A stretch of DNA of 45,948 nt, taken from the IMG/VR virus record IMGVR_UViG_3300018083_000013. One strand, given 5' to 3'. The position numbers and the translations under genes are program-made. The notes under the pieces were generated by a model. The model saw only the letters and a list, made by a program, of their open reading frames with translations. It did no database searches and was not told the DNA's origin. This document shows positions 1 through 45,948 of this stretch, in pieces. The DNA comes from a virus. Position 1 is the stretch's first letter. Each line of letters begins with the position of its first letter.

Positions 1-123
1 CGCCATCGCCCCAACCTCGATCGCGCTCGCGTCTGGCGTGGTCGAGAAGGTCGACATCGTCACCATTTCCGCCGCGAACATCATCGCGACCACTGCGGGA
101 GGTTTCGGTCACGCCGCGGGCTA
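1..123. repeat. Terminal overlap, identical to 45826..45948
   Basis: Direct reading: cgccatcgccccaacctcgatcgcg...cggtcacgccgcgggcta occurs at both ends. It lies inside a coding frame. Confidence 0.95.
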
Positions 124-463
124 CGAACTCCTCGCGGCGCCAGGCGCGGACGTGGGCGCAGAGTTCGTCTCGGCGGTCCTAGTCTACGACCGGGCGACGG
201 CGACGTACGGCAATGGCGGGAACATCACCGTCAACGCGACGGGTGGCTCGGCGCTCACGGGCCTCGTCTCTGCGGCCAACTCAGTCGGCAATGCCGCGGA
301 CAAGGTCGCCGTCCTCCGGCCACTGACGACCGCGGCCGAAGTGCTCGCGCCCAATGTCGGATTCAGTCTCGTCTCGAGCGCGGCGTTCACAAACCCTGGC
401 ACCGCGGCGGGCGTGATTCGCGTTGCGGTCCGGTATCGGCTGCACACGTTGGGCCTCACGTAG
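1..463 (+). CDS. 3' part of junction-spanning ORF (about 306 aa when 45368..45948 is joined to 124..463); virion-module protein of unknown function (candidate head decoration/fibre)
   Basis: Same reading frame as the open ORF starting at ATG 45368 once the 123-bp overlap is collapsed. It is Ala/Gly/Val/Thr-rich and beta-like, and sits between the portal and scaffold genes. Confidence 0.6.
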   Translation, partial: AIAPTSIALASGVVEKVDIVTISAANIIATTAGGFGHAAGYELLAAPGADVGAEFVSAVLVYDRATATYGNGGNITVNATGGSALTGLVSAANSVGNAADKVAVLRPLTTAAEVLAPNVGFSLVSSAAFTNPGTAAGVIRVAVRYRLHTLGLT

Positions 464-467
464 TCCG

Positions 468-818
468 ATGCCGCGTGATGTCAGCAACGAACGCCAGAAC
501 GCCAAGGTCCGCGAGGTCGCGGAACGGCGGGCGATGCGCCGGCGCGATGCGCTCCGGGCCGTCATGGACGACGCGCAAGGCCGGTTGTGGGTGCGGGAGT
601 TGATCGAGGGGTGCGGGATCTTTCTCGGCGGGTACCAACCGGACGGCGCGCGGCAGTACTTCGACGCGGGGCAGCGGAACATCGGGCTCGCGCTCTACGC
701 CGAATGCCTGCGCGATGCGCCGCAGAGTTTTCGGCTGATGGAAGACGAAGCGGCGAGCCGGAGCAAATCGGATGCGCGCGAAGACGCGGCGGCGCTGAAG
801 GAGCTCGACGGTGAGTGA
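468..818 (+). CDS. Bbp19-like small head-module protein
   Basis: ATG at 468 within track ORF 423..818. The segment LWVRELIEGCGIFLGGYQPDGARQYFDAGQRNIGLALY resembles the Bbp19 family pattern, recalled from memory. Position is portal-proximal. Confidence 0.5.
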   Translation: MPRDVSNERQNAKVREVAERRAMRRRDALRAVMDDAQGRLWVRELIEGCGIFLGGYQPDGARQYFDAGQRNIGLALYAECLRDAPQSFRLMEDEAASRSKSDAREDAAALKELDGE

Positions 819-987
819 CGAGGTTGACGAGTACGAGGTCGCGAGCCAGCGCACGCTCGAAGAGATCGAAGCGCAGCGCGGTGTCGACGTGCCGGACTTG
901 AGCAAGTTGCCGGTCGTGCCGGAGCGCGAGGATTACCAGCACGCCGAGCCCGTGATTGAGCGCCGCCAGTTGGGCGGCGAGGAGTGA
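811..987 (+). CDS. Small acidic hypothetical protein (58 aa, below the track cutoff)
   Basis: GTG 811 to TGA 985-987 with no internal stop and high GC3. It fills the gap before the scaffold gene. Confidence 0.45.
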   Translation: MSDEVDEYEVASQRTLEEIEAQRGVDVPDLSKLPVVPEREDYQHAEPVIERRQLGGEE

Positions 988-991
988 GGAC

Positions 992-1603
992 ATGAGCACC
1001 GAAACACCCGTTCTTGAAACCCCCGCAGCCGGAGTGCAGCCAGGCGTGACGCCAGCCGCAGCCGGCACGGAGACGCCTGCGGTTGCCGCAGGCCAGCCCG
1101 AAGCCACACCCGAGGCCGGCACGCCGGCGCCAGTCGCAGGACCGCCTGAGACGTACGCGCTGACCGTGGCCGATGACGGCGTGGTAACGGCCGAAGGGCT
1201 CAAAGCCTTCGAGGAAGAGGCGCGCACGCTCGGGCTCACGAACGAGGCCGCACAGGCGCATCTCAACCGGCGGATCGACGCCTTCTACGCGCAGTCCGAC
1301 GCGGACATCGCGGCGGTCGAAGCGGATCCGACATACGGCGGGGCGAAGTTGGCCGAGACACAGCGACTGGCTGAGTCGGCGCTCAACCGTTTTGCGCCGA
1401 AGGGAACGACACACGGGGATGCGATTCGTGACCTCCTCCGGGGCTCCGGGCGAGGCAACGCGCTCCCGATCGTGGCGTTCATGGCAGAAATCGGCCGGGC
1501 GGCTCAAGAAGATCGCCCGGTCACTGGCGGCAACAACGTACCAGCGGAGAAACCGAAGTCCGACGCAGAGGTCTTCTACCCGCCGGAGACGGCCGCGCAG
1601 TAA
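992..1603 (+). CDS. Scaffolding protein (candidate)
   Basis: ATG 992 preceded by ggagtgagga. It has a Pro/Ala/Thr-rich N-terminus followed by a helical acidic region, and lies immediately upstream of the major capsid gene, as T7 gp9 does. Confidence 0.6.
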   Translation: MSTETPVLETPAAGVQPGVTPAAAGTETPAVAAGQPEATPEAGTPAPVAGPPETYALTVADDGVVTAEGLKAFEEEARTLGLTNEAAQAHLNRRIDAFYAQSDADIAAVEADPTYGGAKLAETQRLAESALNRFAPKGTTHGDAIRDLLRGSGRGNALPIVAFMAEIGRAAQEDRPVTGGNNVPAEKPKSDAEVFYPPETAAQ

Positions 1604-1624
1604 TTCGGAAACAGAGGACACCAC

Positions 1625-2638
1625 ATGGCTGCTCTTGACACGGGCGTTTACACGCTCCTGGACATCGCGAAGCAGACGGGACCGGACGGCAAGACCGCCC
1701 GCCTGATCAACATGCTCGCGCAGAAGGACGAACTCACTCCGCGCATTCCCTTCATGGAATGCAACGACGGATCGACGCACGTCGAAACCGTCACCACGGC
1801 CCTGCCGACGGTCGGCTTCCGGTCGATCAACGAAGCCGTCAGCCCGTCCAAGGGTGACGACACGCAGGAGCGATTCGGGACGGGTCTAATGACCACGTAC
1901 TCGAAGGTCGACGCGAAGCTCGCGGCGATGGCTCCCAACGTGGGCGCCTTCCGTCTCAACTCGGCGCAGAAGTTCATCGAGGCCATGCGCCAGAAGGCCA
2001 TGTCCACGCTGTTCTACGGCAACAGCGGCACGGCGCCCAAGGAGTTCAACGGCCTGTCGCGCTACTTCAACAGCCTGACGGCGACCACACAGGCGTCCGC
2101 GGTGAACGTCATCGACGCGGCCGGCACGCAGGACTCGCCCTCGGACCTGTCGTCCATCTGGCTCGTCAGTCTCGGCCGCGACACCGTCTTCGGTCTGCAT
2201 CCCAAGGGACTCCCGGCGGGACTCGAGCACTTCGATCGCGGCGTGCAGTTGGTTCCGGGCGCGACGGGCGCCGCGGGTTCCATGCTGACCATGCTCGTGG
2301 ACGAGTTCAACTGGTCACTCGGACTCTGCATTCCTGACTGGCGCGCGGCCGGTCGTGTCGCGAACATCGACATCAGCGACCGCCAGGCGGCGACCGATGC
2401 CGTGCTTCCGCAGTTGGTCCGTCGTCTCATCGCCTCCGTCGAGGAAGGCACGGGCACGCGCTACCTGGTGATGAATCGCACCGTGAAGTTCCTCTTCGAG
2501 ACGGAATGCCGTCGCGAAGTGAGCGCCGGCGGTGGCATCACGTACGACAACTTCGACGGCACGCGCCTCGCGGTGTTCGACGGCATCCCGATTCTCCGCT
2601 GCGACGGGCTGCTCAACACGGAAACAGCAGTCAGCTAA
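1625..2638 (+). CDS. Major capsid protein (HK97-fold type)
   Basis: 337 aa with RBS agagga. The position scaffold -> capsid -> cement, the N-terminal pattern LLDIAKQ...LINMLAQKDELTPRIPFMECNDG and a strong terminator downstream of the pair all support the call. Confidence 0.8.
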   Translation: MAALDTGVYTLLDIAKQTGPDGKTARLINMLAQKDELTPRIPFMECNDGSTHVETVTTALPTVGFRSINEAVSPSKGDDTQERFGTGLMTTYSKVDAKLAAMAPNVGAFRLNSAQKFIEAMRQKAMSTLFYGNSGTAPKEFNGLSRYFNSLTATTQASAVNVIDAAGTQDSPSDLSSIWLVSLGRDTVFGLHPKGLPAGLEHFDRGVQLVPGATGAAGSMLTMLVDEFNWSLGLCIPDWRAAGRVANIDISDRQAATDAVLPQLVRRLIASVEEGTGTRYLVMNRTVKFLFETECRREVSAGGGITYDNFDGTRLAVFDGIPILRCDGLLNTETAVS

Positions 2639-2651
2639 CCGGAGGATTCAG

Positions 2652-3092
2652 ATGATTCTTGACGAACTGCTCAAGCTGGCTGCGGGCCAGCAGGTCACGG
2701 TAGATGCCGTGTCCACGTCGTCCTACGACGCCGGAAACGTCACCCCGAAGCGGAACATCGCGGAAGGCACCGCCCTCGCGATCGTGGTGGTCATCACCGC
2801 CATCGGCACCAACACCGGCAGCGTGAAGTTCGAAGCGATTCAGTCGGCGGCTGCGGCCCTGACCTCCCCGAAGATTCTCGGGGAAGTGGACGCAGAGACG
2901 GCAGACATCGCGGTCGGCGCCACGTTCATCATCCCGATCGGCCGCGGTATTCCCTCGCTGCGGTACTTCGGGCTGAACAACAACATCACCGGCACGGTCG
3001 ATTACACGTACTCGGCGTGGATTGTGCCGCGCAACGCCGCGGTCGGCCTCGCGCAGTTCTACGCGCGGGCCTACACGGTCGACCTGAGCTAG
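2652..3092 (+). CDS. Bbp16-like capsid cement/decoration protein
   Basis: ATG 2652 after ggagga. The MILDELL... start and overall pattern resemble Bbp16-family proteins, recalled from memory. It lies directly after the capsid gene. Confidence 0.55.
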   Translation: MILDELLKLAAGQQVTVDAVSTSSYDAGNVTPKRNIAEGTALAIVVVITAIGTNTGSVKFEAIQSAAAALTSPKILGEVDAETADIAVGATFIIPIGRGIPSLRYFGLNNNITGTVDYTYSAWIVPRNAAVGLAQFYARAYTVDLS

Positions 3093-3102
3093 TCACACAT
3101 CG

Positions 3103-3146
3103 CCCGCCGGGCCGATGGGGCTCGGCGGGTGCGTTTCTCTTTCTCG
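3103..3146 (+). terminator. Rho-independent terminator after the capsid/cement genes
   Basis: Stem cccgccg (3103-3109) pairs with cggcggg (3123-3129) and is followed by the T-rich tgcgtttctctttctc. Confidence 0.6.
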
Positions 3147-3156
3147 AGGTGAACCA

Positions 3157-3459
3157 ATGGCAGGCAAACGATCCAGAACGGATTCGACGGCGCCGAAGGC
3201 AGCGGCGCCGAAGGCGACGACGACAGGATTCAGGGTGCGCGCGGTGCGCCAGGGCATCGATCCGACCGGCACGTTGCGCGACCGAGGCGACGAGTTCTTT
3301 CTCAGCAATCCGAAGTTCTTCTCCGATGCGTCCGTCCAGAAGGTCAGGCACGGCAAGAACACCGGCGTCTTCGGCTGGATGGAGCGCGTGGACGGCAACG
3401 CCGCGCCTGTCGCTGCGCCGCCCGTGGAAGACTCGACCACAGAATCTGACGTGATCTAA
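3157..3459 (+). CDS. Hypothetical virion-module protein (100 aa)
   Basis: ATG 3157 after gaggtg, in frame with track ORF 3115..3459. Confidence 0.55.
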   Translation: MAGKRSRTDSTAPKAAAPKATTTGFRVRAVRQGIDPTGTLRDRGDEFFLSNPKFFSDASVQKVRHGKNTGVFGWMERVDGNAAPVAAPPVEDSTTESDVI

Positions 3460-3467
3460 GCGGATCA

Positions 3468-4769
3468 ATGGACCGCGATCCCCAGGCCATCACCGACGAC
3501 ATCGCGACGGTTGCGCTGGCGCTCGCCGCGCTCGACCCGGAGCACTTCTGGCCGCTCACGGAGTCAGGCACGTCGGGCGCCGATAGCGGCTACGGCAGCA
3601 AAGCGATCACGTTGTCCGGCACACCAACGCGCCAGGTGTCGCTCGGCTATGGTCTGGTCGGGACGCGGTTCGACGGGTCCAACGACTTCGGGTCGATCGC
3701 CGCAACACCACGGGCGAGCTCGACCACGTTCTCGATTCTCGCGTGGCTCAAACCATCGCTCGGTGGCGACACGAATCAGTCAGTACTGTCGGCATCGGGC
3801 GGGTCTGGCCCTGGCTTCTACTTCAACACGGACGCGCGCAAGCCTTACTTCATTCACACGGGCGGATTCGATCTGGCGGCGGATCTGCCGGCGCTGGCGT
3901 ATCGCACACTCGCGCTCATCGCCATTCGCGTCACGGCCGGTGTTGCGGAGTTTGGCCTGAACGGCGTCTTTTATGAGGGCGGTGGCGGGTCAGACCCGAA
4001 CATTCCGACGTTCACGCCTGACCGGGTGGGTGGCAATTCCGGATCTACCGGCCGTCTGTGCGGCGACGTGGGCAACGTCGTCTACATGCCCGGCGTGCTC
4101 ATCACCGATCAGCAGTTCGCGGAACTCTGGGCGCAGCGGCATCCGTGCCACACGGCGAGTCTCGCGGTCGTCAATCAGGCGTTGTCGAAACTCGGCCAGA
4201 GTCGGGCGCTGACAGACCTCTCGACCGATGCGACCCCGGCCGGCGTCGAGGCGCGGCTCCAGTACCCCACGGCGGTCGAATCGGTCCTGCGGGCGTTCGC
4301 GTGGCCGTTCGCGAATCGCTACGAGGTGCTGGAACTGGTCGAGGGCACGGCCGCGGTCGCCGTGAACTCCGATTGGCAGTACAGCTACCGCGCGCCGGAT
4401 CGGATGGTGCGCGCGATTCGAATCGTCCGGCCAGGACTGAAGCGCCTCTACGACCCGGCGCCGCCGCCGTTCGCCATCGGCCAGGACGCGCACGGCTGGC
4501 TCCTCTTCACGGACTACGAGGACGCGGAACTTGAGTACACGACGCGCACCGTCTGTCCGGCGCTCCACGGCGATGTGTTCTTTCGTGAGGCGCTGAGTTG
4601 GTACCTCGCCTATCTAATGGCGCCGACCGTCGCGAAGGATGAGCAGAAGGCGCAGGCGTGCCTCTCGATGTTTGGCGCGACCCTCTCGCGCGCGGTGGCC
4701 GGCGCGGCCAATGAGCAGGAGCCGCAGGACACCAACCAGAACGACCCGGATTGGATCACGAACCGATGA
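3468..4769 (+). CDS. T7 gp11-like tail tubular protein A / gatekeeper with an N-terminal LamG-like (Laminin_G_3) domain
   Basis: C-terminal half: VNQALSKLGQSRALTDLSTDATPAGVEARLQYPTAVESVLRAFAWPFA parallels T7 gp11 VNDILASIGEPPVSTLEGD...[20 protein letters not shown]. N-terminal aa 27-223 carry LamG hallmarks (FDGSNDF..., TFSILAWLKP, ...ITDQQFAELWA). Confidence 0.7.
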   Translation: MDRDPQAITDDIATVALALAALDPEHFWPLTESGTSGADSGYGSKAITLSGTPTRQVSLGYGLVGTRFDGSNDFGSIAATPRASSTTFSILAWLKPSLGGDTNQSVLSASGGSGPGFYFNTDARKPYFIHTGGFDLAADLPALAYRTLALIAIRVTAGVAEFGLNGVFYEGGGGSDPNIPTFTPDRVGGNSGSTGRLCGDVGNVVYMPGVLITDQQFAELWAQRHPCHTASLAVVNQALSKLGQSRALTDLSTDATPAGVEARLQYPTAVESVLRAFAWPFANRYEVLELVEGTAAVAVNSDWQYSYRAPDRMVRAIRIVRPGLKRLYDPAPPPFAIGQDAHGWLLFTDYEDAELEYTTRTVCPALHGDVFFREALSWYLAYLMAPTVAKDEQKAQACLSMFGATLSRAVAGAANEQEPQDTNQNDPDWITNR

Positions 4770-7597
4770 GTCAGTCGGTCGTCCTGCGTTCATTTTCCGC
4801 CGGGGAGCTCGCGCCGTCGATTGGCGCACGCGCGGACTTGCCGAAGTACACGATCGCCGCGCGCACGGTCCGGAACTTTCTCGTGCAGAAGCATGGCGGC
4901 GTGGCGAATCGGCCAGGGCTCGCATTCATCGAACGTGTGAAAGGCGGGATCGCGTACCGAGCCGCGGTGCTCGCGCGCGCACCGACAAATTACTGGCGCC
5001 TGAATGAAGCGGGGAGCGGGACCGTCGCGTATGACCTCGGGTCCGGCCTCGATAACGGCACGTACGCCGGGAGCCCCACGCAAGGGACGGTCATGGCTTA
5101 CGGGGGCGTGGGTGTCACGTTCGACGGGGTCAACGATCAGGTCACGTATGCCGGGGTCGCCGCGTCGACGACGACCTTCACGGTCTCCGCGTGGCTCCGA
5201 CCAGGCACGCCGGGCGCGACGAACGCCTCGATATTTTCCGACACACCCTCGGGTACCACAAACGGGCTGTATCTGAGCACGGCAAACCTTCCGACGTTGT
5301 ACGTCAACGGCGCCGCGGTCCTTCAGGCGCCCGCGTTGACCGTGGGCAGTGAGCACCTCGTCACGATCGTCGTGACGGCCGGTGTCGCGCAGTGGTACAT
5401 CGACGGTGTCGCGAGTGGCGGGACCGTGGGCAGCGTCATCTCCTGGACCCCGACCGAAACCAGTACAACCGGGTCACGATTCACCGGGGTGCTCTCAGAC
5501 CTCGCCTATTGGTCAGGCGTGGCGCTCACCGCCAACCAGATCGCGGCGCTCTACGCGGCCCGCTATGACACGCAAGTCCAGTTGTTGAAGTACCTTGCGG
5601 ACGACCCGAACGAATCGATCCTGATTGAAGCGGGCGCCGGGTATCTGCGGTTCTACAAGGACGGGGCACAGGTCAACATCTCGGCGCCGACCGCCTGGAG
5701 CAACGCGACGGCCTACACGGCTGGCGACCTCGTGTCGCTTGCTGGCATCAACTACTACTGCATCCTCGCCCACACGAACCAGAGCCCGCCGAACGCGACC
5801 TACTGGTACGCGCTCACCGGCACGATCTACGAGATTCCGACGCCGTTCGCGAGCGGGTTCCGCTGGAACCAGTCCGGCGCGGTGATCACGCTCACGAATA
5901 CGGGTGTGGCGCCCTACGAATTGATCTACCTGTCGCTCACGCGATGGGTGCTACAGGCCGTGGCGATTGCTCCGGCGTCACCGACACCGACCAACGTGAC
6001 CGCGGCGTTTGCCTCGACGCCAGGACCGCAGGCCGACCAGTACCAGTACGCCGTGACCGCCGGCGCGCCTGGCAGCTTCGAAGAATCACTCGCCGGGGTC
6101 TCGGCTCGCGCGAGCGCGAATCCGCCGACCGCCACGGGGCCGAACGTCATCACCTGGGACGCCATGACGTACGGGGGCGTGGCGTGTCCGGAGTACTACG
6201 TCTATCGGGACAGCACGAAAAGCCTGTCGCGGCAGTTCCTCGGCACGGCTCGGACCAACGTGTTCCTCGACACCGGACTCGCGGAGGATCCGGCGCTGAC
6301 CCCGCCGATCAACGACATCGACCTGACGAGCTCGGCCAATCGTCCAGCCCTCTCCGCGTTCCACCAGCAGCGACGGTTCTTCGCGAACACGACGACGACA
6401 CCGGACGCGATCTGGGGCTCGAGGGTCGGGCAGCGATCGAACTTCTGCCGGTCGTCGCCCTTGCAGGACGACGACTCGCTGACGATTCGGATCGCGCAGA
6501 ACCAGAACCACCCGGTCCGGCATCTCGTCTCGGTCGCGGCCGGGCTGATTGTCTTCACCGCCGGCGGCGAGCACCGCATCATCTCCGCGGACGGCCCGGG
6601 CGGTCCCATCAGCCCGAACAGCCTGGACGCGATTCAGGATCTCTACGTGGGCGCCTCCGATGTCGTGCCGGAAGTGATCGGCAACTCGGTGATCTACGTG
6701 CAGGCGCGCGGCAAGGTCGTGCGCGATGTCCAGTACAACCAGGAAGTCGAAGGACTGGCCGGGCGCGACCTCACGCTCCTCGCGGGGCATTTCTTCGAGA
6801 AGTACACGATCAACGCCATCGCCTACCAGCAGAACGATCATTCGATTCTCTGGGCGGTCCGGTCGGACGGCACGCTCCTCGGGATGACCTACATCCGCGA
6901 GCAGGACATCTGGGGCTGGCATCGGCACGACTCCTACACGCGCGCCGGCCAGAGCGTGTTCGAAAGCATCTGCGTGGTCCCGGAAGACCACGAGGATGTC
7001 TTGTATGCGATCGTCGCGCGCTCGATCAACGGCAGCACCGTGCGCCTCATCGAACGGCTCGAGACCCGCGTGATTACGGACCTCGCGACCAATGCGATGT
7101 TCCTTGACTGTTCGCTGTCGCGCGTGACGGGCGGCGCCATCTCGACGTTGACGGGCCTCTCGCATCTCGAGGGCGAGACCATTGGCGTCGTGGGCGATGG
7201 CGTCTACCTCGGGACGTTCACGGTCGCGAGCGGTCAGGTCGTGCTCGGCGCGTCGTATTCGAAGATTCACGCGGGCCTGCTGTTCACCTCGGACCTCGAG
7301 ACGCTGGATCTGGATGTGGCCGGCGGTGACATCCGCGATCGGAAGAAGCGGGTCGGGTCCGTGTCGATGCTGCTGCAGGATTCGAATCGTCAGATTCAGG
7401 TCGGCATCAACGAAGCCACGCTCACGGCCTACACGCCGGGCGAAGCGGAGTCGCCTGCGACCGCCGAGTTCTCCGGCCTGGTCGAACTCCCGGTGATTAC
7501 CGAGCCCAACTACGAGGGCCGCGTGTTCATTCGGCAGGCGACACCGTTGCCGCTCACGATTCTTGGCGTGATTCCGCGCGTGGAGATGGGGGCATGA
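4766..7597 (+). CDS. gp12-like tail tubular protein B / nozzle with an inserted LamG-like domain and a CBM5/12-like motif
   Basis: ATG 4766 overlaps the upstream stop (ATGA). The protein is 943 aa and follows the gp11-like gene, as in T7. LamG insert at aa 76-266 (YWRLNEAG...FDGVNDQV...TFTVSAWLRP...LTANQIAALYAA). WSNATAYTAGDLVSLAGINYYCILAHTNQSPPNATYWYAL is CBM5/12-like. Confidence 0.6.
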   Translation: MSQSVVLRSFSAGELAPSIGARADLPKYTIAARTVRNFLVQKHGGVANRPGLAFIERVKGGIAYRAAVLARAPTNYWRLNEAGSGTVAYDLGSGLDNGTYAGSPTQGTVMAYGGVGVTFDGVNDQVTYAGVAASTTTFTVSAWLRPGTPGATNASIFSDTPSGTTNGLYLSTANLPTLYVNGAAVLQAPALTVGSEHLVTIVVTAGVAQWYIDGVASGGTVGSVISWTPTETSTTGSRFTGVLSDLAYWSGVALTANQIAALYAARYDTQVQLLKYLADDPNESILIEAGAGYLRFYKDGAQVNISAPTAWSNATAYTAGDLVSLAGINYYCILAHTNQSPPNATYWYALTGTIYEIPTPFASGFRWNQSGAVITLTNTGVAPYELIYLSLTRWVLQAVAIAPASPTPTNVTAAFASTPGPQADQYQYAVTAGAPGSFEESLAGVSARASANPPTATGPNVITWDAMTYGGVACPEYYVYRDSTKSLSRQFLGTARTNVFLDTGLAEDPALTPPINDIDLTSSANRPALSAFHQQRRFFANTTTTPDAIWGSRVGQRSNFCRSSPLQDDDSLTIRIAQNQNHPVRHLVSVAAGLIVFTAGGEHRIISADGPGGPISPNSLDAIQDLYVGASDVVPEVIGNSVIYVQARGKVVRDVQYNQEVEGLAGRDLTLLAGHFFEKYTINAIAYQQNDHSILWAVRSDGTLLGMTYIREQDIWGWHRHDSYTRAGQSVFESICVVPEDHEDVLYAIVARSINGSTVRLIERLETRVITDLATNAMFLDCSLSRVTGGAISTLTGLSHLEGETIGVVGDGVYLGTFTVASGQVVLGASYSKIHAGLLFTSDLETLDLDVAGGDIRDRKKRVGSVSMLLQDSNRQIQVGINEATLTAYTPGEAESPATAEFSGLVELPVITEPNYEGRVFIRQATPLPLTILGVIPRVEMGA

Positions 7598-7956
7598 TGG
7601 ATCACCCGCTGACGCGCCAAGACTTGCGCGATGCGGCCGATGACCTCATCGAGCGCGTCGATGAGCGGTTTGAGGCGATGCGGAGCCGCGGCGACGAACG
7701 GCACGCGGACAACGTGAAGCGACTCGACCGGCACACCGAACAACTCGGCCGCATCGAAACCCAATGCAACAAGACGAACGGCCGTGTCGATGCGCTCGAA
7801 GACCTCAACGACAAGCGCGAACGGAACGCGCCGAAGGGTGAAGACCGACCACTGACGCGCCGCGAACTCGCGTGGGTGCTGGTGCTGCTGGTCGGCGCCT
7901 CGTCATCGACGGCCGGCGTCGTGGTCTGGCTCCTGACGCATCGGGTGGGCCAGTAA
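7594..7956 (+). CDS. gp13-position small virion protein, coiled coil with C-terminal TM helix
   Basis: ATGA overlap with the upstream gene. C-terminal LAWVLVLLVGASSSTAGVVVWLL. Confidence 0.6.
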   Translation: MMDHPLTRQDLRDAADDLIERVDERFEAMRSRGDERHADNVKRLDRHTEQLGRIETQCNKTNGRVDALEDLNDKRERNAPKGEDRPLTRRELAWVLVLLVGASSSTAGVVVWLLTHRVGQ

Positions 7957-8558
7957 TGGGTTGGGTGGTCCCGGCCGTCGCGGTCGTCTCGACCGTCATC
8001 CAGGCGGTCCAGACCAAGAAGGCTGGCAACGCCGCGGCGAAGGCCGGGCTGCAGGAACAGGAAGCGCGGAACGCCGCGGGCCGTCTCTTCGACTGGAACG
8101 CGGGTGTCGCGGAACTGCAGGCGCGAGACGCTGAAGCGCGCGGCGTCATTGACGAAGCGCGGTTCCGCCAGCAGATCAGCAAGTTTATCGGCACGCAGCG
8201 CACAGTCCAGGCCGCGAGCGGAACGGATGTCAACTACGGGTCGAACGTCGATGTGCAGGCCGACACCGCGTATCTGGGCGAGCTCGACGCGCTGACGATT
8301 CGCACGAACGCGGCGCGCGAGGCGTGGGGCTACCGCGTCGAAGGCGTCGACATGAAGGCGCGGGCCGAGATTTCTCGGAAGTCCGGCGTGCAGGCTGCGG
8401 AGGCTGGCCGCGCGCAGCGTTCAGCGGCGAACTGGAGTATCGCCGGGAACATCCTCGGCACCGGCTCCTCGCTCCTCGCGGCGAAGTACGGATTCGGCAA
8501 GCAGCAGAAGACCTTCACGCCGACGCGCAACAACCTGCGTCTCGTTGCCCCCTGGTAA
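7956..8558 (+). CDS. gp14-position internal virion/ejection protein (N-terminal TM helix)
   Basis: ATG 7956 overlaps the upstream stop (TAATG). N-terminal MGWVVPAVAVVSTVIQAV. Called on synteny with the T7 core genes. Confidence 0.6.
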   Translation: MGWVVPAVAVVSTVIQAVQTKKAGNAAAKAGLQEQEARNAAGRLFDWNAGVAELQARDAEARGVIDEARFRQQISKFIGTQRTVQAASGTDVNYGSNVDVQADTAYLGELDALTIRTNAAREAWGYRVEGVDMKARAEISRKSGVQAAEAGRAQRSAANWSIAGNILGTGSSLLAAKYGFGKQQKTFTPTRNNLRLVAPW

Positions 8559-8561
8559 CCG

Positions 8562-10325
8562 ATGCCACGAGTCCCGCAATACACGCCGCGCGAATCACTA
8601 GCCCCGCTGCCGAATGCGCGGCGGTCTGCCTCCGTCACCGCGGACGCGCTCGGCGCCGACACGAGCCGGGAGCAGGCGCGCACGCACGCGGTGGCCGCGG
8701 CCTCGCTCGGCCAGGTCACGGACGCCGCGCTCGGCATCTACGGCCGGCAGGAAGCCGAGCGCCGGCGCGCGAAGGACGAATGGGAAGACCGGGCGAACCG
8801 GGTCGCCATCACGCGCGCAGAGACGGCCCTAGGTGAATGGGAACTGACGGCCTCGCAGGAGGCGTTCGCGCTCAAGGGGCAGGCCGCGCTCGGGGTTCCC
8901 GAGCAGGTCATGTCCGGCTACCGCAAGCGCGCCGATGAGATTGCGAACGGCCTAAACCCAATCCAGAGGGAGCAGTTCGACCTCATCCGCGGGAAGCGTG
9001 CGCTGAACCTCCAGGGCAAACTGCACGAGCACGTCTACACCGAGATCAAGGCGTACGAGGCGAGCGAGTATCAGGCGTCCATCTCGAACGCGCTCAGTAG
9101 CGCCGCGCACTACGCGAAAGACCCTCGTCGCGCCGGGCTCGAGCTCGACCGTGCCGTGACCTCGACCACGGACTTGCTAAAGAGCCAGGGCGCAGGCTAC
9201 GAAGCGATCGACGCGGCCGTGCTAAAGACGCTGACGATTGGACACTCGGCCATCATCGATCAGTTGCTAAAGAGCGACCAGCCAGCGAAGGCGAAGGCGT
9301 GGTTCGACAAGGTGAAGGATCACGAGATCAGCGGTGACGCGCTCGACAACATCGAGCAGAAGATCGAGCAGGGCTCACGGCTGAAAGAATCGCAGACGGC
9401 CACGGACAAGATTCTCGCGGAAGGCGGCACGTACTCGCAGCAACTCGAGAAGGCCAAGGACATCGAGGACGCGGAAGTCCGCAAACTGGTCGAGGGCATG
9501 ATCGACCACGAACGCGGCCGGCGCGATGCGATCGAGCGCGACATACGCGAGACGAACCTTCAGACCGTCGTCAATGCGATCGACGCAAAGAGCGGTCCGC
9601 CGAGCATGGCGTCCCTGATGAAGATGCCGGAGTGGCACGGGCTCACAGTGGGCGAACGCTCCGGGATGCTCAACTACCTCCAGAACCGCGCGCAGGGCAT
9701 CCCGGTAAAGACGGATGTCAAGGAGTGGTACCGGCTGATGCGGATGGCCGCCGACGAGCCGGAGAAGTTCGCGAAAGAATCGCTCCTCGCCTACAAATCC
9801 AGGTTGGACGAGGGCGACTTCAAGTCGCTGGCGAGTATGCAAGTCTCGATCAGCGGCAAGGCGTCGACCGCGGCGAACCGTGACCTCTTCACGTTCCGGA
9901 CCGTCAATCAGATCATCGACAGTTCGCTCCGCACCTACGGCGTCAACGACGACGACAAGAAGGACAAAGAGGCGGTCAAGCACACCGCGGACCTGACGGC
10001 CAACGTCTCGAGGCTCACGGCACAGTGGGTGCAGGACTACCAGACCGGGCCGAATGGCGCGCAGCGCGACCGTCCGACAGACCTGGAGATTCAGGCGTTC
10101 GTGGACAAGCTCGTCGCGCCGTCGTTTGAGTACGTCGCGCGCACCGGTTGGTTTGGTGGCGAGACGAAGGCGCAGGGCCGACTCGGAGACCTGAAGATCG
10201 AGCACGTTCCCGCCGGAGCACGACAGGCCATCGTGGACGACCTCAAGGCGAAGGGGTTCCCGGGCACGGTCCCGGATGAGATCATCCTGCGCGCGTACGT
10301 CTTCCGCCGGGCGGCTGGTCGATGA
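8562..10325 (+). CDS. gp15-position internal virion/ejection protein (587 aa, helical)
   Basis: Long ORF with coding-like GC3. Called on synteny only. Confidence 0.6.
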   Translation: MPRVPQYTPRESLAPLPNARRSASVTADALGADTSREQARTHAVAAASLGQVTDAALGIYGRQEAERRRAKDEWEDRANRVAITRAETALGEWELTASQEAFALKGQAALGVPEQVMSGYRKRADEIANGLNPIQREQFDLIRGKRALNLQGKLHEHVYTEIKAYEASEYQASISNALSSAAHYAKDPRRAGLELDRAVTSTTDLLKSQGAGYEAIDAAVLKTLTIGHSAIIDQLLKSDQPAKAKAWFDKVKDHEISGDALDNIEQKIEQGSRLKESQTATDKILAEGGTYSQQLEKAKDIEDAEVRKLVEGMIDHERGRRDAIERDIRETNLQTVVNAIDAKSGPPSMASLMKMPEWHGLTVGERSGMLNYLQNRAQGIPVKTDVKEWYRLMRMAADEPEKFAKESLLAYKSRLDEGDFKSLASMQVSISGKASTAANRDLFTFRTVNQIIDSSLRTYGVNDDDKKDKEAVKHTADLTANVSRLTAQWVQDYQTGPNGAQRDRPTDLEIQAFVDKLVAPSFEYVARTGWFGGETKAQGRLGDLKIEHVPAGARQAIVDDLKAKGFPGTVPDEIILRAYVFRRAAGR

Positions 10326-13300
10326 GCTACCTCTACGACGAGGAGTTCGACCAGCAACTCGGCGCGCCGCCAGCAGCACCACAAAAGCGCGACCCGTACG
10401 ACTCGTTTCTCGACTCCGTGGTCGGCACCAAGCGCGCCGAGACACAGGCCGCAGTCAAGCAGGCACCGCCGCAGGATCCAAAGAAGGCCGCGGAGATTCT
10501 GAAGTGGGCGGAACTGACGGGTCTCTCGCCGGAACTCCTCGAGCGCAACTACGACCGCGCGAAAGCTGACCTCACGTTCACGCCGGAACACGCCGGCGCG
10601 CTGATGACGGATGCGCCAGGTCTCGCGTCCTGGCTGACGCGGCAGGACCGCGTGAAGGTCGGCGCCGTCAGGCCGGAACTCCCGCAGATGATCAGCCTCG
10701 AGAAGTCCTTGCGCCAAGGCGCGGGTGCGCTCGGGGCTGGTGTCGCGGACATCGGCGCGAACTTCTGGGGCACGGTGCGCGGGCTCGCGGAAGGGCTGGA
10801 CGTGCCGACGCGAGTGGACGAGATGATCCGCTCGGTCTTCAAGGGCACGCCATTCGCGGCGATGCCTCGCGGGGTTGGCTCCTTCGATCCGACACCGAGC
10901 ACGCTGTCACAGGTCGCAGACTTCGCACGCGCCAGTCAGTACGAAGGACAAGGACTCGCGGACCAGATTCAAGGCGATGTCTCCAAGGTCGGGCCGCTCG
11001 GCCAGGCGGTGCTCGGCGGCATCCGCTCGGCCGGGCAAGTCCTGCCCACGCTCGCGCTCGGACCGGAGGCGGTGCTTGGCGCGATGGGCGTTGGCACCTT
11101 CGGGCAGGCGTACGGCGCCGGCCGCGATGAAGGCGTGGGCGTCTATCGTTCCCTCGCGTACGCCGGCGGGCAGACGGCGATCGAGATTGCGACCGAGAAA
11201 CTGCCCGTCTCATGGATTTTCCGTGACCTGAAAGAAGGCACGCCGCTCATCAAGACGCTGCTGCACCAGATGGCGTCAGAGATTCCAGGCGAACAGGTCG
11301 CCACGCTCCTGCAAGACCTGAACGATTGGGCGACCCTGCCGTCGAACCAGACGAAGACCTTCCAGGACTACCTGAACGAACGGCCGAGCGCCGCGGTGGC
11401 GACTCTCATCAGCACCGTGACCACGGTCGGCCTGATGACCTCGAGCGCGCATATCGCCATGAAGACGCTGGAGCAGGGCGGTAAAGACCTCGAGAAGTCC
11501 GAGACCGTCAAGAACCTGCCCGAAGTCGCCGTCGAGGTACTGCGCGAGGCGACGAAGGGCACGCCGCTCGAGGATGTCCACGTTGACCTGAAGACGTTCA
11601 CGGAGTTCTTCCAGTCGAAGGGCATTGACCCGGCCACGATGGCGGCGCAGATCACGGGCGATGCCACGGCCTACGCGGACGCCATCCAGACCGGCGAGGC
11701 GCTGAAGCTGCCGACCGCCGGCGTGCTCGTGCACATCGCGTCGAAGCCGGAGTTCTCGGAGTTCCTGAAGGATGTTCGCCGTGCGCCGGAGGCGATGACC
11801 TCGAGGGAAGAAGAGTCGCTGGCGAAGGAGCTCGCGTCGGTCGAGACCGCGCCAGAGGCCGACGCGACGGCACCGGTCGCCCGTCCAATCTTCGACCACG
11901 CGCAGGCGCAGTTCGTCGAAGGCGGCAAGGTCACGCCACAGGTCGCGCAGCACTACGCGGCGCTGATGGAAGCGGCGTTCACGCAACTCGCGGCCCCGCT
12001 CGGCATGAACCCGGCGGCGCTGTATCAGCGGTACGGGTTGACCGTCACCAGGGAAGTCGCGGGACGGCTCGGCCAGGCCCGCGCGCACGGACTGCTCCCG
12101 GCCGAGGGTGTGACCTCCCCTGTCACGGCCACGCCGCCGGCCGACCAGGAGTCACGGCTCCAGCGCCTCGCGGCCATCGCCAAGAACGCCCTCCGAGGCG
12201 CACGCCGGCTGGTGGGATTGCAGAATCCGGCCGCTGGTGCGACCATATCCGCTGATGGTTCCGAAGGCGCTCCCGGTGCTGGAACAGGGTCGGACGTACG
12301 CGGTGATCGTCCGCAATCTGTCGCGGCTCCTGGACGCGGGGCTGACGCTGAAGGAAGCGGCACCGATCCTCAAGTCGAAGTCCGGCCTGACGAGGCTCTA
12401 CCCGCTGCCTTCCTTGACGACTTCACCGGGATCCTCGCCGGCGCTCGCGCCCTAGGCTACACCGGCACCGACGCGGCGCTCGCCGCGCAATATGCTGACG
12501 CGATCGACTACGCGCGTGGGGTCATTCGTGATTCCGCGGCTGACGACGGCACGACGGCGCGCGACCTCCTCAAAGAGATTTCCTCGCTCGGCGGATTCGG
12601 TCTCAGCGAAGAAGGCGAGACCGGCTATCGCGGCGAGCTCACGCACCTCCTCGAGAACATCACCAAAGACACGTCGCGCCGGTCGGTGATTCGCCGCGGC
12701 AAGCGCGCGGGCCAACTGATGCCGCGCGCGGTGCAGCAGTCCGGTGGCCTGCCTGGCATTCCGCACCTGGTCGTCCGCAACGGCGGCATGACCGCCGACG
12801 ACATCCTGACGCACATCAACGCGGAAGGCTCGCCGTGGGCGGGCCAGTTCGATTCCCTCTCGGACTTCATGGAGGCGGTGGGTCAGGCGATTGCGACCGA
12901 GACCGGAATGCGAGACGAACCGCAGTCGCGCGGGCTCACAGTGCGCGGCACGCTGTCGGACCTGATGGACGTGAAGCCGGACAGCGCGTGGTGGCGCGAC
13001 ACCGCGCAGGACGACGTGGAAGACGGCGACGAGGATCCTGCGGCCCGCGACGATATGAACGCGACCGTGGCCGGTGCGACGTTGCGGCGTACCGGCAACA
13101 TGATGTGGAAGTACCTGGACGGGCAGAAAGAGGCGCCGGACAACGGCGCCGAGCGCGCCCAGATCCGGGAGGTCTTCCAGGGGATCCTCGAGCGGCTGCA
13201 GGCGGGTGGCTATCCGGACCTGACGATGTCCGATTTGCAGGCGTTGCTCTGGTATCCAGAGCGCCGGCTGTATGACATGGGAACATCTGTCAAGGACGTT

Positions 13301-16300
13301 GCGTCAGGGTATACTGATGACGAGGCACCTGACTATGCCAACGCCGCAGTCGCCCTCGCAGAAGCCGCAGGAATCGACCCAGGATCCATCCAATCAGCGC
13401 GAGCCCGAGTTACTGCCAGAATCAGCGCAGCAGGAGCAGGAAGAAGTGCTTCTGGATCGGCAACTGGAACGTCAGGCCAAGGCCAGCAAGACGCCGTAGC
13501 TCCGGCCGACTCCTACCAGCAAGTCTTCCGCCAGACGGCCCGCGCGTCTCTGCGCCTCTCGGACGATCAGATCACGCGGACGATGGTGCTGTTTCAGGAC
13601 GCGGACCTGTCGAGCGTCCTGCACGAATCGGCGCATCTGTTTCTCGACGTGTTCGCGGACATCGCGAATGAACTGATCCAAGTCGAGAACCAGACGCCGG
13701 AGCAGACGCGACAACTCTCGGACTTTCTTGAGCTCATCCGCTGGACCGGCTTCGAAGGTTCACTCGCGGAGTGGCGCGCCCTCGACACGAACGGCAAGCG
13801 GCCGTTCCACGAGAAGTTCGCGGAGGCGTTCGAATCGTATCTGCGCGACGGCAAAGCACCGAGCCCTGAACTCCGCGGCGCGTTCGCGCGGTTCCGGTCG
13901 TGGCTCCTCGCGCTCGCGAAACATCTCCGCACGACGGTGCAGTTCTCGCCGGACGTGCGGAAGGTGGTCGACCGAATGCTCGCGACGGATGCGGCTATTG
14001 AGCAGGCGGCGAATGAAGCGAACCTCGCGCCGATGTTCCTGACGCCGGAAGCGGCCGGCATGACACCGGATCGGTTCGCGCTCTACCGCGAGGCGATTGT
14101 CCGGGCGTCCGACAAAGCCCGCGAGACGCTGGAAACGCGACTCCTCGAGGACGTGCGCCGGGAGCAGACGGCCGAGTACCGCGCGCGGAAGACGGAGATT
14201 CGCGGCCAGGTCGCGGCCGAGGTCTACGCCGAGCCGGTCTATCAGGCGATCAGCGCGATGCGGAAAGGCACGACGCCGGACGGCCGGTCGCTCATCGAGG
14301 GCGAAGACGCCGTGCCGATGAAGCTCGACCGGTCCAGGCTCATCGAAGTCTACGGGCCGGACCGCGTGGCGCAACTGCCGAAAGGCATCGCGACGAATGA
14401 CGGCGGTTTGCTGGCAACCGAGATCGCGGACCTCTTTGGCTACGACTCCGGCGATGCGCTCCTGACGGCGCTCGCGCAGGCCGAGCCGATGCGACAGAAG
14501 ATCGACCGGCAGACCGAAGCGCGGATGCTGGCCGAGCACGGCTCCATGCTCCTCGACGGCACGCTCCACGAGCAGGCCAGAGCGGCGATCGTGAACGACG
14601 AGGCCGAGCAAGTGGTCCGCGAAGAACTGCGCGCCCTGCACCGGCTGCAGAAGGCGACGAAGCCCTTCGTCGCGGCCGAGGCCGCGGCACAGCAGAAAGA
14701 ACGCGACTACGAGCGCCGCTGGTTCGACGCCGAGGCCAAACTGCGCGAGGCCATGATCAAGGGCAAGGCGCAAGCGGAGATCGACGCGATTCGGCAGGAA
14801 GTCTCCGAGCTCAAGCGGAAGGCGCGTGGTGGCGCGGAAACGATTCGCGGCGCCGAGCCGTCCGTGGGATTCTTCGACGCGCTCGCGGATACCAGACTGG
14901 CGCGGACCCGCGTCAACGAACTGGCCCCGCAGAAGTTCTGGGTCGCGGCCCGGCAGGCGTCGAAGGACGCGACCGAAGCGGCGGCGCGGCAGGAACTCGA
15001 TCGCGCGGTCGCGGCCAAGCAGCGGGAACTCCTGAACCTAGCGCTGTTCCGGAAGTCGATGGAACTGCAGGACGAAGTCCGCACGCGGGCGAAGTTCGCG
15101 CGCGACCTGGCGAAGACGAAGAAGCAGGCGCAGCTTGGCCTCGCCGGCGAGGTGTTCCAGGACGGCGTGAACCAAGTCCTGGCGCGGTTCTCGTTCGCCT
15201 ACATGACGAAGCAGCAACTGGCGTCCCGGATGGCGTACCTCGAGGTCTTCGCGGACCGGGATCTGCCCACGGCGCTCCAGACGCCGCCCACGCCCTACCA
15301 GTCCCTGATGACCGAAGAGTTCATGGGCATCACGGACGGGCTGAGACAGATCGTCCACCTCGCGAGTCAGGAAAACCAATTCATCGCGGCGAGCAACAAA
15401 GGCACGCTCACCGACAAAGCCGCCGAAGGCGCGGCGTCGATTCTCAAGCACACCAAGAGCGGCCCGCCGCAAATCGAGAACACGCGCGACGACGAGAAGA
15501 AACGATTCTGGGGCGGCTTCCTCGCGCGGCACACGAAGATCAGCGAGTTCGCGCACGAGCTCGACGGGTTCGTGACCGGCGGATGGGTGTGGGAGCATGT
15601 CGTCCGTCCGTTCAACGAGCGGCAGTCGTGGGAAGACCATCGCAAGGCGAAGGAAGCCACGGCCTACCTCGACCTTCTCAAGCGGTTCTACACGCTCAGT
15701 GAGATCGCGCGGTTCAACGAGAAGACGGAAGTCCGCGGCGTGGGGAGTCTGACGAAGGAAGCGCGGATCGTCATCGCGCGGAATTGGGGCAACCAGGACG
15801 GCCGCGATCGGCTCCTCAATGACCCGGTGCTGAAGGCGCACGGCTGGACGCCGGCGCACTTTCAGGCGGTGCTCGACTCGCTCGACGGCCGCGACTGGCA
15901 GGCGGTGCAGGCGACGTGGGACTTCCTTGATTCGTTCTGGCCGGAGATTGAGGCGAAGCAGTTCCGGGTCACGGGCCTGAAGCCGAAGAAGGTGCAGGCG
16001 GTCTCGGTGGACACGCGCTTCGGCATCTTCAAGGGCGGCTACTACCCGCTCGCGTACGACAGTAGCAAGGCGCCATCGGACCAGCAGAAGAAGCTGGCGG
16101 AAGAAGCCACGCTGCGCGCGAAGGGCGGCTACGTCTCCACGACGACCGGCCGCGGCCACACCAAGGCGCGCATGGCGCATGTGCAGCTCCCGGTGCTGCT
16201 CGAGGACGTGGTCGGCCGGCACGTTGACCAGGTTGTTCACGACCTCGCGTTCCATGAAACGCTGATCGATGTCAACCGGCTCATCGGACACAAAGACATC

Positions 16301-17506
16301 CAGCAGGCCATCCTCGCGACGAAGGGCGACAAGGCGTACCGGCAGTTCACGCTGACGATCGAGGACATCGCGGTCGGCTACATGAACGTCGAGGGCGAGG
16401 AGCACCGGATCGCGTCGTTTATGAAGACCGGCGCGCAGATTGCCGGCATGGGCTACAACGCCTGGACGGCCGCGCAACAGATCACCGGCAACTCCAACAC
16501 GATCGCGCTGTTCGGCGCCGGGAACTACACGCGCGGCCTGAAGAGTATGCTCGCGCATCCGGACGGGTTCGTGAAGCGGATGCAGTGGGCGGTCGAGAGC
16601 TCACCGCTCCTGAAGACGCGCGCGACGAACATCAACCAGGACACCGCGGACCTCCACCGCACGCTCCGGAAGCACGGCTCGTGGTTCGAAAAGATGCTCC
16701 TGTCTGCGACCGGCGACCGGCTGACGCAGGACATGATCGCGAACTCGTTCTTCTGGCATATCGGCATGGCGCAGTTGTCGGCCGATTTTCCCGCGTGGTT
16801 CACCGGCTACGAGATGGCGATGGCGGATCCGGCGAATCGCGGCGACGAACAGCGCGCGTTCGCCATCGCAGACCAGGCCGTGAAGGACGCGCAGGGCACC
16901 GGCTCCATTCACGACCTCGCGGCCGTGCAGCGCGGCGGGCCGGTCATGCGGCTGTTCCTCGTGTTCTACAGCTACGGGAACCTCCTCTTCAACCAGACGC
17001 GGCGCATCACCGGCCGCACGGACCCGCGCAGCGCGACTCAGATTGCGAAGATGCTCCGCGACCTGTCGCTGGTCTACATCATCCCGTCGCTCTACACGAC
17101 GGCGCTCGCGGTCGCCATCGGGAAACTCAAGCCGGACGATTGGGAGGAGTTCTTCCTCGAGGTCGCGAAGAACAGCGTCTCGACGGCGATGAACACGATG
17201 GCGTGGGTGCGCGAAGGCGGCGCGGCCATCTCGGCGGGACTGTTTGGCGACGTGGGCGACGTGCGCGGCTACGAAGGCCCGGCCGGCACGCGGATGTTCT
17301 CGCTCCTCACGCGCGCGATCGTGCAGGTCAAGCAGGGCGAAATGGACGAGGCGGCGATCAAGGCGGTCGCGAACTTCGTCGGCACGATCCTGCATGTCCC
17401 GGCGGTCCAGATTGAACGCTCGGCGCGCGGTGTCGCGGCGATGCTCGAGGAGCAGTCGGCCAATCCGACCCCGCTGATTTTCGGACCGCCGAAGAAGGAG
17501 AACTGA
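10322..17506 (+). CDS. Giant (2394 aa) gp16-position internal virion/ejection protein, polyvalent-type
   Basis: Uninterrupted 7.2-kb ORF with an ATGA overlap upstream. HESAH (HExxH) at aa 1101-1105 (nt 13622-13636). Low-complexity Gly/Ala/Pro linker at about nt 12150-12450. Hydrophobic helices near the C-terminus (FFWHIGMAQLSADFPAWF, MRLFLVFYSYGNLLF, LSLVYIIPSLYTTALAVAIG). Confidence 0.7.
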   Translation: MSYLYDEEFDQQLGAPPAAPQKRDPYDSFLDSVVGTKRAETQAAVKQAPPQDPKKAAEILKWAELTGLSPELLERNYDRAKADLTFTPEHAGALMTDAPGLASWLTRQDRVKVGAVRPELPQMISLEKSLRQGAGALGAGVADIGANFWGTVRGLAEGLDVPTRVDEMIRSVFKGTPFAAMPRGVGSFDPTPSTLSQVADFARASQYEGQGLADQIQGDVSKVGPLGQAVLGGIRSAGQVLPTLALGPEAVLGAMGVGTFGQAYGAGRDEGVGVYRSLAYAGGQTAIEIATEKLPVSWIFRDLKEGTPLIKTLLHQMASEIPGEQVATLLQDLNDWATLPSNQTKTFQDYLNERPSAAVATLISTVTTVGLMTSSAHIAMKTLEQGGKDLEKSETVKNLPEVAVEVLREATKGTPLEDVHVDLKTFTEFFQSKGIDPATMAAQITGDATAYADAIQTGEALKLPTAGVLVHIASKPEFSEFLKDVRRAPEAMTSREEESLAKELASVETAPEADATAPVARPIFDHAQAQFVEGGKVTPQVAQHYAALMEAAFTQLAAPLGMNPAALYQRYGLTVTREVAGRLGQARAHGLLPAEGVTSPVTATPPADQESRLQRLAAIAKNALRGARRLVGLQNPAAGATISADGSEGAPGAGTGSDVRGDRPQSVAAPGRGADAEGSGTDPQVEVRPDEALPAAFLDDFTGILAGARALGYTGTDAALAAQYADAIDYARGVIRDSAADDGTTARDLLKEISSLGGFGLSEEGETGYRGELTHLLENITKDTSRRSVIRRGKRAGQLMPRAVQQSGGLPGIPHLVVRNGGMTADDILTHINAEGSPWAGQFDSLSDFMEAVGQAIATETGMRDEPQSRGLTVRGTLSDLMDVKPDSAWWRDTAQDDVEDGDEDPAARDDMNATVAGATLRRTGNMMWKYLDGQKEAPDNGAERAQIREVFQGILERLQAGGYPDLTMSDLQALLWYPERRLYDMGTSVKDVASGYTDDEAPDYANAAVALAEAAGIDPGSIQSARARVTARISAAGAGRSASGSATGTSGQGQQDAVAPADSYQQVFRQTARASLRLSDDQITRTMVLFQDADLSSVLHESAHLFLDVFADIANELIQVENQTPEQTRQLSDFLELIRWTGFEGSLAEWRALDTNGKRPFHEKFAEAFESYLRDGKAPSPELRGAFARFRSWLLALAKHLRTTVQFSPDVRKVVDRMLATDAAIEQAANEANLAPMFLTPEAAGMTPDRFALYREAIVRASDKARETLETRLLEDVRREQTAEYRARKTEIRGQVAAEVYAEPVYQAISAMRKGTTPDGRSLIEGEDAVPMKLDRSRLIEVYGPDRVAQLPKGIATNDGGLLATEIADLFGYDSGDALLTALAQAEPMRQKIDRQTEARMLAEHGSMLLDGTLHEQARAAIVNDEAEQVVREELRALHRLQKATKPFVAAEAAAQQKERDYERRWFDAEAKLREAMIKGKAQAEIDAIRQEVSELKRKARGGAETIRGAEPSVGFFDALADTRLARTRVNELAPQKFWVAARQASKDATEAAARQELDRAVAAKQRELLNLALFRKSMELQDEVRTRAKFARDLAKTKKQAQLGLAGEVFQDGVNQVLARFSFAYMTKQQLASRMAYLEVFADRDLPTALQTPPTPYQSLMTEEFMGITDGLRQIVHLASQENQFIAASNKGTLTDKAAEGAASILKHTKSGPPQIENTRDDEKKRFWGGFLARHTKISEFAHELDGFVTGGWVWEHVVRPFNERQSWEDHRKAKEATAYLDLLKRFYTLSEIARFNEKTEVRGVGSLTKEARIVIARNWGNQDGRDRLLNDPVLKAHGWTPAHFQAVLDSLDGRDWQAVQATWDFLDSFWPEIEAKQFRVTGLKPKKVQAVSVDTRFGIFKGGYYPLAYDSSKAPSDQQKKLAEEATLRAKGGYVSTTTGRGHTKARMAHVQLPVLLEDVVGRHVDQVVHDLAFHETLIDVNRLIGHKDIQQAILATKGDKAYRQFTLTIEDIAVGYMNVEGEEHRIASFMKTGAQIAGMGYNAWTAAQQITGNSNTIALFGAGNYTRGLKSMLAHPDGFVKRMQWAVESSPLLKTRATNINQDTADLHRTLRKHGSWFEKMLLSATGDRLTQDMIANSFFWHIGMAQLSADFPAWFTGYEMAMADPANRGDEQRAFAIADQAVKDAQGTGSIHDLAAVQRGGPVMRLFLVFYSYGNLLFNQTRRITGRTDPRSATQIAKMLRDLSLVYIIPSLYTTALAVAIGKLKPDDWEEFFLEVAKNSVSTAMNTMAWVREGGAAISAGLFGDVGDVRGYEGPAGTRMFSLLTRAIVQVKQGEMDEAAIKAVANFVGTILHVPAVQIERSARGVAAMLEEQSANPTPLIFGPPKKEN

Positions 17507-17853
17507 TGGCCGGGCGCAATCGCATTGTCGGCGGGCGACGGTTCGCGACGTTGGGGCACGCGCGGCGCGGGAAGGCCGCGTTCGTGAACCTCGCGCCGGC
17601 GGATGGCGCGGACGGTGTCGATGGTGATGATGGGTCGAACGGGTCTGACGGTGCGCCTGGCGCGGACGGCGCGGACGGGACACAGGTCATCGTCGCCGTC
17701 GCCGCGGGATTCGATCCGGACGACTACCCGGCTGGCACCGTGGCGTTCTTTGTGGACGACCTCGCAGAGCCGACCGCGGTGCAGTTCGGCGGCAAGAAGG
17801 GCGACGGAGACGGCGGCGGATTCCCTGAACCGTTGCCACTCGAATCAGCCTGA
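17506..17853 (+). CDS. Small collagen-like repeat protein (fibre-associated candidate)
   Basis: Nine consecutive X-Y-Gly triplets (ADGADGVDGDDGSNGSDGAPGADGADG), nt about 17599-17679. Confidence 0.6.
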   Translation: MAGRNRIVGGRRFATLGHARRGKAAFVNLAPADGADGVDGDDGSNGSDGAPGADGADGTQVIVAVAAGFDPDDYPAGTVAFFVDDLAEPTAVQFGGKKGDGDGGGFPEPLPLESA

Positions 17854-17867
17854 AAGTTGACGCGATT

Positions 17868-17877
17868 TGTAACACAT
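17868..17877 (+). promoter_or_regulatory. TGTAACACAT motif, copy 1
   Basis: Exact 10-mer in the intergenic gap upstream of the gene at 17910. TTGACG lies 5 bp upstream of it and a small hairpin (gcacg gtaaa cgtgc) follows. Confidence 0.3.
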
Positions 17878-17909
17878 CGCACGGTAAACGTGCCGGAGGA
17901 CAGAGAGTT

Positions 17910-18356
17910 ATGACACGACGATTCATTCTGCTCATCGCGCTTCTCGCAGGACTCGCCCTGCCGGCCGCAGCAAGCGCGCCGATGGTGGGCACGGTGACGT
18001 TCACCTGCCCCGGCACCTCCAAACAGGGCGGCGTCTGGAAATGTACGTGGGCGTGGACATCGGACGCCAGCGGCAACGTCTCCGGGAACACGAAGCAGTT
18101 GCCGTACGGCTACGTGATTCGCGTCGAGACGGACCCGGGCTCGACGGCCCCCACGGATAACTACGACGTGACGCTCCTCGACACGGGCGGCATTGACATC
18201 ATTCAAGGGGTCGGGGCTGACCGCGATACGGCCAACACCGAGACGACGAACTTCTCTTCCCCGCTCTGGCATGACGGATCACGGGTGGTCGACCTGACGA
18301 TCGCGAACGCGGGCAACGCCAAGGTCGGCGTGCTGACGCTGTGGATTCGCCAGTGA
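17910..18356 (+). CDS. Hypothetical protein with Sec-type signal peptide
   Basis: RBS ggagga. N-terminus MTRRFILLIALLAGLALPAAASA/P is a classic n-h-c signal with an AxA site. Confidence 0.65.
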   Translation: MTRRFILLIALLAGLALPAAASAPMVGTVTFTCPGTSKQGGVWKCTWAWTSDASGNVSGNTKQLPYGYVIRVETDPGSTAPTDNYDVTLLDTGGIDIIQGVGADRDTANTETTNFSSPLWHDGSRVVDLTIANAGNAKVGVLTLWIRQ

Positions 18357-20389
18357 AGGCGCGCATCCTCGGCCTCGTTCTTCTCCTGCTCAGTCTCGCG
18401 GCGCCGGTCGCCGCGCAGAACACGGCCACGTTCCCGCCTGGCCTTCCGCTCGGCTGCACGGACGGTCAGGGCATCCTCTACAACCTTGCGTCTCGCGCGT
18501 GGGAATGCGGCGCGGTTGGCGGGTCTGGCGCGGTCGGCACGGACACGATCTGGGACGCGGCTGGCGATCTGGTGTACGGCACTGGCGCGAACACCGCCGG
18601 TAAACTGGTCAAAGGCACAGCGGCCCAAGTTCTCCGAATGAACGCCGGCGCGACGGCCCCTGAGTGGTGGAGTGTCGCGATCACATCCGCGCTGATTACT
18701 GACGCCGAGATCATCAACGCGGACATCAGCGGGTCGGCGGCGATTTCATTTTCGAAGCTGAACATCGCGCTCGCGGATGTGCTCGGGCTCTATACCGGCA
18801 CTCCGACCGGATCGAAGTACCTCCGGGATGATGGGTCATGGCAGGCCATCGCTGGCGGTGGTGATGCGCTCGTGTCCAGCACACTCGCGCAGTTCGCGCC
18901 GACGACCTCCGCGCAACTGAAAGTCGTCCTGAGTGACGAGCTCGGGAACGCGAGCGGCAAGGCGCTGTTCGCTCTCGGGCAGATCGACATCGCGTCCGGT
19001 AAGACGGCGACGGTCTCCAACACACTGACGTTCACCGGCACTGATAGCTCGACCGTGGCGTTCGGCGCCGGCGGCACGGTGCTGTACTCCGGCGGGTCGA
19101 TCGGCACGCCGTCCGGTGGCAGCGCGGCGAACCTGACCAGTATCCCGGTGGCGAACGCGACGGGCGATCTGGCCTTCGCGAACCTGACGCAATGCGCGAC
19201 GGACACGATTCTCGCGAACACGTCCGCCGGTACCGGTGACGTGTCCTGTGTCGCCTACGCGACTCTGTTGAGTGATGCCGGGGTCGCGTCCTTCACGGAC
19301 CCAGGCGCGGACTGCGTGCTCGAGTGGGACGACTCTGGCGGCATCATCGAATGCGCGGAAGCCTCGACGGCCCTGACGCTGGTGAACCTTGTCGCTGGCG
19401 CGGTCGATTGGGGCGCGGCGACGAGTTTTGAAGTCCCGAATGCGGCGGCGCCTACGGTCGACGCCTTTGGTGAGATTGCTGGCGATAACAACCTCTGGGC
19501 GGCGAGTCGCGGCACGGCCATCTTCTTCGACGGCACGGCAGCGACGGCGTTCGTCAACGTGCTGGTGTCGGACACACCGTCGAATGGACAAGTCCCGAAG
19601 TGGAACACGGGCGGGACGATTACCTGGGAGAACGACTCCACCGGCTCGGCGCTCGGCTCAAGTCTCACGAGTTCCACGAACGACATCCTCGCGTCGACCG
19701 GCAACGACATCGTGCTCGGCAAGAGCGCAGGCGAGGCGGTGACGTTCAGCTTCGGCACGTCGAACACGATGGCGCTGTCGTCCACGACCGGCGTCGTGAC
19801 CTTCGACCACGGCGGTATGGCGATCACGAACGGGACCATTTCGCTGCCGTTCCACTACGTCTTCCAACTGGCGGGCTGTCAGAACACGACGGCCACGGTC
19901 GGGATGAACACACCGACGACACTCGGCGCGGCCGGTGCGTGCGAATCGGTTGCCGCGGCCAGCGGTGACGTGGCGTACGGCGCGGCGGTCTTCGTGACCG
20001 GTGGTGCGAACACGGAAGTCCACGGACATTTCCCGCTGCCGTCCGATTGGACCGGCGCGATCGATGTCCAGGTGAAGTGGCGTGCGGTCTCGACCACAAC
20101 GAACGATGTCGTCTATCAGATCAAGTTCGGCTGTGTCGCGACGGGCGAAGCCTCGACGGCGGTCAGCTTGAACAACACGGCATTCTCGGCGGTGACGAAT
20201 CTCGGCACGACGCTCCAGTGGAACGTCGCGACGAAGACCGGGATCACCACGACCGGATGCGCGGCCGGAGAGCAGGCGGTCTGGGTGCTTGACCGTGACA
20301 CCGACACATCTGGCGACACGCTCGACGCCGACGTGCAGGTCATGCAGGTCGATTTCACCTATCGGCGCAACGTCACGATCGGGGGCTAA
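18353..20389 (+). CDS. Tail-fibre-like protein with signal-peptide-like N-terminus
   Basis: GTG 18353 overlaps the upstream stop (GTGA); GTG 18341 is an alternative start. N-terminus VKARILGLVLLLLSLAAPVAAQ. DTIWDAAGDLVYGTGANTAGKLVKGTAAQVLRMNAGATAPEW is a common phage fibre motif. Confidence 0.65.
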   Translation: MKARILGLVLLLLSLAAPVAAQNTATFPPGLPLGCTDGQGILYNLASRAWECGAVGGSGAVGTDTIWDAAGDLVYGTGANTAGKLVKGTAAQVLRMNAGATAPEWWSVAITSALITDAEIINADISGSAAISFSKLNIALADVLGLYTGTPTGSKYLRDDGSWQAIAGGGDALVSSTLAQFAPTTSAQLKVVLSDELGNASGKALFALGQIDIASGKTATVSNTLTFTGTDSSTVAFGAGGTVLYSGGSIGTPSGGSAANLTSIPVANATGDLAFANLTQCATDTILANTSAGTGDVSCVAYATLLSDAGVASFTDPGADCVLEWDDSGGIIECAEASTALTLVNLVAGAVDWGAATSFEVPNAAAPTVDAFGEIAGDNNLWAASRGTAIFFDGTAATAFVNVLVSDTPSNGQVPKWNTGGTITWENDSTGSALGSSLTSSTNDILASTGNDIVLGKSAGEAVTFSFGTSNTMALSSTTGVVTFDHGGMAITNGTISLPFHYVFQLAGCQNTTATVGMNTPTTLGAAGACESVAAASGDVAYGAAVFVTGGANTEVHGHFPLPSDWTGAIDVQVKWRAVSTTTNDVVYQIKFGCVATGEASTAVSLNNTAFSAVTNLGTTLQWNVATKTGITTTGCAAGEQAVWVLDRDTDTSGDTLDADVQVMQVDFTYRRNVTIGG

Positions 20390-20392
20390 CCT

Positions 20393-21151
20393 GTGCGGTT
20401 GCTGATCGGCACGATCCTCGCGGCCACGCTCGCGCTCGCACCGGCCTCTGCGCCGTTTGCGGTCAGCTATAACTCATCGGCCGACCACGGGACCAACACC
20501 AGCACGTCATGGACGAAGTCGTACACGGCGCCGACGCTGACGGACGGGATGCTGGTCATCTGCATCGTGGGCGACGTGATCGGCGGAAACGACGACATTA
20601 CCGGCGTGACCTACAACGGCGTGGCCGCGACGTTGATCAGGAAGAACACGGCCGGGTCGGCCAACAACCGGTTCCTGTACATGTACGCGATCGCCGGCCC
20701 GACCAGCGGAGCACATAACTGGGTCATCACGAACACGAACAGTCACTTCCGATCCGCGACGATCGGCGCGTACGAGGGGATGTCCTCGACGTTCCCGCCG
20801 GATTCGTCGGCCGCGAACCAGAACACGACCAATACCACACTGACCTCATCGACCACGGTGGTCTCGGCGAGCTCATGGCTGGTGATGTGTGGGTCGCAGA
20901 GTTACACGGGCTCCGGGTTGACCGCAGGCACCGGGACTACCAAGCGCGTACAGGAAGCCGGGTTCCTGACGAACGCCCTCTTCGACAGTAACGGCACAGT
21001 GAGCACCGGGAGCCAGAGTTTGCAATACACCACGGGAGCCGCGACCGACAACGTCGCAATCGTGGCGTCATTCGCGCCGGCCGGTGGTGCTCCTGTGTCG
21101 CCACTGTCGGCCATGATCAACGCGATGATTCGCGGAGGAGTCGATCGATGA
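20393..21151 (+). CDS. Hypothetical protein with signal peptide (fibre-cluster)
   Basis: GTG start. N-terminus MRLLIGTILAATLALAPASA/PF. Confidence 0.6.
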   Translation: MRLLIGTILAATLALAPASAPFAVSYNSSADHGTNTSTSWTKSYTAPTLTDGMLVICIVGDVIGGNDDITGVTYNGVAATLIRKNTAGSANNRFLYMYAIAGPTSGAHNWVITNTNSHFRSATIGAYEGMSSTFPPDSSAANQNTTNTTLTSSTTVVSASSWLVMCGSQSYTGSGLTAGTGTTKRVQEAGFLTNALFDSNGTVSTGSQSLQYTTGAATDNVAIVASFAPAGGAPVSPLSAMINAMIRGGVDR

Positions 21152-22875
21152 ATCGGATTGTGATCGCGCTGATGGTCGCCACTGCGCTGCATCTTGAGCA
21201 GCAATGGCTCCCGGTGCGCGTGACGCTCGGCGGCGGGACGAACACGCTGCTAACTTCATCGTCGTTCGTTGACCTCGGCGGGTTCAAGACGCCAGCCCTC
21301 TCTGACTTGGCGTACTCCGCGATGCGCGGGATGGGCTTCGACGCGGCGGGGAACGGCGCTGCGGGGTCGATCTACACGAACGCCTTTGGCAACGCGCAGA
21401 TCGCGGAGATTTCGCTGGCGACTCCGTCGCTGTCCACGAACCAAGGCACATGGAACACCGCGACACGACTCCAGAACACCGTCAACATTCAGGCGAGCTT
21501 CTGCAACGACGTTGAGCAGATCAATGACGACACCAGGCTCGGTGGCGTCTTCGTGGTCGGGTCGCAACTAATGCTGACGTGCTACGTGGAATACTCAGGG
21601 GCGCTGATCGCGGACGGGTCGCACTTCCTGACCTCGAGCAAGACGATCGCCTCGATGACGAAGTCGGCCGGACCCGCCAACGCGGTTTCGACCCGCTACA
21701 GCACGAACCTGTCGCCAGGATTCGCGGCCGGACCGATCGTGGAAATACCGGCGCAGTGGCGGGCGTCGTTCGGCGGGCATACGCACGCCTCTGGACTCTG
21801 GAGCGCCCCGATCACGAGTCGCACGAGCCAAGGGCCGTCGATGCGTGTGTTTACCGCCTCTGACCTTGTCGGGAAGACGACAGGCCAAGGCATCACAGGC
21901 GTGGACGTGGTGGGGTACCCGCTCGGACATCCGACGCTCGGCGGTCTATATAGCGGCCAGTGCAGTTCCCTCTACAAAGGCACGAACGACATCGACGGGT
22001 GGTCGTGCGCCTCGTCGCGCGGCGGGATTATCTGGCCGACCTACGGCCGCACGGTGGTCTTCGTCAGCCGGCACGGCGACCTCGACCAGTACTGCTACGG
22101 GCTCGGCGTGACGAGCGGCGATCGTGACGGTCCGATCCCTGGCGTCGACACGTTCTGGGGTCAGGTCAGCGGGGCATCGACCTCGCTCGGTGGGACGCGG
22201 GTCACGGTCCCGAATCTGAACGTCTCTAGCATCACGACGGATGGCCGCTCGGCGGTCTATCTGAGCGGCGAGACGGTCCCTGCGAACAAGGCGTACATCA
22301 GCGCCGAGACCGGGAACCAGGACAACGGACAACGCTACGACGGTGCGGCCCCCATCATCGGCAAGGGGAACAGCGGCACGCCATCCGCGTACGTAGACGT
22401 GTCCGCGTCGAACCCGTTCAACGACGGGCTCACTGGCAAGACCGCAAACGTCGGCGAGCTCACTTGTTGGGATCCTGCCGAGACCTCGAAGGGCCAGCAC
22501 GCGCCGGCGTTGACGACGCCCAACTACCCGCTGCGGTTCTACCTCTACGACATCAACGACCTGATCTCCGTGTACGAAGGCACGCTGGAGAAGTGGGAAG
22601 TCTACCCGTATGAAATGTTCACGATTGATTTCACTGGCATCACGCGGAACGTCAGCGCGACGTACGGGCTCCCCGGCGCGGCGTTGAACCCGACGACCGT
22701 CAATACGGTCTACCTCGGCCTGAACATGACCGAGACGGCGAACCCTGAACGGGCGACGGTTCGCACGCTGCAGATCACCAATCCGGACGCGCCGAAACCA
22801 GAACCGTTGCTGCCGATTGCGGCCGGGCTCGCGGTCTGGTCTGTCGGTGGGCTCCTGCGTCGGCGCCGCGTGTAA
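21148..22875 (+). CDS. Large beta-rich protein with hydrophobic N-terminus and C-terminal PEP-CTERM sorting signal
   Basis: ATGA overlap upstream. The C-terminus PEPLLPIAAGLAVWSVGGLLRRRRV-stop (nt 22798-22872) has PEP, a hydrophobic helix and an Arg cluster at the extreme C-terminus. Confidence 0.7.
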   Translation: MNRIVIALMVATALHLEQQWLPVRVTLGGGTNTLLTSSSFVDLGGFKTPALSDLAYSAMRGMGFDAAGNGAAGSIYTNAFGNAQIAEISLATPSLSTNQGTWNTATRLQNTVNIQASFCNDVEQINDDTRLGGVFVVGSQLMLTCYVEYSGALIADGSHFLTSSKTIASMTKSAGPANAVSTRYSTNLSPGFAAGPIVEIPAQWRASFGGHTHASGLWSAPITSRTSQGPSMRVFTASDLVGKTTGQGITGVDVVGYPLGHPTLGGLYSGQCSSLYKGTNDIDGWSCASSRGGIIWPTYGRTVVFVSRHGDLDQYCYGLGVTSGDRDGPIPGVDTFWGQVSGASTSLGGTRVTVPNLNVSSITTDGRSAVYLSGETVPANKAYISAETGNQDNGQRYDGAAPIIGKGNSGTPSAYVDVSASNPFNDGLTGKTANVGELTCWDPAETSKGQHAPALTTPNYPLRFYLYDINDLISVYEGTLEKWEVYPYEMFTIDFTGITRNVSATYGLPGAALNPTTVNTVYLGLNMTETANPERATVRTLQITNPDAPKPEPLLPIAAGLAVWSVGGLLRRRRV

Positions 22876-22880
22876 CACAT
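22871..22880 (+). promoter_or_regulatory. TGTAACACAT motif, copy 2
   Basis: Exact 10-mer spanning the stop TAA of 21148..22875 and the first two bases (AT) of the ATG at 22879. Confidence 0.3.
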
Positions 22881-23214
22881 GCTAGGGTCGCTCCCGATGA
22901 GAACGATCCTTCACACGATTACTGCACTCGCGCTGACCTCCTCGATCGCCGTGTTCGCCTTGCCGTCGAACGGGCCGCAGGAGAAGCCGCCCGTCGCGTC
23001 GAAGCCTGCACTCCCGGCGATTGCTGAAGTCGATCGCCTGAAGCTCGAGAACGCGATGCTGCGCGCGCGCGCCGCGGACCAGCAGTACCGGGCTGTCCTC
23101 GCGACCAGTGAATCGCAGATCCGGGCGGTGGTGGACGCCTTCGAAGTCGCCCATCCGGGTTTCACGATCGACACGGCGAAGCTGGTCGCCGTCGCGAAGC
23201 CTCCGGCGAAATGA
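22879..23214 (+). CDS. Membrane-anchored/secreted coiled-coil protein (possible i-spanin-like lysis accessory)
   Basis: N-terminal hydrophobic TILHTITALALTSSIAVFALP followed by a helical region. It lies immediately upstream of the endolysin. Confidence 0.5.
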   Translation: MLGSLPMRTILHTITALALTSSIAVFALPSNGPQEKPPVASKPALPAIAEVDRLKLENAMLRARAADQQYRAVLATSESQIRAVVDAFEVAHPGFTIDTAKLVAVAKPPAK

Positions 23215-23672
23215 CACGCGAGCAGATCAAGGCGGCGCTGACCGATCGGGACGCGCTGATCTGCACGCTCCTCGGTGAAGCGGCCAGTGAGCCGATCGAG
23301 GGTCAGGTCGCGGTCGCGTCCGTCATCCGCCGGCGCGCGCTCAATCCTCGCTGGTGGGGCTCTGGCTACAAAGGCGTGTGTCTCAAGCCCTCGCAGTTCT
23401 CGTGCTGGTGGGAGCAGAACGGGAACACGGAGGCGGTCTACGCCTTGGCCGAGCATCTGGTCAAACGGTTGCCGCTCGGCGGCGGCGTGCTCCCGCAACT
23501 GCAGTGGATTGCGGAAGGCATCATCGGAGAGCAGATTCGCGATCGAGCCAAAGGCAGTGACCATTATTTGACCGTCGCGCTGTACGGCTCAATGAAGGCG
23601 CCGGAGTGGGCGCGGCAGGCCACGCCCGTGGTCAAGGTCGGCAGTCATCAGTTCTTCCGATTGGAGTTGTGA
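23211..23672 (+). CDS. Endolysin, SleB-type cell-wall hydrolase (Hydrolase_2-like)
   Basis: LLGEAASEPIEGQVAVASVIRRRA...CLKPSQFSCWW matches the SleB/Hydrolase_2 signature. It has no signal peptide and holin-like genes follow. Confidence 0.75.
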   Translation: MTREQIKAALTDRDALICTLLGEAASEPIEGQVAVASVIRRRALNPRWWGSGYKGVCLKPSQFSCWWEQNGNTEAVYALAEHLVKRLPLGGGVLPQLQWIAEGIIGEQIRDRAKGSDHYLTVALYGSMKAPEWARQATPVVKVGSHQFFRLEL

Positions 23673-23899
23673 TGAAAACTGTTCAGCAGACGAAGACGTT
23701 TTGGGCGAACGTACTGATGGCACTGATCGCGCTTCTCTCGGCGCCGGACGTGCTCGCGCTCATTCCGCCTGACGGCATGAAGTACGTCCCGGGATTCATG
23801 GCGGCGGTCAACATCCTCCTGCGGCGCATCACGAGCGAGCCTGTCACCTTCCTGAAGCAAGACGAATCGAAGATCGACCCCACGCAATATCTGAGTTAG
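23672..23899 (+). CDS. Holin candidate (75 aa, two hydrophobic helices)
   Basis: ATG 23672 overlaps the endolysin stop (TGATG). Helices FWANVLMALIALLSAP and YVPGFMAAVNILL. Confidence 0.55.
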   Translation: MKTVQQTKTFWANVLMALIALLSAPDVLALIPPDGMKYVPGFMAAVNILLRRITSEPVTFLKQDESKIDPTQYLS

Positions 23900-23907
23900 G
23901 AGTTCCC

Positions 23908-24279
23908 ATGAGTCTGTTGAAACGCATCGGCGTCATCTCAGCCAACATCGCCGGCATCATCGCGGGCGTCGGGCCGCTGATTCTCCCGGGCCGTCAGGGC
24001 GTCATTGATCAGGTGCTCAACGTCTTCGAAGAGTTCGCCACGGCCGTCGCGACTGTTGAGCAGATCGGCGCCGCGGTCGGGATGCCGGGGCCGGACAAGT
24101 TCAAGGCGGTGCTGCCGCTGTTCGGCCAGATTCTCGGGCGCTCTGTGCTCGTGCGGACGCACGGCATTAAGGATCAGGCGCTCTACGAGAAGGCAATCGC
24201 CGGTTACGGCCAGGCCACGGTTGACCTCTTGAACTCGCTCGATTCGAAGAAGGTCAAGACGGAAGAGCTCGCGGCCTGA
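23908..24279 (+). CDS. Holin_LLH-like / lysis-associated membrane protein
   Basis: RBS aggag. It has an N-terminal TM helix (IGVISANIAGIIAGVGPLIL) and a soluble tail with GPDKFKAVLP...LYEKAI...LLNSL, resembling the LL-H holin family. Confidence 0.45.
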   Translation: MSLLKRIGVISANIAGIIAGVGPLILPGRQGVIDQVLNVFEEFATAVATVEQIGAAVGMPGPDKFKAVLPLFGQILGRSVLVRTHGIKDQALYEKAIAGYGQATVDLLNSLDSKKVKTEELAA

Positions 24280-24524
24280 GTCCCATTCTGTCGTCCCACG
24301 CTGTAACTCGCTGACAATAGGCACGTTACAGATATACCTGCGGCCTTCTAAGCCGAGGGTCGCAGGTTCGAGACCTGCCAGGCGCGCCAATGTTTACGGG
24401 CTTGTTTTGACGTTTCGGCCTTTTTTCTGACGCGATCGGGACGACGGCCTGGACTTCTTCGGTGCCGAAAAGTCCAGCAAAGTCCCACTAGGCTCCGCGT
24501 CGGTAGTCCCAATCGGTAGTCCCA
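24279..24524 (+). other. attP region: tRNA-derived core flanked by five same-orientation (A)GTCCCA arm-type repeats and a 7-bp inverted repeat
   Basis: GTCCCA copies at 24280, 24293, 24482, 24506 and 24519. The last two sit in the tandem tcggtagtccca repeat (24500-24511 and 24513-24524). Inverted repeat ctgtaac (24301-07) / gttacag (24325-31). Confidence 0.6.
24341..24389 (+). other. 3' portion of a tRNA-Arg(TCT) (anticodon stem to CCA), not a complete tRNA; probable attP identity segment
   Basis: Anticodon stem cggc/gccg with loop cTTCTaa (anticodon TCT). Variable loop gggtc, T-arm gcagg-ttcgaga-cctgc, acceptor 3' strand caggcgc, discriminator g, then cca. No matching 5' acceptor strand or D-arm lies upstream. 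It ends 4 nt from the integrase stop. Confidence 0.75.
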
Positions 24525-25614
24525 CGGTCTCCATGTAGGCGTCCAGCTTCGTGAAGGCGTCCCGGACGCGCGGGTCCACGCTCGACTGCGTGTACCTCGC
24601 GGTCGTCTCGATGTTGCCGTGCTGCAGGGCGAACTGCGCCGCCCGGTCGTCCTTGGACGCCTCACCAAGCGCGGCCGCAAAGGTATGCCGGAGGTCGTGC
24701 ACACGCACGGGCGGGAACCCTGCGCGCTCGGCGGCCGTGTTGAAGGATTTCCAGACCGAGGATCCGGAGAACGGCCCGTAGAGGTTGTGCCGGTCGAAGT
24801 CCCTGAACGCCTCGATCGCCGGCCTGGTCAACGGCGTCAGGACCGGGTCTGCCCCGCTCCCCTTGAACCGCTCGGTCAGCCAGAGCGTGCCGGCCTCGAG
24901 GTTCAGGTGTTCGGGCTCAACGCGCATCAGTTGCCCCTCGCAGATTTGGCTGTAGCCCATGCACCGCAGACGAATCTTCGTCTTCGAGACCTCCGGGCGG
25001 GTGTCGCCTTTCTTCTCGGCCCGGCCGCGGTCCTCCATCGCCGCCAGGATGGCGACGAACGTCTGGTACGGGATGGCGCGGCCCTGCGGGTCGCCCTTGG
25101 GCTCGTCCAGTTCTTCGACCTCGCGCACGGGGTTGCTGCTGCCATTCGGGTCCAGGCGCCGCCAGACGTTCGACAGCGCCCGGAGCATGTTGTTCGCGGT
25201 GCTGACGGCGTACGGGCGCGGGTCGGTGGCGCTCCGCGGCTCGGTCGTCAGCCGCAGGTACACATCCTCAATGTCGTTCTTGTCGATGTCGGTGCGCTGG
25301 CGTGTCGCGCCGAGCTTCTCGACCCAGAAGGCGAGATGCCGTTCGCGCTCGTGGAACGTCGGCATCGCCTTGACCTTCTCGAGCTTCATGTAGCGGGCCA
25401 CGTCGAAGCCGAGCGCGCCCTTGGTCGCCCTGGCCTCGCGGGTGACGTGGAGTTCGGCGGCGGTCTTCCGGCGCCACGCCTGCATCACGCGCGGGTCGGT
25501 GCCTTTCGGAAAGTGTTTCCGGATCGCTGGACGGCCGCGGCCCTGCGTGACTTTCGCGCGATGGCCGCGGCCGTGGTCTTCGATCCCGATCAAGAGTGGC
25601 GATCGTCGCGGCAC
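24394..25614 (-). CDS. int: Tyrosine integrase
   Basis: 406 aa. HDLRHTFAAAL...LQHGNIETTARYTQ is the catalytic R-H-R-Y box. It is adjacent to the tRNA-like attP. Confidence 0.9.
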   Translation of the reverse strand: MPRRSPLLIGIEDHGRGHRAKVTQGRGRPAIRKHFPKGTDPRVMQAWRRKTAAELHVTREARATKGALGFDVARYMKLEKVKAMPTFHERERHLAFWVEKLGATRQRTDIDKNDIEDVYLRLTTEPRSATDPRPYAVSTANNMLRALSNVWRRLDPNGSSNPVREVEELDEPKGDPQGRAIPYQTFVAILAAMEDRGRAEKKGDTRPEVSKTKIRLRCMGYSQICEGQLMRVEPEHLNLEAGTLWLTERFKGSGADPVLTPLTRPAIEAFRDFDRHNLYGPFSGSSVWKSFNTAAERAGFPPVRVHDLRHTFAAALGEASKDDRAAQFALQHGNIETTARYTQSSVDPRVRDAFTKLDAYMETVGLPIGTTDAEPSGTLLDFSAPKKSRPSSRSRQKKGRNVKTSP

Positions 25615-25696
25615 TGCGCCTTACGATTCCTTCACGTTGAGTGGCAGTAGGTGGGGCGCTCGGACAGACCGATGGCGCGGGTAGCGGCGGGCGTTT

Positions 25697-26191
25697 CTAA
25701 GCAGGCTTTCGATCATGCGTGCGACGTAGCGACTGTGTGCGGGGTTGAGTCGGTCGAGCTCGATCAGTTGCCGGGCGGTCTGGGATGCTGTCCATGATTC
25801 CGCGGATGCTTTCATGGACGTGGAACAACTGTGCGCGCACGTCGAACAACCTTTGACGATCCGTAGTGCTGTCGGCATTCGTGGAACCTTCCTCGTCTGT
25901 GTGGTCGTGCATCGTAGACGAAGATCCTTGCGCGGTGTATTGCCCTATTGGGTCAGACCCGGCCTGATCACTTTTGTTAGTCGGTACGAAGAACTCTGCC
26001 ACGTCGACACTCAACTCGCGGGCCACGGCCTCGACGGCGTCCAGGGACGGCGTGTCGCCGCGTTTGGTGACACCGGTCGCCCATTGGGGCGAGAGTCCTG
26101 CCTTGGTTGCGACATCGGACTTGCTGCGGCCTGCCTCTTTCAGCAGGCGGCGGAAGTTCGTGCGCCATCGCGTCGTGGCCGATTCGGCCAT
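25697..26191 (-). CDS. CI-like repressor (XRE-family HTH, no S24 peptidase domain seen)
   Basis: HTH segment FRRLLKEAGRSKSDVATKAGLSPQWATGVTKRGDTPSLDAVEAVARELSV. It is divergent from the cro-like gene. The start is taken as ATG 26191 because a TACAAT -10 overlaps the ATG at 26206; GTG 26236 is the longest option. Confidence 0.7.
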   Translation of the reverse strand: MAESATTRWRTNFRRLLKEAGRSKSDVATKAGLSPQWATGVTKRGDTPSLDAVEAVARELSVDVAEFFVPTNKSDQAGSDPIGQYTAQGSSSTMHDHTDEEGSTNADSTTDRQRLFDVRAQLFHVHESIRGIMDSIPDRPATDRARPTQPRTQSLRRTHDRKPA

Positions 26192-26204
26192 AGGTAAGTC
26201 GCAC

Positions 26205-26326
26205 ATTGTACGGGCAAAGCCTTTCCTGGAAAGCACTTACGGCCACGCCGTAATAAACTACAGCAGCGTCGTATTTTTTCCTTGACCCCATTACGGTCGT
26301 GCTGTAGTGTTACGGCCATGCTGAAA
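26205..26326. promoter_or_regulatory. Divergent lysis/lysogeny switch: four related 17-bp operators and two promoters
   Basis: O sites: 26237-53 TTACGGCCACGCCGTAA (perfect palindrome), 26258-74 (inverted), 26291-307 TTACGGTCGTGCTGTAG and 26310-26 TTACGGCCATGCTGAAA. Rightward promoter: TTGACC (26282-87), 17 bp, TAGTGT (26305-10). Leftward promoter: TTTCCA (26227-32), 16 bp, TACAAT (26205-10). Confidence 0.55.
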
Positions 26327-26536
26327 CACAGTGAGGCCACGCGCCGGGCGGTTCGTCAGGCGCTCGCCGGGAAAGGCAAGACGCAGCGTTGGCTCGCGAA
26401 GGAAGTCGGTATTACTGAGTCGGCCCTCTCGAACATCCTGCGCGGCCGGAACCTGCCGTCGCTCGAGACCGCCGTTGAGATTGCGCGCATCACGCGCGTC
26501 CCGGTGCAGAGCTTCGTGAACGCGGCAGGGCGGTAG
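26318..26536 (+). CDS. Cro-like XRE-family HTH regulator
   Basis: ATG 26318. KTQRWLAKEVGITESALSNILRGRNLPSLETAVEIARI is a typical HTH_3 motif. No SD is present and the predicted -10 ends 7 bp before the ATG. Confidence 0.75.
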   Translation: MLKHSEATRRAVRQALAGKGKTQRWLAKEVGITESALSNILRGRNLPSLETAVEIARITRVPVQSFVNAAGR

Positions 26537-26788
26537 TCAGTGCAAACCCTTGTTGGTGTTGTCGCGCCGCACGGCCTCGTGCACGGCGTCGATCGCATCG
26601 CGCAGCGAGACGCCCGCACGCCGGAGTCGTCTCGCCAGGCGCGCGACCTGGGCGGCTTTGGTTTCCACAGCGACCGACAGGCGCGTCCAGTCTTCTTCGG
26701 TCACTTCAGCGCGCGGCCAATCACGGAAGGGTAGCGGGTGCTTCATGCGTAGCAGCATCGCAACGTCGGCGCGGGCAAGGCAGTCCAA
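26537..26788 (-). CDS. Hypothetical small protein on the opposite strand within the early region
   Basis: Its GC3 is higher than that of the overlapping Arg/Ser-rich + frame. The start is uncertain (26788, 26758 or 26746). Confidence 0.4.
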   Translation of the reverse strand: MDCLARADVAMLLRMKHPLPFRDWPRAEVTEEDWTRLSVAVETKAAQVARLARRLRRAGVSLRDAIDAVHEAVRRDNTNKGLH

Positions 26789-26897
26789 TTCGGTTGGTCA
26801 CGGTTTCCCTCCCGTTGCCCTCGATTGCCCTCCGCAGGCAACGGAGGCCAACGCGGTCCTCCCGGACGCCACGCTGGCGCTCCTCGATGAAGTCTTC

Positions 26898-27170
26898 ATG
26901 CGGTTGACGTGGAAGCACGAGTACGTCGCGAAGCTGATGCAGATCAGCCCGTCCACGCTGTCGCGCGCACTGAACGAGAGTGACCGGAAGACGTTCGACG
27001 TGCGCTGGCTGACGAACCTGCCGGCCGAGTTCTGGGTCGCGCTCAACGCCCTCGTTGCCCTCAAGTTCAACATCTCGCACGCCAGTCGTCAGGAGCTCAT
27101 CCTCGAATCCATCGACGGGCATCTCGACAGTCTGAAAACGCTTGTCTCTCAGGTGGTGGTCTCGAAATGA
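26898..27170 (+). CDS. HTH DNA-binding protein (early regulator)
   Basis: EYVAKLMQISPSTLSRALNESDRK is HTH-like. ATG 26898 is the first canonical start after the minus-strand ORF. ATG 26745 is an alternative, because the frame upstream is coding-like. Confidence 0.55.
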   Translation: MRLTWKHEYVAKLMQISPSTLSRALNESDRKTFDVRWLTNLPAEFWVALNALVALKFNISHASRQELILESIDGHLDSLKTLVSQVVVSK

Positions 27171-27370
27171 ATGAACAACTGCTTACACCAGGCGAAGCGC
27201 GGCTCCGGCTCGGGCTCTCGCGATCGACGTTTCACCGGCTCCAGCAGCGCGGCAAGTTCAAGCCGTGCCTCGCGAAGATGCCGCTCGGGCGCCGGAAGTA
27301 CATCCCGGCGCTGATCGCGAAGCTCGGCAAGGGCGAATCGATCCACGAGGTCCGGCGGGCCTCACGGTGA
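27167..27370 (+). CDS. xis: Excisionase/AlpA-like HTH_17 protein
   Basis: LLTPGEARLRLGLSRSTFHRLQQRGKF is the typical MerR-type excisionase HTH. ATGA overlap upstream. Confidence 0.6.
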   Translation: MNEQLLTPGEARLRLGLSRSTFHRLQQRGKFKPCLAKMPLGRRKYIPALIAKLGKGESIHEVRRASR

Positions 27371-27543
27371 TCGGGAAGACGCCGAAGAACCGGCGGAAGG
27401 CGCGTCCCGCGTGGCAGTTCTGGACGCACGGACTGCGGCGCACGTATCGGCGCGGATGCCGATGCGAACCGTGTCGCGAGGCGAACACGGCCTACACGCA
27501 GCGGTATCGCGCCGACCGCCGGGAAGAGATGGCGATTCGATGA
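27367..27543 (+). CDS. Small basic Cys-motif protein (58 aa)
   Basis: GTG 27367 overlaps the xis stop (GTGA). It carries the motif YRRGCRCEPCREANTAY. Confidence 0.45.
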   Translation: MIGKTPKNRRKARPAWQFWTHGLRRTYRRGCRCEPCREANTAYTQRYRADRREEMAIR

Positions 27544-27638
27544 ACCCGGTCGATGCCGCGCTCGGTGTCGTGATGAGTGTGGTGGTCGTCGGCGTGGTCG
27601 TTCATGCGTGGGTCACGACGACGGACCGCCGGCGGTAG
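27540..27638 (+). CDS. Tiny membrane peptide (32 aa)
   Basis: ATGA overlap. Hydrophobic core LGVVMSVVVVGVVVHAW. Confidence 0.3.
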   Translation: MNPVDAALGVVMSVVVVGVVVHAWVTTTDRRR

Positions 27639-27646
27639 AAAACGAA

Positions 27647-27668
27647 AGGGCCACGGTCAGGTGGCCCT
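27647..27668 (-). terminator. Perfect 8-bp hairpin; a T-tract follows only on the minus strand
   Basis: agggccac-ggtcag-gtggccct. On the minus strand it is followed by ttcgttttc; on the plus strand by cagaaacaagg. Confidence 0.3.
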
Positions 27669-27687
27669 CAGAAACAAGGAGTAAAAC

Positions 27688-27891
27688 GTGTCAGCAGAAC
27701 TTATCACGATTCTCGTGTGTAGCGTAGTGAGCGGTGCCATCGGGTTCCTTGCGGGCACGCGGTGGGAGCGCATGAAGTCGGACTTCGCCATTGAGGCCGC
27801 GGCGACCGAGGCGGCGCTCGCGCGACACGAAGCGACCAATCTGGCGATTCAGAATCAGCAACTGCGCGACCAGTTGAAAGGCGGGCGGTAA
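27688..27891 (+). CDS. Small membrane-anchored coiled-coil protein
   Basis: GTG start 7 nt after aaggag. N-terminal TM helix LITILVCSVVSGAIGFLAG. Confidence 0.55.
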   Translation: MSAELITILVCSVVSGAIGFLAGTRWERMKSDFAIEAAATEAALARHEATNLAIQNQQLRDQLKGGR

Positions 27892-28403
27892 TGGCGAACG
27901 CCAGCCTCTCGGTCAACCCCGCGCTGTCAGAACTCCAGACGCACGTCCTGACGGCCTTCGGTTACCTCTACGGCGCCGCACAGCGAGGCGTCACGTCCGA
28001 CCTGTTCGACGCCTACGGGCGTCTCCTCAAGGCCACGGGTCGCACGATCGACCAGGACGCCCCGCCGCGCATGATGCGGAACCACGAAAAACTCCTGCCC
28101 TTCGGTCTCGTGCGGGACGCCGGCACGCGGCTCCTGATGGTCGAGGAAGTGGTCGGGCCGCTGATGCGCTACCTCGCCTACGAATCGCACTGGTGGCTGG
28201 CCGACGTGACCATGAAGGGATGGGCGCTCGCGGAAGCCGAGTTCCATCAGAAGTGCCACGACGAGGCGCTGATCGACGCGGCCAAGTACGACGCGGACGG
28301 CGAAGAGGGCGAAGCGGAACTCTGCCGGCGCGGCGCGGACATTTCACTGGAGCAGTCGCGGAAGTTCGCGGCGCTCGCGCTCGGAGAAGGGTGGGTCAAG
28401 TAA
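27891..28403 (+). CDS. Hypothetical early protein (170 aa)
   Basis: TAATG coupling at both ends; clean ORF. Confidence 0.55.
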   Translation: MANASLSVNPALSELQTHVLTAFGYLYGAAQRGVTSDLFDAYGRLLKATGRTIDQDAPPRMMRNHEKLLPFGLVRDAGTRLLMVEEVVGPLMRYLAYESHWWLADVTMKGWALAEAEFHQKCHDEALIDAAKYDADGEEGEAELCRRGADISLEQSRKFAALALGEGWVK

Positions 28404-29869
28404 TGCGCGACATCATCCTGATCGACCTCTCCTCGATCGCGCATCCGATTTGGCATATGTCCGGCGCCGAGCCTGACCCGAATGCGGCGTCCCAGAAGAT
28501 CGTCGCGCGGGTGCGGTCGATTGCCACGGACCAGCCGCACGTCGCCGTCTGCTGCGACAAGGGCAAGTCCTTCCGGCACGACATCACGCCGACCTACAAG
28601 GCGAACCGTCCGGAGTCGGACGCCACGCTGCGCCATCAGATTCAACTGGCCGTCGAGATTCTTCAGGCTGACGGGTTTCCGGTCTGGGCGGTTCCGGGGT
28701 TCGAAGCGGACGACCTGATCGCGTCGGCGACGGTGCAGGCGCTCAACGACGAAGAGACCACGGTCGCCATCTTCTCGGCCGACAAGGATCTGCTGCAACT
28801 GGTGGGCGAGCGCGTGCGCCAGGTGTCCACGATCAACGGCGTCGTCTACGACGCGGCTGGCGTGCGCGAGAAGTTCGGCGTGTCGCCGTCCGAGATGCGC
28901 GATTACCTGACGCTGGTTGGCGATGCCGCGGACAACGTGCGCGGCGCGAAGGGCATCGGGGCGAAGACGGCCGCGGAACTACTGGAACGCTTCGGCTCGA
29001 TCGACAACCTCTATCGCGACATGCGCGAGGTCGGTGTCGTCTCGTTGAAGTTCACGCCGTCGCGCGTCACGGCGCTGCGCGAGTTCGAACCGCTGTACCC
29101 CCAGACCCGCGAACTGATCACGCTGCGGACGGATGTCGACCTGCCGTTCGCGCAACTGTTCGACACACGGACACCGAAAGACGCCGGGACGTTCGGCATG
29201 GATGAGGACACGACGATGGACACCAAAGACGAAACGATGCCGATGCCGACCGCGCCGCCGCCGATGACGAAGTTCGCTGAACAGGCGCCGGCGCCGGTCG
29301 AAACAGCCGCTCCGGTGAAGGCGATCGCTACGCGCAGCGAAGTCCTTCCTGCGCCGGCGGAATGGGAGCGCGGCCTCGAGCCACGGTCGATGACCGAGTT
29401 GATCACGCTCGCGAAGTGTCTCTTCGAGTCGCGTCTGTTCTCGGCCTACGGCACGCCGCAGGCGGTCCTGTCCACGCTCCTCGCCGGGCGCGAACTCGGG
29501 ATGCAGTCGATGGCGGCGATGCGCGCCATCCACATCATCGAGGGCAAGCCCACGCTGTCGGCCGACCTGATTCGCGGGTTGATCCTGCGGTCAGGGAAGG
29601 CCAAGTACTTCCGCTGCACCGAGCGGAGCGCCACGTCTGCGACGTTCGTCACGAAGCGGATCGGCGACCCGGAGATGTCGCTGACCTACACGATCGAGGA
29701 GGCCACGGCGGCAGGGCTCGTCAAGGAAAAGAGCGGATGGGTGAAGAACCCGGCCGACATGCTCGTCGCCAGGGCCGGGTCGAAACTGGCCCGCCTCGCC
29801 TACCCGGATGTCGTCCACGGCATCTACACCCGCGAAGAGATTGAAGAAGGGCGGGAGGTCGCGGCCTGA
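28403..29869 (+). CDS. Fusion protein: FEN/Pol I-type 5'-3' exonuclease (PIN + H3TH) with a C-terminal RecT-like single-strand annealing domain
   Basis: N-terminal domain: IDLSSIAHPIWH, TYKANRPE, PGFEADDLIAS, SADKDLLQLV, LVGDAADNVRGAKGIGAKTAAELLERFGS. A Pro/Ala/Thr/Asp linker follows. C-terminal domain: LLAGRELGMQSMAAMRAIHIIEGKPTLSADLIRGLILRSGK...WVKNPADMLVARAGSKLARLAYPDVVHGIYTREE, which is RecT-like as seen in actinophage RecT proteins (recalled from memory). Confidence 0.7.
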   Translation: MRDIILIDLSSIAHPIWHMSGAEPDPNAASQKIVARVRSIATDQPHVAVCCDKGKSFRHDITPTYKANRPESDATLRHQIQLAVEILQADGFPVWAVPGFEADDLIASATVQALNDEETTVAIFSADKDLLQLVGERVRQVSTINGVVYDAAGVREKFGVSPSEMRDYLTLVGDAADNVRGAKGIGAKTAAELLERFGSIDNLYRDMREVGVVSLKFTPSRVTALREFEPLYPQTRELITLRTDVDLPFAQLFDTRTPKDAGTFGMDEDTTMDTKDETMPMPTAPPPMTKFAEQAPAPVETAAPVKAIATRSEVLPAPAEWERGLEPRSMTELITLAKCLFESRLFSAYGTPQAVLSTLLAGRELGMQSMAAMRAIHIIEGKPTLSADLIRGLILRSGKAKYFRCTERSATSATFVTKRIGDPEMSLTYTIEEATAAGLVKEKSGWVKNPADMLVARAGSKLARLAYPDVVHGIYTREEIEEGREVAA

Positions 29870-30318
29870 TGGCGGTCAACGAAACGCTCCTCGTCCTGCG
29901 GTCGATCGACGCTTCACTAAAGGAGCTGGTCGCCATCGCGCGGACGAAGCGCGGCGGCACGGCGTCTGCGGCGGTGGTGGCCGATGACCGCGACCTCGAC
30001 AGCACGCACGGCGACTTCGTCGTGAAGTTCGACCCGCGCGACTGGCGCGGCGACTCCTGCAAGGGGCTCCGTCTCTCACAGTGCCCTGCGGACTTCCTCG
30101 ACATGCTCGCCGGCACGCTCGACTACCTCGCGGAGAAGGCCGAGCGGACGAACGAGCAGACGACTGGCGGCAAGGCGGTCGCGCCCTACAAGCGCAAAGA
30201 CGCGGCGCGGTGTCGCGGGTGGGCCGCGAGGGTTCGCGCGGGCAAGACGGCGCCTGCGACCAACGGCCACGCCGGCGGAGGCGAATGGGAAACATCGGAG
30301 GAGGACGGGTTTCGATGA
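29869..30318 (+). CDS. Conserved phage hypothetical protein (recombination-module associated)
   Basis: TGATG coupling. The pattern DDRDLDSTHGDFVVKFDPRDWRGDS...CPADFLDMLA...YKRKDAARCRGWA is recalled from other prophages; its function is unknown. Confidence 0.55.
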   Translation: MAVNETLLVLRSIDASLKELVAIARTKRGGTASAAVVADDRDLDSTHGDFVVKFDPRDWRGDSCKGLRLSQCPADFLDMLAGTLDYLAEKAERTNEQTTGGKAVAPYKRKDAARCRGWAARVRAGKTAPATNGHAGGGEWETSEEDGFR

Positions 30319-30782
30319 GCCAAGACCAAGCGGTCTTTGTCGGCACGGTTGAAGCGGACGGCCGCGTGAAGCTCGAGTTCCCGTCGCAGATGCGCGCCTA
30401 CTGCAAGGCGCGGTACGCCGGGCAGTGCGTGGACGTGATCATTGCGCCGCAGGGGCACGCGAAGACCCGCGCGCAGGAGGCGGGCTTCCACGCGATGATC
30501 ACGCCCTGGGCGCGCGATGATGGTCACCGGATTGACGACCTGAAGCGCGACATCCTGCGGGCGGTCTTCGGCGAACAGGAGCACACCAATCCGCTGACCG
30601 GCGAGATCACGCTGGTGCTGCGTGAGCCGTCCACGTCGAAGCTGAACCGCGCGAAGTACTGCGAGCTCATCGAGCGGACGCTGGAACTCGGCGCCGAGTG
30701 CGGCGTCGTCCTCATCGCTCCCAACGAATACAAGCAGATGAAAGAGCGCGAGAACAGGCGCCAGCGAAAGGCGGTCGCGTAA
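30315..30782 (+). CDS. Hypothetical protein, possibly NinB/Orf-like recombination mediator
   Basis: ATGA coupling. There is weak pattern similarity (…EPSTSKLNRAKYCELIERTLELGAECGV) to NinB-fold proteins. Confidence 0.5.
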   Translation: MSQDQAVFVGTVEADGRVKLEFPSQMRAYCKARYAGQCVDVIIAPQGHAKTRAQEAGFHAMITPWARDDGHRIDDLKRDILRAVFGEQEHTNPLTGEITLVLREPSTSKLNRAKYCELIERTLELGAECGVVLIAPNEYKQMKERENRRQRKAVA

Positions 30783-31009
30783 TGCCCATCCAGACTGACG
30801 TAGACATCTGCGACCACTGCGAGACGGTCTCTGACGACGGCCTGACCACGGTCTGCGTGGAACCGGGCGAGCCGATGGACATGGGGTTCCCCGGTTGTGA
30901 CGCGGTCCTCGAGGACTGGTGCGCGGCCTGCGTGAAGTCCGCGAAGCACCACGGCATCGTGCGCGACGAAGAACCGGAACCAGATCCAGACGTGGAGTTG
31001 AAGGCGTGA
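30782..31009 (+). CDS. Small acidic Cys-containing protein (75 aa)
   Basis: TAATG coupling. Contains CDHC...C...CAAC. Confidence 0.5.
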   Translation: MPIQTDVDICDHCETVSDDGLTTVCVEPGEPMDMGFPGCDAVLEDWCAACVKSAKHHGIVRDEEPEPDPDVELKA

Positions 31010-31500
31010 GTCTGGACTTCCTGAAGACGCGCGAAGAGATCGAGGCAGAGTTGACGCCGGAGGAACTGCGTCAGCGCACCGCGAAGCCGGCGCCAGGCGC
31101 GGCACGCCTGAAGCGGCAGACCGACAAGCTGAAGGATAAGGGCGCGATCGAGAAAAGCATCACGGCCGTCGAGGCCGAAGCGCGGCGCGCCGACCGGGAG
31201 ATTCGCTTCTTCTGTTTCCTGCGCGACCACCGGAAGTGCCGGGCGTTCGGCATCCTCCTGAAGTTCGACACGGACAACCTGAAAAAGAAGTCCGAGAACC
31301 ACCACATCGTCTTGAAGTCTGCCGGCGGATCCGACGACCCGGAGAACCGGATCACGTTGTCACCAAAGGCGCATCAGATGCGGCACGCCGAAACCCTCGA
31401 CGTTGAGGGGAACGGGAACGGGACCGTCACGTTCACGGAATACGAGTTCAACACGGACGGGTCTCGCCGGTTCATTCGAAGTTGGGAGAGCACGCTGTGA
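31006..31500 (+). CDS. HNH endonuclease-like protein
   Basis: GTG 31006 overlaps the upstream stop (GTGA). Contains ENHHIVLKSAGGSDDPENRITLSPKAHQMRH. Confidence 0.6.
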   Translation: MSLDFLKTREEIEAELTPEELRQRTAKPAPGAARLKRQTDKLKDKGAIEKSITAVEAEARRADREIRFFCFLRDHRKCRAFGILLKFDTDNLKKKSENHHIVLKSAGGSDDPENRITLSPKAHQMRHAETLDVEGNGNGTVTFTEYEFNTDGSRRFIRSWESTL

Positions 31501-31628
31501 ACACCGACATCTACGCGGAACTCCTGCGAATCACGGCGAAGTGGGACGCCCTCCGAAAGAGCGTGAGCGACCCGGAGAGTTGCCAGATTCGCATCTGGTT
31601 GGCGGAACTGCGGAGGGCAAGAGTATGA
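31497..31628 (+). CDS. Small hypothetical protein (43 aa, below the track cutoff)
   Basis: GTGA and ATGA coupling on both sides with no internal stop. Confidence 0.4.
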   Translation: MNTDIYAELLRITAKWDALRKSVSDPESCQIRIWLAELRRARV

Positions 31629-31936
31629 AGCGCACCACGAACGGTTACGAGCGGGTGATGTCCACAAAGACGATGGGCAACGACGGCATCATCGGCACGC
31701 CCGCGCACACGCCGAAAGCGACCGGCCATCTGCCTGATCGATCCTGGTGGATCTGTGATCGCGCGGAGTTCTCAAGGCGCCTGAGAACGGAAACGCCGCG
31801 CATGATTCTCTCGCCCTGCGGCAAGGCGGGATCGCTGTTCGACTTTGGGGCCAACATCGAGGAACCGAGACGGCCCGCCATGCGGGATCGATCCGTGCCG
31901 GAACCCAAACCTTTGACCCACAGCCGGTGCGCCTGA
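31625..31936 (+). CDS. Hypothetical protein (103 aa)
   Basis: ATG 31625 within track ORF 31403..31936. Confidence 0.5.
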   Translation: MKRTTNGYERVMSTKTMGNDGIIGTPAHTPKATGHLPDRSWWICDRAEFSRRLRTETPRMILSPCGKAGSLFDFGANIEEPRRPAMRDRSVPEPKPLTHSRCA

Positions 31937-32058
31937 TGCAGCTTGACCTGTTCGCCGCCTTGCTGCCGACCGTGACCTGTTTCTTCGGCGCCGCGTGGGA
32001 AGTGGACTGCACGAGTCGTCAGCCCTGCGCGAAGTGCGAAGCGTTCCAAGGAGACTGA
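31936..32058 (+). CDS. Small Cys-containing hypothetical protein (40 aa)
   Basis: TGATG coupling. MQLDLFAALLP...CTSRQPCAKCEAFQGD. Confidence 0.35.
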   Translation: MQLDLFAALLPTVTCFFGAAWEVDCTSRQPCAKCEAFQGD

Positions 32059-32060
32059 CC

Positions 32061-32447
32061 GTGATCGATCAGCCGTCCTTCTTCCCTCAGTTTGACGCGC
32101 CGGCGCCGCGCACGGTTGCGCCGGCCAGCCGGAAAGCCTTCGAGCGGATCGAGCCGACGCTGACCGAGCGCGAGATTGAGATTTTCATTCTCGTGGCCGA
32201 CTACCTCGAGCAGACGAAGCAACCGGATGTGACCGGCGGTGAACTCGCGGAGTGGAGCGGGAAAGACAAGACGACGATCCGCCCCAGGTTGACGGGATTG
32301 CACGCGAAGAAGTGGCTGCAGTCGTGGCACATGCGGCCGAGCCGGGCGCGGCTTGAGGGGGCGTGTCATCCGTACTCGCTGGCCGTGCCGCGGAGTGCGA
32401 TCGAGCGAGTGAAGGCGGAAGTGACAAGTCAGAAGGAGCGCGGCTGA
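32061..32447 (+). CDS. Winged-helix (MarR-like) DNA-binding protein
   Basis: GTG 32061 lies 7 nt after aaggag. Contains EIFILVADYLEQTKQPDVTGGELAEWSGKDKTTIRPRLTGLHAKKWL. Confidence 0.55.
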   Translation: MIDQPSFFPQFDAPAPRTVAPASRKAFERIEPTLTEREIEIFILVADYLEQTKQPDVTGGELAEWSGKDKTTIRPRLTGLHAKKWLQSWHMRPSRARLEGACHPYSLAVPRSAIERVKAEVTSQKERG

Positions 32448-33124
32448 TGGCATGGGTGCGGTACGACGACGGATTCGCCAGACACCCAAAGGTGATCAAG
32501 GCCGCAAAACTGATCGGCGGGAAGTTCGCGAAGTCCCGCCTCTTGGGTCTCCATTTGGAGGCCACGAGCTACTGCAACAGTCACGCGACGGACGGCTTCA
32601 TCGCTGATGTTGTGATGGACGAGGAACTGACGAGCGACCCAGATGCTAGGGAACTCCTCCGCATCTGCGCCCTTCCGTCTATCAAGTTGGCGCACCGAGT
32701 GCGTGGGGGGTATCGGCTCCACGACTACCACGACTACCAGCCCTCAAAAAAGGAAATGGAAGATTCCCGAGCATATGAGCGGGAAAAGAAACGACGGCAG
32801 CGGAGTTGTCCCGAGAATGTCCCGCAGGGACACGCGCGTTCTAACGACCATGTCCCGAGCCTGTCCCTACATCCGTCCGGCCCGGCCGTCCGGCCCGGCC
32901 CGTCCGACCCTATTCAAGATCAAGATCACCGCGCTGACGCGCGGGATTCGCACTCGGTGCTGGTGCGCCTCGGACACGACGCCTACCGAGACTCACCCCT
33001 CGACCCCAAGAACGCCCTGAAGGACGCCGCCGGCAAGCACGGCATCCCGTACGACGCGACGGCCATCAACGCCGCCCTCGACGCGGTGGAACATCAGCGG
33101 CAACTGCGCGCGGTGGAGTCGTGA
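32447..33124 (+). CDS. Hypothetical protein (possible replication/organiser function)
   Basis: TGATG coupling. 225 aa with a low-complexity Pro/Ser middle; no confident motif. Confidence 0.5.
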   Translation: MAWVRYDDGFARHPKVIKAAKLIGGKFAKSRLLGLHLEATSYCNSHATDGFIADVVMDEELTSDPDARELLRICALPSIKLAHRVRGGYRLHDYHDYQPSKKEMEDSRAYEREKKRRQRSCPENVPQGHARSNDHVPSLSLHPSGPAVRPGPSDPIQDQDHRADARDSHSVLVRLGHDAYRDSPLDPKNALKDAAGKHGIPYDATAINAALDAVEHQRQLRAVES

Positions 33125-33140
33125 TCGTGGACAAGCCGCG

Positions 33141-33174
33141 GCAGAAGGCGGGCGCATGACGGCCCTGCGGGTGC
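33141..33174 (+). repeat. 34-bp exact direct repeat, copy 1 (leader plus the first 6 codons and first base of codon 7 of the MTase gene)
   Basis: gcagaaggcgggcgcatgacggccctgcgggtgc, identical to 33987..34020. Confidence 0.95.
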
Positions 33175-33908
33175 AGCCGGCCTACTACAACGAGAGCGAT
33201 CCGTTCGCCGCCGCGTGGTTGCGCGAACTGATTAAAGCGAGGCTAATAGCCGATGGTGAAGTTGACGAACGAGACATCAGAGACGTGCAAGCCGACGACG
33301 TGCGCGGATTCGTGCAGTGTCACTTCTTCGCCGGCATTGCCGGATGGTCGTATGCGCTTCGATTGGCAGGATGGGCTGATGCCAGAACCATCTGGACCGG
33401 AAGTTGTCCCTGCCAACCGTGGAGCGTGGCGGGAACGAATCAAGGGGCCGACGATTCCCGCGATCTTTGGCCGACGTGGAGCCGGCTCATCCGCGAGTGT
33501 CGCCCTGTCTCGGTCCTTGGAGAGCAGGTTGCGTCAGCAGATGCCCTCTTGTGGATTGATCGCGCTGCGGAGGACATGGAAAGCCTGGGATACGCCTTCG
33601 GGGCGTTCGTTCTCCCGGCTGTTAGTGTCGGCGCCCCACACCAACGTGACCGACTTTACTTTGTGGCCGACGCCAACGGCGCAACGTCAGAGCGGAGGGA
33701 TCAGATTCTTCGGCGGGACGCGCGCCCGCAACAAGTGGGTCAGCCTTGGGGTTTTGCCGACTGGCAAGGCGGACTTATGCCGACTGGCGGCGTGGATGAT
33801 GGGATTTCCGATGGACTGGCTAAACGCATCGTCAACGGTTTCGGCAATGCCATCGTCCCGCAAGTCGCGGCGGAAGTGATCAAAGCCTACATGGAGATTG
33901 TGGCGTGA
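33156..33908 (+). CDS. DNA (cytosine-5)-methyltransferase-like protein
   Basis: FFAGIAGWS (motif I-like), GSCPCQPWS (motif IV PCQ), GEQV (motif VI ENV-like) and QRDRLYFVA (motif VIII). Confidence 0.7.
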   Translation: MTALRVQPAYYNESDPFAAAWLRELIKARLIADGEVDERDIRDVQADDVRGFVQCHFFAGIAGWSYALRLAGWADARTIWTGSCPCQPWSVAGTNQGADDSRDLWPTWSRLIRECRPVSVLGEQVASADALLWIDRAAEDMESLGYAFGAFVLPAVSVGAPHQRDRLYFVADANGATSERRDQILRRDARPQQVGQPWGFADWQGGLMPTGGVDDGISDGLAKRIVNGFGNAIVPQVAAEVIKAYMEIVA

Positions 33909-33986
33909 TCCTGTGTCGGAGAGTGGAGAGACGACGATGAATTGGGATGACTTGGCGGCTCGAGAGAACGGTAAGCGCGGCGGCAA

Positions 33987-34020
33987 GCAGAAGGCGGGCG
34001 CATGACGGCCCTGCGGGTGC
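33987..34020 (+). repeat. 34-bp exact direct repeat, copy 2
   Basis: Identical to 33141..33174. Confidence 0.95.
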
Positions 34021-34785
34021 TGGTGGGGTGCGAGTTTTCAGGCGTGGTGCGCGAAGCGTTCCGCGCGAAGGGTCACGAGGCTTGGTCATGCGATTTGCTT
34101 CCGGCCGAGGACGGTAGCCGGTGGCATTTCCAGTGCGACGTTCTGAATGTTCTTAAGAACGGTTGGGATGTGGCGATATTTCATCCACCATGCACCTACT
34201 TAGTTACTTCTGCGGCATGGGCGTTTACTGACGGGCCGTATCACCAGAAGGTTAAGCCTGGCACATTAGTCGGAGCGGCGCGACGTGAAGCTCGGGAAGA
34301 GTCGCTGTCATTTGTGCGCGCCCTGATGGATGCGCCTATTCCACGTATCGCTATTGAGAATCCTATCGGCGCGATTGGAACGCGCATCCGGAAGGCTGAT
34401 CAAGTTATTCATCCGTGGCAATTCGGTCACGACGCCAGTAAGGCGACGTGTCTATGGTTAAAGGGGCTGCCGATGCTGAAGCCGACGGACATCCTTAACT
34501 TGCCCGGCGTGGGTCAGGTGCGAGTGCTGCGACGACTTTCTCTGCACGATTCACGGCACTAATCAGAATCCAATCCACGCCTACGATTGTGCTTGTCCGT
34601 CGATTGATACATGGGCATTGAGAGGCATCGATCCGTATTCCGAAGGTGGCAAAGGCTACCGCGCAAACCAGACAGCCAGTGGCCAGAACAAACTCACACC
34701 TGGACCGAATAGATGGAAAGAACGCAGCATTACCTATCAAGGCATAGCCGACGCGATGGCCGAGCAGTGGGGAACTTTTCGATGA
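34002..34785 (+). pseudogene. Second C5-methyltransferase-like gene split over two frames (+1 frame change within 34483-34562)
   Basis: Frame A (34002..34562) carries CEFSGVVREAF, FHPPCTYL and IAIENP. The next frame is open from 34483 to TGA 34783-85 and encodes WVRCECCDDFLCTIHG..HAYDCACPSIDTW...RWKERSITYQGIADAMAEQWG. That is the typical C-terminus of this MTase family, and it has no start codon of its own. Confidence 0.6.
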
Positions 34786-34881
34786 GGTCGCTGGCACGTC
34801 CGCTCGTAAGCACGCACGCCGCAAGCGACTCAAGAAGCCTTTGAACTTTTTTGGCGCGTGGAGAGACGGAGACACTGACGC

Positions 34882-35100
34882 ATGGCCGCACGTAACTTGA
34901 CGCCCGCGCAGACCTTGGCCGCGCTCACGCGGGAGGCGAAGGGGAAGACGCGGCGTGTGTCCGAGAAGCAGGAGCAGCAGGCGATTGTGGACTTGCTGCG
35001 GCTCATCGGCGCGAAGGTCTACGTTTTAGGGACGAAGCGCAGGAAGGGCGATTACCGCGTATCTGCGAGCGCTTGGGTTTCGGATTCAGTGAGGCTGTGA
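34882..35100 (+). CDS. Hypothetical protein (72 aa)
   Basis: ATG after ggagagacggagac; clean ORF in the AT-richer patch. Confidence 0.5.
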   Translation: MAARNLTPAQTLAALTREAKGKTRRVSEKQEQQAIVDLLRLIGAKVYVLGTKRRKGDYRVSASAWVSDSVRL

Positions 35101-35351
35101 TGGGCTACTTTCCAAACGGAACTGCTGGTGAGATTTATCGAGAGCAGTATTGCGACCGCTGCGTTCACGGCCGTGGCGGCGATGGGCCGATGTGTCCAAT
35201 CTGGGTGTTGCATCTTGAGCGCAACTACAAGGATTGCAACGACAAAGAATCCCTGTTGCACCGGCTGATTCCGAAGCAGGAACTCGACAACGGCGCGTGT
35301 GTGATGTTTATCGAAGACCCGTACGCTGACCAAATCCGCTTGGACCTGTGA
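35100..35351 (+). CDS. Small Cys-rich hypothetical protein (83 aa)
   Basis: ATG 35100 overlaps the upstream stop (TGATG). MGYFPNGTAGEIYREQYCDRCVHG...CPIW. Confidence 0.55.
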   Translation: MGYFPNGTAGEIYREQYCDRCVHGRGGDGPMCPIWVLHLERNYKDCNDKESLLHRLIPKQELDNGACVMFIEDPYADQIRLDL

Positions 35352-35450
35352 CGATGTTCTTTCAGCGAGGCGCTGGAACGGCAGCGAGGACTTCGGTGCT
35401 GCAAGCGTCTCGTCTCGTTCGATGACTTTTTTCTGAGCCACTGGAGCCTT

Positions 35451-36620
35451 ATGAGCGACCGCACCGCCGTGATCGAGAAGGCACTTCTGAAGCACAGCAC
35501 ACTTGGACATTTGGTGGCACGTTTGGTGGCAAACGCTGTCGCTGATGAACTGCAAGCGGCCGAGTCACGGCCGACGCCGGGGAGCGAGTTCATGATGTTC
35601 TGTGAACACGCGAACGAGAATCCAAATGTCTGCCCATGTCCTTCTGACTGTGCGTGCCGTCGCACGTCAATGTGCCGACAGAAGCCGTTACTAGATCGAC
35701 GAGGATGCTGTTTCTGCGAGGACAGTGAGCGCAAACTCACCGAATACAAAGAGGCGTTACAAACTACAGTTGATCAGAATACTCGTGAACGTCACGAACT
35801 CATCGACACAATTCGCTTCTTGCAACGAGACGCTAATAATGGCCTTCGAGACGCCAAAGGCGAATTAACGCATTTACGTCATGCAAAGTGCGGCGAGTTT
35901 GTTGAGATTGCCGATGCCGGACTGAAAAGGCATTTGGACACATGCCGATTAGACGTAGGTCTGGATGATGTGCCTGAAGCTGTGTCTACGCTGCTCGAGC
36001 GTTCATTGGTCGCAATGACCGCTGAAGCGCAGCGGTTACACAACATCATCGAACGACTCCATACCGAACGCGCTGCTAAGTCCGTGGGGGCCGGGACGCC
36101 GCCGCAGGAGGAGCCGCCTGAAGATAGATGCCCAACATGTGAAGGCGCTGGCGTTGTAGACATGGAGCAACTTCATTGTGAGTTAGTCTCCTCCGCTCCA
36201 GTAGCGCGGCAACTCGAACGAATCTGCGAAGTTCTATCCGCGCACATCGGCAGCGACAACGTGCATCGGATTCTGCAATCAGCGGAAGCGCCGACGCATG
36301 AGCCGCTGCGTTGTGTTTGTGGTCATGCGGCAACTCGGCATCGGGTCCACTCTGGACAGAACACTGGCCGTTGCACGGAAGAACCGCATTGTGATTGTGA
36401 GCAATTTGCTGCCGCCCCCGTGCCGCCGAGGGGAGCGGAGCCTCAGGCGCCTCGAAATGCCGATTGCATCGCCCTCGATGTGCCGCCGCAACTGGTGATG
36501 CTGCTTCGTCAATACGCCAACGACATCGAAACGTGCGGGATGGAAGCCTGCTCCGCGATGCGCGATGAAATCGTCAACGAAATGCGCGAGGCGGCTGACC
36601 TGATTGAGAGGATGAAATGA
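35451..36620 (+). CDS. Cys-rich coiled-coil orphan protein (389 aa)
   Basis: Long ORF in the AT-richer patch with several Cys clusters (CPCPSDCACRR, CCFC, CPTCEG, CVCGH, CDCEQF). Confidence 0.6.
   Translation: MSDRTAVIEKALLKHSTLGHLVARLVANAVADELQAAESRPTPGSEFMMFCEHANENPNVCPCPSDCACRRTSMCRQKPLLDRRGCCFCEDSERKLTEYKEALQTTVDQNTRERHELIDTIRFLQRDANNGLRDAKGELTHLRHAKCGEFVEIADAGLKRHLDTCRLDVGLDDVPEAVSTLLERSLVAMTAEAQRLHNIIERLHTERAAKSVGAGTPPQEEPPEDRCPTCEGAGVVDMEQLHCELVSSAPVARQLERICEVLSAHIGSDNVHRILQSAEAPTHEPLRCVCGHAATRHRVHSGQNTGRCTEEPHCDCEQFAAAPVPPRGAEPQAPRNADCIALDVPPQLVMLLRQYANDIETCGMEACSAMRDEIVNEMREAADLIERMK
36415..36442 (+). repeat. 28-bp exact repeat, copy 1 (encodes PVPPRGAEP)
   Basis: cccccgtgccgccgaggggagcggagcc, identical to 37167..37194. 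Confidence 0.95.
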
Positions 36621-36817
36621 GAAACGAGACGTATTACTCACGCGACGGAAGCCGCATTGCGCACTGGTGGGATCGTGGCGGTGGTTACGATCTTCAATAT
36701 GGGCTTAGGTTCACGTTCAAAGGACGAATCCGCGACACGCAAAACGAGTCGGCGGCCCAAAGCATCACCGAGGCCAGATCGCGGTGTCGTGAATATACGG
36801 CCAAGAGGATGAAATGA
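36617..36817 (+). CDS. Hypothetical protein (66 aa)
   Basis: ATGA coupling within the shared junction agaggatgaaatga. Confidence 0.5.
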   Translation: MRNETYYSRDGSRIAHWWDRGGGYDLQYGLRFTFKGRIRDTQNESAAQSITEARSRCREYTAKRMK

Positions 36818-37002
36818 CCAAGACCCGCAAGCCGAAACGCTACGCCACCGCTGCCGTGCTGACCGTGAACCAACCCGGACGCATGACCACGAAGGGCCGG
36901 AAGCAGATCGCCCAATGGCTCCGTGACCGTGCGGACGATCTGACCAACCGCGGCCGCGACCTGAACGACACCGGGGCATGGCGCTGCCGGTATTACTACT
37001 GA
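36814..37002 (+). CDS. Hypothetical basic protein (62 aa)
   Basis: ATGA coupling within the second copy of agaggatgaaatga. Confidence 0.5.
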   Translation: MTKTRKPKRYATAAVLTVNQPGRMTTKGRKQIAQWLRDRADDLTNRGRDLNDTGAWRCRYYY

Positions 37003-37012
37003 GGATAAGCAC

Positions 37013-37867
37013 ATGAATAACAGCAGACCGTTATGGCGCGATGCTTGTTGGCCTGACCCGTGTCGCGGTCACAGCGTTGGTGAGATTACACAGGTCGATG
37101 TGAAATCTAATGTGCGTTCGTGCGGGTGCGGACCCAAGGACGGCTGCAAGGACTGCTGCTCAGGAACCCCCGTGCCGCCGAGGGGAGCGGAGCCGCAGGA
37201 GGACGCGCCGAGGCCGACGGGTCGTGACTGGCTGACTGGCCAGAGGCTTCCGCAGGGGGCGCAGGCAGGGCCGGAGACGCCGCGCCGAGAGTGGCCTGAT
37301 CCGACACCTGAAATGTGCGACTCACCGCAGTTTGAGGCCGTGTGGCAGTGCATCAAGAAGTGGGATATCGAAGTGCCGGACGTTTACACCGGCTACATGG
37401 GCGCGACCGGCAACCATGTCCGCGCCATTCTCGATTCACTTGGTCAGCCGCAGGCCGCGTCCGTGTCGGCGCTGGTGGAGCGGGTGATTAGCGATGCACG
37501 CAGGTCGGTCATGTCGGCGTATCGGCAGGGACGTGAAGCCACGACCACACCAGCGATGGCGGAACTGATTGCGGATGACTTGTCGCGTCGGATCGCTGCG
37601 GAGTTTGACGCCATCGCCGCCCTGTCACCGACGCCAGCGGGACCGTGGACGCGGGAGCAGGCAGCAGCGCAACGAGCGTGGGCGCTAAAGGTGGCTGGTC
37701 CCTACTTCAATGACGGACGCTGCTCTGGACATCACCAGTTCAACGGACGCTATTGCCGAGACGCGGCTACTTCAAGGCGGTGGTGCATCCACTGTGCCGG
37801 ATTCATGTTGCTGCAAGCCCTACTCGCCGCCACGCTCACTGCGGACCACGGGAGGCCCACACCATGA
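37013..37867 (+). CDS. Cys-rich orphan protein (284 aa)
   Basis: Clean ORF. It shares the CxC...PVPPRGAEPQ segment with the 389-aa protein. Confidence 0.6.
   Translation: MNNSRPLWRDACWPDPCRGHSVGEITQVDVKSNVRSCGCGPKDGCKDCCSGTPVPPRGAEPQEDAPRPTGRDWLTGQRLPQGAQAGPETPRREWPDPTPEMCDSPQFEAVWQCIKKWDIEVPDVYTGYMGATGNHVRAILDSLGQPQAASVSALVERVISDARRSVMSAYRQGREATTTPAMAELIADDLSRRIAAEFDAIAALSPTPAGPWTREQAAAQRAWALKVAGPYFNDGRCSGHHQFNGRYCRDAATSRRWCIHCAGFMLLQALLAATLTADHGRPTP
37167..37194 (+). repeat. 28-bp exact repeat, copy 2
   Basis: Identical to 36415..36442. Confidence 0.95.
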
Positions 37868-38040
37868 GCCAAGCGAAACGCACCGCGCCACCAGCGTGTC
37901 CACTCTGCGCTCTCGCAACGAACGTGAGTCTGCTTGCGGACGAAGATGCGGCGTTCATGGCCGTGTGGGAATGCTCTCGCTGCGGGATCAAGTTCGATGA
38001 GTATGGCCGCACCGGATCGAAGGCTGGTGGTCCGCGATGA
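37864..38040 (+). CDS. Small zinc-ribbon-like protein (58 aa)
   Basis: ATGA coupling. Contains CPLC...CSRC. Confidence 0.45.
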   Translation: MSQAKRTAPPACPLCALATNVSLLADEDAAFMAVWECSRCGIKFDEYGRTGSKAGGPR

Positions 38041-38318
38041 CCCCCAAGCCCCCGCCCCGTCGCTATCCCCTCTGCGGAGCCGTGCTGCTGGCGTGTCTGC
38101 TGACGGCCTGTGCGCCGAAGTTGGGCTACACGCCTGATCCGTCGTTGACGTTGGTGGGCAACGCGAATCGGTTTCTTCGCATCGTCGAGGCTGATTACTT
38201 TCGTTACGGCAAGGACGGCTCCTGCTCGATTGATCGGGTGCGCGATGACGGCTGGATTCGGGTGCTGTGCGGTCGGCCTGACGGCACGGTGCGGCAATAC
38301 GAGACGTGGCTCAGGTGA
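38037..38318 (+). CDS. Lipoprotein (lipobox LTAC)
   Basis: ATGA coupling. N-terminus MTPKPPPRRYPLCGAVLLACLLTAC/APK. Confidence 0.6.
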   Translation: MTPKPPPRRYPLCGAVLLACLLTACAPKLGYTPDPSLTLVGNANRFLRIVEADYFRYGKDGSCSIDRVRDDGWIRVLCGRPDGTVRQYETWLR

Positions 38319-38728
38319 GGGCAACTATGCGAACGATGGACTTTCCGATTGAGGAGCGTTGGGTCGGCGGTGGCGACACCGGCACGTCATCGCTGACCAT
38401 TTGGGCTGTGCTGATGAATCGCATCAGTCCGCACGGTCGGCTGGATATTCCCTACGACCCTGACGACTTGGGCCGGTGCTATCGGCTATTGAGAATAAAG
38501 CCAGAGTGGGAAGCGCGGCTGGCTGAAGTCGCAGAGGCTGTCCCACGTTGGCGTCCGTTCGTGCGCGAGTGGGACAAACTGATCGCGCTTTTTGAGGACG
38601 ATGTTCAGAACGCGCCGAAGAACAAATGGGGCGCGCCCATCTGCAAGAAGACATACGACTTCATGCAGACGCTACGCGATGAAGCGGACGCCATCAGTGA
38701 AAGCAGCGTCGTCCGGTTGAAACTCTGA
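38315..38728 (+). CDS. Hypothetical protein (about 137 aa)
   Basis: GTG 38315 overlaps the upstream stop (GTGA). Alternative starts at 38306 and 38327. Confidence 0.5.
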   Translation: MRATMRTMDFPIEERWVGGGDTGTSSLTIWAVLMNRISPHGRLDIPYDPDDLGRCYRLLRIKPEWEARLAEVAEAVPRWRPFVREWDKLIALFEDDVQNAPKNKWGAPICKKTYDFMQTLRDEADAISESSVVRLKL

Positions 38729-38840
38729 ATGAGGACGCTGGCATCGCTGGTGAACATCGGGGCCTCAAGCGACTCACAAGAACTTTTGACGGCGCGGGGC
38801 ATACCTGGCAGATGCAGCCGAGGATGGGAGTGGTGCAGGA

Positions 38841-39140
38841 ATGAGCGAGACGACGGTGTTGACGGTGGATGAGCTGTCCGACATGGTGCAAGCGTGCGTA
38901 GACGCTACGAGTCATCGGCACGTTCGTCAACATCTGGTAACCATACCAGCCACTAAATTGCTTGAGTTGTGCCGAATCGCCGAGCGGCTGGCGCAGATAG
39001 AGGCGCTGCGGGAAGACATCGGCATGTGCGTGAAGATGCTCACGGCTGGCGATCTCAGCGAAGCCGAACGATGGGCGATTGCGAACACGCTAAAGCCGCT
39101 GCTCCAGCCGGTGCGCGGGGCGGGCGAGGAGGGCCGGTAG
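38841..39140 (+). CDS. Hypothetical protein (99 aa)
   Basis: Clean ORF immediately followed by the ATG at 39141. Confidence 0.5.
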   Translation: MSETTVLTVDELSDMVQACVDATSHRHVRQHLVTIPATKLLELCRIAERLAQIEALREDIGMCVKMLTAGDLSEAERWAIANTLKPLLQPVRGAGEEGR

Positions 39141-40847
39141 ATGGCGACGACAATCGCGAGCGGCTACAACCCGGTCCCTGGCCCTGACGGACTCCTCGCG
39201 TACGGTGGTGCGCACGAGACCTTCCTCTGGGACGGCCTGAGTACGCGGCCAATCAGCGCAGGATCCTGCGCCGGCTGGAACGGCCGCGAGGTCGTCGTCT
39301 CTCGAGGCGTCGAGTTCGCGCCGAGAGTCTACGGCCGGCGGCTCGTCTTCGTGAACGTCGACACGGGCGCCGAGCGCGACAGTGGCATCGACCCCGCGCA
39401 GGAGCCTGGCAACTTTCCCACCATCGCGCACATCAACGGCGTCACCGTCTCGAGCGTCGAGGGCCAGCACTTCGTGAACGGACAACCGATCGCGACCGAG
39501 CCAGGCGCCGGGAAGATCGAGGACTTCGACGGCGAACACATCCTGTATCCAGTGCAGATCGACGGGCAGTACACGTTCGTCGTCAAGCGGCTCGCGGACG
39601 GTGCGGATATTCACCGCGTCAACTGGAAATTGGAGAACGCGCGCCTCGATAGGCTCGCCTCTGGACCGTGGTTGTCGTGGAACAACTACGGAACGATGGG
39701 AGTACTCGCGCCGAGCGGGGTCCAGTTCAACAGTCCTGCCGGCGAGGGCCGCGGGCTGATGGCGGAATGGAACGGTCTCATCGTGGCGATCACCGTCCGG
39801 CAGGAAGGCTGGACGCCCGTCTGGATCATTCGCAAGTTCTGGGACCAAGGCGCGCTGTACGCTTGGAACGCGGACGCGCCAGGTTGGATTGTTCGCGGCG
39901 TAGGTTGGGACGGCATGAAGTTCGTCGACGGCATCGCGTACGGCTACCTCCAAGGGGCAGGCGGCGAGCTCGGCATCCAAGCGATCGACTTCGACGCCCC
40001 GCGTGAGGTCTACGTGCCCCCGGCGCCGCCAGTCGCGAACCTCCCCGACTGGCCTGAAGACTTCCCGCCGATTCTGGTCGGATGCCTCGCGCACGCCCCA
40101 CAGCCGTCCGACCCGGGCACGCTCGGCAACGTCGGCACGGACAAGCCGGTCATCATCGAGGGCTACCGGCAAGCAGACGGCGCACGCTGGACCGTGACCG
40201 AGGAGGACCGCCGGCGCCAGCGATTGATCTACATCGACTGGAAGGAGTCGCACGCGAAAGAGGCCATGCTCGCGAACGCCAAGGCCGACCAGGATGCGTA
40301 CGGCGGTACGCTGGTCTTCTACTTCGATTCGAACGAGATGGCGCAGGAGCTCGAGACGACGATTCAATACGCGAGTGTGGTCGCAGGAGGCCGCGCCGCT
40401 ATCCGTGCGCTCCGCTGCTACCCGTCAGGCCAGACACCCGAGGAGATGTACGACCGCGTGAAGGCCGACCTCGTGCGGTGCGATTGGGCCATCCTCGTGA
40501 CCTCTGGCTACCAGCAGGCGTGGAGCGCCGAGACGGCCAGGATCGCGATGCGCCTCACGGCCAGGCTCGCGGCCGAGCACCCGGGCAAGGTCAAGGCCGT
40601 CGTCATCACGAAGCGCCCGCCCTACCTGCCGGAGATTCAGGAGGACATCGCCGCCCTGTGCGCCCTCGCGCCGGTTGCAGATGTCGACGCCCTGTTTCCG
40701 AAGTGGAAGCGGGACATCGCCCCGCCGCCAGTCGATGAGCCCGATGAGGTCGTGCCTCCGAAGTTGCCCTGGTGGAAGCGACCAGTTACCACCACGAAAC
40801 CGAAGCGGTCATTCTTCGGCTGGCTCAAGAAAGCGTTCGGGCTGTAA
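39141..40847 (+). CDS. Large orphan protein (568 aa) with basic amphipathic C-terminal tail
   Basis: Clean long ORF. The N-terminal half is beta-rich and the C-terminus is KLPWWKRPVTTTKPKRSFFGWLKKAFGL. No recognisable catalytic motif. Confidence 0.6.
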   Translation: MATTIASGYNPVPGPDGLLAYGGAHETFLWDGLSTRPISAGSCAGWNGREVVVSRGVEFAPRVYGRRLVFVNVDTGAERDSGIDPAQEPGNFPTIAHINGVTVSSVEGQHFVNGQPIATEPGAGKIEDFDGEHILYPVQIDGQYTFVVKRLADGADIHRVNWKLENARLDRLASGPWLSWNNYGTMGVLAPSGVQFNSPAGEGRGLMAEWNGLIVAITVRQEGWTPVWIIRKFWDQGALYAWNADAPGWIVRGVGWDGMKFVDGIAYGYLQGAGGELGIQAIDFDAPREVYVPPAPPVANLPDWPEDFPPILVGCLAHAPQPSDPGTLGNVGTDKPVIIEGYRQADGARWTVTEEDRRRQRLIYIDWKESHAKEAMLANAKADQDAYGGTLVFYFDSNEMAQELETTIQYASVVAGGRAAIRALRCYPSGQTPEEMYDRVKADLVRCDWAILVTSGYQQAWSAETARIAMRLTARLAAEHPGKVKAVVITKRPPYLPEIQEDIAALCALAPVADVDALFPKWKRDIAPPPVDEPDEVVPPKLPWWKRPVTTTKPKRSFFGWLKKAFGL

Positions 40848-40852
40848 CACAT
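40843..40852 (+). promoter_or_regulatory. TGTAACACAT motif, copy 3
   Basis: Exact 10-mer spanning the stop TAA of 39141..40847, 15 nt before the TerS start. Confidence 0.3.
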
Positions 40853-40866
40853 GGCAGGGTGTTCCC

Positions 40867-41259
40867 GTGGCCCGCGGGACACTCACCGAGAAGCACAAGC
40901 GGTTCGTTGAAGCCTATTGCGGCCCGGCCGCAGGGAACGCGACCAAGGCCGCAGAGATAGCAGGCGTGCCCCACCGTAGCGCGTCCACAATGGGCGCCCG
41001 GTGGTTGGGAAAAGTTTGGATTCAGAAAGCCATCGCTGACCGGCAGGACCGCCGCGAGAAGAAGTCCATCGCGGACGCCGATGAGCGCGACGAAATCCTC
41101 ACGAAGATTGCCCGCCGGGGCAGCGCGGCCTCGAAGGACCGCATCGCCGCCGTCAAGGAACTGAATAAGGTCTCCGGCCGGCACACCCTCAACGTCCACC
41201 ACTCCGGCACGCTGACCCTCGAGCAGTTACTCACAGAGAGTCGTGAGACCGGCCGCTGA
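40867..41259 (+). CDS. terS: Terminase small subunit (Terminase_2-like)
   Basis: GTG 40867 is in frame with track ORF 40675..41259. Contains KHKRFVEAYCGPAAGNATKAAEIAGVPHRSASTMGARWL. Confidence 0.7.
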   Translation: MARGTLTEKHKRFVEAYCGPAAGNATKAAEIAGVPHRSASTMGARWLGKVWIQKAIADRQDRREKKSIADADERDEILTKIARRGSAASKDRIAAVKELNKVSGRHTLNVHHSGTLTLEQLLTESRETGR

Positions 41260-42742
41260 GAAGATTCGAAGCTGGCGCGAGTTCCGCGGCATCCTTCGAT
41301 TCATTGACGAGCAATTCAAGATCACGCTCGACCCGTGGCAGGAAGAAGCGGCCCTGCTGTTCGAATCCCCGAAGCCAGACGACCGCCGCATCAGCCTGCA
41401 GGCGTGCGCCGGCCCAGGTAAGTCGGCCGTCGAGGCGTGGTGCGCGTGGTGGTTCCTGTCAACGCAGGGTGAGCGCGGAGAACATCCGCAGGGCGCCGCG
41501 ACCTCCATCACGGGCGACAACCTCCAGGACAACCTCTGGAAAGAGCTCGCGAAGTGGCGGGCGCTTAGTCAATTCCTGACGGCCGCGTTCGAATGGACAA
41601 GCACGCGCATCTTCGCGTTCGACCACCCGCAGACGTGGTTCATGTCGGCGCGCTCGTGGCCGAAGACCGCGAGTCCTGACGAGCAGGGTAAGACCCTCTC
41701 CGGTCTGCACTCGAAGTACGTCTTCGTCATCTGCGACGAGTCCGGCGCGATTCCCGTCACCGTGCTGAACGCCGCGAACCAGGCGCTGTTCCGGTGCGTG
41801 TTCGGGAAGATCATGCAGGGCGGCAATCCCATCAGCCTCGAGGGGATGCTGCACTTCGCCGCGAACGAAGGCCGGACGCAGTGGAAGATCGTCGTTGTCA
41901 CGGGCGACCCAGACGACCCGAAGGCGTGGGTCAACTCGCCACGGTTCGCCGCACAGCACACCAGTAACGGTCCCTGCGGTTGTCCGCGCTGCGAGGCGCA
42001 GGCGCAGATCAATCTCTACGGCCGCGACAACCCGTGGATCAAGTCCTACATCCTCGGCCAGTTCCCGAGCGCCAGCATCAACGCGCTCCTGAGTCTCGAG
42101 GACGTGGTCGCGGCGATGAATCGGAAGCTGCCGGAGCACACCTATCGCTACTCGCAGAAGCGACTCGGCGTGGACTGTGCGCGGTTCGGTGACGACCGGA
42201 CGACCATCTGCCCACGGCAAGGGCTGCGGTGCTTCCCGGCCGTCACGATGCGGAACGCGAAGACGCAGGAGATTGCCGCGCGCGTGGCCGCAGGCCAGGA
42301 CCGATGGGGCGCGGAGATGATTCTCGTGGACGCCACAGGTGGCTACGGCGCCGGCACGATCGACGCGCTCGAGCTCGGCGGCCGCCAGGTCATCAGCGTC
42401 GAGTACGCGGGCCGTCCCATCGACCCTCGGTACAACAACAAGCGCACCGAGATCGGCTACCTCTTCGCGGAGTGGGTGAAGAAGGGCGGGCAGTTGCCGA
42501 ATGACCCGGCGCTCCCGAAGGAACTCACGAAGATCACCTACACGTTCCAGAACGGGAAGTTCATGCTCGAGCCCAAGGAGCAGATGAAGAAGCGCCTCGG
42601 CTATTCGCCGGACCTCTGGGACGGCTACGCGAACACGTTTGCCCTGCCGGACATGCCGGCGGATGTCGCGATGCTAAAAGCGTTCGAACGGAAGACACCC
42701 AACAAGGTCATCACGGCCGACAGCCTGGGAGCGATCGAATGA
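41243..42742 (+). CDS. terL: Terminase large subunit
   Basis: Walker A ACAGPGKS and Walker B VFVICDES. 499 aa, located next to TerS. Confidence 0.85.
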   Translation: MRPAAEKIRSWREFRGILRFIDEQFKITLDPWQEEAALLFESPKPDDRRISLQACAGPGKSAVEAWCAWWFLSTQGERGEHPQGAATSITGDNLQDNLWKELAKWRALSQFLTAAFEWTSTRIFAFDHPQTWFMSARSWPKTASPDEQGKTLSGLHSKYVFVICDESGAIPVTVLNAANQALFRCVFGKIMQGGNPISLEGMLHFAANEGRTQWKIVVVTGDPDDPKAWVNSPRFAAQHTSNGPCGCPRCEAQAQINLYGRDNPWIKSYILGQFPSASINALLSLEDVVAAMNRKLPEHTYRYSQKRLGVDCARFGDDRTTICPRQGLRCFPAVTMRNAKTQEIAARVAAGQDRWGAEMILVDATGGYGAGTIDALELGGRQVISVEYAGRPIDPRYNNKRTEIGYLFAEWVKKGGQLPNDPALPKELTKITYTFQNGKFMLEPKEQMKKRLGYSPDLWDGYANTFALPDMPADVAMLKAFERKTPNKVITADSLGAIE

Positions 42743-42933
42743 GAGAGCACGAGATTCTACGGAAGCACGCGGAGATTGAAGGCTACGGCCGCGCGCTCAG
42801 TCGGTTTATGGAGATGACCTTCGTGGAGCGGGTCGGCTGGTTCTTCTTCGGCGCGAAGTTCCTGGTCTGGCTCTGGACGAAGAAGCGCGACGCGCAGGTA
42901 CCTGTTGCGAATCAGGCTCGCGTCAGCCGCTGA
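42739..42933 (+). CDS. Small membrane protein (64 aa)
   Basis: ATGA coupling. TM helix VGWFFFGAKFLVWLW. Confidence 0.45.
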   Translation: MREHEILRKHAEIEGYGRALSRFMEMTFVERVGWFFFGAKFLVWLWTKKRDAQVPVANQARVSR

Positions 42934-43345
42934 CCGCCCGGCGCTGAATCTCTTCTTCGCGGCCGCGCTCGAGGAACGCGACTACGCGGACCTGTTCGGC
43001 GGGCCGATTGATTGGGCGACGGTGCAGTTCACCGACCAGGTCGTGATCCTGATTGCGGAAGACCCGGAGCTCATCGGGTGCTTCGTCGCGGTCATCGTCA
43101 AGCATCCGATCGGCGGTCGCGTCTACGGCGATCAGGTGCTCTGGTACGTCACGCCGGCGCGCCGCACCTCCTCTGCCGGGCTCCTGCTCTGGCACGCCTA
43201 CGAGGAATGGTGCTTGACCCACGGTGTAACACAAGTGAGGGTAGTTCAGCCGGCCGACCGGCCGCGTCTCGGCGCGCACTTTGCTCGACGCGGGTACCGC
43301 GCGATCGAAATCGGTTGGGTACGTGACCTGACAGGAGACGGATGA
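42905..43345 (+). CDS. GNAT-family N-acetyltransferase
   Basis: TTG start. It has the GNAT layout: IRLASAADRPAL..., ...IGCFVAVIV..., ...RRTSSAGLLLWHAYEEWCLTHGV..., ...FARRGY. Confidence 0.55.
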   Translation: MRIRLASAADRPALNLFFAAALEERDYADLFGGPIDWATVQFTDQVVILIAEDPELIGCFVAVIVKHPIGGRVYGDQVLWYVTPARRTSSAGLLLWHAYEEWCLTHGVTQVRVVQPADRPRLGAHFARRGYRAIEIGWVRDLTGDG

Positions 43346-43647
43346 GCGCCTTCGGATTTGGATCACCCAAGACTCCTACCTCAACCGGGCGCACGAAGTC
43401 GCCCAACGCTGGCCCGGTGACCGGCTACGCGGTGCCGCGCAATCCGCCAGAGACCGACCTCCTCGGCTCGACGCCGGCGCCGCCCGCGATCGACATGCCG
43501 TCACTGGAAACGGCCGGCGGTCTCGCGGCGACCCTGCAGCGCAAGCGCGCCGCCAAGTACGCGATGCTCATCGAAGGCCAGCCCGCCGACGCGAAGACGA
43601 CCGGCCCGGCGCCCGTCCTCAAGCGTAGGGAACTGCTCGGGTACTGA
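43342..43647 (+). CDS. Hypothetical Pro-rich protein (101 aa) upstream of the portal
   Basis: ATGA and TGATG coupling on both sides. Confidence 0.5.
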   Translation: MSAFGFGSPKTPTSTGRTKSPNAGPVTGYAVPRNPPETDLLGSTPAPPAIDMPSLETAGGLAATLQRKRAAKYAMLIEGQPADAKTTGPAPVLKRRELLGY

Positions 43648-45356
43648 TGGCCGGGCTCCAACTCCGCAAGCGAAAAGAATACGACGCGCTCAAGACGAAA
43701 CTGTTCACGGACCGCCAGTCGTCGATGGCGCTGTGGAAGGAGATTGCCGACTACATCAAGCCGACGCGGTGCCGGCTGAACCTCACCGATCGCAACCGCA
43801 ACGACCGGCGCAACCAGAAGATCCTCGATGAGACGGCGACGTTCGACCTGGACACGCTCGAGTCTGGCCTGTTCGCAGGGATGAGCTCGCCGGCGCGGCA
43901 GTGGTTCAAGTTGGCCCTGCCGAGCAAGTCGATGAACCTCACGGACGCCATCACCGAGTACCTGTTCGAAGTTGAGAACCGCATGAACGCGGTCTTCTCG
44001 CTGTCGAACCTCTACAACGGGCTCCCGGAGTGCTTCGGCGATGTCTCCACATTCGGCACGGCCGCGATGGCGTGCTTCGAAGACAGCGAAGATCTGCTCC
44101 GGTTCTACACCTATCCGCTCGGCTCGTACGCGATTGGGCTGAACCGGCGCCGCGAGGTCTGCACGTTCGTCCACGAAGACCAGTGGACCGTGCGCCAGGT
44201 GGTCGAGGAGTTCGCGCAACTGCGCGAGGGCGAGATCGTCAACACGGAGAACTTCTCCACGGTCGTGCTCGAGCATTGGAAGCAGAAGCGATACGAAGAG
44301 ACGGTCGATGTCTGTTGGATTGTGATGCCCAACGACAAGGCGAACCCGTTGAAGCTCGACGCGAAGTACCTGCCGTTCACGTCCTGCTTCTTCGAGATTG
44401 GCCGGCAGGATCACGAAGCGGTCCTGCGCGAGTCAGGCTTCCGCACGTTCCCGGTCATGGTCCCGCGGTGGAAGACCGTCTCGAATGATTCCTACGGCAG
44501 CAACTGCCCGGGCATCACGGTGCTGTCGGCCGTCAAGCAACTGCAGAGCATGGAGCGGAAGTCGAACCAGTGGCTCGACAAGATTGTCGACCCCGCCCTG
44601 GTCGGCCCGTCGTCGCTTCGGAACCAGCCGACTTCCCTCGTCGCCGGCCACATCACCTACAGCGATCCGCGCGATGAATCCAGTCGTCTCCGTCCCATCC
44701 ACGAGCTCCGCGGCGAGGGATACCAGCACTTCGAGGCGAAGGCGGAACAGGTCCGTCAGCGCATCCACACGGGCACGTTCTCCGACCTGTTCAAGATGTT
44801 TCAGTCGGCGCCGTACGGCCAGCCGATGACGGCCGAAGAGGTCAAGGAGCGGCACAAGGAAAAGCTGCTCATCCTCGGCCCGGCGCTCGAGCGGATGAAT
44901 GAAGAACTGCTGGAGAAGATCATCGATCGCACGTTCGACATCATGGCGCAGGCCGGGCTGTTGCCTGAACCGCCGGAAGGCATCGAGGGCGTCTCGCTCA
45001 AGGTCGAGTTCACGTCCGTGCTCGCGGAGGCGATGAAACTCACGCGCGTGGTCACCATCGACCGAATGATGTCGAGTGTCCTGCCGCTCGCGGAGTTCTT
45101 CCCGGAAGTGCTCGACATCATCGATCCGCTCGGCGTGGTGGAGGAGTACCGCGACGGTCTCGGCACGAGCCCGAAGATTCTGCGCTCGCGTGAAGAAGCG
45201 ATGGCGCGCGGCCAGCAGCGGGCCGAAGCGCAGCAGGCACAGGCCGCGGCTGATCAGGCAAACAAGGTCAGCGGTGCGGTGCGGAACATTGCCCAGGCGC
45301 CGATGAGCGGCGATTCGGTGTTGTCACATCTCGCGGAGTCGGTCGGCGCCGCATAG
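43647..45356 (+). CDS. Portal protein, T7 gp8-type head-to-tail connector
   Basis: 569 aa. N-terminal LFTDRQSSMALWKEIADYIKPT parallels T7 gp8 LKNDRAPYETRAQNCAQYTIPS. C-terminal ...LLEKIIDRTFDIMAQAGLLPEPPEGIEG parallels gp8 ...LVRVLLKQLQATQQIPELPKEAVE. Confidence 0.8.
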   Translation: MAGLQLRKRKEYDALKTKLFTDRQSSMALWKEIADYIKPTRCRLNLTDRNRNDRRNQKILDETATFDLDTLESGLFAGMSSPARQWFKLALPSKSMNLTDAITEYLFEVENRMNAVFSLSNLYNGLPECFGDVSTFGTAAMACFEDSEDLLRFYTYPLGSYAIGLNRRREVCTFVHEDQWTVRQVVEEFAQLREGEIVNTENFSTVVLEHWKQKRYEETVDVCWIVMPNDKANPLKLDAKYLPFTSCFFEIGRQDHEAVLRESGFRTFPVMVPRWKTVSNDSYGSNCPGITVLSAVKQLQSMERKSNQWLDKIVDPALVGPSSLRNQPTSLVAGHITYSDPRDESSRLRPIHELRGEGYQHFEAKAEQVRQRIHTGTFSDLFKMFQSAPYGQPMTAEEVKERHKEKLLILGPALERMNEELLEKIIDRTFDIMAQAGLLPEPPEGIEGVSLKVEFTSVLAEAMKLTRVVTIDRMMSSVLPLAEFFPEVLDIIDPLGVVEEYRDGLGTSPKILRSREEAMARGQQRAEAQQAQAAADQANKVSGAVRNIAQAPMSGDSVLSHLAESVGAA

Positions 45357-45367
45357 GAGACTCGTAG

Positions 45368-45948
45368 ATGACTGGAACATTCGCGGCCGTTGGCGTCACG
45401 AACGCACTTCGGCTACTTCCGCAGGAGACGCTGGCCCTCACGTTCTCGGTGGCCGCGCTCGAAGTCTTCAACGGCACGGTGGCCCTCGAGGTCTCGCGCA
45501 ACGGTGGCGCGACCTGGGACATCGCCAAGAATCCGGCAGGCACCGCGCTGCTTTACACAGGCGAGCAGGCCGCGGACTTCGCGGTCTCCACGACCGTGCT
45601 GAACGACACGCCTTTCCCCGAGCACTACCGGCTGGCCTGTCGGGTGTTCGATGCGGCGAGTGACGACTTGCTGTACAGCCTCGCGACGGTGGACGGCGAT
45701 GTCATCGCCACGCTGCTCGTGGACCGGCAGGGGCGCCCGGTGCTGCAGCTGCTCGACAACGGCGGCATCCGCGTGGTCGGTGGCCTCACGGTCGCGGGCG
45801 CGCTGTCGCTCGCGGCCTCGGCCGGCGCCATCGCCCCAACCTCGATCGCGCTCGCGTCTGGCGTGGTCGAGAAGGTCGACATCGTCACCATTTCCGCCGC
45901 GAACATCATCGCGACCACTGCGGGAGGTTTCGGTCACGCCGCGGGCTA
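45368..45948 (+). CDS. 5' part of the junction-spanning ORF (continues at 124..463 after collapsing the overlap)
   Basis: ATG 45368 after aggaga. The frame stays open to the end of the window and is identical to the frame of 38..463. Confidence 0.6.
   Translation, partial: MTGTFAAVGVTNALRLLPQETLALTFSVAALEVFNGTVALEVSRNGGATWDIAKNPAGTALLYTGEQAADFAVSTTVLNDTPFPEHYRLACRVFDAASDDLLYSLATVDGDVIATLLVDRQGRPVLQLLDNGGIRVVGGLTVAGALSLAASAGAIAPTSIALASGVVEKVDIVTISAANIIATTAGGFGHAAG
45826..45948. repeat. Terminal overlap, identical to 1..123
   Basis: Direct reading. Confidence 0.95.

Follow-up and report, generated by a model that had tools for sequence, protein, structure and literature searches.

The segment from 17.5 to 22.9 kb of this phage genome appears to be a receptor-binding module at the tail-fiber position, and every protein encoded there after a small collagen-like protein (col115) starts with a predicted secretion signal, which is hard to reconcile with cytoplasmic assembly of the virion. 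The explanation that we tentatively favor, while giving it somewhat less than an even chance, is that the fiber parts are exported, complete their maturation in the periplasm, and are added to the virions at lysis. The initial annotation had offered two alternatives, in which these proteins are either exported to act on the envelope or extracellular polysaccharide or use their hydrophobic termini for virion assembly; the favored explanation adds a third that combines them, in that the proteins would be exported and would still be the receptor-binding module. The features are listed in Table 1, in which positions refer to the window, the whole stretch of DNA that was analyzed (45,948 nucleotides).

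Table 1. Coordinates of the cluster, its parts, and neighboring features.
Feature	Position	Strand	Description	Basis
Tail tube proteins A and B	3468..7597	+	extra N-terminal Laminin_G_3 lectin-like domain on each	PHROG tail proteins, Pfam
col115	17506..17853	+	115 aa, collagen-like, without signal peptide; directly 3' of the gp16-like gene	
Boundary motif, copy upstream of A	17869..17885	+		motif search
Protein A	17910..18356	+	148 aa; predicted Sec-type N-terminus aa 1-23 (nt 17910-17978)	
Protein B	18353..20389	+	678 aa, GTG start at 18353; predicted signal peptide aa 1-21 (nt 18353-18415)	
Conserved module within B	19403..19636	+	aa 351-428, 75-80 aa	alignment of homologues
B C-terminal beta-sandwich tip	19832..20386	+	aa 494-678	AF2 model and Foldseek
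Protein C	20393..21151	+	252 aa; predicted signal peptide aa 1-20	
Protein D	21148..22875	+	575 aa; hydrophobic N-terminus, ~400-aa core, C-terminal anchor	
C-terminal tail of D	22798..22872	+	PEP, 17 hydrophobic residues, RRRRV	sequence
Boundary motif, second copy, between D and E	22872..22888	+		motif search
Protein E	22897..23214	+	105 aa; 20-residue N-terminal membrane anchor, Pro-rich linker, coiled coil	sequence and position; coiled coil by eye
Lysis cassette	23211..24279	+		Pfam, PHROG

Genome context and the adjoining lysis genes

By its genes, the phage is an uncultured, temperate, T7/BPP-1-like podovirus with a circular genome of 45.8 kb. The podovirus assignment of the initial annotation was borne out, as the T7/BPP-1-type capsid, portal, tail tube, gp14, and gp16-like core protein are all present; T7_gp14, gp15-like, and 2394-aa gp16-like genes lie upstream of the cluster. 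The placement of the cluster at the fiber position also held, as a fiber of 458 aa that is ordinary and non-hydrophobic, with a normal N-terminus (LSINTTTRKAGPF), lies at the same place in the cultured relative Caulobacter phage SR18. No other fiber candidate was found elsewhere in the 45.8-kb circular genome, and the cluster, which takes up approximately 11% of it, is the sole fiber-type coding capacity.

Proteins A, B, C, and D are four large proteins, approximately 1,650 aa together, that are translationally coupled through their start and stop codons (GTGA, ATGA), and the base composition and GC3 of their genes are those of the genome. Recent morons were ruled out on the basis of this coupling and of the matching composition and GC3. 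The motif GTAACACAWNNNASGGT is present in 4 copies in the window compared to 0.3 expected, all of them on the + strand and at gene boundaries, including copies ahead of the lysis block and the terminase/portal block, and it is a putative promoter-like or regulatory element. The codon coupling, the uniform composition, and the motif common to the lysis and terminase/portal blocks point to late expression of the cluster. The same features make the lysogenic conversion or superinfection exclusion first proposed for these genes unlikely. An Rfam scan of 17-26 kb gave no match, and ARAGORN found no intact tRNA.

At the upstream end of the segment, col115 contains 8 G-X-Y triplets and matches Pfam Collagen at 22.8 bits, which is under the gathering score, with weak PHROG tail-fiber matches. 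It is kept at the same position in four related phages (L003, L030, L031, and L032), with the N-terminus MAGRNRIVGGRRF and the C-terminus FGGKKGDGGGGGFP, and is a candidate for a stub attached to the virion. The Laminin_G_3 (LamG) domains of the two tail tube proteins exceed the gathering score (28.1 and 42.8 bits) and could possibly serve as a receptor-binding surface that is independent of fibers. The tail tube proteins of SR18 are without LamG domains, and tail tube protein B of L003 and L030 has just 751 and 755 aa, which is too short for the extra domain.

At the downstream end, the cluster directly adjoins the lysis cassette, which encodes the endolysin (23211-23672; Hydrolase_2, Pfam 1.3e-12, with a PHROG endolysin match), a holin-like protein of 75 aa (23672-23899; weak PHROG holin match), and a 123-aa membrane protein (23908-24279). 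The gene immediately before the endolysin is likewise E in L003, L031, and L032, and the N-terminal transmembrane anchor and predicted periplasmic coiled coil of protein E, found in the lysis cassette of four phages, suggest an i-spanin-like protein. No lipobox ORF that could encode an o-spanin partner was found within or beside E; the sole lipobox ORF lies at 38037-38318, 15 kb away.

Predicted export signals and the proteins that carry them

Signal peptides were predicted on all plus-strand ORFs with a heuristic based on hydrophobicity and charge. The heuristic flagged 7 of the 43 ORFs, five of which are the consecutive genes A to E (N-termini: A, MTRRFILLIALLAGLALPAAASA; B, MKARILGLVLLLLSLAAPVAAQ; C, MRLLIGTILAATLALAPASA; D, MNRIVIALMVATAL; E, MRTILHTITALALTSSIAVFALP). 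At the background rate of 2/38, five in a row would arise by chance with a probability of about 1e-5 (our own estimate from the ORF counts). The five ORFs and their N-termini are therefore as originally described, except that E belongs to the lysis cassette and not to the cluster. In terms of our three heuristic features for Sec export and signal peptidase I, the n-h-c layout is complete in A, B, and C, where a basic n-region and a 10-15 residue h-region are followed by a predicted cleavage region that has Pro at -5/-6 and small residues at -3/-1, while D has the first two only; its h-region is short (~11 aa), and it lacks a clear cleavage site. Because Pro occupies +1 of the obvious ASA site in A and C, this site is unlikely to be cleaved in them, and another, two residues upstream, has to be assumed. 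Among close relatives, the N-terminal 20 residues of the A and B orthologues are approximately as conserved as the mature parts. The cysteine counts are even in all four proteins (A 2, B 10, C 2, D 6), and the genes that lie between col and E in the five related phages all begin with a signal-like N-terminus. Tat export of A, which has TRRF, was ruled out because its h-region is strongly hydrophobic and because RR is missing in B, C, and D. Read from sequence, the N-termini are explained most economically by real export.

Protein A has a conserved cysteine pair (C33, C45) and shows 57-64% identity in four related phages, similar to the backbone proteins; it had no match in Pfam, PHROG, NCBIfam, or among GenBank phages. 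The gene call of B agrees with the ENA gene models, and its sequence suggests a mosaic tail-fiber homologue. It has 407 homologues; among the 120 that were listed, approximately 86% have signal-like N-termini, and the signal layout is kept though the N-terminal sequences diverge widely. In the B orthologues, AxA-Q, C35, and C52 are invariant. B also has fiber repeats in common with fibers that are without signal peptides, and its Foldseek matches in BFVD are viral fiber or collagen-like proteins. The hyper-conserved module of B retains 70-85% identity among proteins whose DNA ranges from 32-65% GC. It is nearly confined to signal-bearing proteins and chromosomal surface proteins of CPR bacteria, among them a protein of 2067 aa, encoded on the chromosome of a Saccharibacteria MAG, that has three modules in tandem. 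A GTDB scan found it in only 7 MAG loci, mostly CPR, none of which is a prophage of this type, and it is not in Pfam or PHROGs. The C-terminal tip of B was modeled by AF2 with a pLDDT of ~90 or higher and is confidently predicted to be carbohydrate-binding-module-like: its Foldseek matches, at E ~1e-4, are CBM6/16/22, the ephrin-receptor ligand-binding domain, the PM2 spike, and Klebsiella phage tailspike and fiber C-domains. The tip is 60-84% identical in P0010, P0011, and P0012.

Protein C ends in INAMIRGG, a weak form of a tag, [IV][IV]Nxx[IVL]RGGG, that is clear in its counterparts in relatives, and it had no family match (Pfam, PHROG, NCBIfam) and no phage match. The core of D belongs, judging from homology, to a large extracellular, non-phage family of at least 3,299 representative clusters; this number comes from an exhaustive search, as a profile run through a word-indexed database gave fewer matches. 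Members carry Dockerin_1, Por_Secre_tail (T9SS), Beta_helix, or Big_7, and 104 of the best 149 of the at least 3,299 are signal-like. The AF2 model of D is poor (pLDDT 45.5, from an alignment of 6 sequences), and Foldseek on this model gave weak beta-propeller matches only (best E 7.6e-3). D is probably a beta-propeller protein, and the search for depolymerase folds proposed in the initial annotation gave this weak hint and no evidence of a depolymerase. Searches of PDB sequences with B, D, and the D-family profile gave nothing useful.

The evolution of the cluster resembles that of a receptor-binding module, with a conserved proximal and a mosaic distal part. Four related phages (64-66% GC) keep col115, A, E, and the N-terminal ~105 aa of B at levels like those of the backbone proteins gp14, gp16, and ttB, and in five related phages col115, A, and the N-terminus of B follow the backbone. 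Exchange between phages has affected the remainder of B (its middle and its tip) and the genes downstream of it. The cluster thus shows the general features of such modules: a place after the tail and core genes, a proximal part linked to the backbone, swappable distal parts, and a glycan-binding-type tip. Runs of 2-6 signal-bearing fiber-type genes were found in approximately 20 uncultured viral contigs, and those with the module gene come after non-signal structural-type genes (IMG/VR and metagenome contigs, 39-65% GC). By tblastn, A, B, C, D, and the B module had no match in 50,697 GenBank phage records, and the T7-type tail-fiber N-domain (Phage_T7_tail) and Pfam or PHROG fiber matches were not found in A to D. 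A scan of GTDB genomes and two metagenome scans, one with p123 and one with an alignment of E, did not turn up an integrated copy. A full-text literature search found no description of signal-bearing tail fibers or of a phage PEP-CTERM cargo.

The C-terminal tail of protein D

The tail of D reads KPEP-LLPIAAGLAVWSVGGLL-RRRRV, with PEP at 22798-22806, so that PEP, a transmembrane helix, and an Arg-rich cluster are present at the extreme C-terminus. The initial annotation had called this a canonical PEP-CTERM domain and had named the TIGR02595 model as the check. The check was negative: TIGR02595 and PF07589 (NCBIfam, Pfam) had no match to D at E<=1, and the isolated 31-36-aa tail had none to the Pfam or NCBIfam PEP-CTERM models at E<=10, a search in which HMMER filters can hide very weak matches. 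The positional analogues of D also had no match to curated sorting models. The best match of the tail was TIGR03382, of the MYXO-CTERM type, at 15.3-15.8 bits compared to a cut-off of 15.85, and it spans model positions 9-27 only (the transmembrane segment and RRR). In the MYXO-CTERM type test (TIGR03382 / TIGR03901), the 70%-identical homologue P0002 scored 15.7 compared to 20. D is therefore below the cut-off for this type as well, and the Gly-Cys motif is missing.

At the position of PEP, P0002 has PPPLPW, L031 has PMPT, and L032 has PDPF, while P0006 ends in LEP followed by a hydrophobic stretch and RRR. The PxP-transmembrane-Arg tails are kept by position in L031, L032, and P0002, and what is conserved is, by sequence, a generic C-terminal anchor made of PxP, a hydrophobic segment, and an Arg-rich end. 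A C-terminal transmembrane segment with a basic tail occurs in only 2 of the 149 best-ranked members of the D family.

If D were nevertheless a genuine PEP-CTERM cargo, then it would be cut and transferred by a host exosortase, and the host would be an EPS-producing bacterium that has one. The tail does have the right layout and length at the extreme C-terminus of a protein with a hydrophobic N-terminus, the PxP just ahead of the hydrophobic stretch recurs in three relatives, and P0006 comes close with LEP. However, the Glu is not conserved, the relatives having PLP, PMP, or PDP; the PEP of D sits in a Pro-rich linker, where it could have arisen by chance; and the silence of the curated models, together with a near-threshold match to another type and the rarity of such tails in the family, leads us to regard this possibility as improbable. 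The exosortase-bearing host that was read from the tail loses its support along with the label. D resembles PEP-CTERM proteins and their relatives (MYXO-CTERM, GlyGly-CTERM) in its tripartite tail of Pro motif, transmembrane helix, and Arg cluster, and in the pairing of this tail with a predicted N-terminal export signal, but it differs from PEP-CTERM in failing the models and in the variable Glu, and from MYXO-CTERM in its sub-threshold match without the Gly-Cys motif. A PEP-hydrophobic-RRRR tail that is recognized by eye is thus not the same as a PEP-CTERM domain, and the annotation was corrected.

Export, assembly, and alternative readings

If the favored explanation is correct, then col115 alone would remain cytoplasmic, and A, B, C, and D would be made late and exported across the inner membrane by means of their predicted Sec signals. 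B would be a mosaic fiber homologue whose tip is of the carbohydrate-binding type, C would act as a small accessory protein bearing the shared C-terminal tag, and D would be tethered to the periplasmic side of the inner membrane through its PxP, transmembrane helix, and Arg-rich tail. The exported parts would fold in the oxidizing periplasm, where the conserved cysteine pairs could form disulfides, while particles built in the cytoplasm would be fiber-less and carry the col115 stub. Holin lesions and lysis would then mix the compartments, and the exported parts would dock on the tail.

Export is supported by the n-h-c N-termini of A to C, the invariant AxA-Q and two cysteines of B, the even cysteine counts, the dockerin and T9SS domains in the D family, and the presence of the B module in signal-bearing and CPR surface proteins. 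The receptor-binding role is supported by the position, the mosaic evolution, the repeats common to fibers, and the CBM-like tip. Several points weigh against the favored explanation. To our knowledge, no tailed phage exports its fibers; D, being membrane-anchored at its C-terminus, could not leave with the virion unless cleaved; the LamG domains on both tail tube proteins could bind a receptor without a fiber; the signal peptides are heuristic predictions; conservation does not drop clearly in the signal regions relative to the mature parts; and Pro follows ASA in A and C.

Export may also serve another end, and there is an appreciable likelihood, though one well short of even, that A to D never join the virion and act late on the envelope of the infected cell. 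They might possibly bind or cut surface or periplasmic glycans for release, or mask receptors and thereby spare progeny from being lost on debris, while receptor binding by the virion itself would fall to the LamG domains of its tail tube proteins, perhaps together with the col115 stub. The presence of LamG on both tail tube proteins and its absence from SR18 agree with this, as do the membrane anchor of D and its membership in a non-phage extracellular family, and the cluster directly adjoins the lysis cassette. Exported phage proteins beside receptor-binding genes are well established (T5 Llp, lambda Lom). Among the CAZymes of prophages, approximately 5% have signal peptides (PMC13507307). 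However, L003 and L030 keep the signal-bearing cluster although their tail tube protein B has no room for LamG, the conserved-proximal and mosaic-distal pattern and the repeats common to true fibers are those of virion-anchored receptor-binding proteins, and the cluster makes up approximately 11% of the genome and all of its fiber-type coding capacity. We consider it quite unlikely, on the other hand, that the proteins stay in the cytoplasm and that their hydrophobic N-termini are structural peptides that plug the fibers into the tail or enter the host membrane. This would preserve the normal cytoplasmic assembly route and would account for the conservation of the N-terminal 20 residues among close relatives and for the Pro after the ASA site, but it leaves unexplained the full signal layout, down to Pro at -5/-6 and small residues at -3/-1, its retention in most of the B homologues listed despite diverse N-terminal sequences, and the homologous domains in dockerin- or T9SS-tagged and cellular surface proteins. 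Hydrophobic N-termini of this kind are, moreover, normally captured by SRP or Sec.

The cluster is similar to the fiber modules of T7-like and BPP-1-like (Rauchvirus) phages (T7 gp17, the SR18 fiber) in its place between the internal core proteins, which it follows directly, and the lysis genes, its conserved proximal and mosaic distal parts, its fiber repeats, and its beta-sandwich tip of the glycan-binding type. In contrast to those fibers, which have hydrophilic N-terminal docking domains and are assembled in the cytoplasm, all of its proteins but the 115-aa col115 carry predicted signals. Lambda (Lom and Bor), T5 (Llp), and T1/phi80 (Cor) encode exported proteins within or close to their tail regions, and these, like the spanins, resemble the cluster in having Sec or lipoprotein signals beside receptor-binding or lysis genes. 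However, Lom, Bor, Llp, and Cor are single small proteins and often self-regulated morons, whereas here four large coupled fiber-type proteins fill the fiber position. Virion proteins with signal peptides that are assembled outside the cytoplasm are found in filamentous phages (pIII and pVIII), but those phages extrude through the envelope, and this one is tailed, with a cytoplasmic capsid, a terminase, and a holin-endolysin cassette.

Tailed-phage assembly is taught as wholly cytoplasmic, and host-range prediction and engineering assume so. If export of fiber-type proteins is real, then either virions are completed outside the cytoplasm or approximately one tenth of a genome is devoted to secreted fiber-like proteins, and either would be new. 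The broader proposal, that widespread uncultured tailed phages export receptor-binding proteins via Sec for disulfide folding in the periplasm, some with a C-terminal tether, and attach them at lysis, is more speculative still, and we would put it at rather less than even. If true, it would be a two-compartment assembly route undescribed for any tailed phage, with the ~75-aa module as its signature. The analysis also defines two large uncharacterized families: the 75-aa module, in phage fiber-type and CPR surface proteins, and the D core, with its at least 3,299 clusters.

Genome organization and late gene boundaries

The window has a 123-bp terminal overlap (1-123 / 45826-45948), and contigs of 45.8-46.0 kb assembled from other samples contain the same genome in circularly permuted forms. 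The genome is therefore circular and complete, with a length of about 45.8 kb. The phage is a temperate podovirus of the T7/BPP-1 type. Its integrase gene is adjoined by a partial tRNA-Arg-like sequence (3′ part, with the terminal CCA) that is likely to be attP; no intact tRNA was detected by ARAGORN. The closest cultured relatives, Caulobacter Rauchvirus phages and Bordetella BPP-1, are distant (about 31-34% identity in tail tube protein B).

Each of the two tail tube proteins carries an extra N-terminal Laminin_G_3 (concanavalin-like lectin) domain (aa 70-204 of tail tube protein A and aa 125-265 of tail tube protein B), so the tail itself may be able to bind glycans. In SR18, a cultured relative, both tail tube proteins are short. 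The gp16-like core protein contains a sub-threshold LPD22 "polyvalent protein" domain, and its homologues in related phages bear ART-PolyVal (ADP-ribosyltransferase-type) domains, which suggests the function of an ejected effector. Immediately upstream of the large terminase, a 568-aa protein with a basic amphipathic tail at its end had zero Pfam or PHROG matches.

Four consecutive signal-bearing genes, A to D, occupy the tail-fibre position and are followed by E, a lysis-cassette protein with an N-terminal membrane anchor. The GC and GC3 of the A-D cluster are those of the genome. The 17-nt motif GTAACACAWNNNASGGT occurs in four copies in the window versus 0.3 expected, all on the plus strand and at gene boundaries, and a degenerate version lies ahead of the A homologue in the related phage L003. 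The motif probably serves as a late promoter or regulator site. Since the motif is shared with the terminase, portal and lysis blocks, and the cluster composition is that of the genome, A-D group with the late functions, which argues against these genes being lysogenic-conversion morons.

Coordinates of features in the window and in other loci
Feature	Locus	Coordinates	Strand	Remark
Major head protein	window	1625-2638		
Tail tube protein A	window	3468-4769		
Tail tube protein B	window	4751-7597		
T7_gp14-family protein	window	7872-8558		
gp15-like protein	window	8562-10325		
gp16-like core protein	window	10322-17506		2394 aa
Collagen-like protein	window	17506-17853		
Motif GTAACACAWNNNASGGT	window	17869-17885	+	before A
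A	window	17910-18356		
B	window	18353-20389		
B module	window	19403-19636		aa 351-428
C	window	20393-21151		
C-terminal tag of C	window	21086-21148		weak form
D	window	21148-22875		
D core	window	21148-22797		
D tail	window	22798-22872		
Motif GTAACACAWNNNASGGT	window	22872-22888	+	between D and E, ahead of lysis block
E	window	22897-23214		
tRNA-Arg-like 3′ part	window	24340-24392		
Integrase	window	24394-25614	minus	
Lipobox ORF	window	38037-38318		93 aa
568-aa protein	window	39141-40847		
Motif GTAACACAWNNNASGGT	window	40844-40860	+	before terminase block
Large terminase	window	41243-42742		
Motif GTAACACAWNNNASGGT	window	43226-43242	+	before portal block
Portal	window	43647-45356		
Tag-ending small proteins	L003	12289-13062		
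Tag-ending small proteins	L030	13277-14470		
Tag-ending small proteins	L031	11905-13199		
Tag-ending small proteins	L032	5915-6727		
Tandem B modules	L007	9944-11803		three copies

Predicted N-terminal signals and the C-terminal anchor of D

The five ORFs and their N-termini were exactly as first annotated. The GTG start of B shares bases with the end of A (GTGA), C and D are joined likewise through ATGA, and A has GGAGGA in front of it, so the hydrophobic N-termini are translated. A charge and hydrophobicity test, the heuristic behind the signal-peptide calls for A-E, flagged 7 of the 43 plus-strand ORFs; five of these are the consecutive A-E, and the others are a lysis-cassette membrane protein and a lipobox ORF. 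From these counts, the estimated chance of five flagged ORFs in a row is on the order of 1e-5. The signal layout is complete in A, B and C: the n-region is basic, the h-region is uncharged and 13-17 residues long, Pro occupies -5/-6 and the residues at -3/-1 are small. The h-region of D is shorter and a clean cleavage site is absent, and E consists of a 20-residue anchor, a Pro-rich linker and a coiled coil. The numbers of cysteines in A, B, C and D are all even (2, 10, 2 and 6), and the ejected core proteins have none. The flagged lipobox ORF encodes a lipoprotein signal (LLTAC) and lies shortly upstream of the packaging genes, at a distance of 15 kb from the lysis cassette; its product could act as an o-spanin partner of E or as an exclusion lipoprotein.

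The tail of D does consist of PEP, 17 hydrophobic residues and RRRRV, but its identification as a canonical PEP-CTERM signal failed the proposed HMM test: neither TIGR02595 (NCBIfam) nor PF07589 (Pfam) matched the whole of D at E<=1 or the isolated tail at E<=10. The sole near-threshold model was TIGR03382 (MYXO-CTERM-type; 15.3-15.8 bits, cut-off 15.85), and it aligned to the helix and the Arg cluster only. A 70%-identical homologue of D ends in PPPLPW, a helix and RR, and in the related phages L031 and L032 the helix and Arg-rich tail of the last large cluster protein come after PMPT and PDPF, respectively; the curated sorting models matched neither of these two proteins. Judged from these sequences, this phage lineage conserves, by position, an anchor made of PxP, a transmembrane segment and an Arg-rich end. 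Because "PEP", which lies in the Pro-rich linker of D, is not conserved among relatives, and the models were negative, the inference of an exosortase-bearing host is not justified. It is unlikely that D is a true exosortase cargo.

Related phages and the composition of protein B

Four related phages (L003/L004, L030, L031 and L032; GC 64-66%) share one gene order, in which gp14, gp15 and gp16 are followed by a collagen-like protein, the A and B homologues, and two or three further proteins. The collagen-like protein (about 105 aa) lacks a signal, every protein after it has a signal-like N-terminus, and an E homologue directly upstream of the endolysin closes the run where the locus reaches far enough. 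Conservation is backbone-like in the collagen-like protein, in A, in the N-terminal ~105 residues of B, and in E, and the phages have swapped the remainder of B and the genes downstream. This combination of a conserved proximal and an exchangeable distal part is what usually marks a virion-anchored receptor-binding module. At the position of A-D, SR18 has a normal fibre of 458 aa, the N-terminus of which is hydrophilic. The small downstream signal-bearing proteins of four related phages are otherwise dissimilar and share a C-terminal tag, [IV][IV]Nxx[IVL]RGGG, which may be a docking or sorting peptide; the window's own C has a weak form only (INAMIRGGVDR).

B, for which 407 homologues were found, is a four-part mosaic. 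A Cys-loop N-domain common to close relatives is followed by repeats that also occur in fibre-type proteins with ordinary, non-hydrophobic N-termini, by a module of ~75 aa (TSFEVPNAAAPTVDAFGEIAGDNNLWAASRG...NTGGTITWE), and by a C-terminal beta-sandwich (aa 494-678, pLDDT about 90 or higher). The predicted beta-sandwich resembles carbohydrate-binding modules. It is also similar to C-terminal domains in Klebsiella phage tailspikes, in one tail fibre of a Klebsiella phage and in the PM2 spike, and the best matches of the whole B model in a viral structure library were fibre and collagen-like proteins. Among the 120 homologues listed of the 407, about 86% have signal-like N-termini, and the complete ones without such an N-terminus are mostly those that also lack the module. 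B orthologues show no variation at the AxA-Q site or at two cysteines.

Proposed export and docking, and alternative roles

The evidence supports A-D being extracytoplasmic and forming a receptor-binding-type module, and a reading that satisfies both conclusions was chosen, although every mechanistic step in it is inferred and we hold it tentatively. The fibre parts would be exported and fold in the periplasm, D would remain tethered to the inner membrane, and the soluble parts would dock on particles carrying the collagen-like stub after holin lesions and lysis merge the compartments. The main rival, which is possible but somewhat doubtful, is that A-D act on the envelope only and that the virion binds through the LamG domains that this phage has on both tail tube proteins; yet L003 and L030 have a short tail tube protein B (751 and 755 aa) and kept the cluster. 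That the hydrophobic N-termini are purely structural is less likely still, and we consider it improbable.

In terms of precedent, A, B, C, D and the B module had no match among 50,697 GenBank phage records, and full-text literature searches returned no description of signal-bearing tail-fibre modules. Signal peptides have been reported on about 5% of prophage CAZymes, in a survey that excluded structural proteins (PMC13507307). The chance that the cluster reflects a new route of assembly is substantial.

Occurrence of the D core and the B module

An exhaustive profile search placed the D core (~400 aa) in a family of at least 3,299 representative clusters at 50% identity, 1,466 of them at E<=1e-30, with no Pfam model and no solved relative. 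In the best 149 members, signal-like N-termini were present in 104 and a C-terminal anchor in two, and some members bear Dockerin_1, T9SS sorting, beta-helix or Ig-like domains. The D core defines an uncharacterised extracellular family that is not phage-specific. The Foldseek comparison suggested for finding a depolymerase fold in D gave beta-propellers only, including GH62 enzymes and sialidases; because the matches were weak and the predicted structure was poor (pLDDT 45.5), a glycan-active role is a hint only.

The B module is absent from Pfam and PHROGs, and its identity stays at 70-85% among proteins encoded by DNA with 32-65% GC. In most of 15 IMG/VR loci, and likewise in a 46-kb contig of 39% GC, the gene with the module lies within a run of 2-6 consecutive signal-like genes downstream of structural-type genes that lack a signal. 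Among species-representative genomes, only 7 MAG loci contain the module, five of them from CPR bacteria. One Saccharibacteria MAG encodes, on its chromosome, a 2067-aa protein with three tandem copies; judged by N-terminal sequences, the neighbouring genes look like murB-, secA-, obg- and gatB-type housekeeping genes.

Follow-up and report, generated by a model that had tools for sequence, protein, structure and literature searches.

Recombineering is built on phage pairs of an exonuclease and an annealase, and the portability of these systems is limited by the contacts that the C-terminal domain (CTD) of the annealase makes to the exonuclease and to the host SSB tail. The window analyzed here, the whole 45,948-nucleotide stretch of viral DNA in IMG/VR record IMGVR_UViG_3300018083_000013, raises the question of whether both enzymes can reside in one polypeptide, how such a protein would act, and whether it would act alone. 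A preliminary description of the locus proposed a FEN-type 5'-3' exonuclease fused to a RecT-like annealase as a possible one-protein recombinase. The reading favored here, which we regard as probable, is a single-strand-annealing recombination module that holds the exonuclease and the annealase of a two-component recombinase in one chain, with a Pol I-type FEN as the exonuclease. The features considered are the following, all on the plus strand.

27891 to 28403, plus strand: upstream open reading frame (ORF) of 170 aa, overlapping the fusion gene at TAATG.
28403 to 29869, plus strand: FEN-RecT fusion gene (488 aa plus stop), a single unbroken ORF.
28412 to 28879, plus strand: PIN-like 5'-3' exonuclease N-domain (aa 4-159; helical-arch region aa ~62-89), assigned by PF02739.
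28880 to 29152, plus strand: H3TH (helix-3-turn-helix) DNA-binding domain (aa 160-250), assigned by PF01367.
29174 to 29353, plus strand: predicted disordered Pro/Ala/Thr/acidic linker (aa 258-317), from pLDDT and composition.
29354 to 29866, plus strand: predicted RecT/Redbeta-type annealase core (aa 318-488) without a CTD, from PHROG and fold matches.
29869 to 30318, plus strand: conserved partner of 149 aa with no annotation, whose homologues lie directly downstream of fusion genes.
30312 to 30782, plus strand: NinB/Orf-like recombination mediator, 156 aa, predicted from phrog_72 (2.9e-10), with an ATGA overlap with the partner.

The fusion ORF runs from the ATG at 28403 to the stop at 29867-29869 and comprises 488 codons with 0 internal stops. 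The motifs quoted earlier were all located in its product, GAKGIGAKTA at aa 181-190 and both HIIEGKPTLSADLIRGLILRSGK and WVKNPADMLVARAGSKLARLAYPDV of the RecT-like half. The search for the same domain architecture returned full-length homologues with 51-74% identity from at least 120 protein clusters; a single-ORF fusion was present in 60 of the 79 IMG/VR loci and in at least 95 of the best 150 cluster representatives at 50% identity. It recurred as a single in-frame ORF at 38-83% identity across independent JGI, ENA, Logan, and NCBI assemblies, in which the linker differed in length and sequence and the frame was always kept. The same two-domain architecture was found in UniProt entry A0A6J5MUB0 from an uncultured Caudovirales phage (45% identity over 482 aligned columns) and in NCBI entry MEO8679245.1 from a Vicinamibacterales MAG (family member P0111). 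The preliminary description had named a frameshift or hidden stop between two genes as a finding that would overturn it, and the low complexity and poor conservation of the linker would suit such a merging of adjacent FEN and RecT genes through sequencing or assembly error. This artefact reading, to which we give practically no probability, is refuted by the conservation of one reading frame through so many assemblies and linkers and by the UniProt viral entry with the same architecture.

The two database entries are annotated merely as "PIN_53EXO domain containing protein" and "5'-3' exonuclease H3TH domain-containing protein," respectively, with the annealase half and the fusion unrecognized in both. 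The Vicinamibacterales MAG was the sole named carrier of the fusion in the cluster look-up, and no INPHARED record covered at least 80% of the fusion query. A scan of GTDB genomes by full-length alignment, seeded with the FEN motif, gave only Pol I and FEN genes among the matches listed and therefore says nothing on hosts. Three candidates were set aside. One family member with 53% coverage (P0103), suspected of carrying a different C-terminal domain, proved to be the same fusion with a longer linker. Salinibacter and Gordonia phages, which appeared in both the FEN search and the RecT search, were considered as carriers of fused or adjacent FEN and RecT genes; in the former, the neighbor of the RecT-like gene encodes an HTH protein, not a FEN, and in the latter, RecT is paired with a nuclease resembling RecE. 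No description of a natural FEN-RecT fusion was found in the full-text literature searched, the scope of which did not extend to Iyer et al. 2002, nor was one described in the PIN-superfamily classification, the 2021 SSAP survey, the 2023 structural review, or the 2026 polymerase survey.

The assignment of the N-terminal half as a FEN/Pol I-type 5' nuclease was borne out, with both Pfam cut-offs passed by the N-domain (PF02739, 1.7e-32, 112.9 bits against a cut-off of 34.3) and the H3TH domain (PF01367, 6.3e-20, 71.9 bits against 40). Profile matches in the PDB were to Taq (2.9e-38), Xni (6e-36), and T5 (1e-18), the NCBIfam model PRK05755 matched at 3.1e-53, and the half aligned with the 5' nucleases of Taq Pol I and M. 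smegmatis Pol I and with Xni. The predicted active site is intact. Residues D8, E101, D103, D104, D127, D129, Y65, K66, and R69 were invariant among 59 homologues, D52 nearly so, and D174 and D177 of the GDxxDN motif in the H3TH domain were also invariant, by which the full carboxylate set of metal sites A and B (D8, D52, E101, D103, D104, D127, D129, D174, and D177) is kept. The reference carboxylates in E. coli Pol I are D13, D63, E113, D115, D116, D138, and D140 together with the GDxxDN aspartates (PMC5499597). In the helical-arch region, the sequence YKANR, which contains the invariant Y65, K66, and R69, compares with YKAGR in Taq, and a helix was predicted at aa 73-89; the H3TH domain was modeled with a pLDDT of 95-98.

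The linker described earlier as about 60 aa of Pro/Ala/Thr/Asp is indeed 60 residues long (P10, A10, T9, and D5) and is predicted to be disordered, with pLDDT < 50 for aa 267-313. Among the 59 homologues it was hypervariable and 46-100 aa long.

The RecT-like assignment of the C-terminal half was upheld by PHROG profiles, with phrog_561, "RecT-like," matching aa 328-485 at 1.6e-25 and phrog_4171 at 1.1e-16. The lack of a match to RecT/Red-beta superfamily models had been named as a refuting outcome, and here the result was divided, the PHROG and Foldseek matches standing against a Pfam RecT score for the window protein of 20.5 bits, below the cut-off of 24 and confined to aa 418-484. TIGR bet_lambda gave 19.6 against a cut-off of 76.95 for the same protein. 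A precomputed PF03837 match was present in about a third of the fusion family members, and a Salinibacter phage protein 32% identical to the annealase core (E = 4e-22) passes the Pfam RecT cut-off with 29.9 bits. A fold comparison was needed because a single-sequence phmmer search of the C-terminal half against the PDB gave noise only and the Redbeta match of the full-length profile against the PDB was marginal (E = 0.36). The AF2 model of the core had a pLDDT of 87.3 and contained a beta-beta-beta-alpha core. Foldseek against the PDB placed the Redbeta N-terminal domain first (7UJL; E 3.3e-4, TM 0.52/0.56, probability 1.0) and RecT second (7UB2; E 2e-3, TM 0.50/0.47, probability 1.0), all further matches having E > 0.04, and the fold match is moderate (TM about 0.5). 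The model thus supports, with moderate strength, a RecT/Redbeta (Rad52-like beta-beta-beta-alpha) fold for the annealase core. SPO1 Acb4 was also considered as a fold relative of the model and was rejected, as its alignments were partial and the Foldseek E values were 0.04-0.3.

The fused annealase ends with its core. In each of the 60 fused IMG/VR loci, 0-8 residues separated the core from the stop codon, and among the top 150 cluster representatives no more than 35 residues followed the core; all 15 complete standalone relatives have a C-terminal extension of 27-298 residues. Loss of the CTD therefore tracks fusion exactly (0-8 versus 27-298 aa). In Redbeta, lambda Exo and the SSB tail both dock on the CTD (PMC11611040), truncation of which abolished recombination without abolishing annealing (PMC5052646). 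Standalone homologues annotated as RecT-like were found in Propionibacterium, Gordonia, Mycobacterium (including Halo), Microbacterium, and enterobacterial phages, where they adjoin RecE/exoVIII, PD-(D/E)XK (PDDEXK_1)/DUF2800, or YqaJ nucleases. Since the closest standalone relatives lie beside PD-(D/E)XK or YqaJ nucleases, the FEN appears, by gene content, to have displaced the canonical exonuclease. Loss of the CTD exactly where the nuclease is fused speaks for a takeover of the recombination-partner role by the nuclease.

Consistent with the earlier remark that no separate exonuclease is evident nearby, the window yielded no PD-(D/E)XK or YqaJ exonuclease, and a PD-(D/E)XK nuclease was detected near the gene in 2 of 63 fused loci versus 7 of 15 standalone loci. 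These counts bear on an alternative order of events, in which nucleases of the host or of other origin expose the strands and the tethered FEN, after synapsis, does no more than trim 5' flaps, an "anneal and trim" rather than a "resect and load" activity. Many bacterial members of the family, such as Xni and mycobacterial FenA, are mainly flap endonucleases (PMC5499597), flap trimming after annealing was proposed for gp6 by the T7 authors (PMC4124056), and a few fused loci, namely, L008 and L144, also keep a Cas4-like PD-(D/E)XK nuclease, which might do the resection there. We nevertheless consider trimming alone quite unlikely: the search for a PD-(D/E)XK, YqaJ, or RecE-type nuclease was positive in just those 2 of the 63 fused loci and negative in the window, and neither metal site is incomplete, a state shared with the Pol I, T5, and T7 enzymes that are active as exonucleases, in contrast to Xni, in which site A alone is kept (PMC5499597).

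The 149-aa partner starts within the stop of the fusion gene (TGATG), an overlap by which the two genes are, as read from the sequence, translationally coupled. Its homologue was directly downstream in four related loci (L004, L006, L007, and L008) and in 47 of the 60 fused IMG/VR loci, and the family comprises from 105 to at least 539 clusters. The protein starts with a basic domain (~125 aa), which a variable linker joins to a C-terminal tip that is acidic, aromatic, and SSB-like (...SEEDGFR). Among 105 family members, 93 had an aromatic residue within the last 3 positions and the mean number of acidic residues in the last 10 was 3.2; many tails end in DDIPF, DEIPF, or DDLPF. No Pfam, PHROG, or PDB profile matched the partner, including any OB-fold ssDNA-binding domain, and profile searches gave no annotated relatives. 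In a sister fused clade, a genuine SSB occupies the position of the partner, and the partner and a canonical SSB are mutually exclusive downstream of the fusion. A divergent SSB was considered for the partner and rejected, hhalign against the sister-clade SSBs aligning only the last ~10 residues. The preliminary statement that no separate SSB gene is nearby thus needs revision, with a coupled protein bearing an SSB-like tip in the window and a true SSB at that position in related fused genes. The fusion is probably not a one-protein system, because a coupled SSB-tipped partner follows it and a genuine SSB stands there in the sister clade, and the proposed compact one-protein recombinase would give way to a unit of at least two genes.

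The phage is temperate and of soil type. An integrase, a repressor, Cro, and Xis lie upstream of the fusion, and the NinB/Orf-like gene, an HNH endonuclease, and a replication initiator lie downstream. The NinB-like protein said to follow the fusion is present and is the second gene downstream, not the adjacent one; it scored 16.4 bits with Pfam NinB, below the cut-off. Because NinB was detected in only about 4 related loci, the gene is, by its distribution, an accessory and not a core component. RusA was observed in the relative L008. The upstream 170-aa ORF gave no family match and was rejected as a conserved component; conserved only in the closest relative, it probably lies outside the core system. 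Counts from the promoter and terminator scan were not above the shuffled expectation.

This neighborhood also bears on a reading of the fusion as a replication or repair factor, in which the FEN removes RNA primers and 5' flaps and the RecT-like domain only anchors it to ssDNA or SSB-coated DNA, much as the polymerase domain of Pol I positions its 5' nuclease. By profile comparison the FEN domain is closest to the 5' nucleases of bacterial Pol I and to Xni, not to the T5/T7-type phage enzymes, and the established role of the former is Okazaki-fragment maturation (PMC12926913). The replication initiator lies 2.5 kb downstream, the presence of an SSB or SSB-tail protein alongside agrees with a role at the fork, and T7 gp6 does both replication and recombination jobs. 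We judge a replication factor unlikely on three counts: recombination exonucleases are the consistent companions of the C-terminal domain in its standalone homologues, the CTD was lost exactly where the nuclease was fused, and the same operons also contain recombination genes of the NinB/Orf and RusA types. Replication and recombination roles are not mutually exclusive.

In the favored recombination module, the FEN domain would engage a free 5' end, either a double-strand end or a nick, and degrade that strand 5'->3', exposing a 3' single strand. The annealase core, tethered through the disordered linker of 46-100 aa, would be delivered onto the nascent single strand at a fixed 1:1 ratio and would oligomerize as RecT and Redbeta do. 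The covalent tether would replace the lost annealase CTD, the normal dock for the partner exonuclease. The co-translated 149-aa partner, with a true SSB as its counterpart in the sister clade, would supply an SSB-type acidic tip, which could act on the FEN domain, by stimulation or positioning, in the way the gp2.5 tail acts on T7 gp6 or, alternatively, could link the complex to host proteins that interact with SSB at the fork. After annealing to complementary ssDNA, the same FEN domain could trim 5' flaps and leave ligatable nicks. Because the processing of Okazaki fragments and flaps, rather than long-range resection, is what bacterial 5' nucleases of the Pol I type are best known for, resection by the FEN may be minor relative to flap trimming. 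SSB tails are normally read by an annealase domain that the fusion lacks, an observation that runs against the partner-tail model.

A more far-reaching proposal, which we hold only tentatively and would not favor at present, is a self-contained recombination machine of new design in two parts, a FEN-annealase without the CTD that reads the host SSB and a non-OB, SSB-tipped protein standing in for SSB. Of the known obstacles to transferring recombineering systems from one bacterium to another, the tail of the host SSB is the chief one. Should the SSB contact be provided in cis by the partner, the two proteins may function without dependence on that tail. The two genes together (about 1.9 kb) could offer a compact genome-engineering tool from high-GC soil phages, the hosts of which, e.g., Acidobacteriota, currently lack genetic tools. 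The family also amounts to a natural experiment, with the exonuclease swapped for an unrelated fold, a contact turned into a tether, the CTD deleted, and an SSB-like-tailed protein added. It offers a direct test of the purpose of the CTD and of whether loading of the annealase on resected DNA needs only proximity. For annotation, the large fusion family now carries the mistaken label of a simple "5'-3' exonuclease," and the partner family, with at least 539 clusters, carries none.

In comparison to known systems, the architecture would represent a widespread variant of the two-component phage recombinase, without earlier description in the literature searched. Lambda Red (Exo and Beta) and Rac RecE/RecT (SynExo/EATR) likewise combine a 5'->3' exonuclease with an annealase of the RecT/Redbeta fold at 1:1 stoichiometry and likewise lie in the early region of temperate phages with NinB/Orf nearby; standalone homologues of the annealase domain of the fusion form true RecE/RecT-type pairs. 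In contrast to the fusion, in which the nuclease has a FEN/PIN-like fold and is covalently linked, their exonuclease is a PD-(D/E)XK enzyme and a separate subunit. Their annealase carries the CTD that binds the exonuclease and host SSB (PMC11611040), which the fused annealase lacks, and the fusion system, unlike them, has a dedicated partner with an SSB-like tail. Bacterial Pol I and the FEN/Xni/ExoIX enzymes share their acidic active-site residues and H3TH domain with the N-terminal half of the fusion, and the tethering of a 5' nuclease to another DNA-handling domain has a precedent in Pol I; the fusion differs from it in having no polymerase or 3'-5' exonuclease domain, in its annealase as the C-terminal partner, and in being phage-borne. 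The closest functional precedent is T7 gp6 with gp2.5. The use of a FEN in phage recombination, listed as unusual in the preliminary description, has its counterpart in gp6: T7 recombination requires this nuclease, and gp2.5 stimulates the enzyme through an acidic tail (PMC4124056). Gp6 is likewise a FEN-family nuclease that serves phage recombination and flap removal in cooperation with an acidic-tailed protein (PMC4124056). In T7, annealing resides in the OB-fold SSB gp2.5, the proteins are separate, and gp2.5 itself bears the tail, whereas here a RecT-type annealase is fused to the FEN and the tail belongs to a third component without a detectable OB fold.

The fusion gene (window 28403-29869, +) is a single ORF of 488 codons with zero internal stops, and all motifs cited for it in the preliminary description were found in its translation. 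Overlaps join it to both neighbours: its ATG shares TAATG with the stop of the ORF upstream, and its own stop shares TGATG with the start of the partner gene. The following profile matches were obtained for the fusion protein:

aa 4-159, 5'-3' exonuclease N-domain (Pfam, 1.7e-32, 112.9 bits)
aa 160-250, H3TH domain (Pfam, 6.3e-20)
aa 328-485, phrog_561 'RecT-like ssDNA annealing protein' (PHROGs, 1.6e-25, clearer than Pfam)
aa 418-484, RecT (Pfam, 20.5 bits, weak, under the gathering score of 24)
fusion protein, phrog_107 'exonuclease' (PHROGs, 6e-34)

A search of 5.8 billion proteins returned at least 120 clusters of homologues with 51-74% identity, 98-100% coverage, and lengths of 467-544 aa; the assemblies they come from (JGI, ENA, Logan, and NCBI) are independent. 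When 59 members were aligned, the two folded halves proved strongly conserved and the inter-domain segment was hypervariable in sequence, 46-100 aa long, and in frame every time. AlphaFold2 run on this alignment gave two confident domains (pLDDT mostly 85-98) with disorder between them at aa 267-313 (pLDDT<50). An artefact in which FEN and RecT genes were merged by error was ruled out by the recurrence in independent assemblies and by the variable linker kept in frame. The annealase domain, used alone as the seed of the IMG/VR scan, was found at 79 loci, namely, 60 fused with FEN, 15 standalone, and 4 cut by contig ends. A census of 1.84 billion 50%-identity representatives yielded 1,603 proteins at E<=1e-30; among the best 150 of them, 95 carried complete FEN and annealase, 20 had an N-truncated FEN, and the rest were mostly fragment-like, starting in the linker.

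The C-terminal half gave no match in a single-sequence PDB search, and the family profile matched Redbeta only marginally. The AF2 model of aa 312-488 (pLDDT 87.3) was searched on its own with Foldseek, and its top two matches were 7UJL, the N-terminal domain of Redbeta (E 3.3e-4, TM 0.52/0.56, probability 1.0), and phage A118 RecT 7UB2 (E 2e-3, TM 0.50/0.47, probability 1.0), with no other PDB fold match under E=0.04. Next came many chains of SPO1 anti-CBASS Acb4 (E 0.04-0.3), partial over 83-112 columns, a resemblance that probably reflects a shared small beta-sheet/helix motif and not homology. A Salinibacter phage protein over the Pfam RecT cut-off shared 32% identity with the annealase domain (E=4e-22), and 417 phage records matched the domain, many of them, mycobacteriophage Halo's included, with a RecT-like annotation. 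Standalone annealase homologues adjoin recombination exonucleases, as listed here by carrier:

Propionibacterium phage Anatole, RecE
Thermobifida phage P1312, exoVIII/PD-(D/E)XK
Gordonia phage Shlim410, RecE-like gene
closest standalone IMG/VR relatives, PDDEXK_1/DUF2800 or YqaJ

Three independent lines, the fold match, transitive homology, and this gene context, thus establish that the C-terminal half is an annealase core of the RecT/Redbeta type.

A PD-(D/E)XK-type nuclease was found in 2/63 fused loci compared to 7/15 standalone loci, both counts being lower bounds since divergent nucleases can escape tblastn with few queries; none was found in the window. The Cas4-like PD-(D/E)XK nuclease located just 3' of the partner gene in two fused loci (L008, 7027-7701, and L144, ~4628-5236) means that the FEN fusion is not strictly exclusive of a canonical-fold nuclease. 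Some standalone relatives occupy ORFs of unusual length (419-656 aa), with 200-300 residues past the core or long FEN-less N-terminal extensions (loci L155/L158, ~3335-4594; L163/L164, 3944-5365; L165, 3272-5242; and L167, 3572-5128), which may represent further fusion architectures or ORF calls drawn too long. In locus L007, an AAA_23 (SbcC/RecN-like) ATPase gene (3697-5004) directly precedes the fusion gene, and Salinibacter phage 1_25 has one three genes past its standalone RecT-like gene (L001, 6630-7901); such an ATPase may be a recurrent accessory of the annealase clade.

Fused and standalone proteins also differ beyond the core. Only 0-8 residues separate the annealase core from the stop in 60/60 fused IMG/VR loci, compared to 27-298 residues beyond the core in 15/15 standalone relatives; among the best 150 of the 1,603 representatives, the core ends at most 35 residues from the C-terminus, mostly at most 13. 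In Redbeta, the C-terminal domain contacts lambda Exo first and afterwards the last ~9 residues of host SSB (PMC11611040), and its removal abolishes recombination but leaves annealing in place (PMC5052646). The core ends near the stop and the Redbeta domain binds lambda Exo, so the module normally coupling annealase to nuclease was lost in the fused lineage. Such a loss fits a takeover of this coupling role by the covalent tether.

In the PDB profile search the FEN half aligned best with the 5' nucleases of bacterial Pol I (that of Taq at 2.9e-38 and that of M. smegmatis at 2.3e-37) and with Xni (6e-36), and less well with the T5 and T4 enzymes; the top NCBIfam model for the fusion was DNA polymerase I (3.1e-53). 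Carboxylates of both metal sites, D8, D52, E101, D103, D104, D127, D129, D174, and D177, the last two within the GDxxDN motif, were invariant or nearly so in the 59-member alignment, as were Y65, K66, and R69 of the arch region. Metal-site residues of Pol I and Xni are tabulated in PMC5499597, where Xni retains site A only. Because the full carboxylate set is conserved, the FEN half is, judging by sequence, very probably an active two-site nuclease of the Pol I-like kind.

The preliminary description saw no separate SSB nearby and overlooked the 149-aa partner (29869-30318, +), which has an SSB-like tail and whose family directly follows the fusion gene in 47/60 fused IMG/VR loci, with 50-63% identity in L004, L006, L007, and L008. 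The partner had no Pfam, PHROG, or PDB match, and its family comprised 105 clusters in a single-sequence search and at least 539 in a profile search, all 'hypothetical'. The members (P0121-P0225 and P0377-P0434, ~140-170 aa) share a basic, conserved domain of ~125 aa at the N-terminus with the motifs LRSIDxSLKxLV, DRDLDxxYGDPxVKFxPRDW, and PYKRKDAARARGWAxRxR, a variable linker, and an acidic tail with a terminal aromatic, which falls in the last three positions in 93/105 members. Many end in DDIPF, DEIPF, or DDLPF, the canonical SSB C-terminal tip (SSB-Ct motif, PMC5872125). A divergent, partner-less fused clade with 38-41% identity in the annealase core (L148, L150, L151, L152, L157, L161, and L162) carries at the partner position a canonical SSB (PF00436, about 1e-28 to 1e-30) whose C-terminus reads DNDDIPF, DDLPF, or DDMPF. 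Partner and SSB were mutually exclusive among fused loci, and neither was detectable in L146, from the same identity range. A divergent SSB was rejected as the partner's identity, the profile-profile alignment of the two families being restricted to the last ~10 residues. Since only the tail aligns, the partner looks like a non-homologous SSB stand-in whose SSB tip was either retained or gained.

The window, at 64.5% GC, represents a temperate tailed phage with genes for a major head protein, tail protein, large terminase, integrase, repressor, Cro-like and Xis-like proteins, a replication initiator, and methyltransferases. Stop/start overlaps chain a 170-aa ORF, the fusion, the partner, NinB-Orf, and a 76-aa ORF. 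The NinB-like protein reported to follow the fusion is present (NinB/Orf-like, phrog_72, 2.9e-10) as the second gene downstream, the partner lying between, and few relatives have one; lambda Orf is described in PMC4118853 as a mediator loading RecA or Redbeta onto SSB-coated ssDNA. The only named carrier found for the fusion was a Vicinamibacterales (Acidobacteriota) MAG. Other ORFs observed in the window were:

10322-17506 (+), very long ORF of 2394 aa in the structural region, which may be a tail fibre or tape-measure fusion
30919-31500 (+), HNH endonuclease gene
33156-33908 (+), DNA methyltransferase-like ORF
34002-34562 (+), DNA methyltransferase-like ORF

HNH genes also occur in L004 (3276-3770, 7300-7836, and 8733-9431) and in L009 (3438-3944), and one lies between RecE and RecT of Gordonia phage Shlim410; their varying positions in and around the modules suggest mobile homing-type insertions. 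ORF 33156-33908 may be truncated or split, since it matches only the middle third of a C-5 cytosine methylase profile (positions 66-166 of 324).

The reading with the most support is a 'resect, load, anneal, trim' recombinase in one chain, each step being drawn from family properties and context. The FEN domain would degrade the 5' strand from an end, the tethered annealase would coat the emerging 3' strand and pair it with complementary ssDNA, and FEN would then take off 5' flaps; the SSB-tip partner could stimulate or position the nuclease or tie the complex to the fork. In T7, recombination requires the FEN-family exonuclease gp6, which has flap activity too, and gp2.5 stimulates gp6 only with its acidic tail intact (PMC4124056). 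A mainly replicative role in primer and flap removal and a purely post-synaptic trimming role are both plausible, and each is partly compatible with the recombinase.

The architecture is already present in databases labelled as exonuclease only (UniProt A0A6J5MUB0 and NCBI MEO8679245.1), and JGI labels its homologues '5'-3' exonuclease' or 'DNA polymerase-1'. No cultured-phage record with it was found in INPHARED, and a non-exhaustive literature search turned up no account of either a natural FEN-RecT fusion or an SSB-tip protein like the partner. T7 gp6/gp2.5, which pairs a FEN-type nuclease in recombination with an acidic-tail protein, is the nearest precedent and tempers the interest of the system for recombination and recombineering specialists. 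The module is a variant of the phage exonuclease/annealase recombinase that departs from the canonical design in four coordinated ways: the nuclease has another fold, nuclease and annealase are covalently tethered, the annealase has lost its C-terminal domain, and a dedicated partner bearing an SSB-like tail is added.
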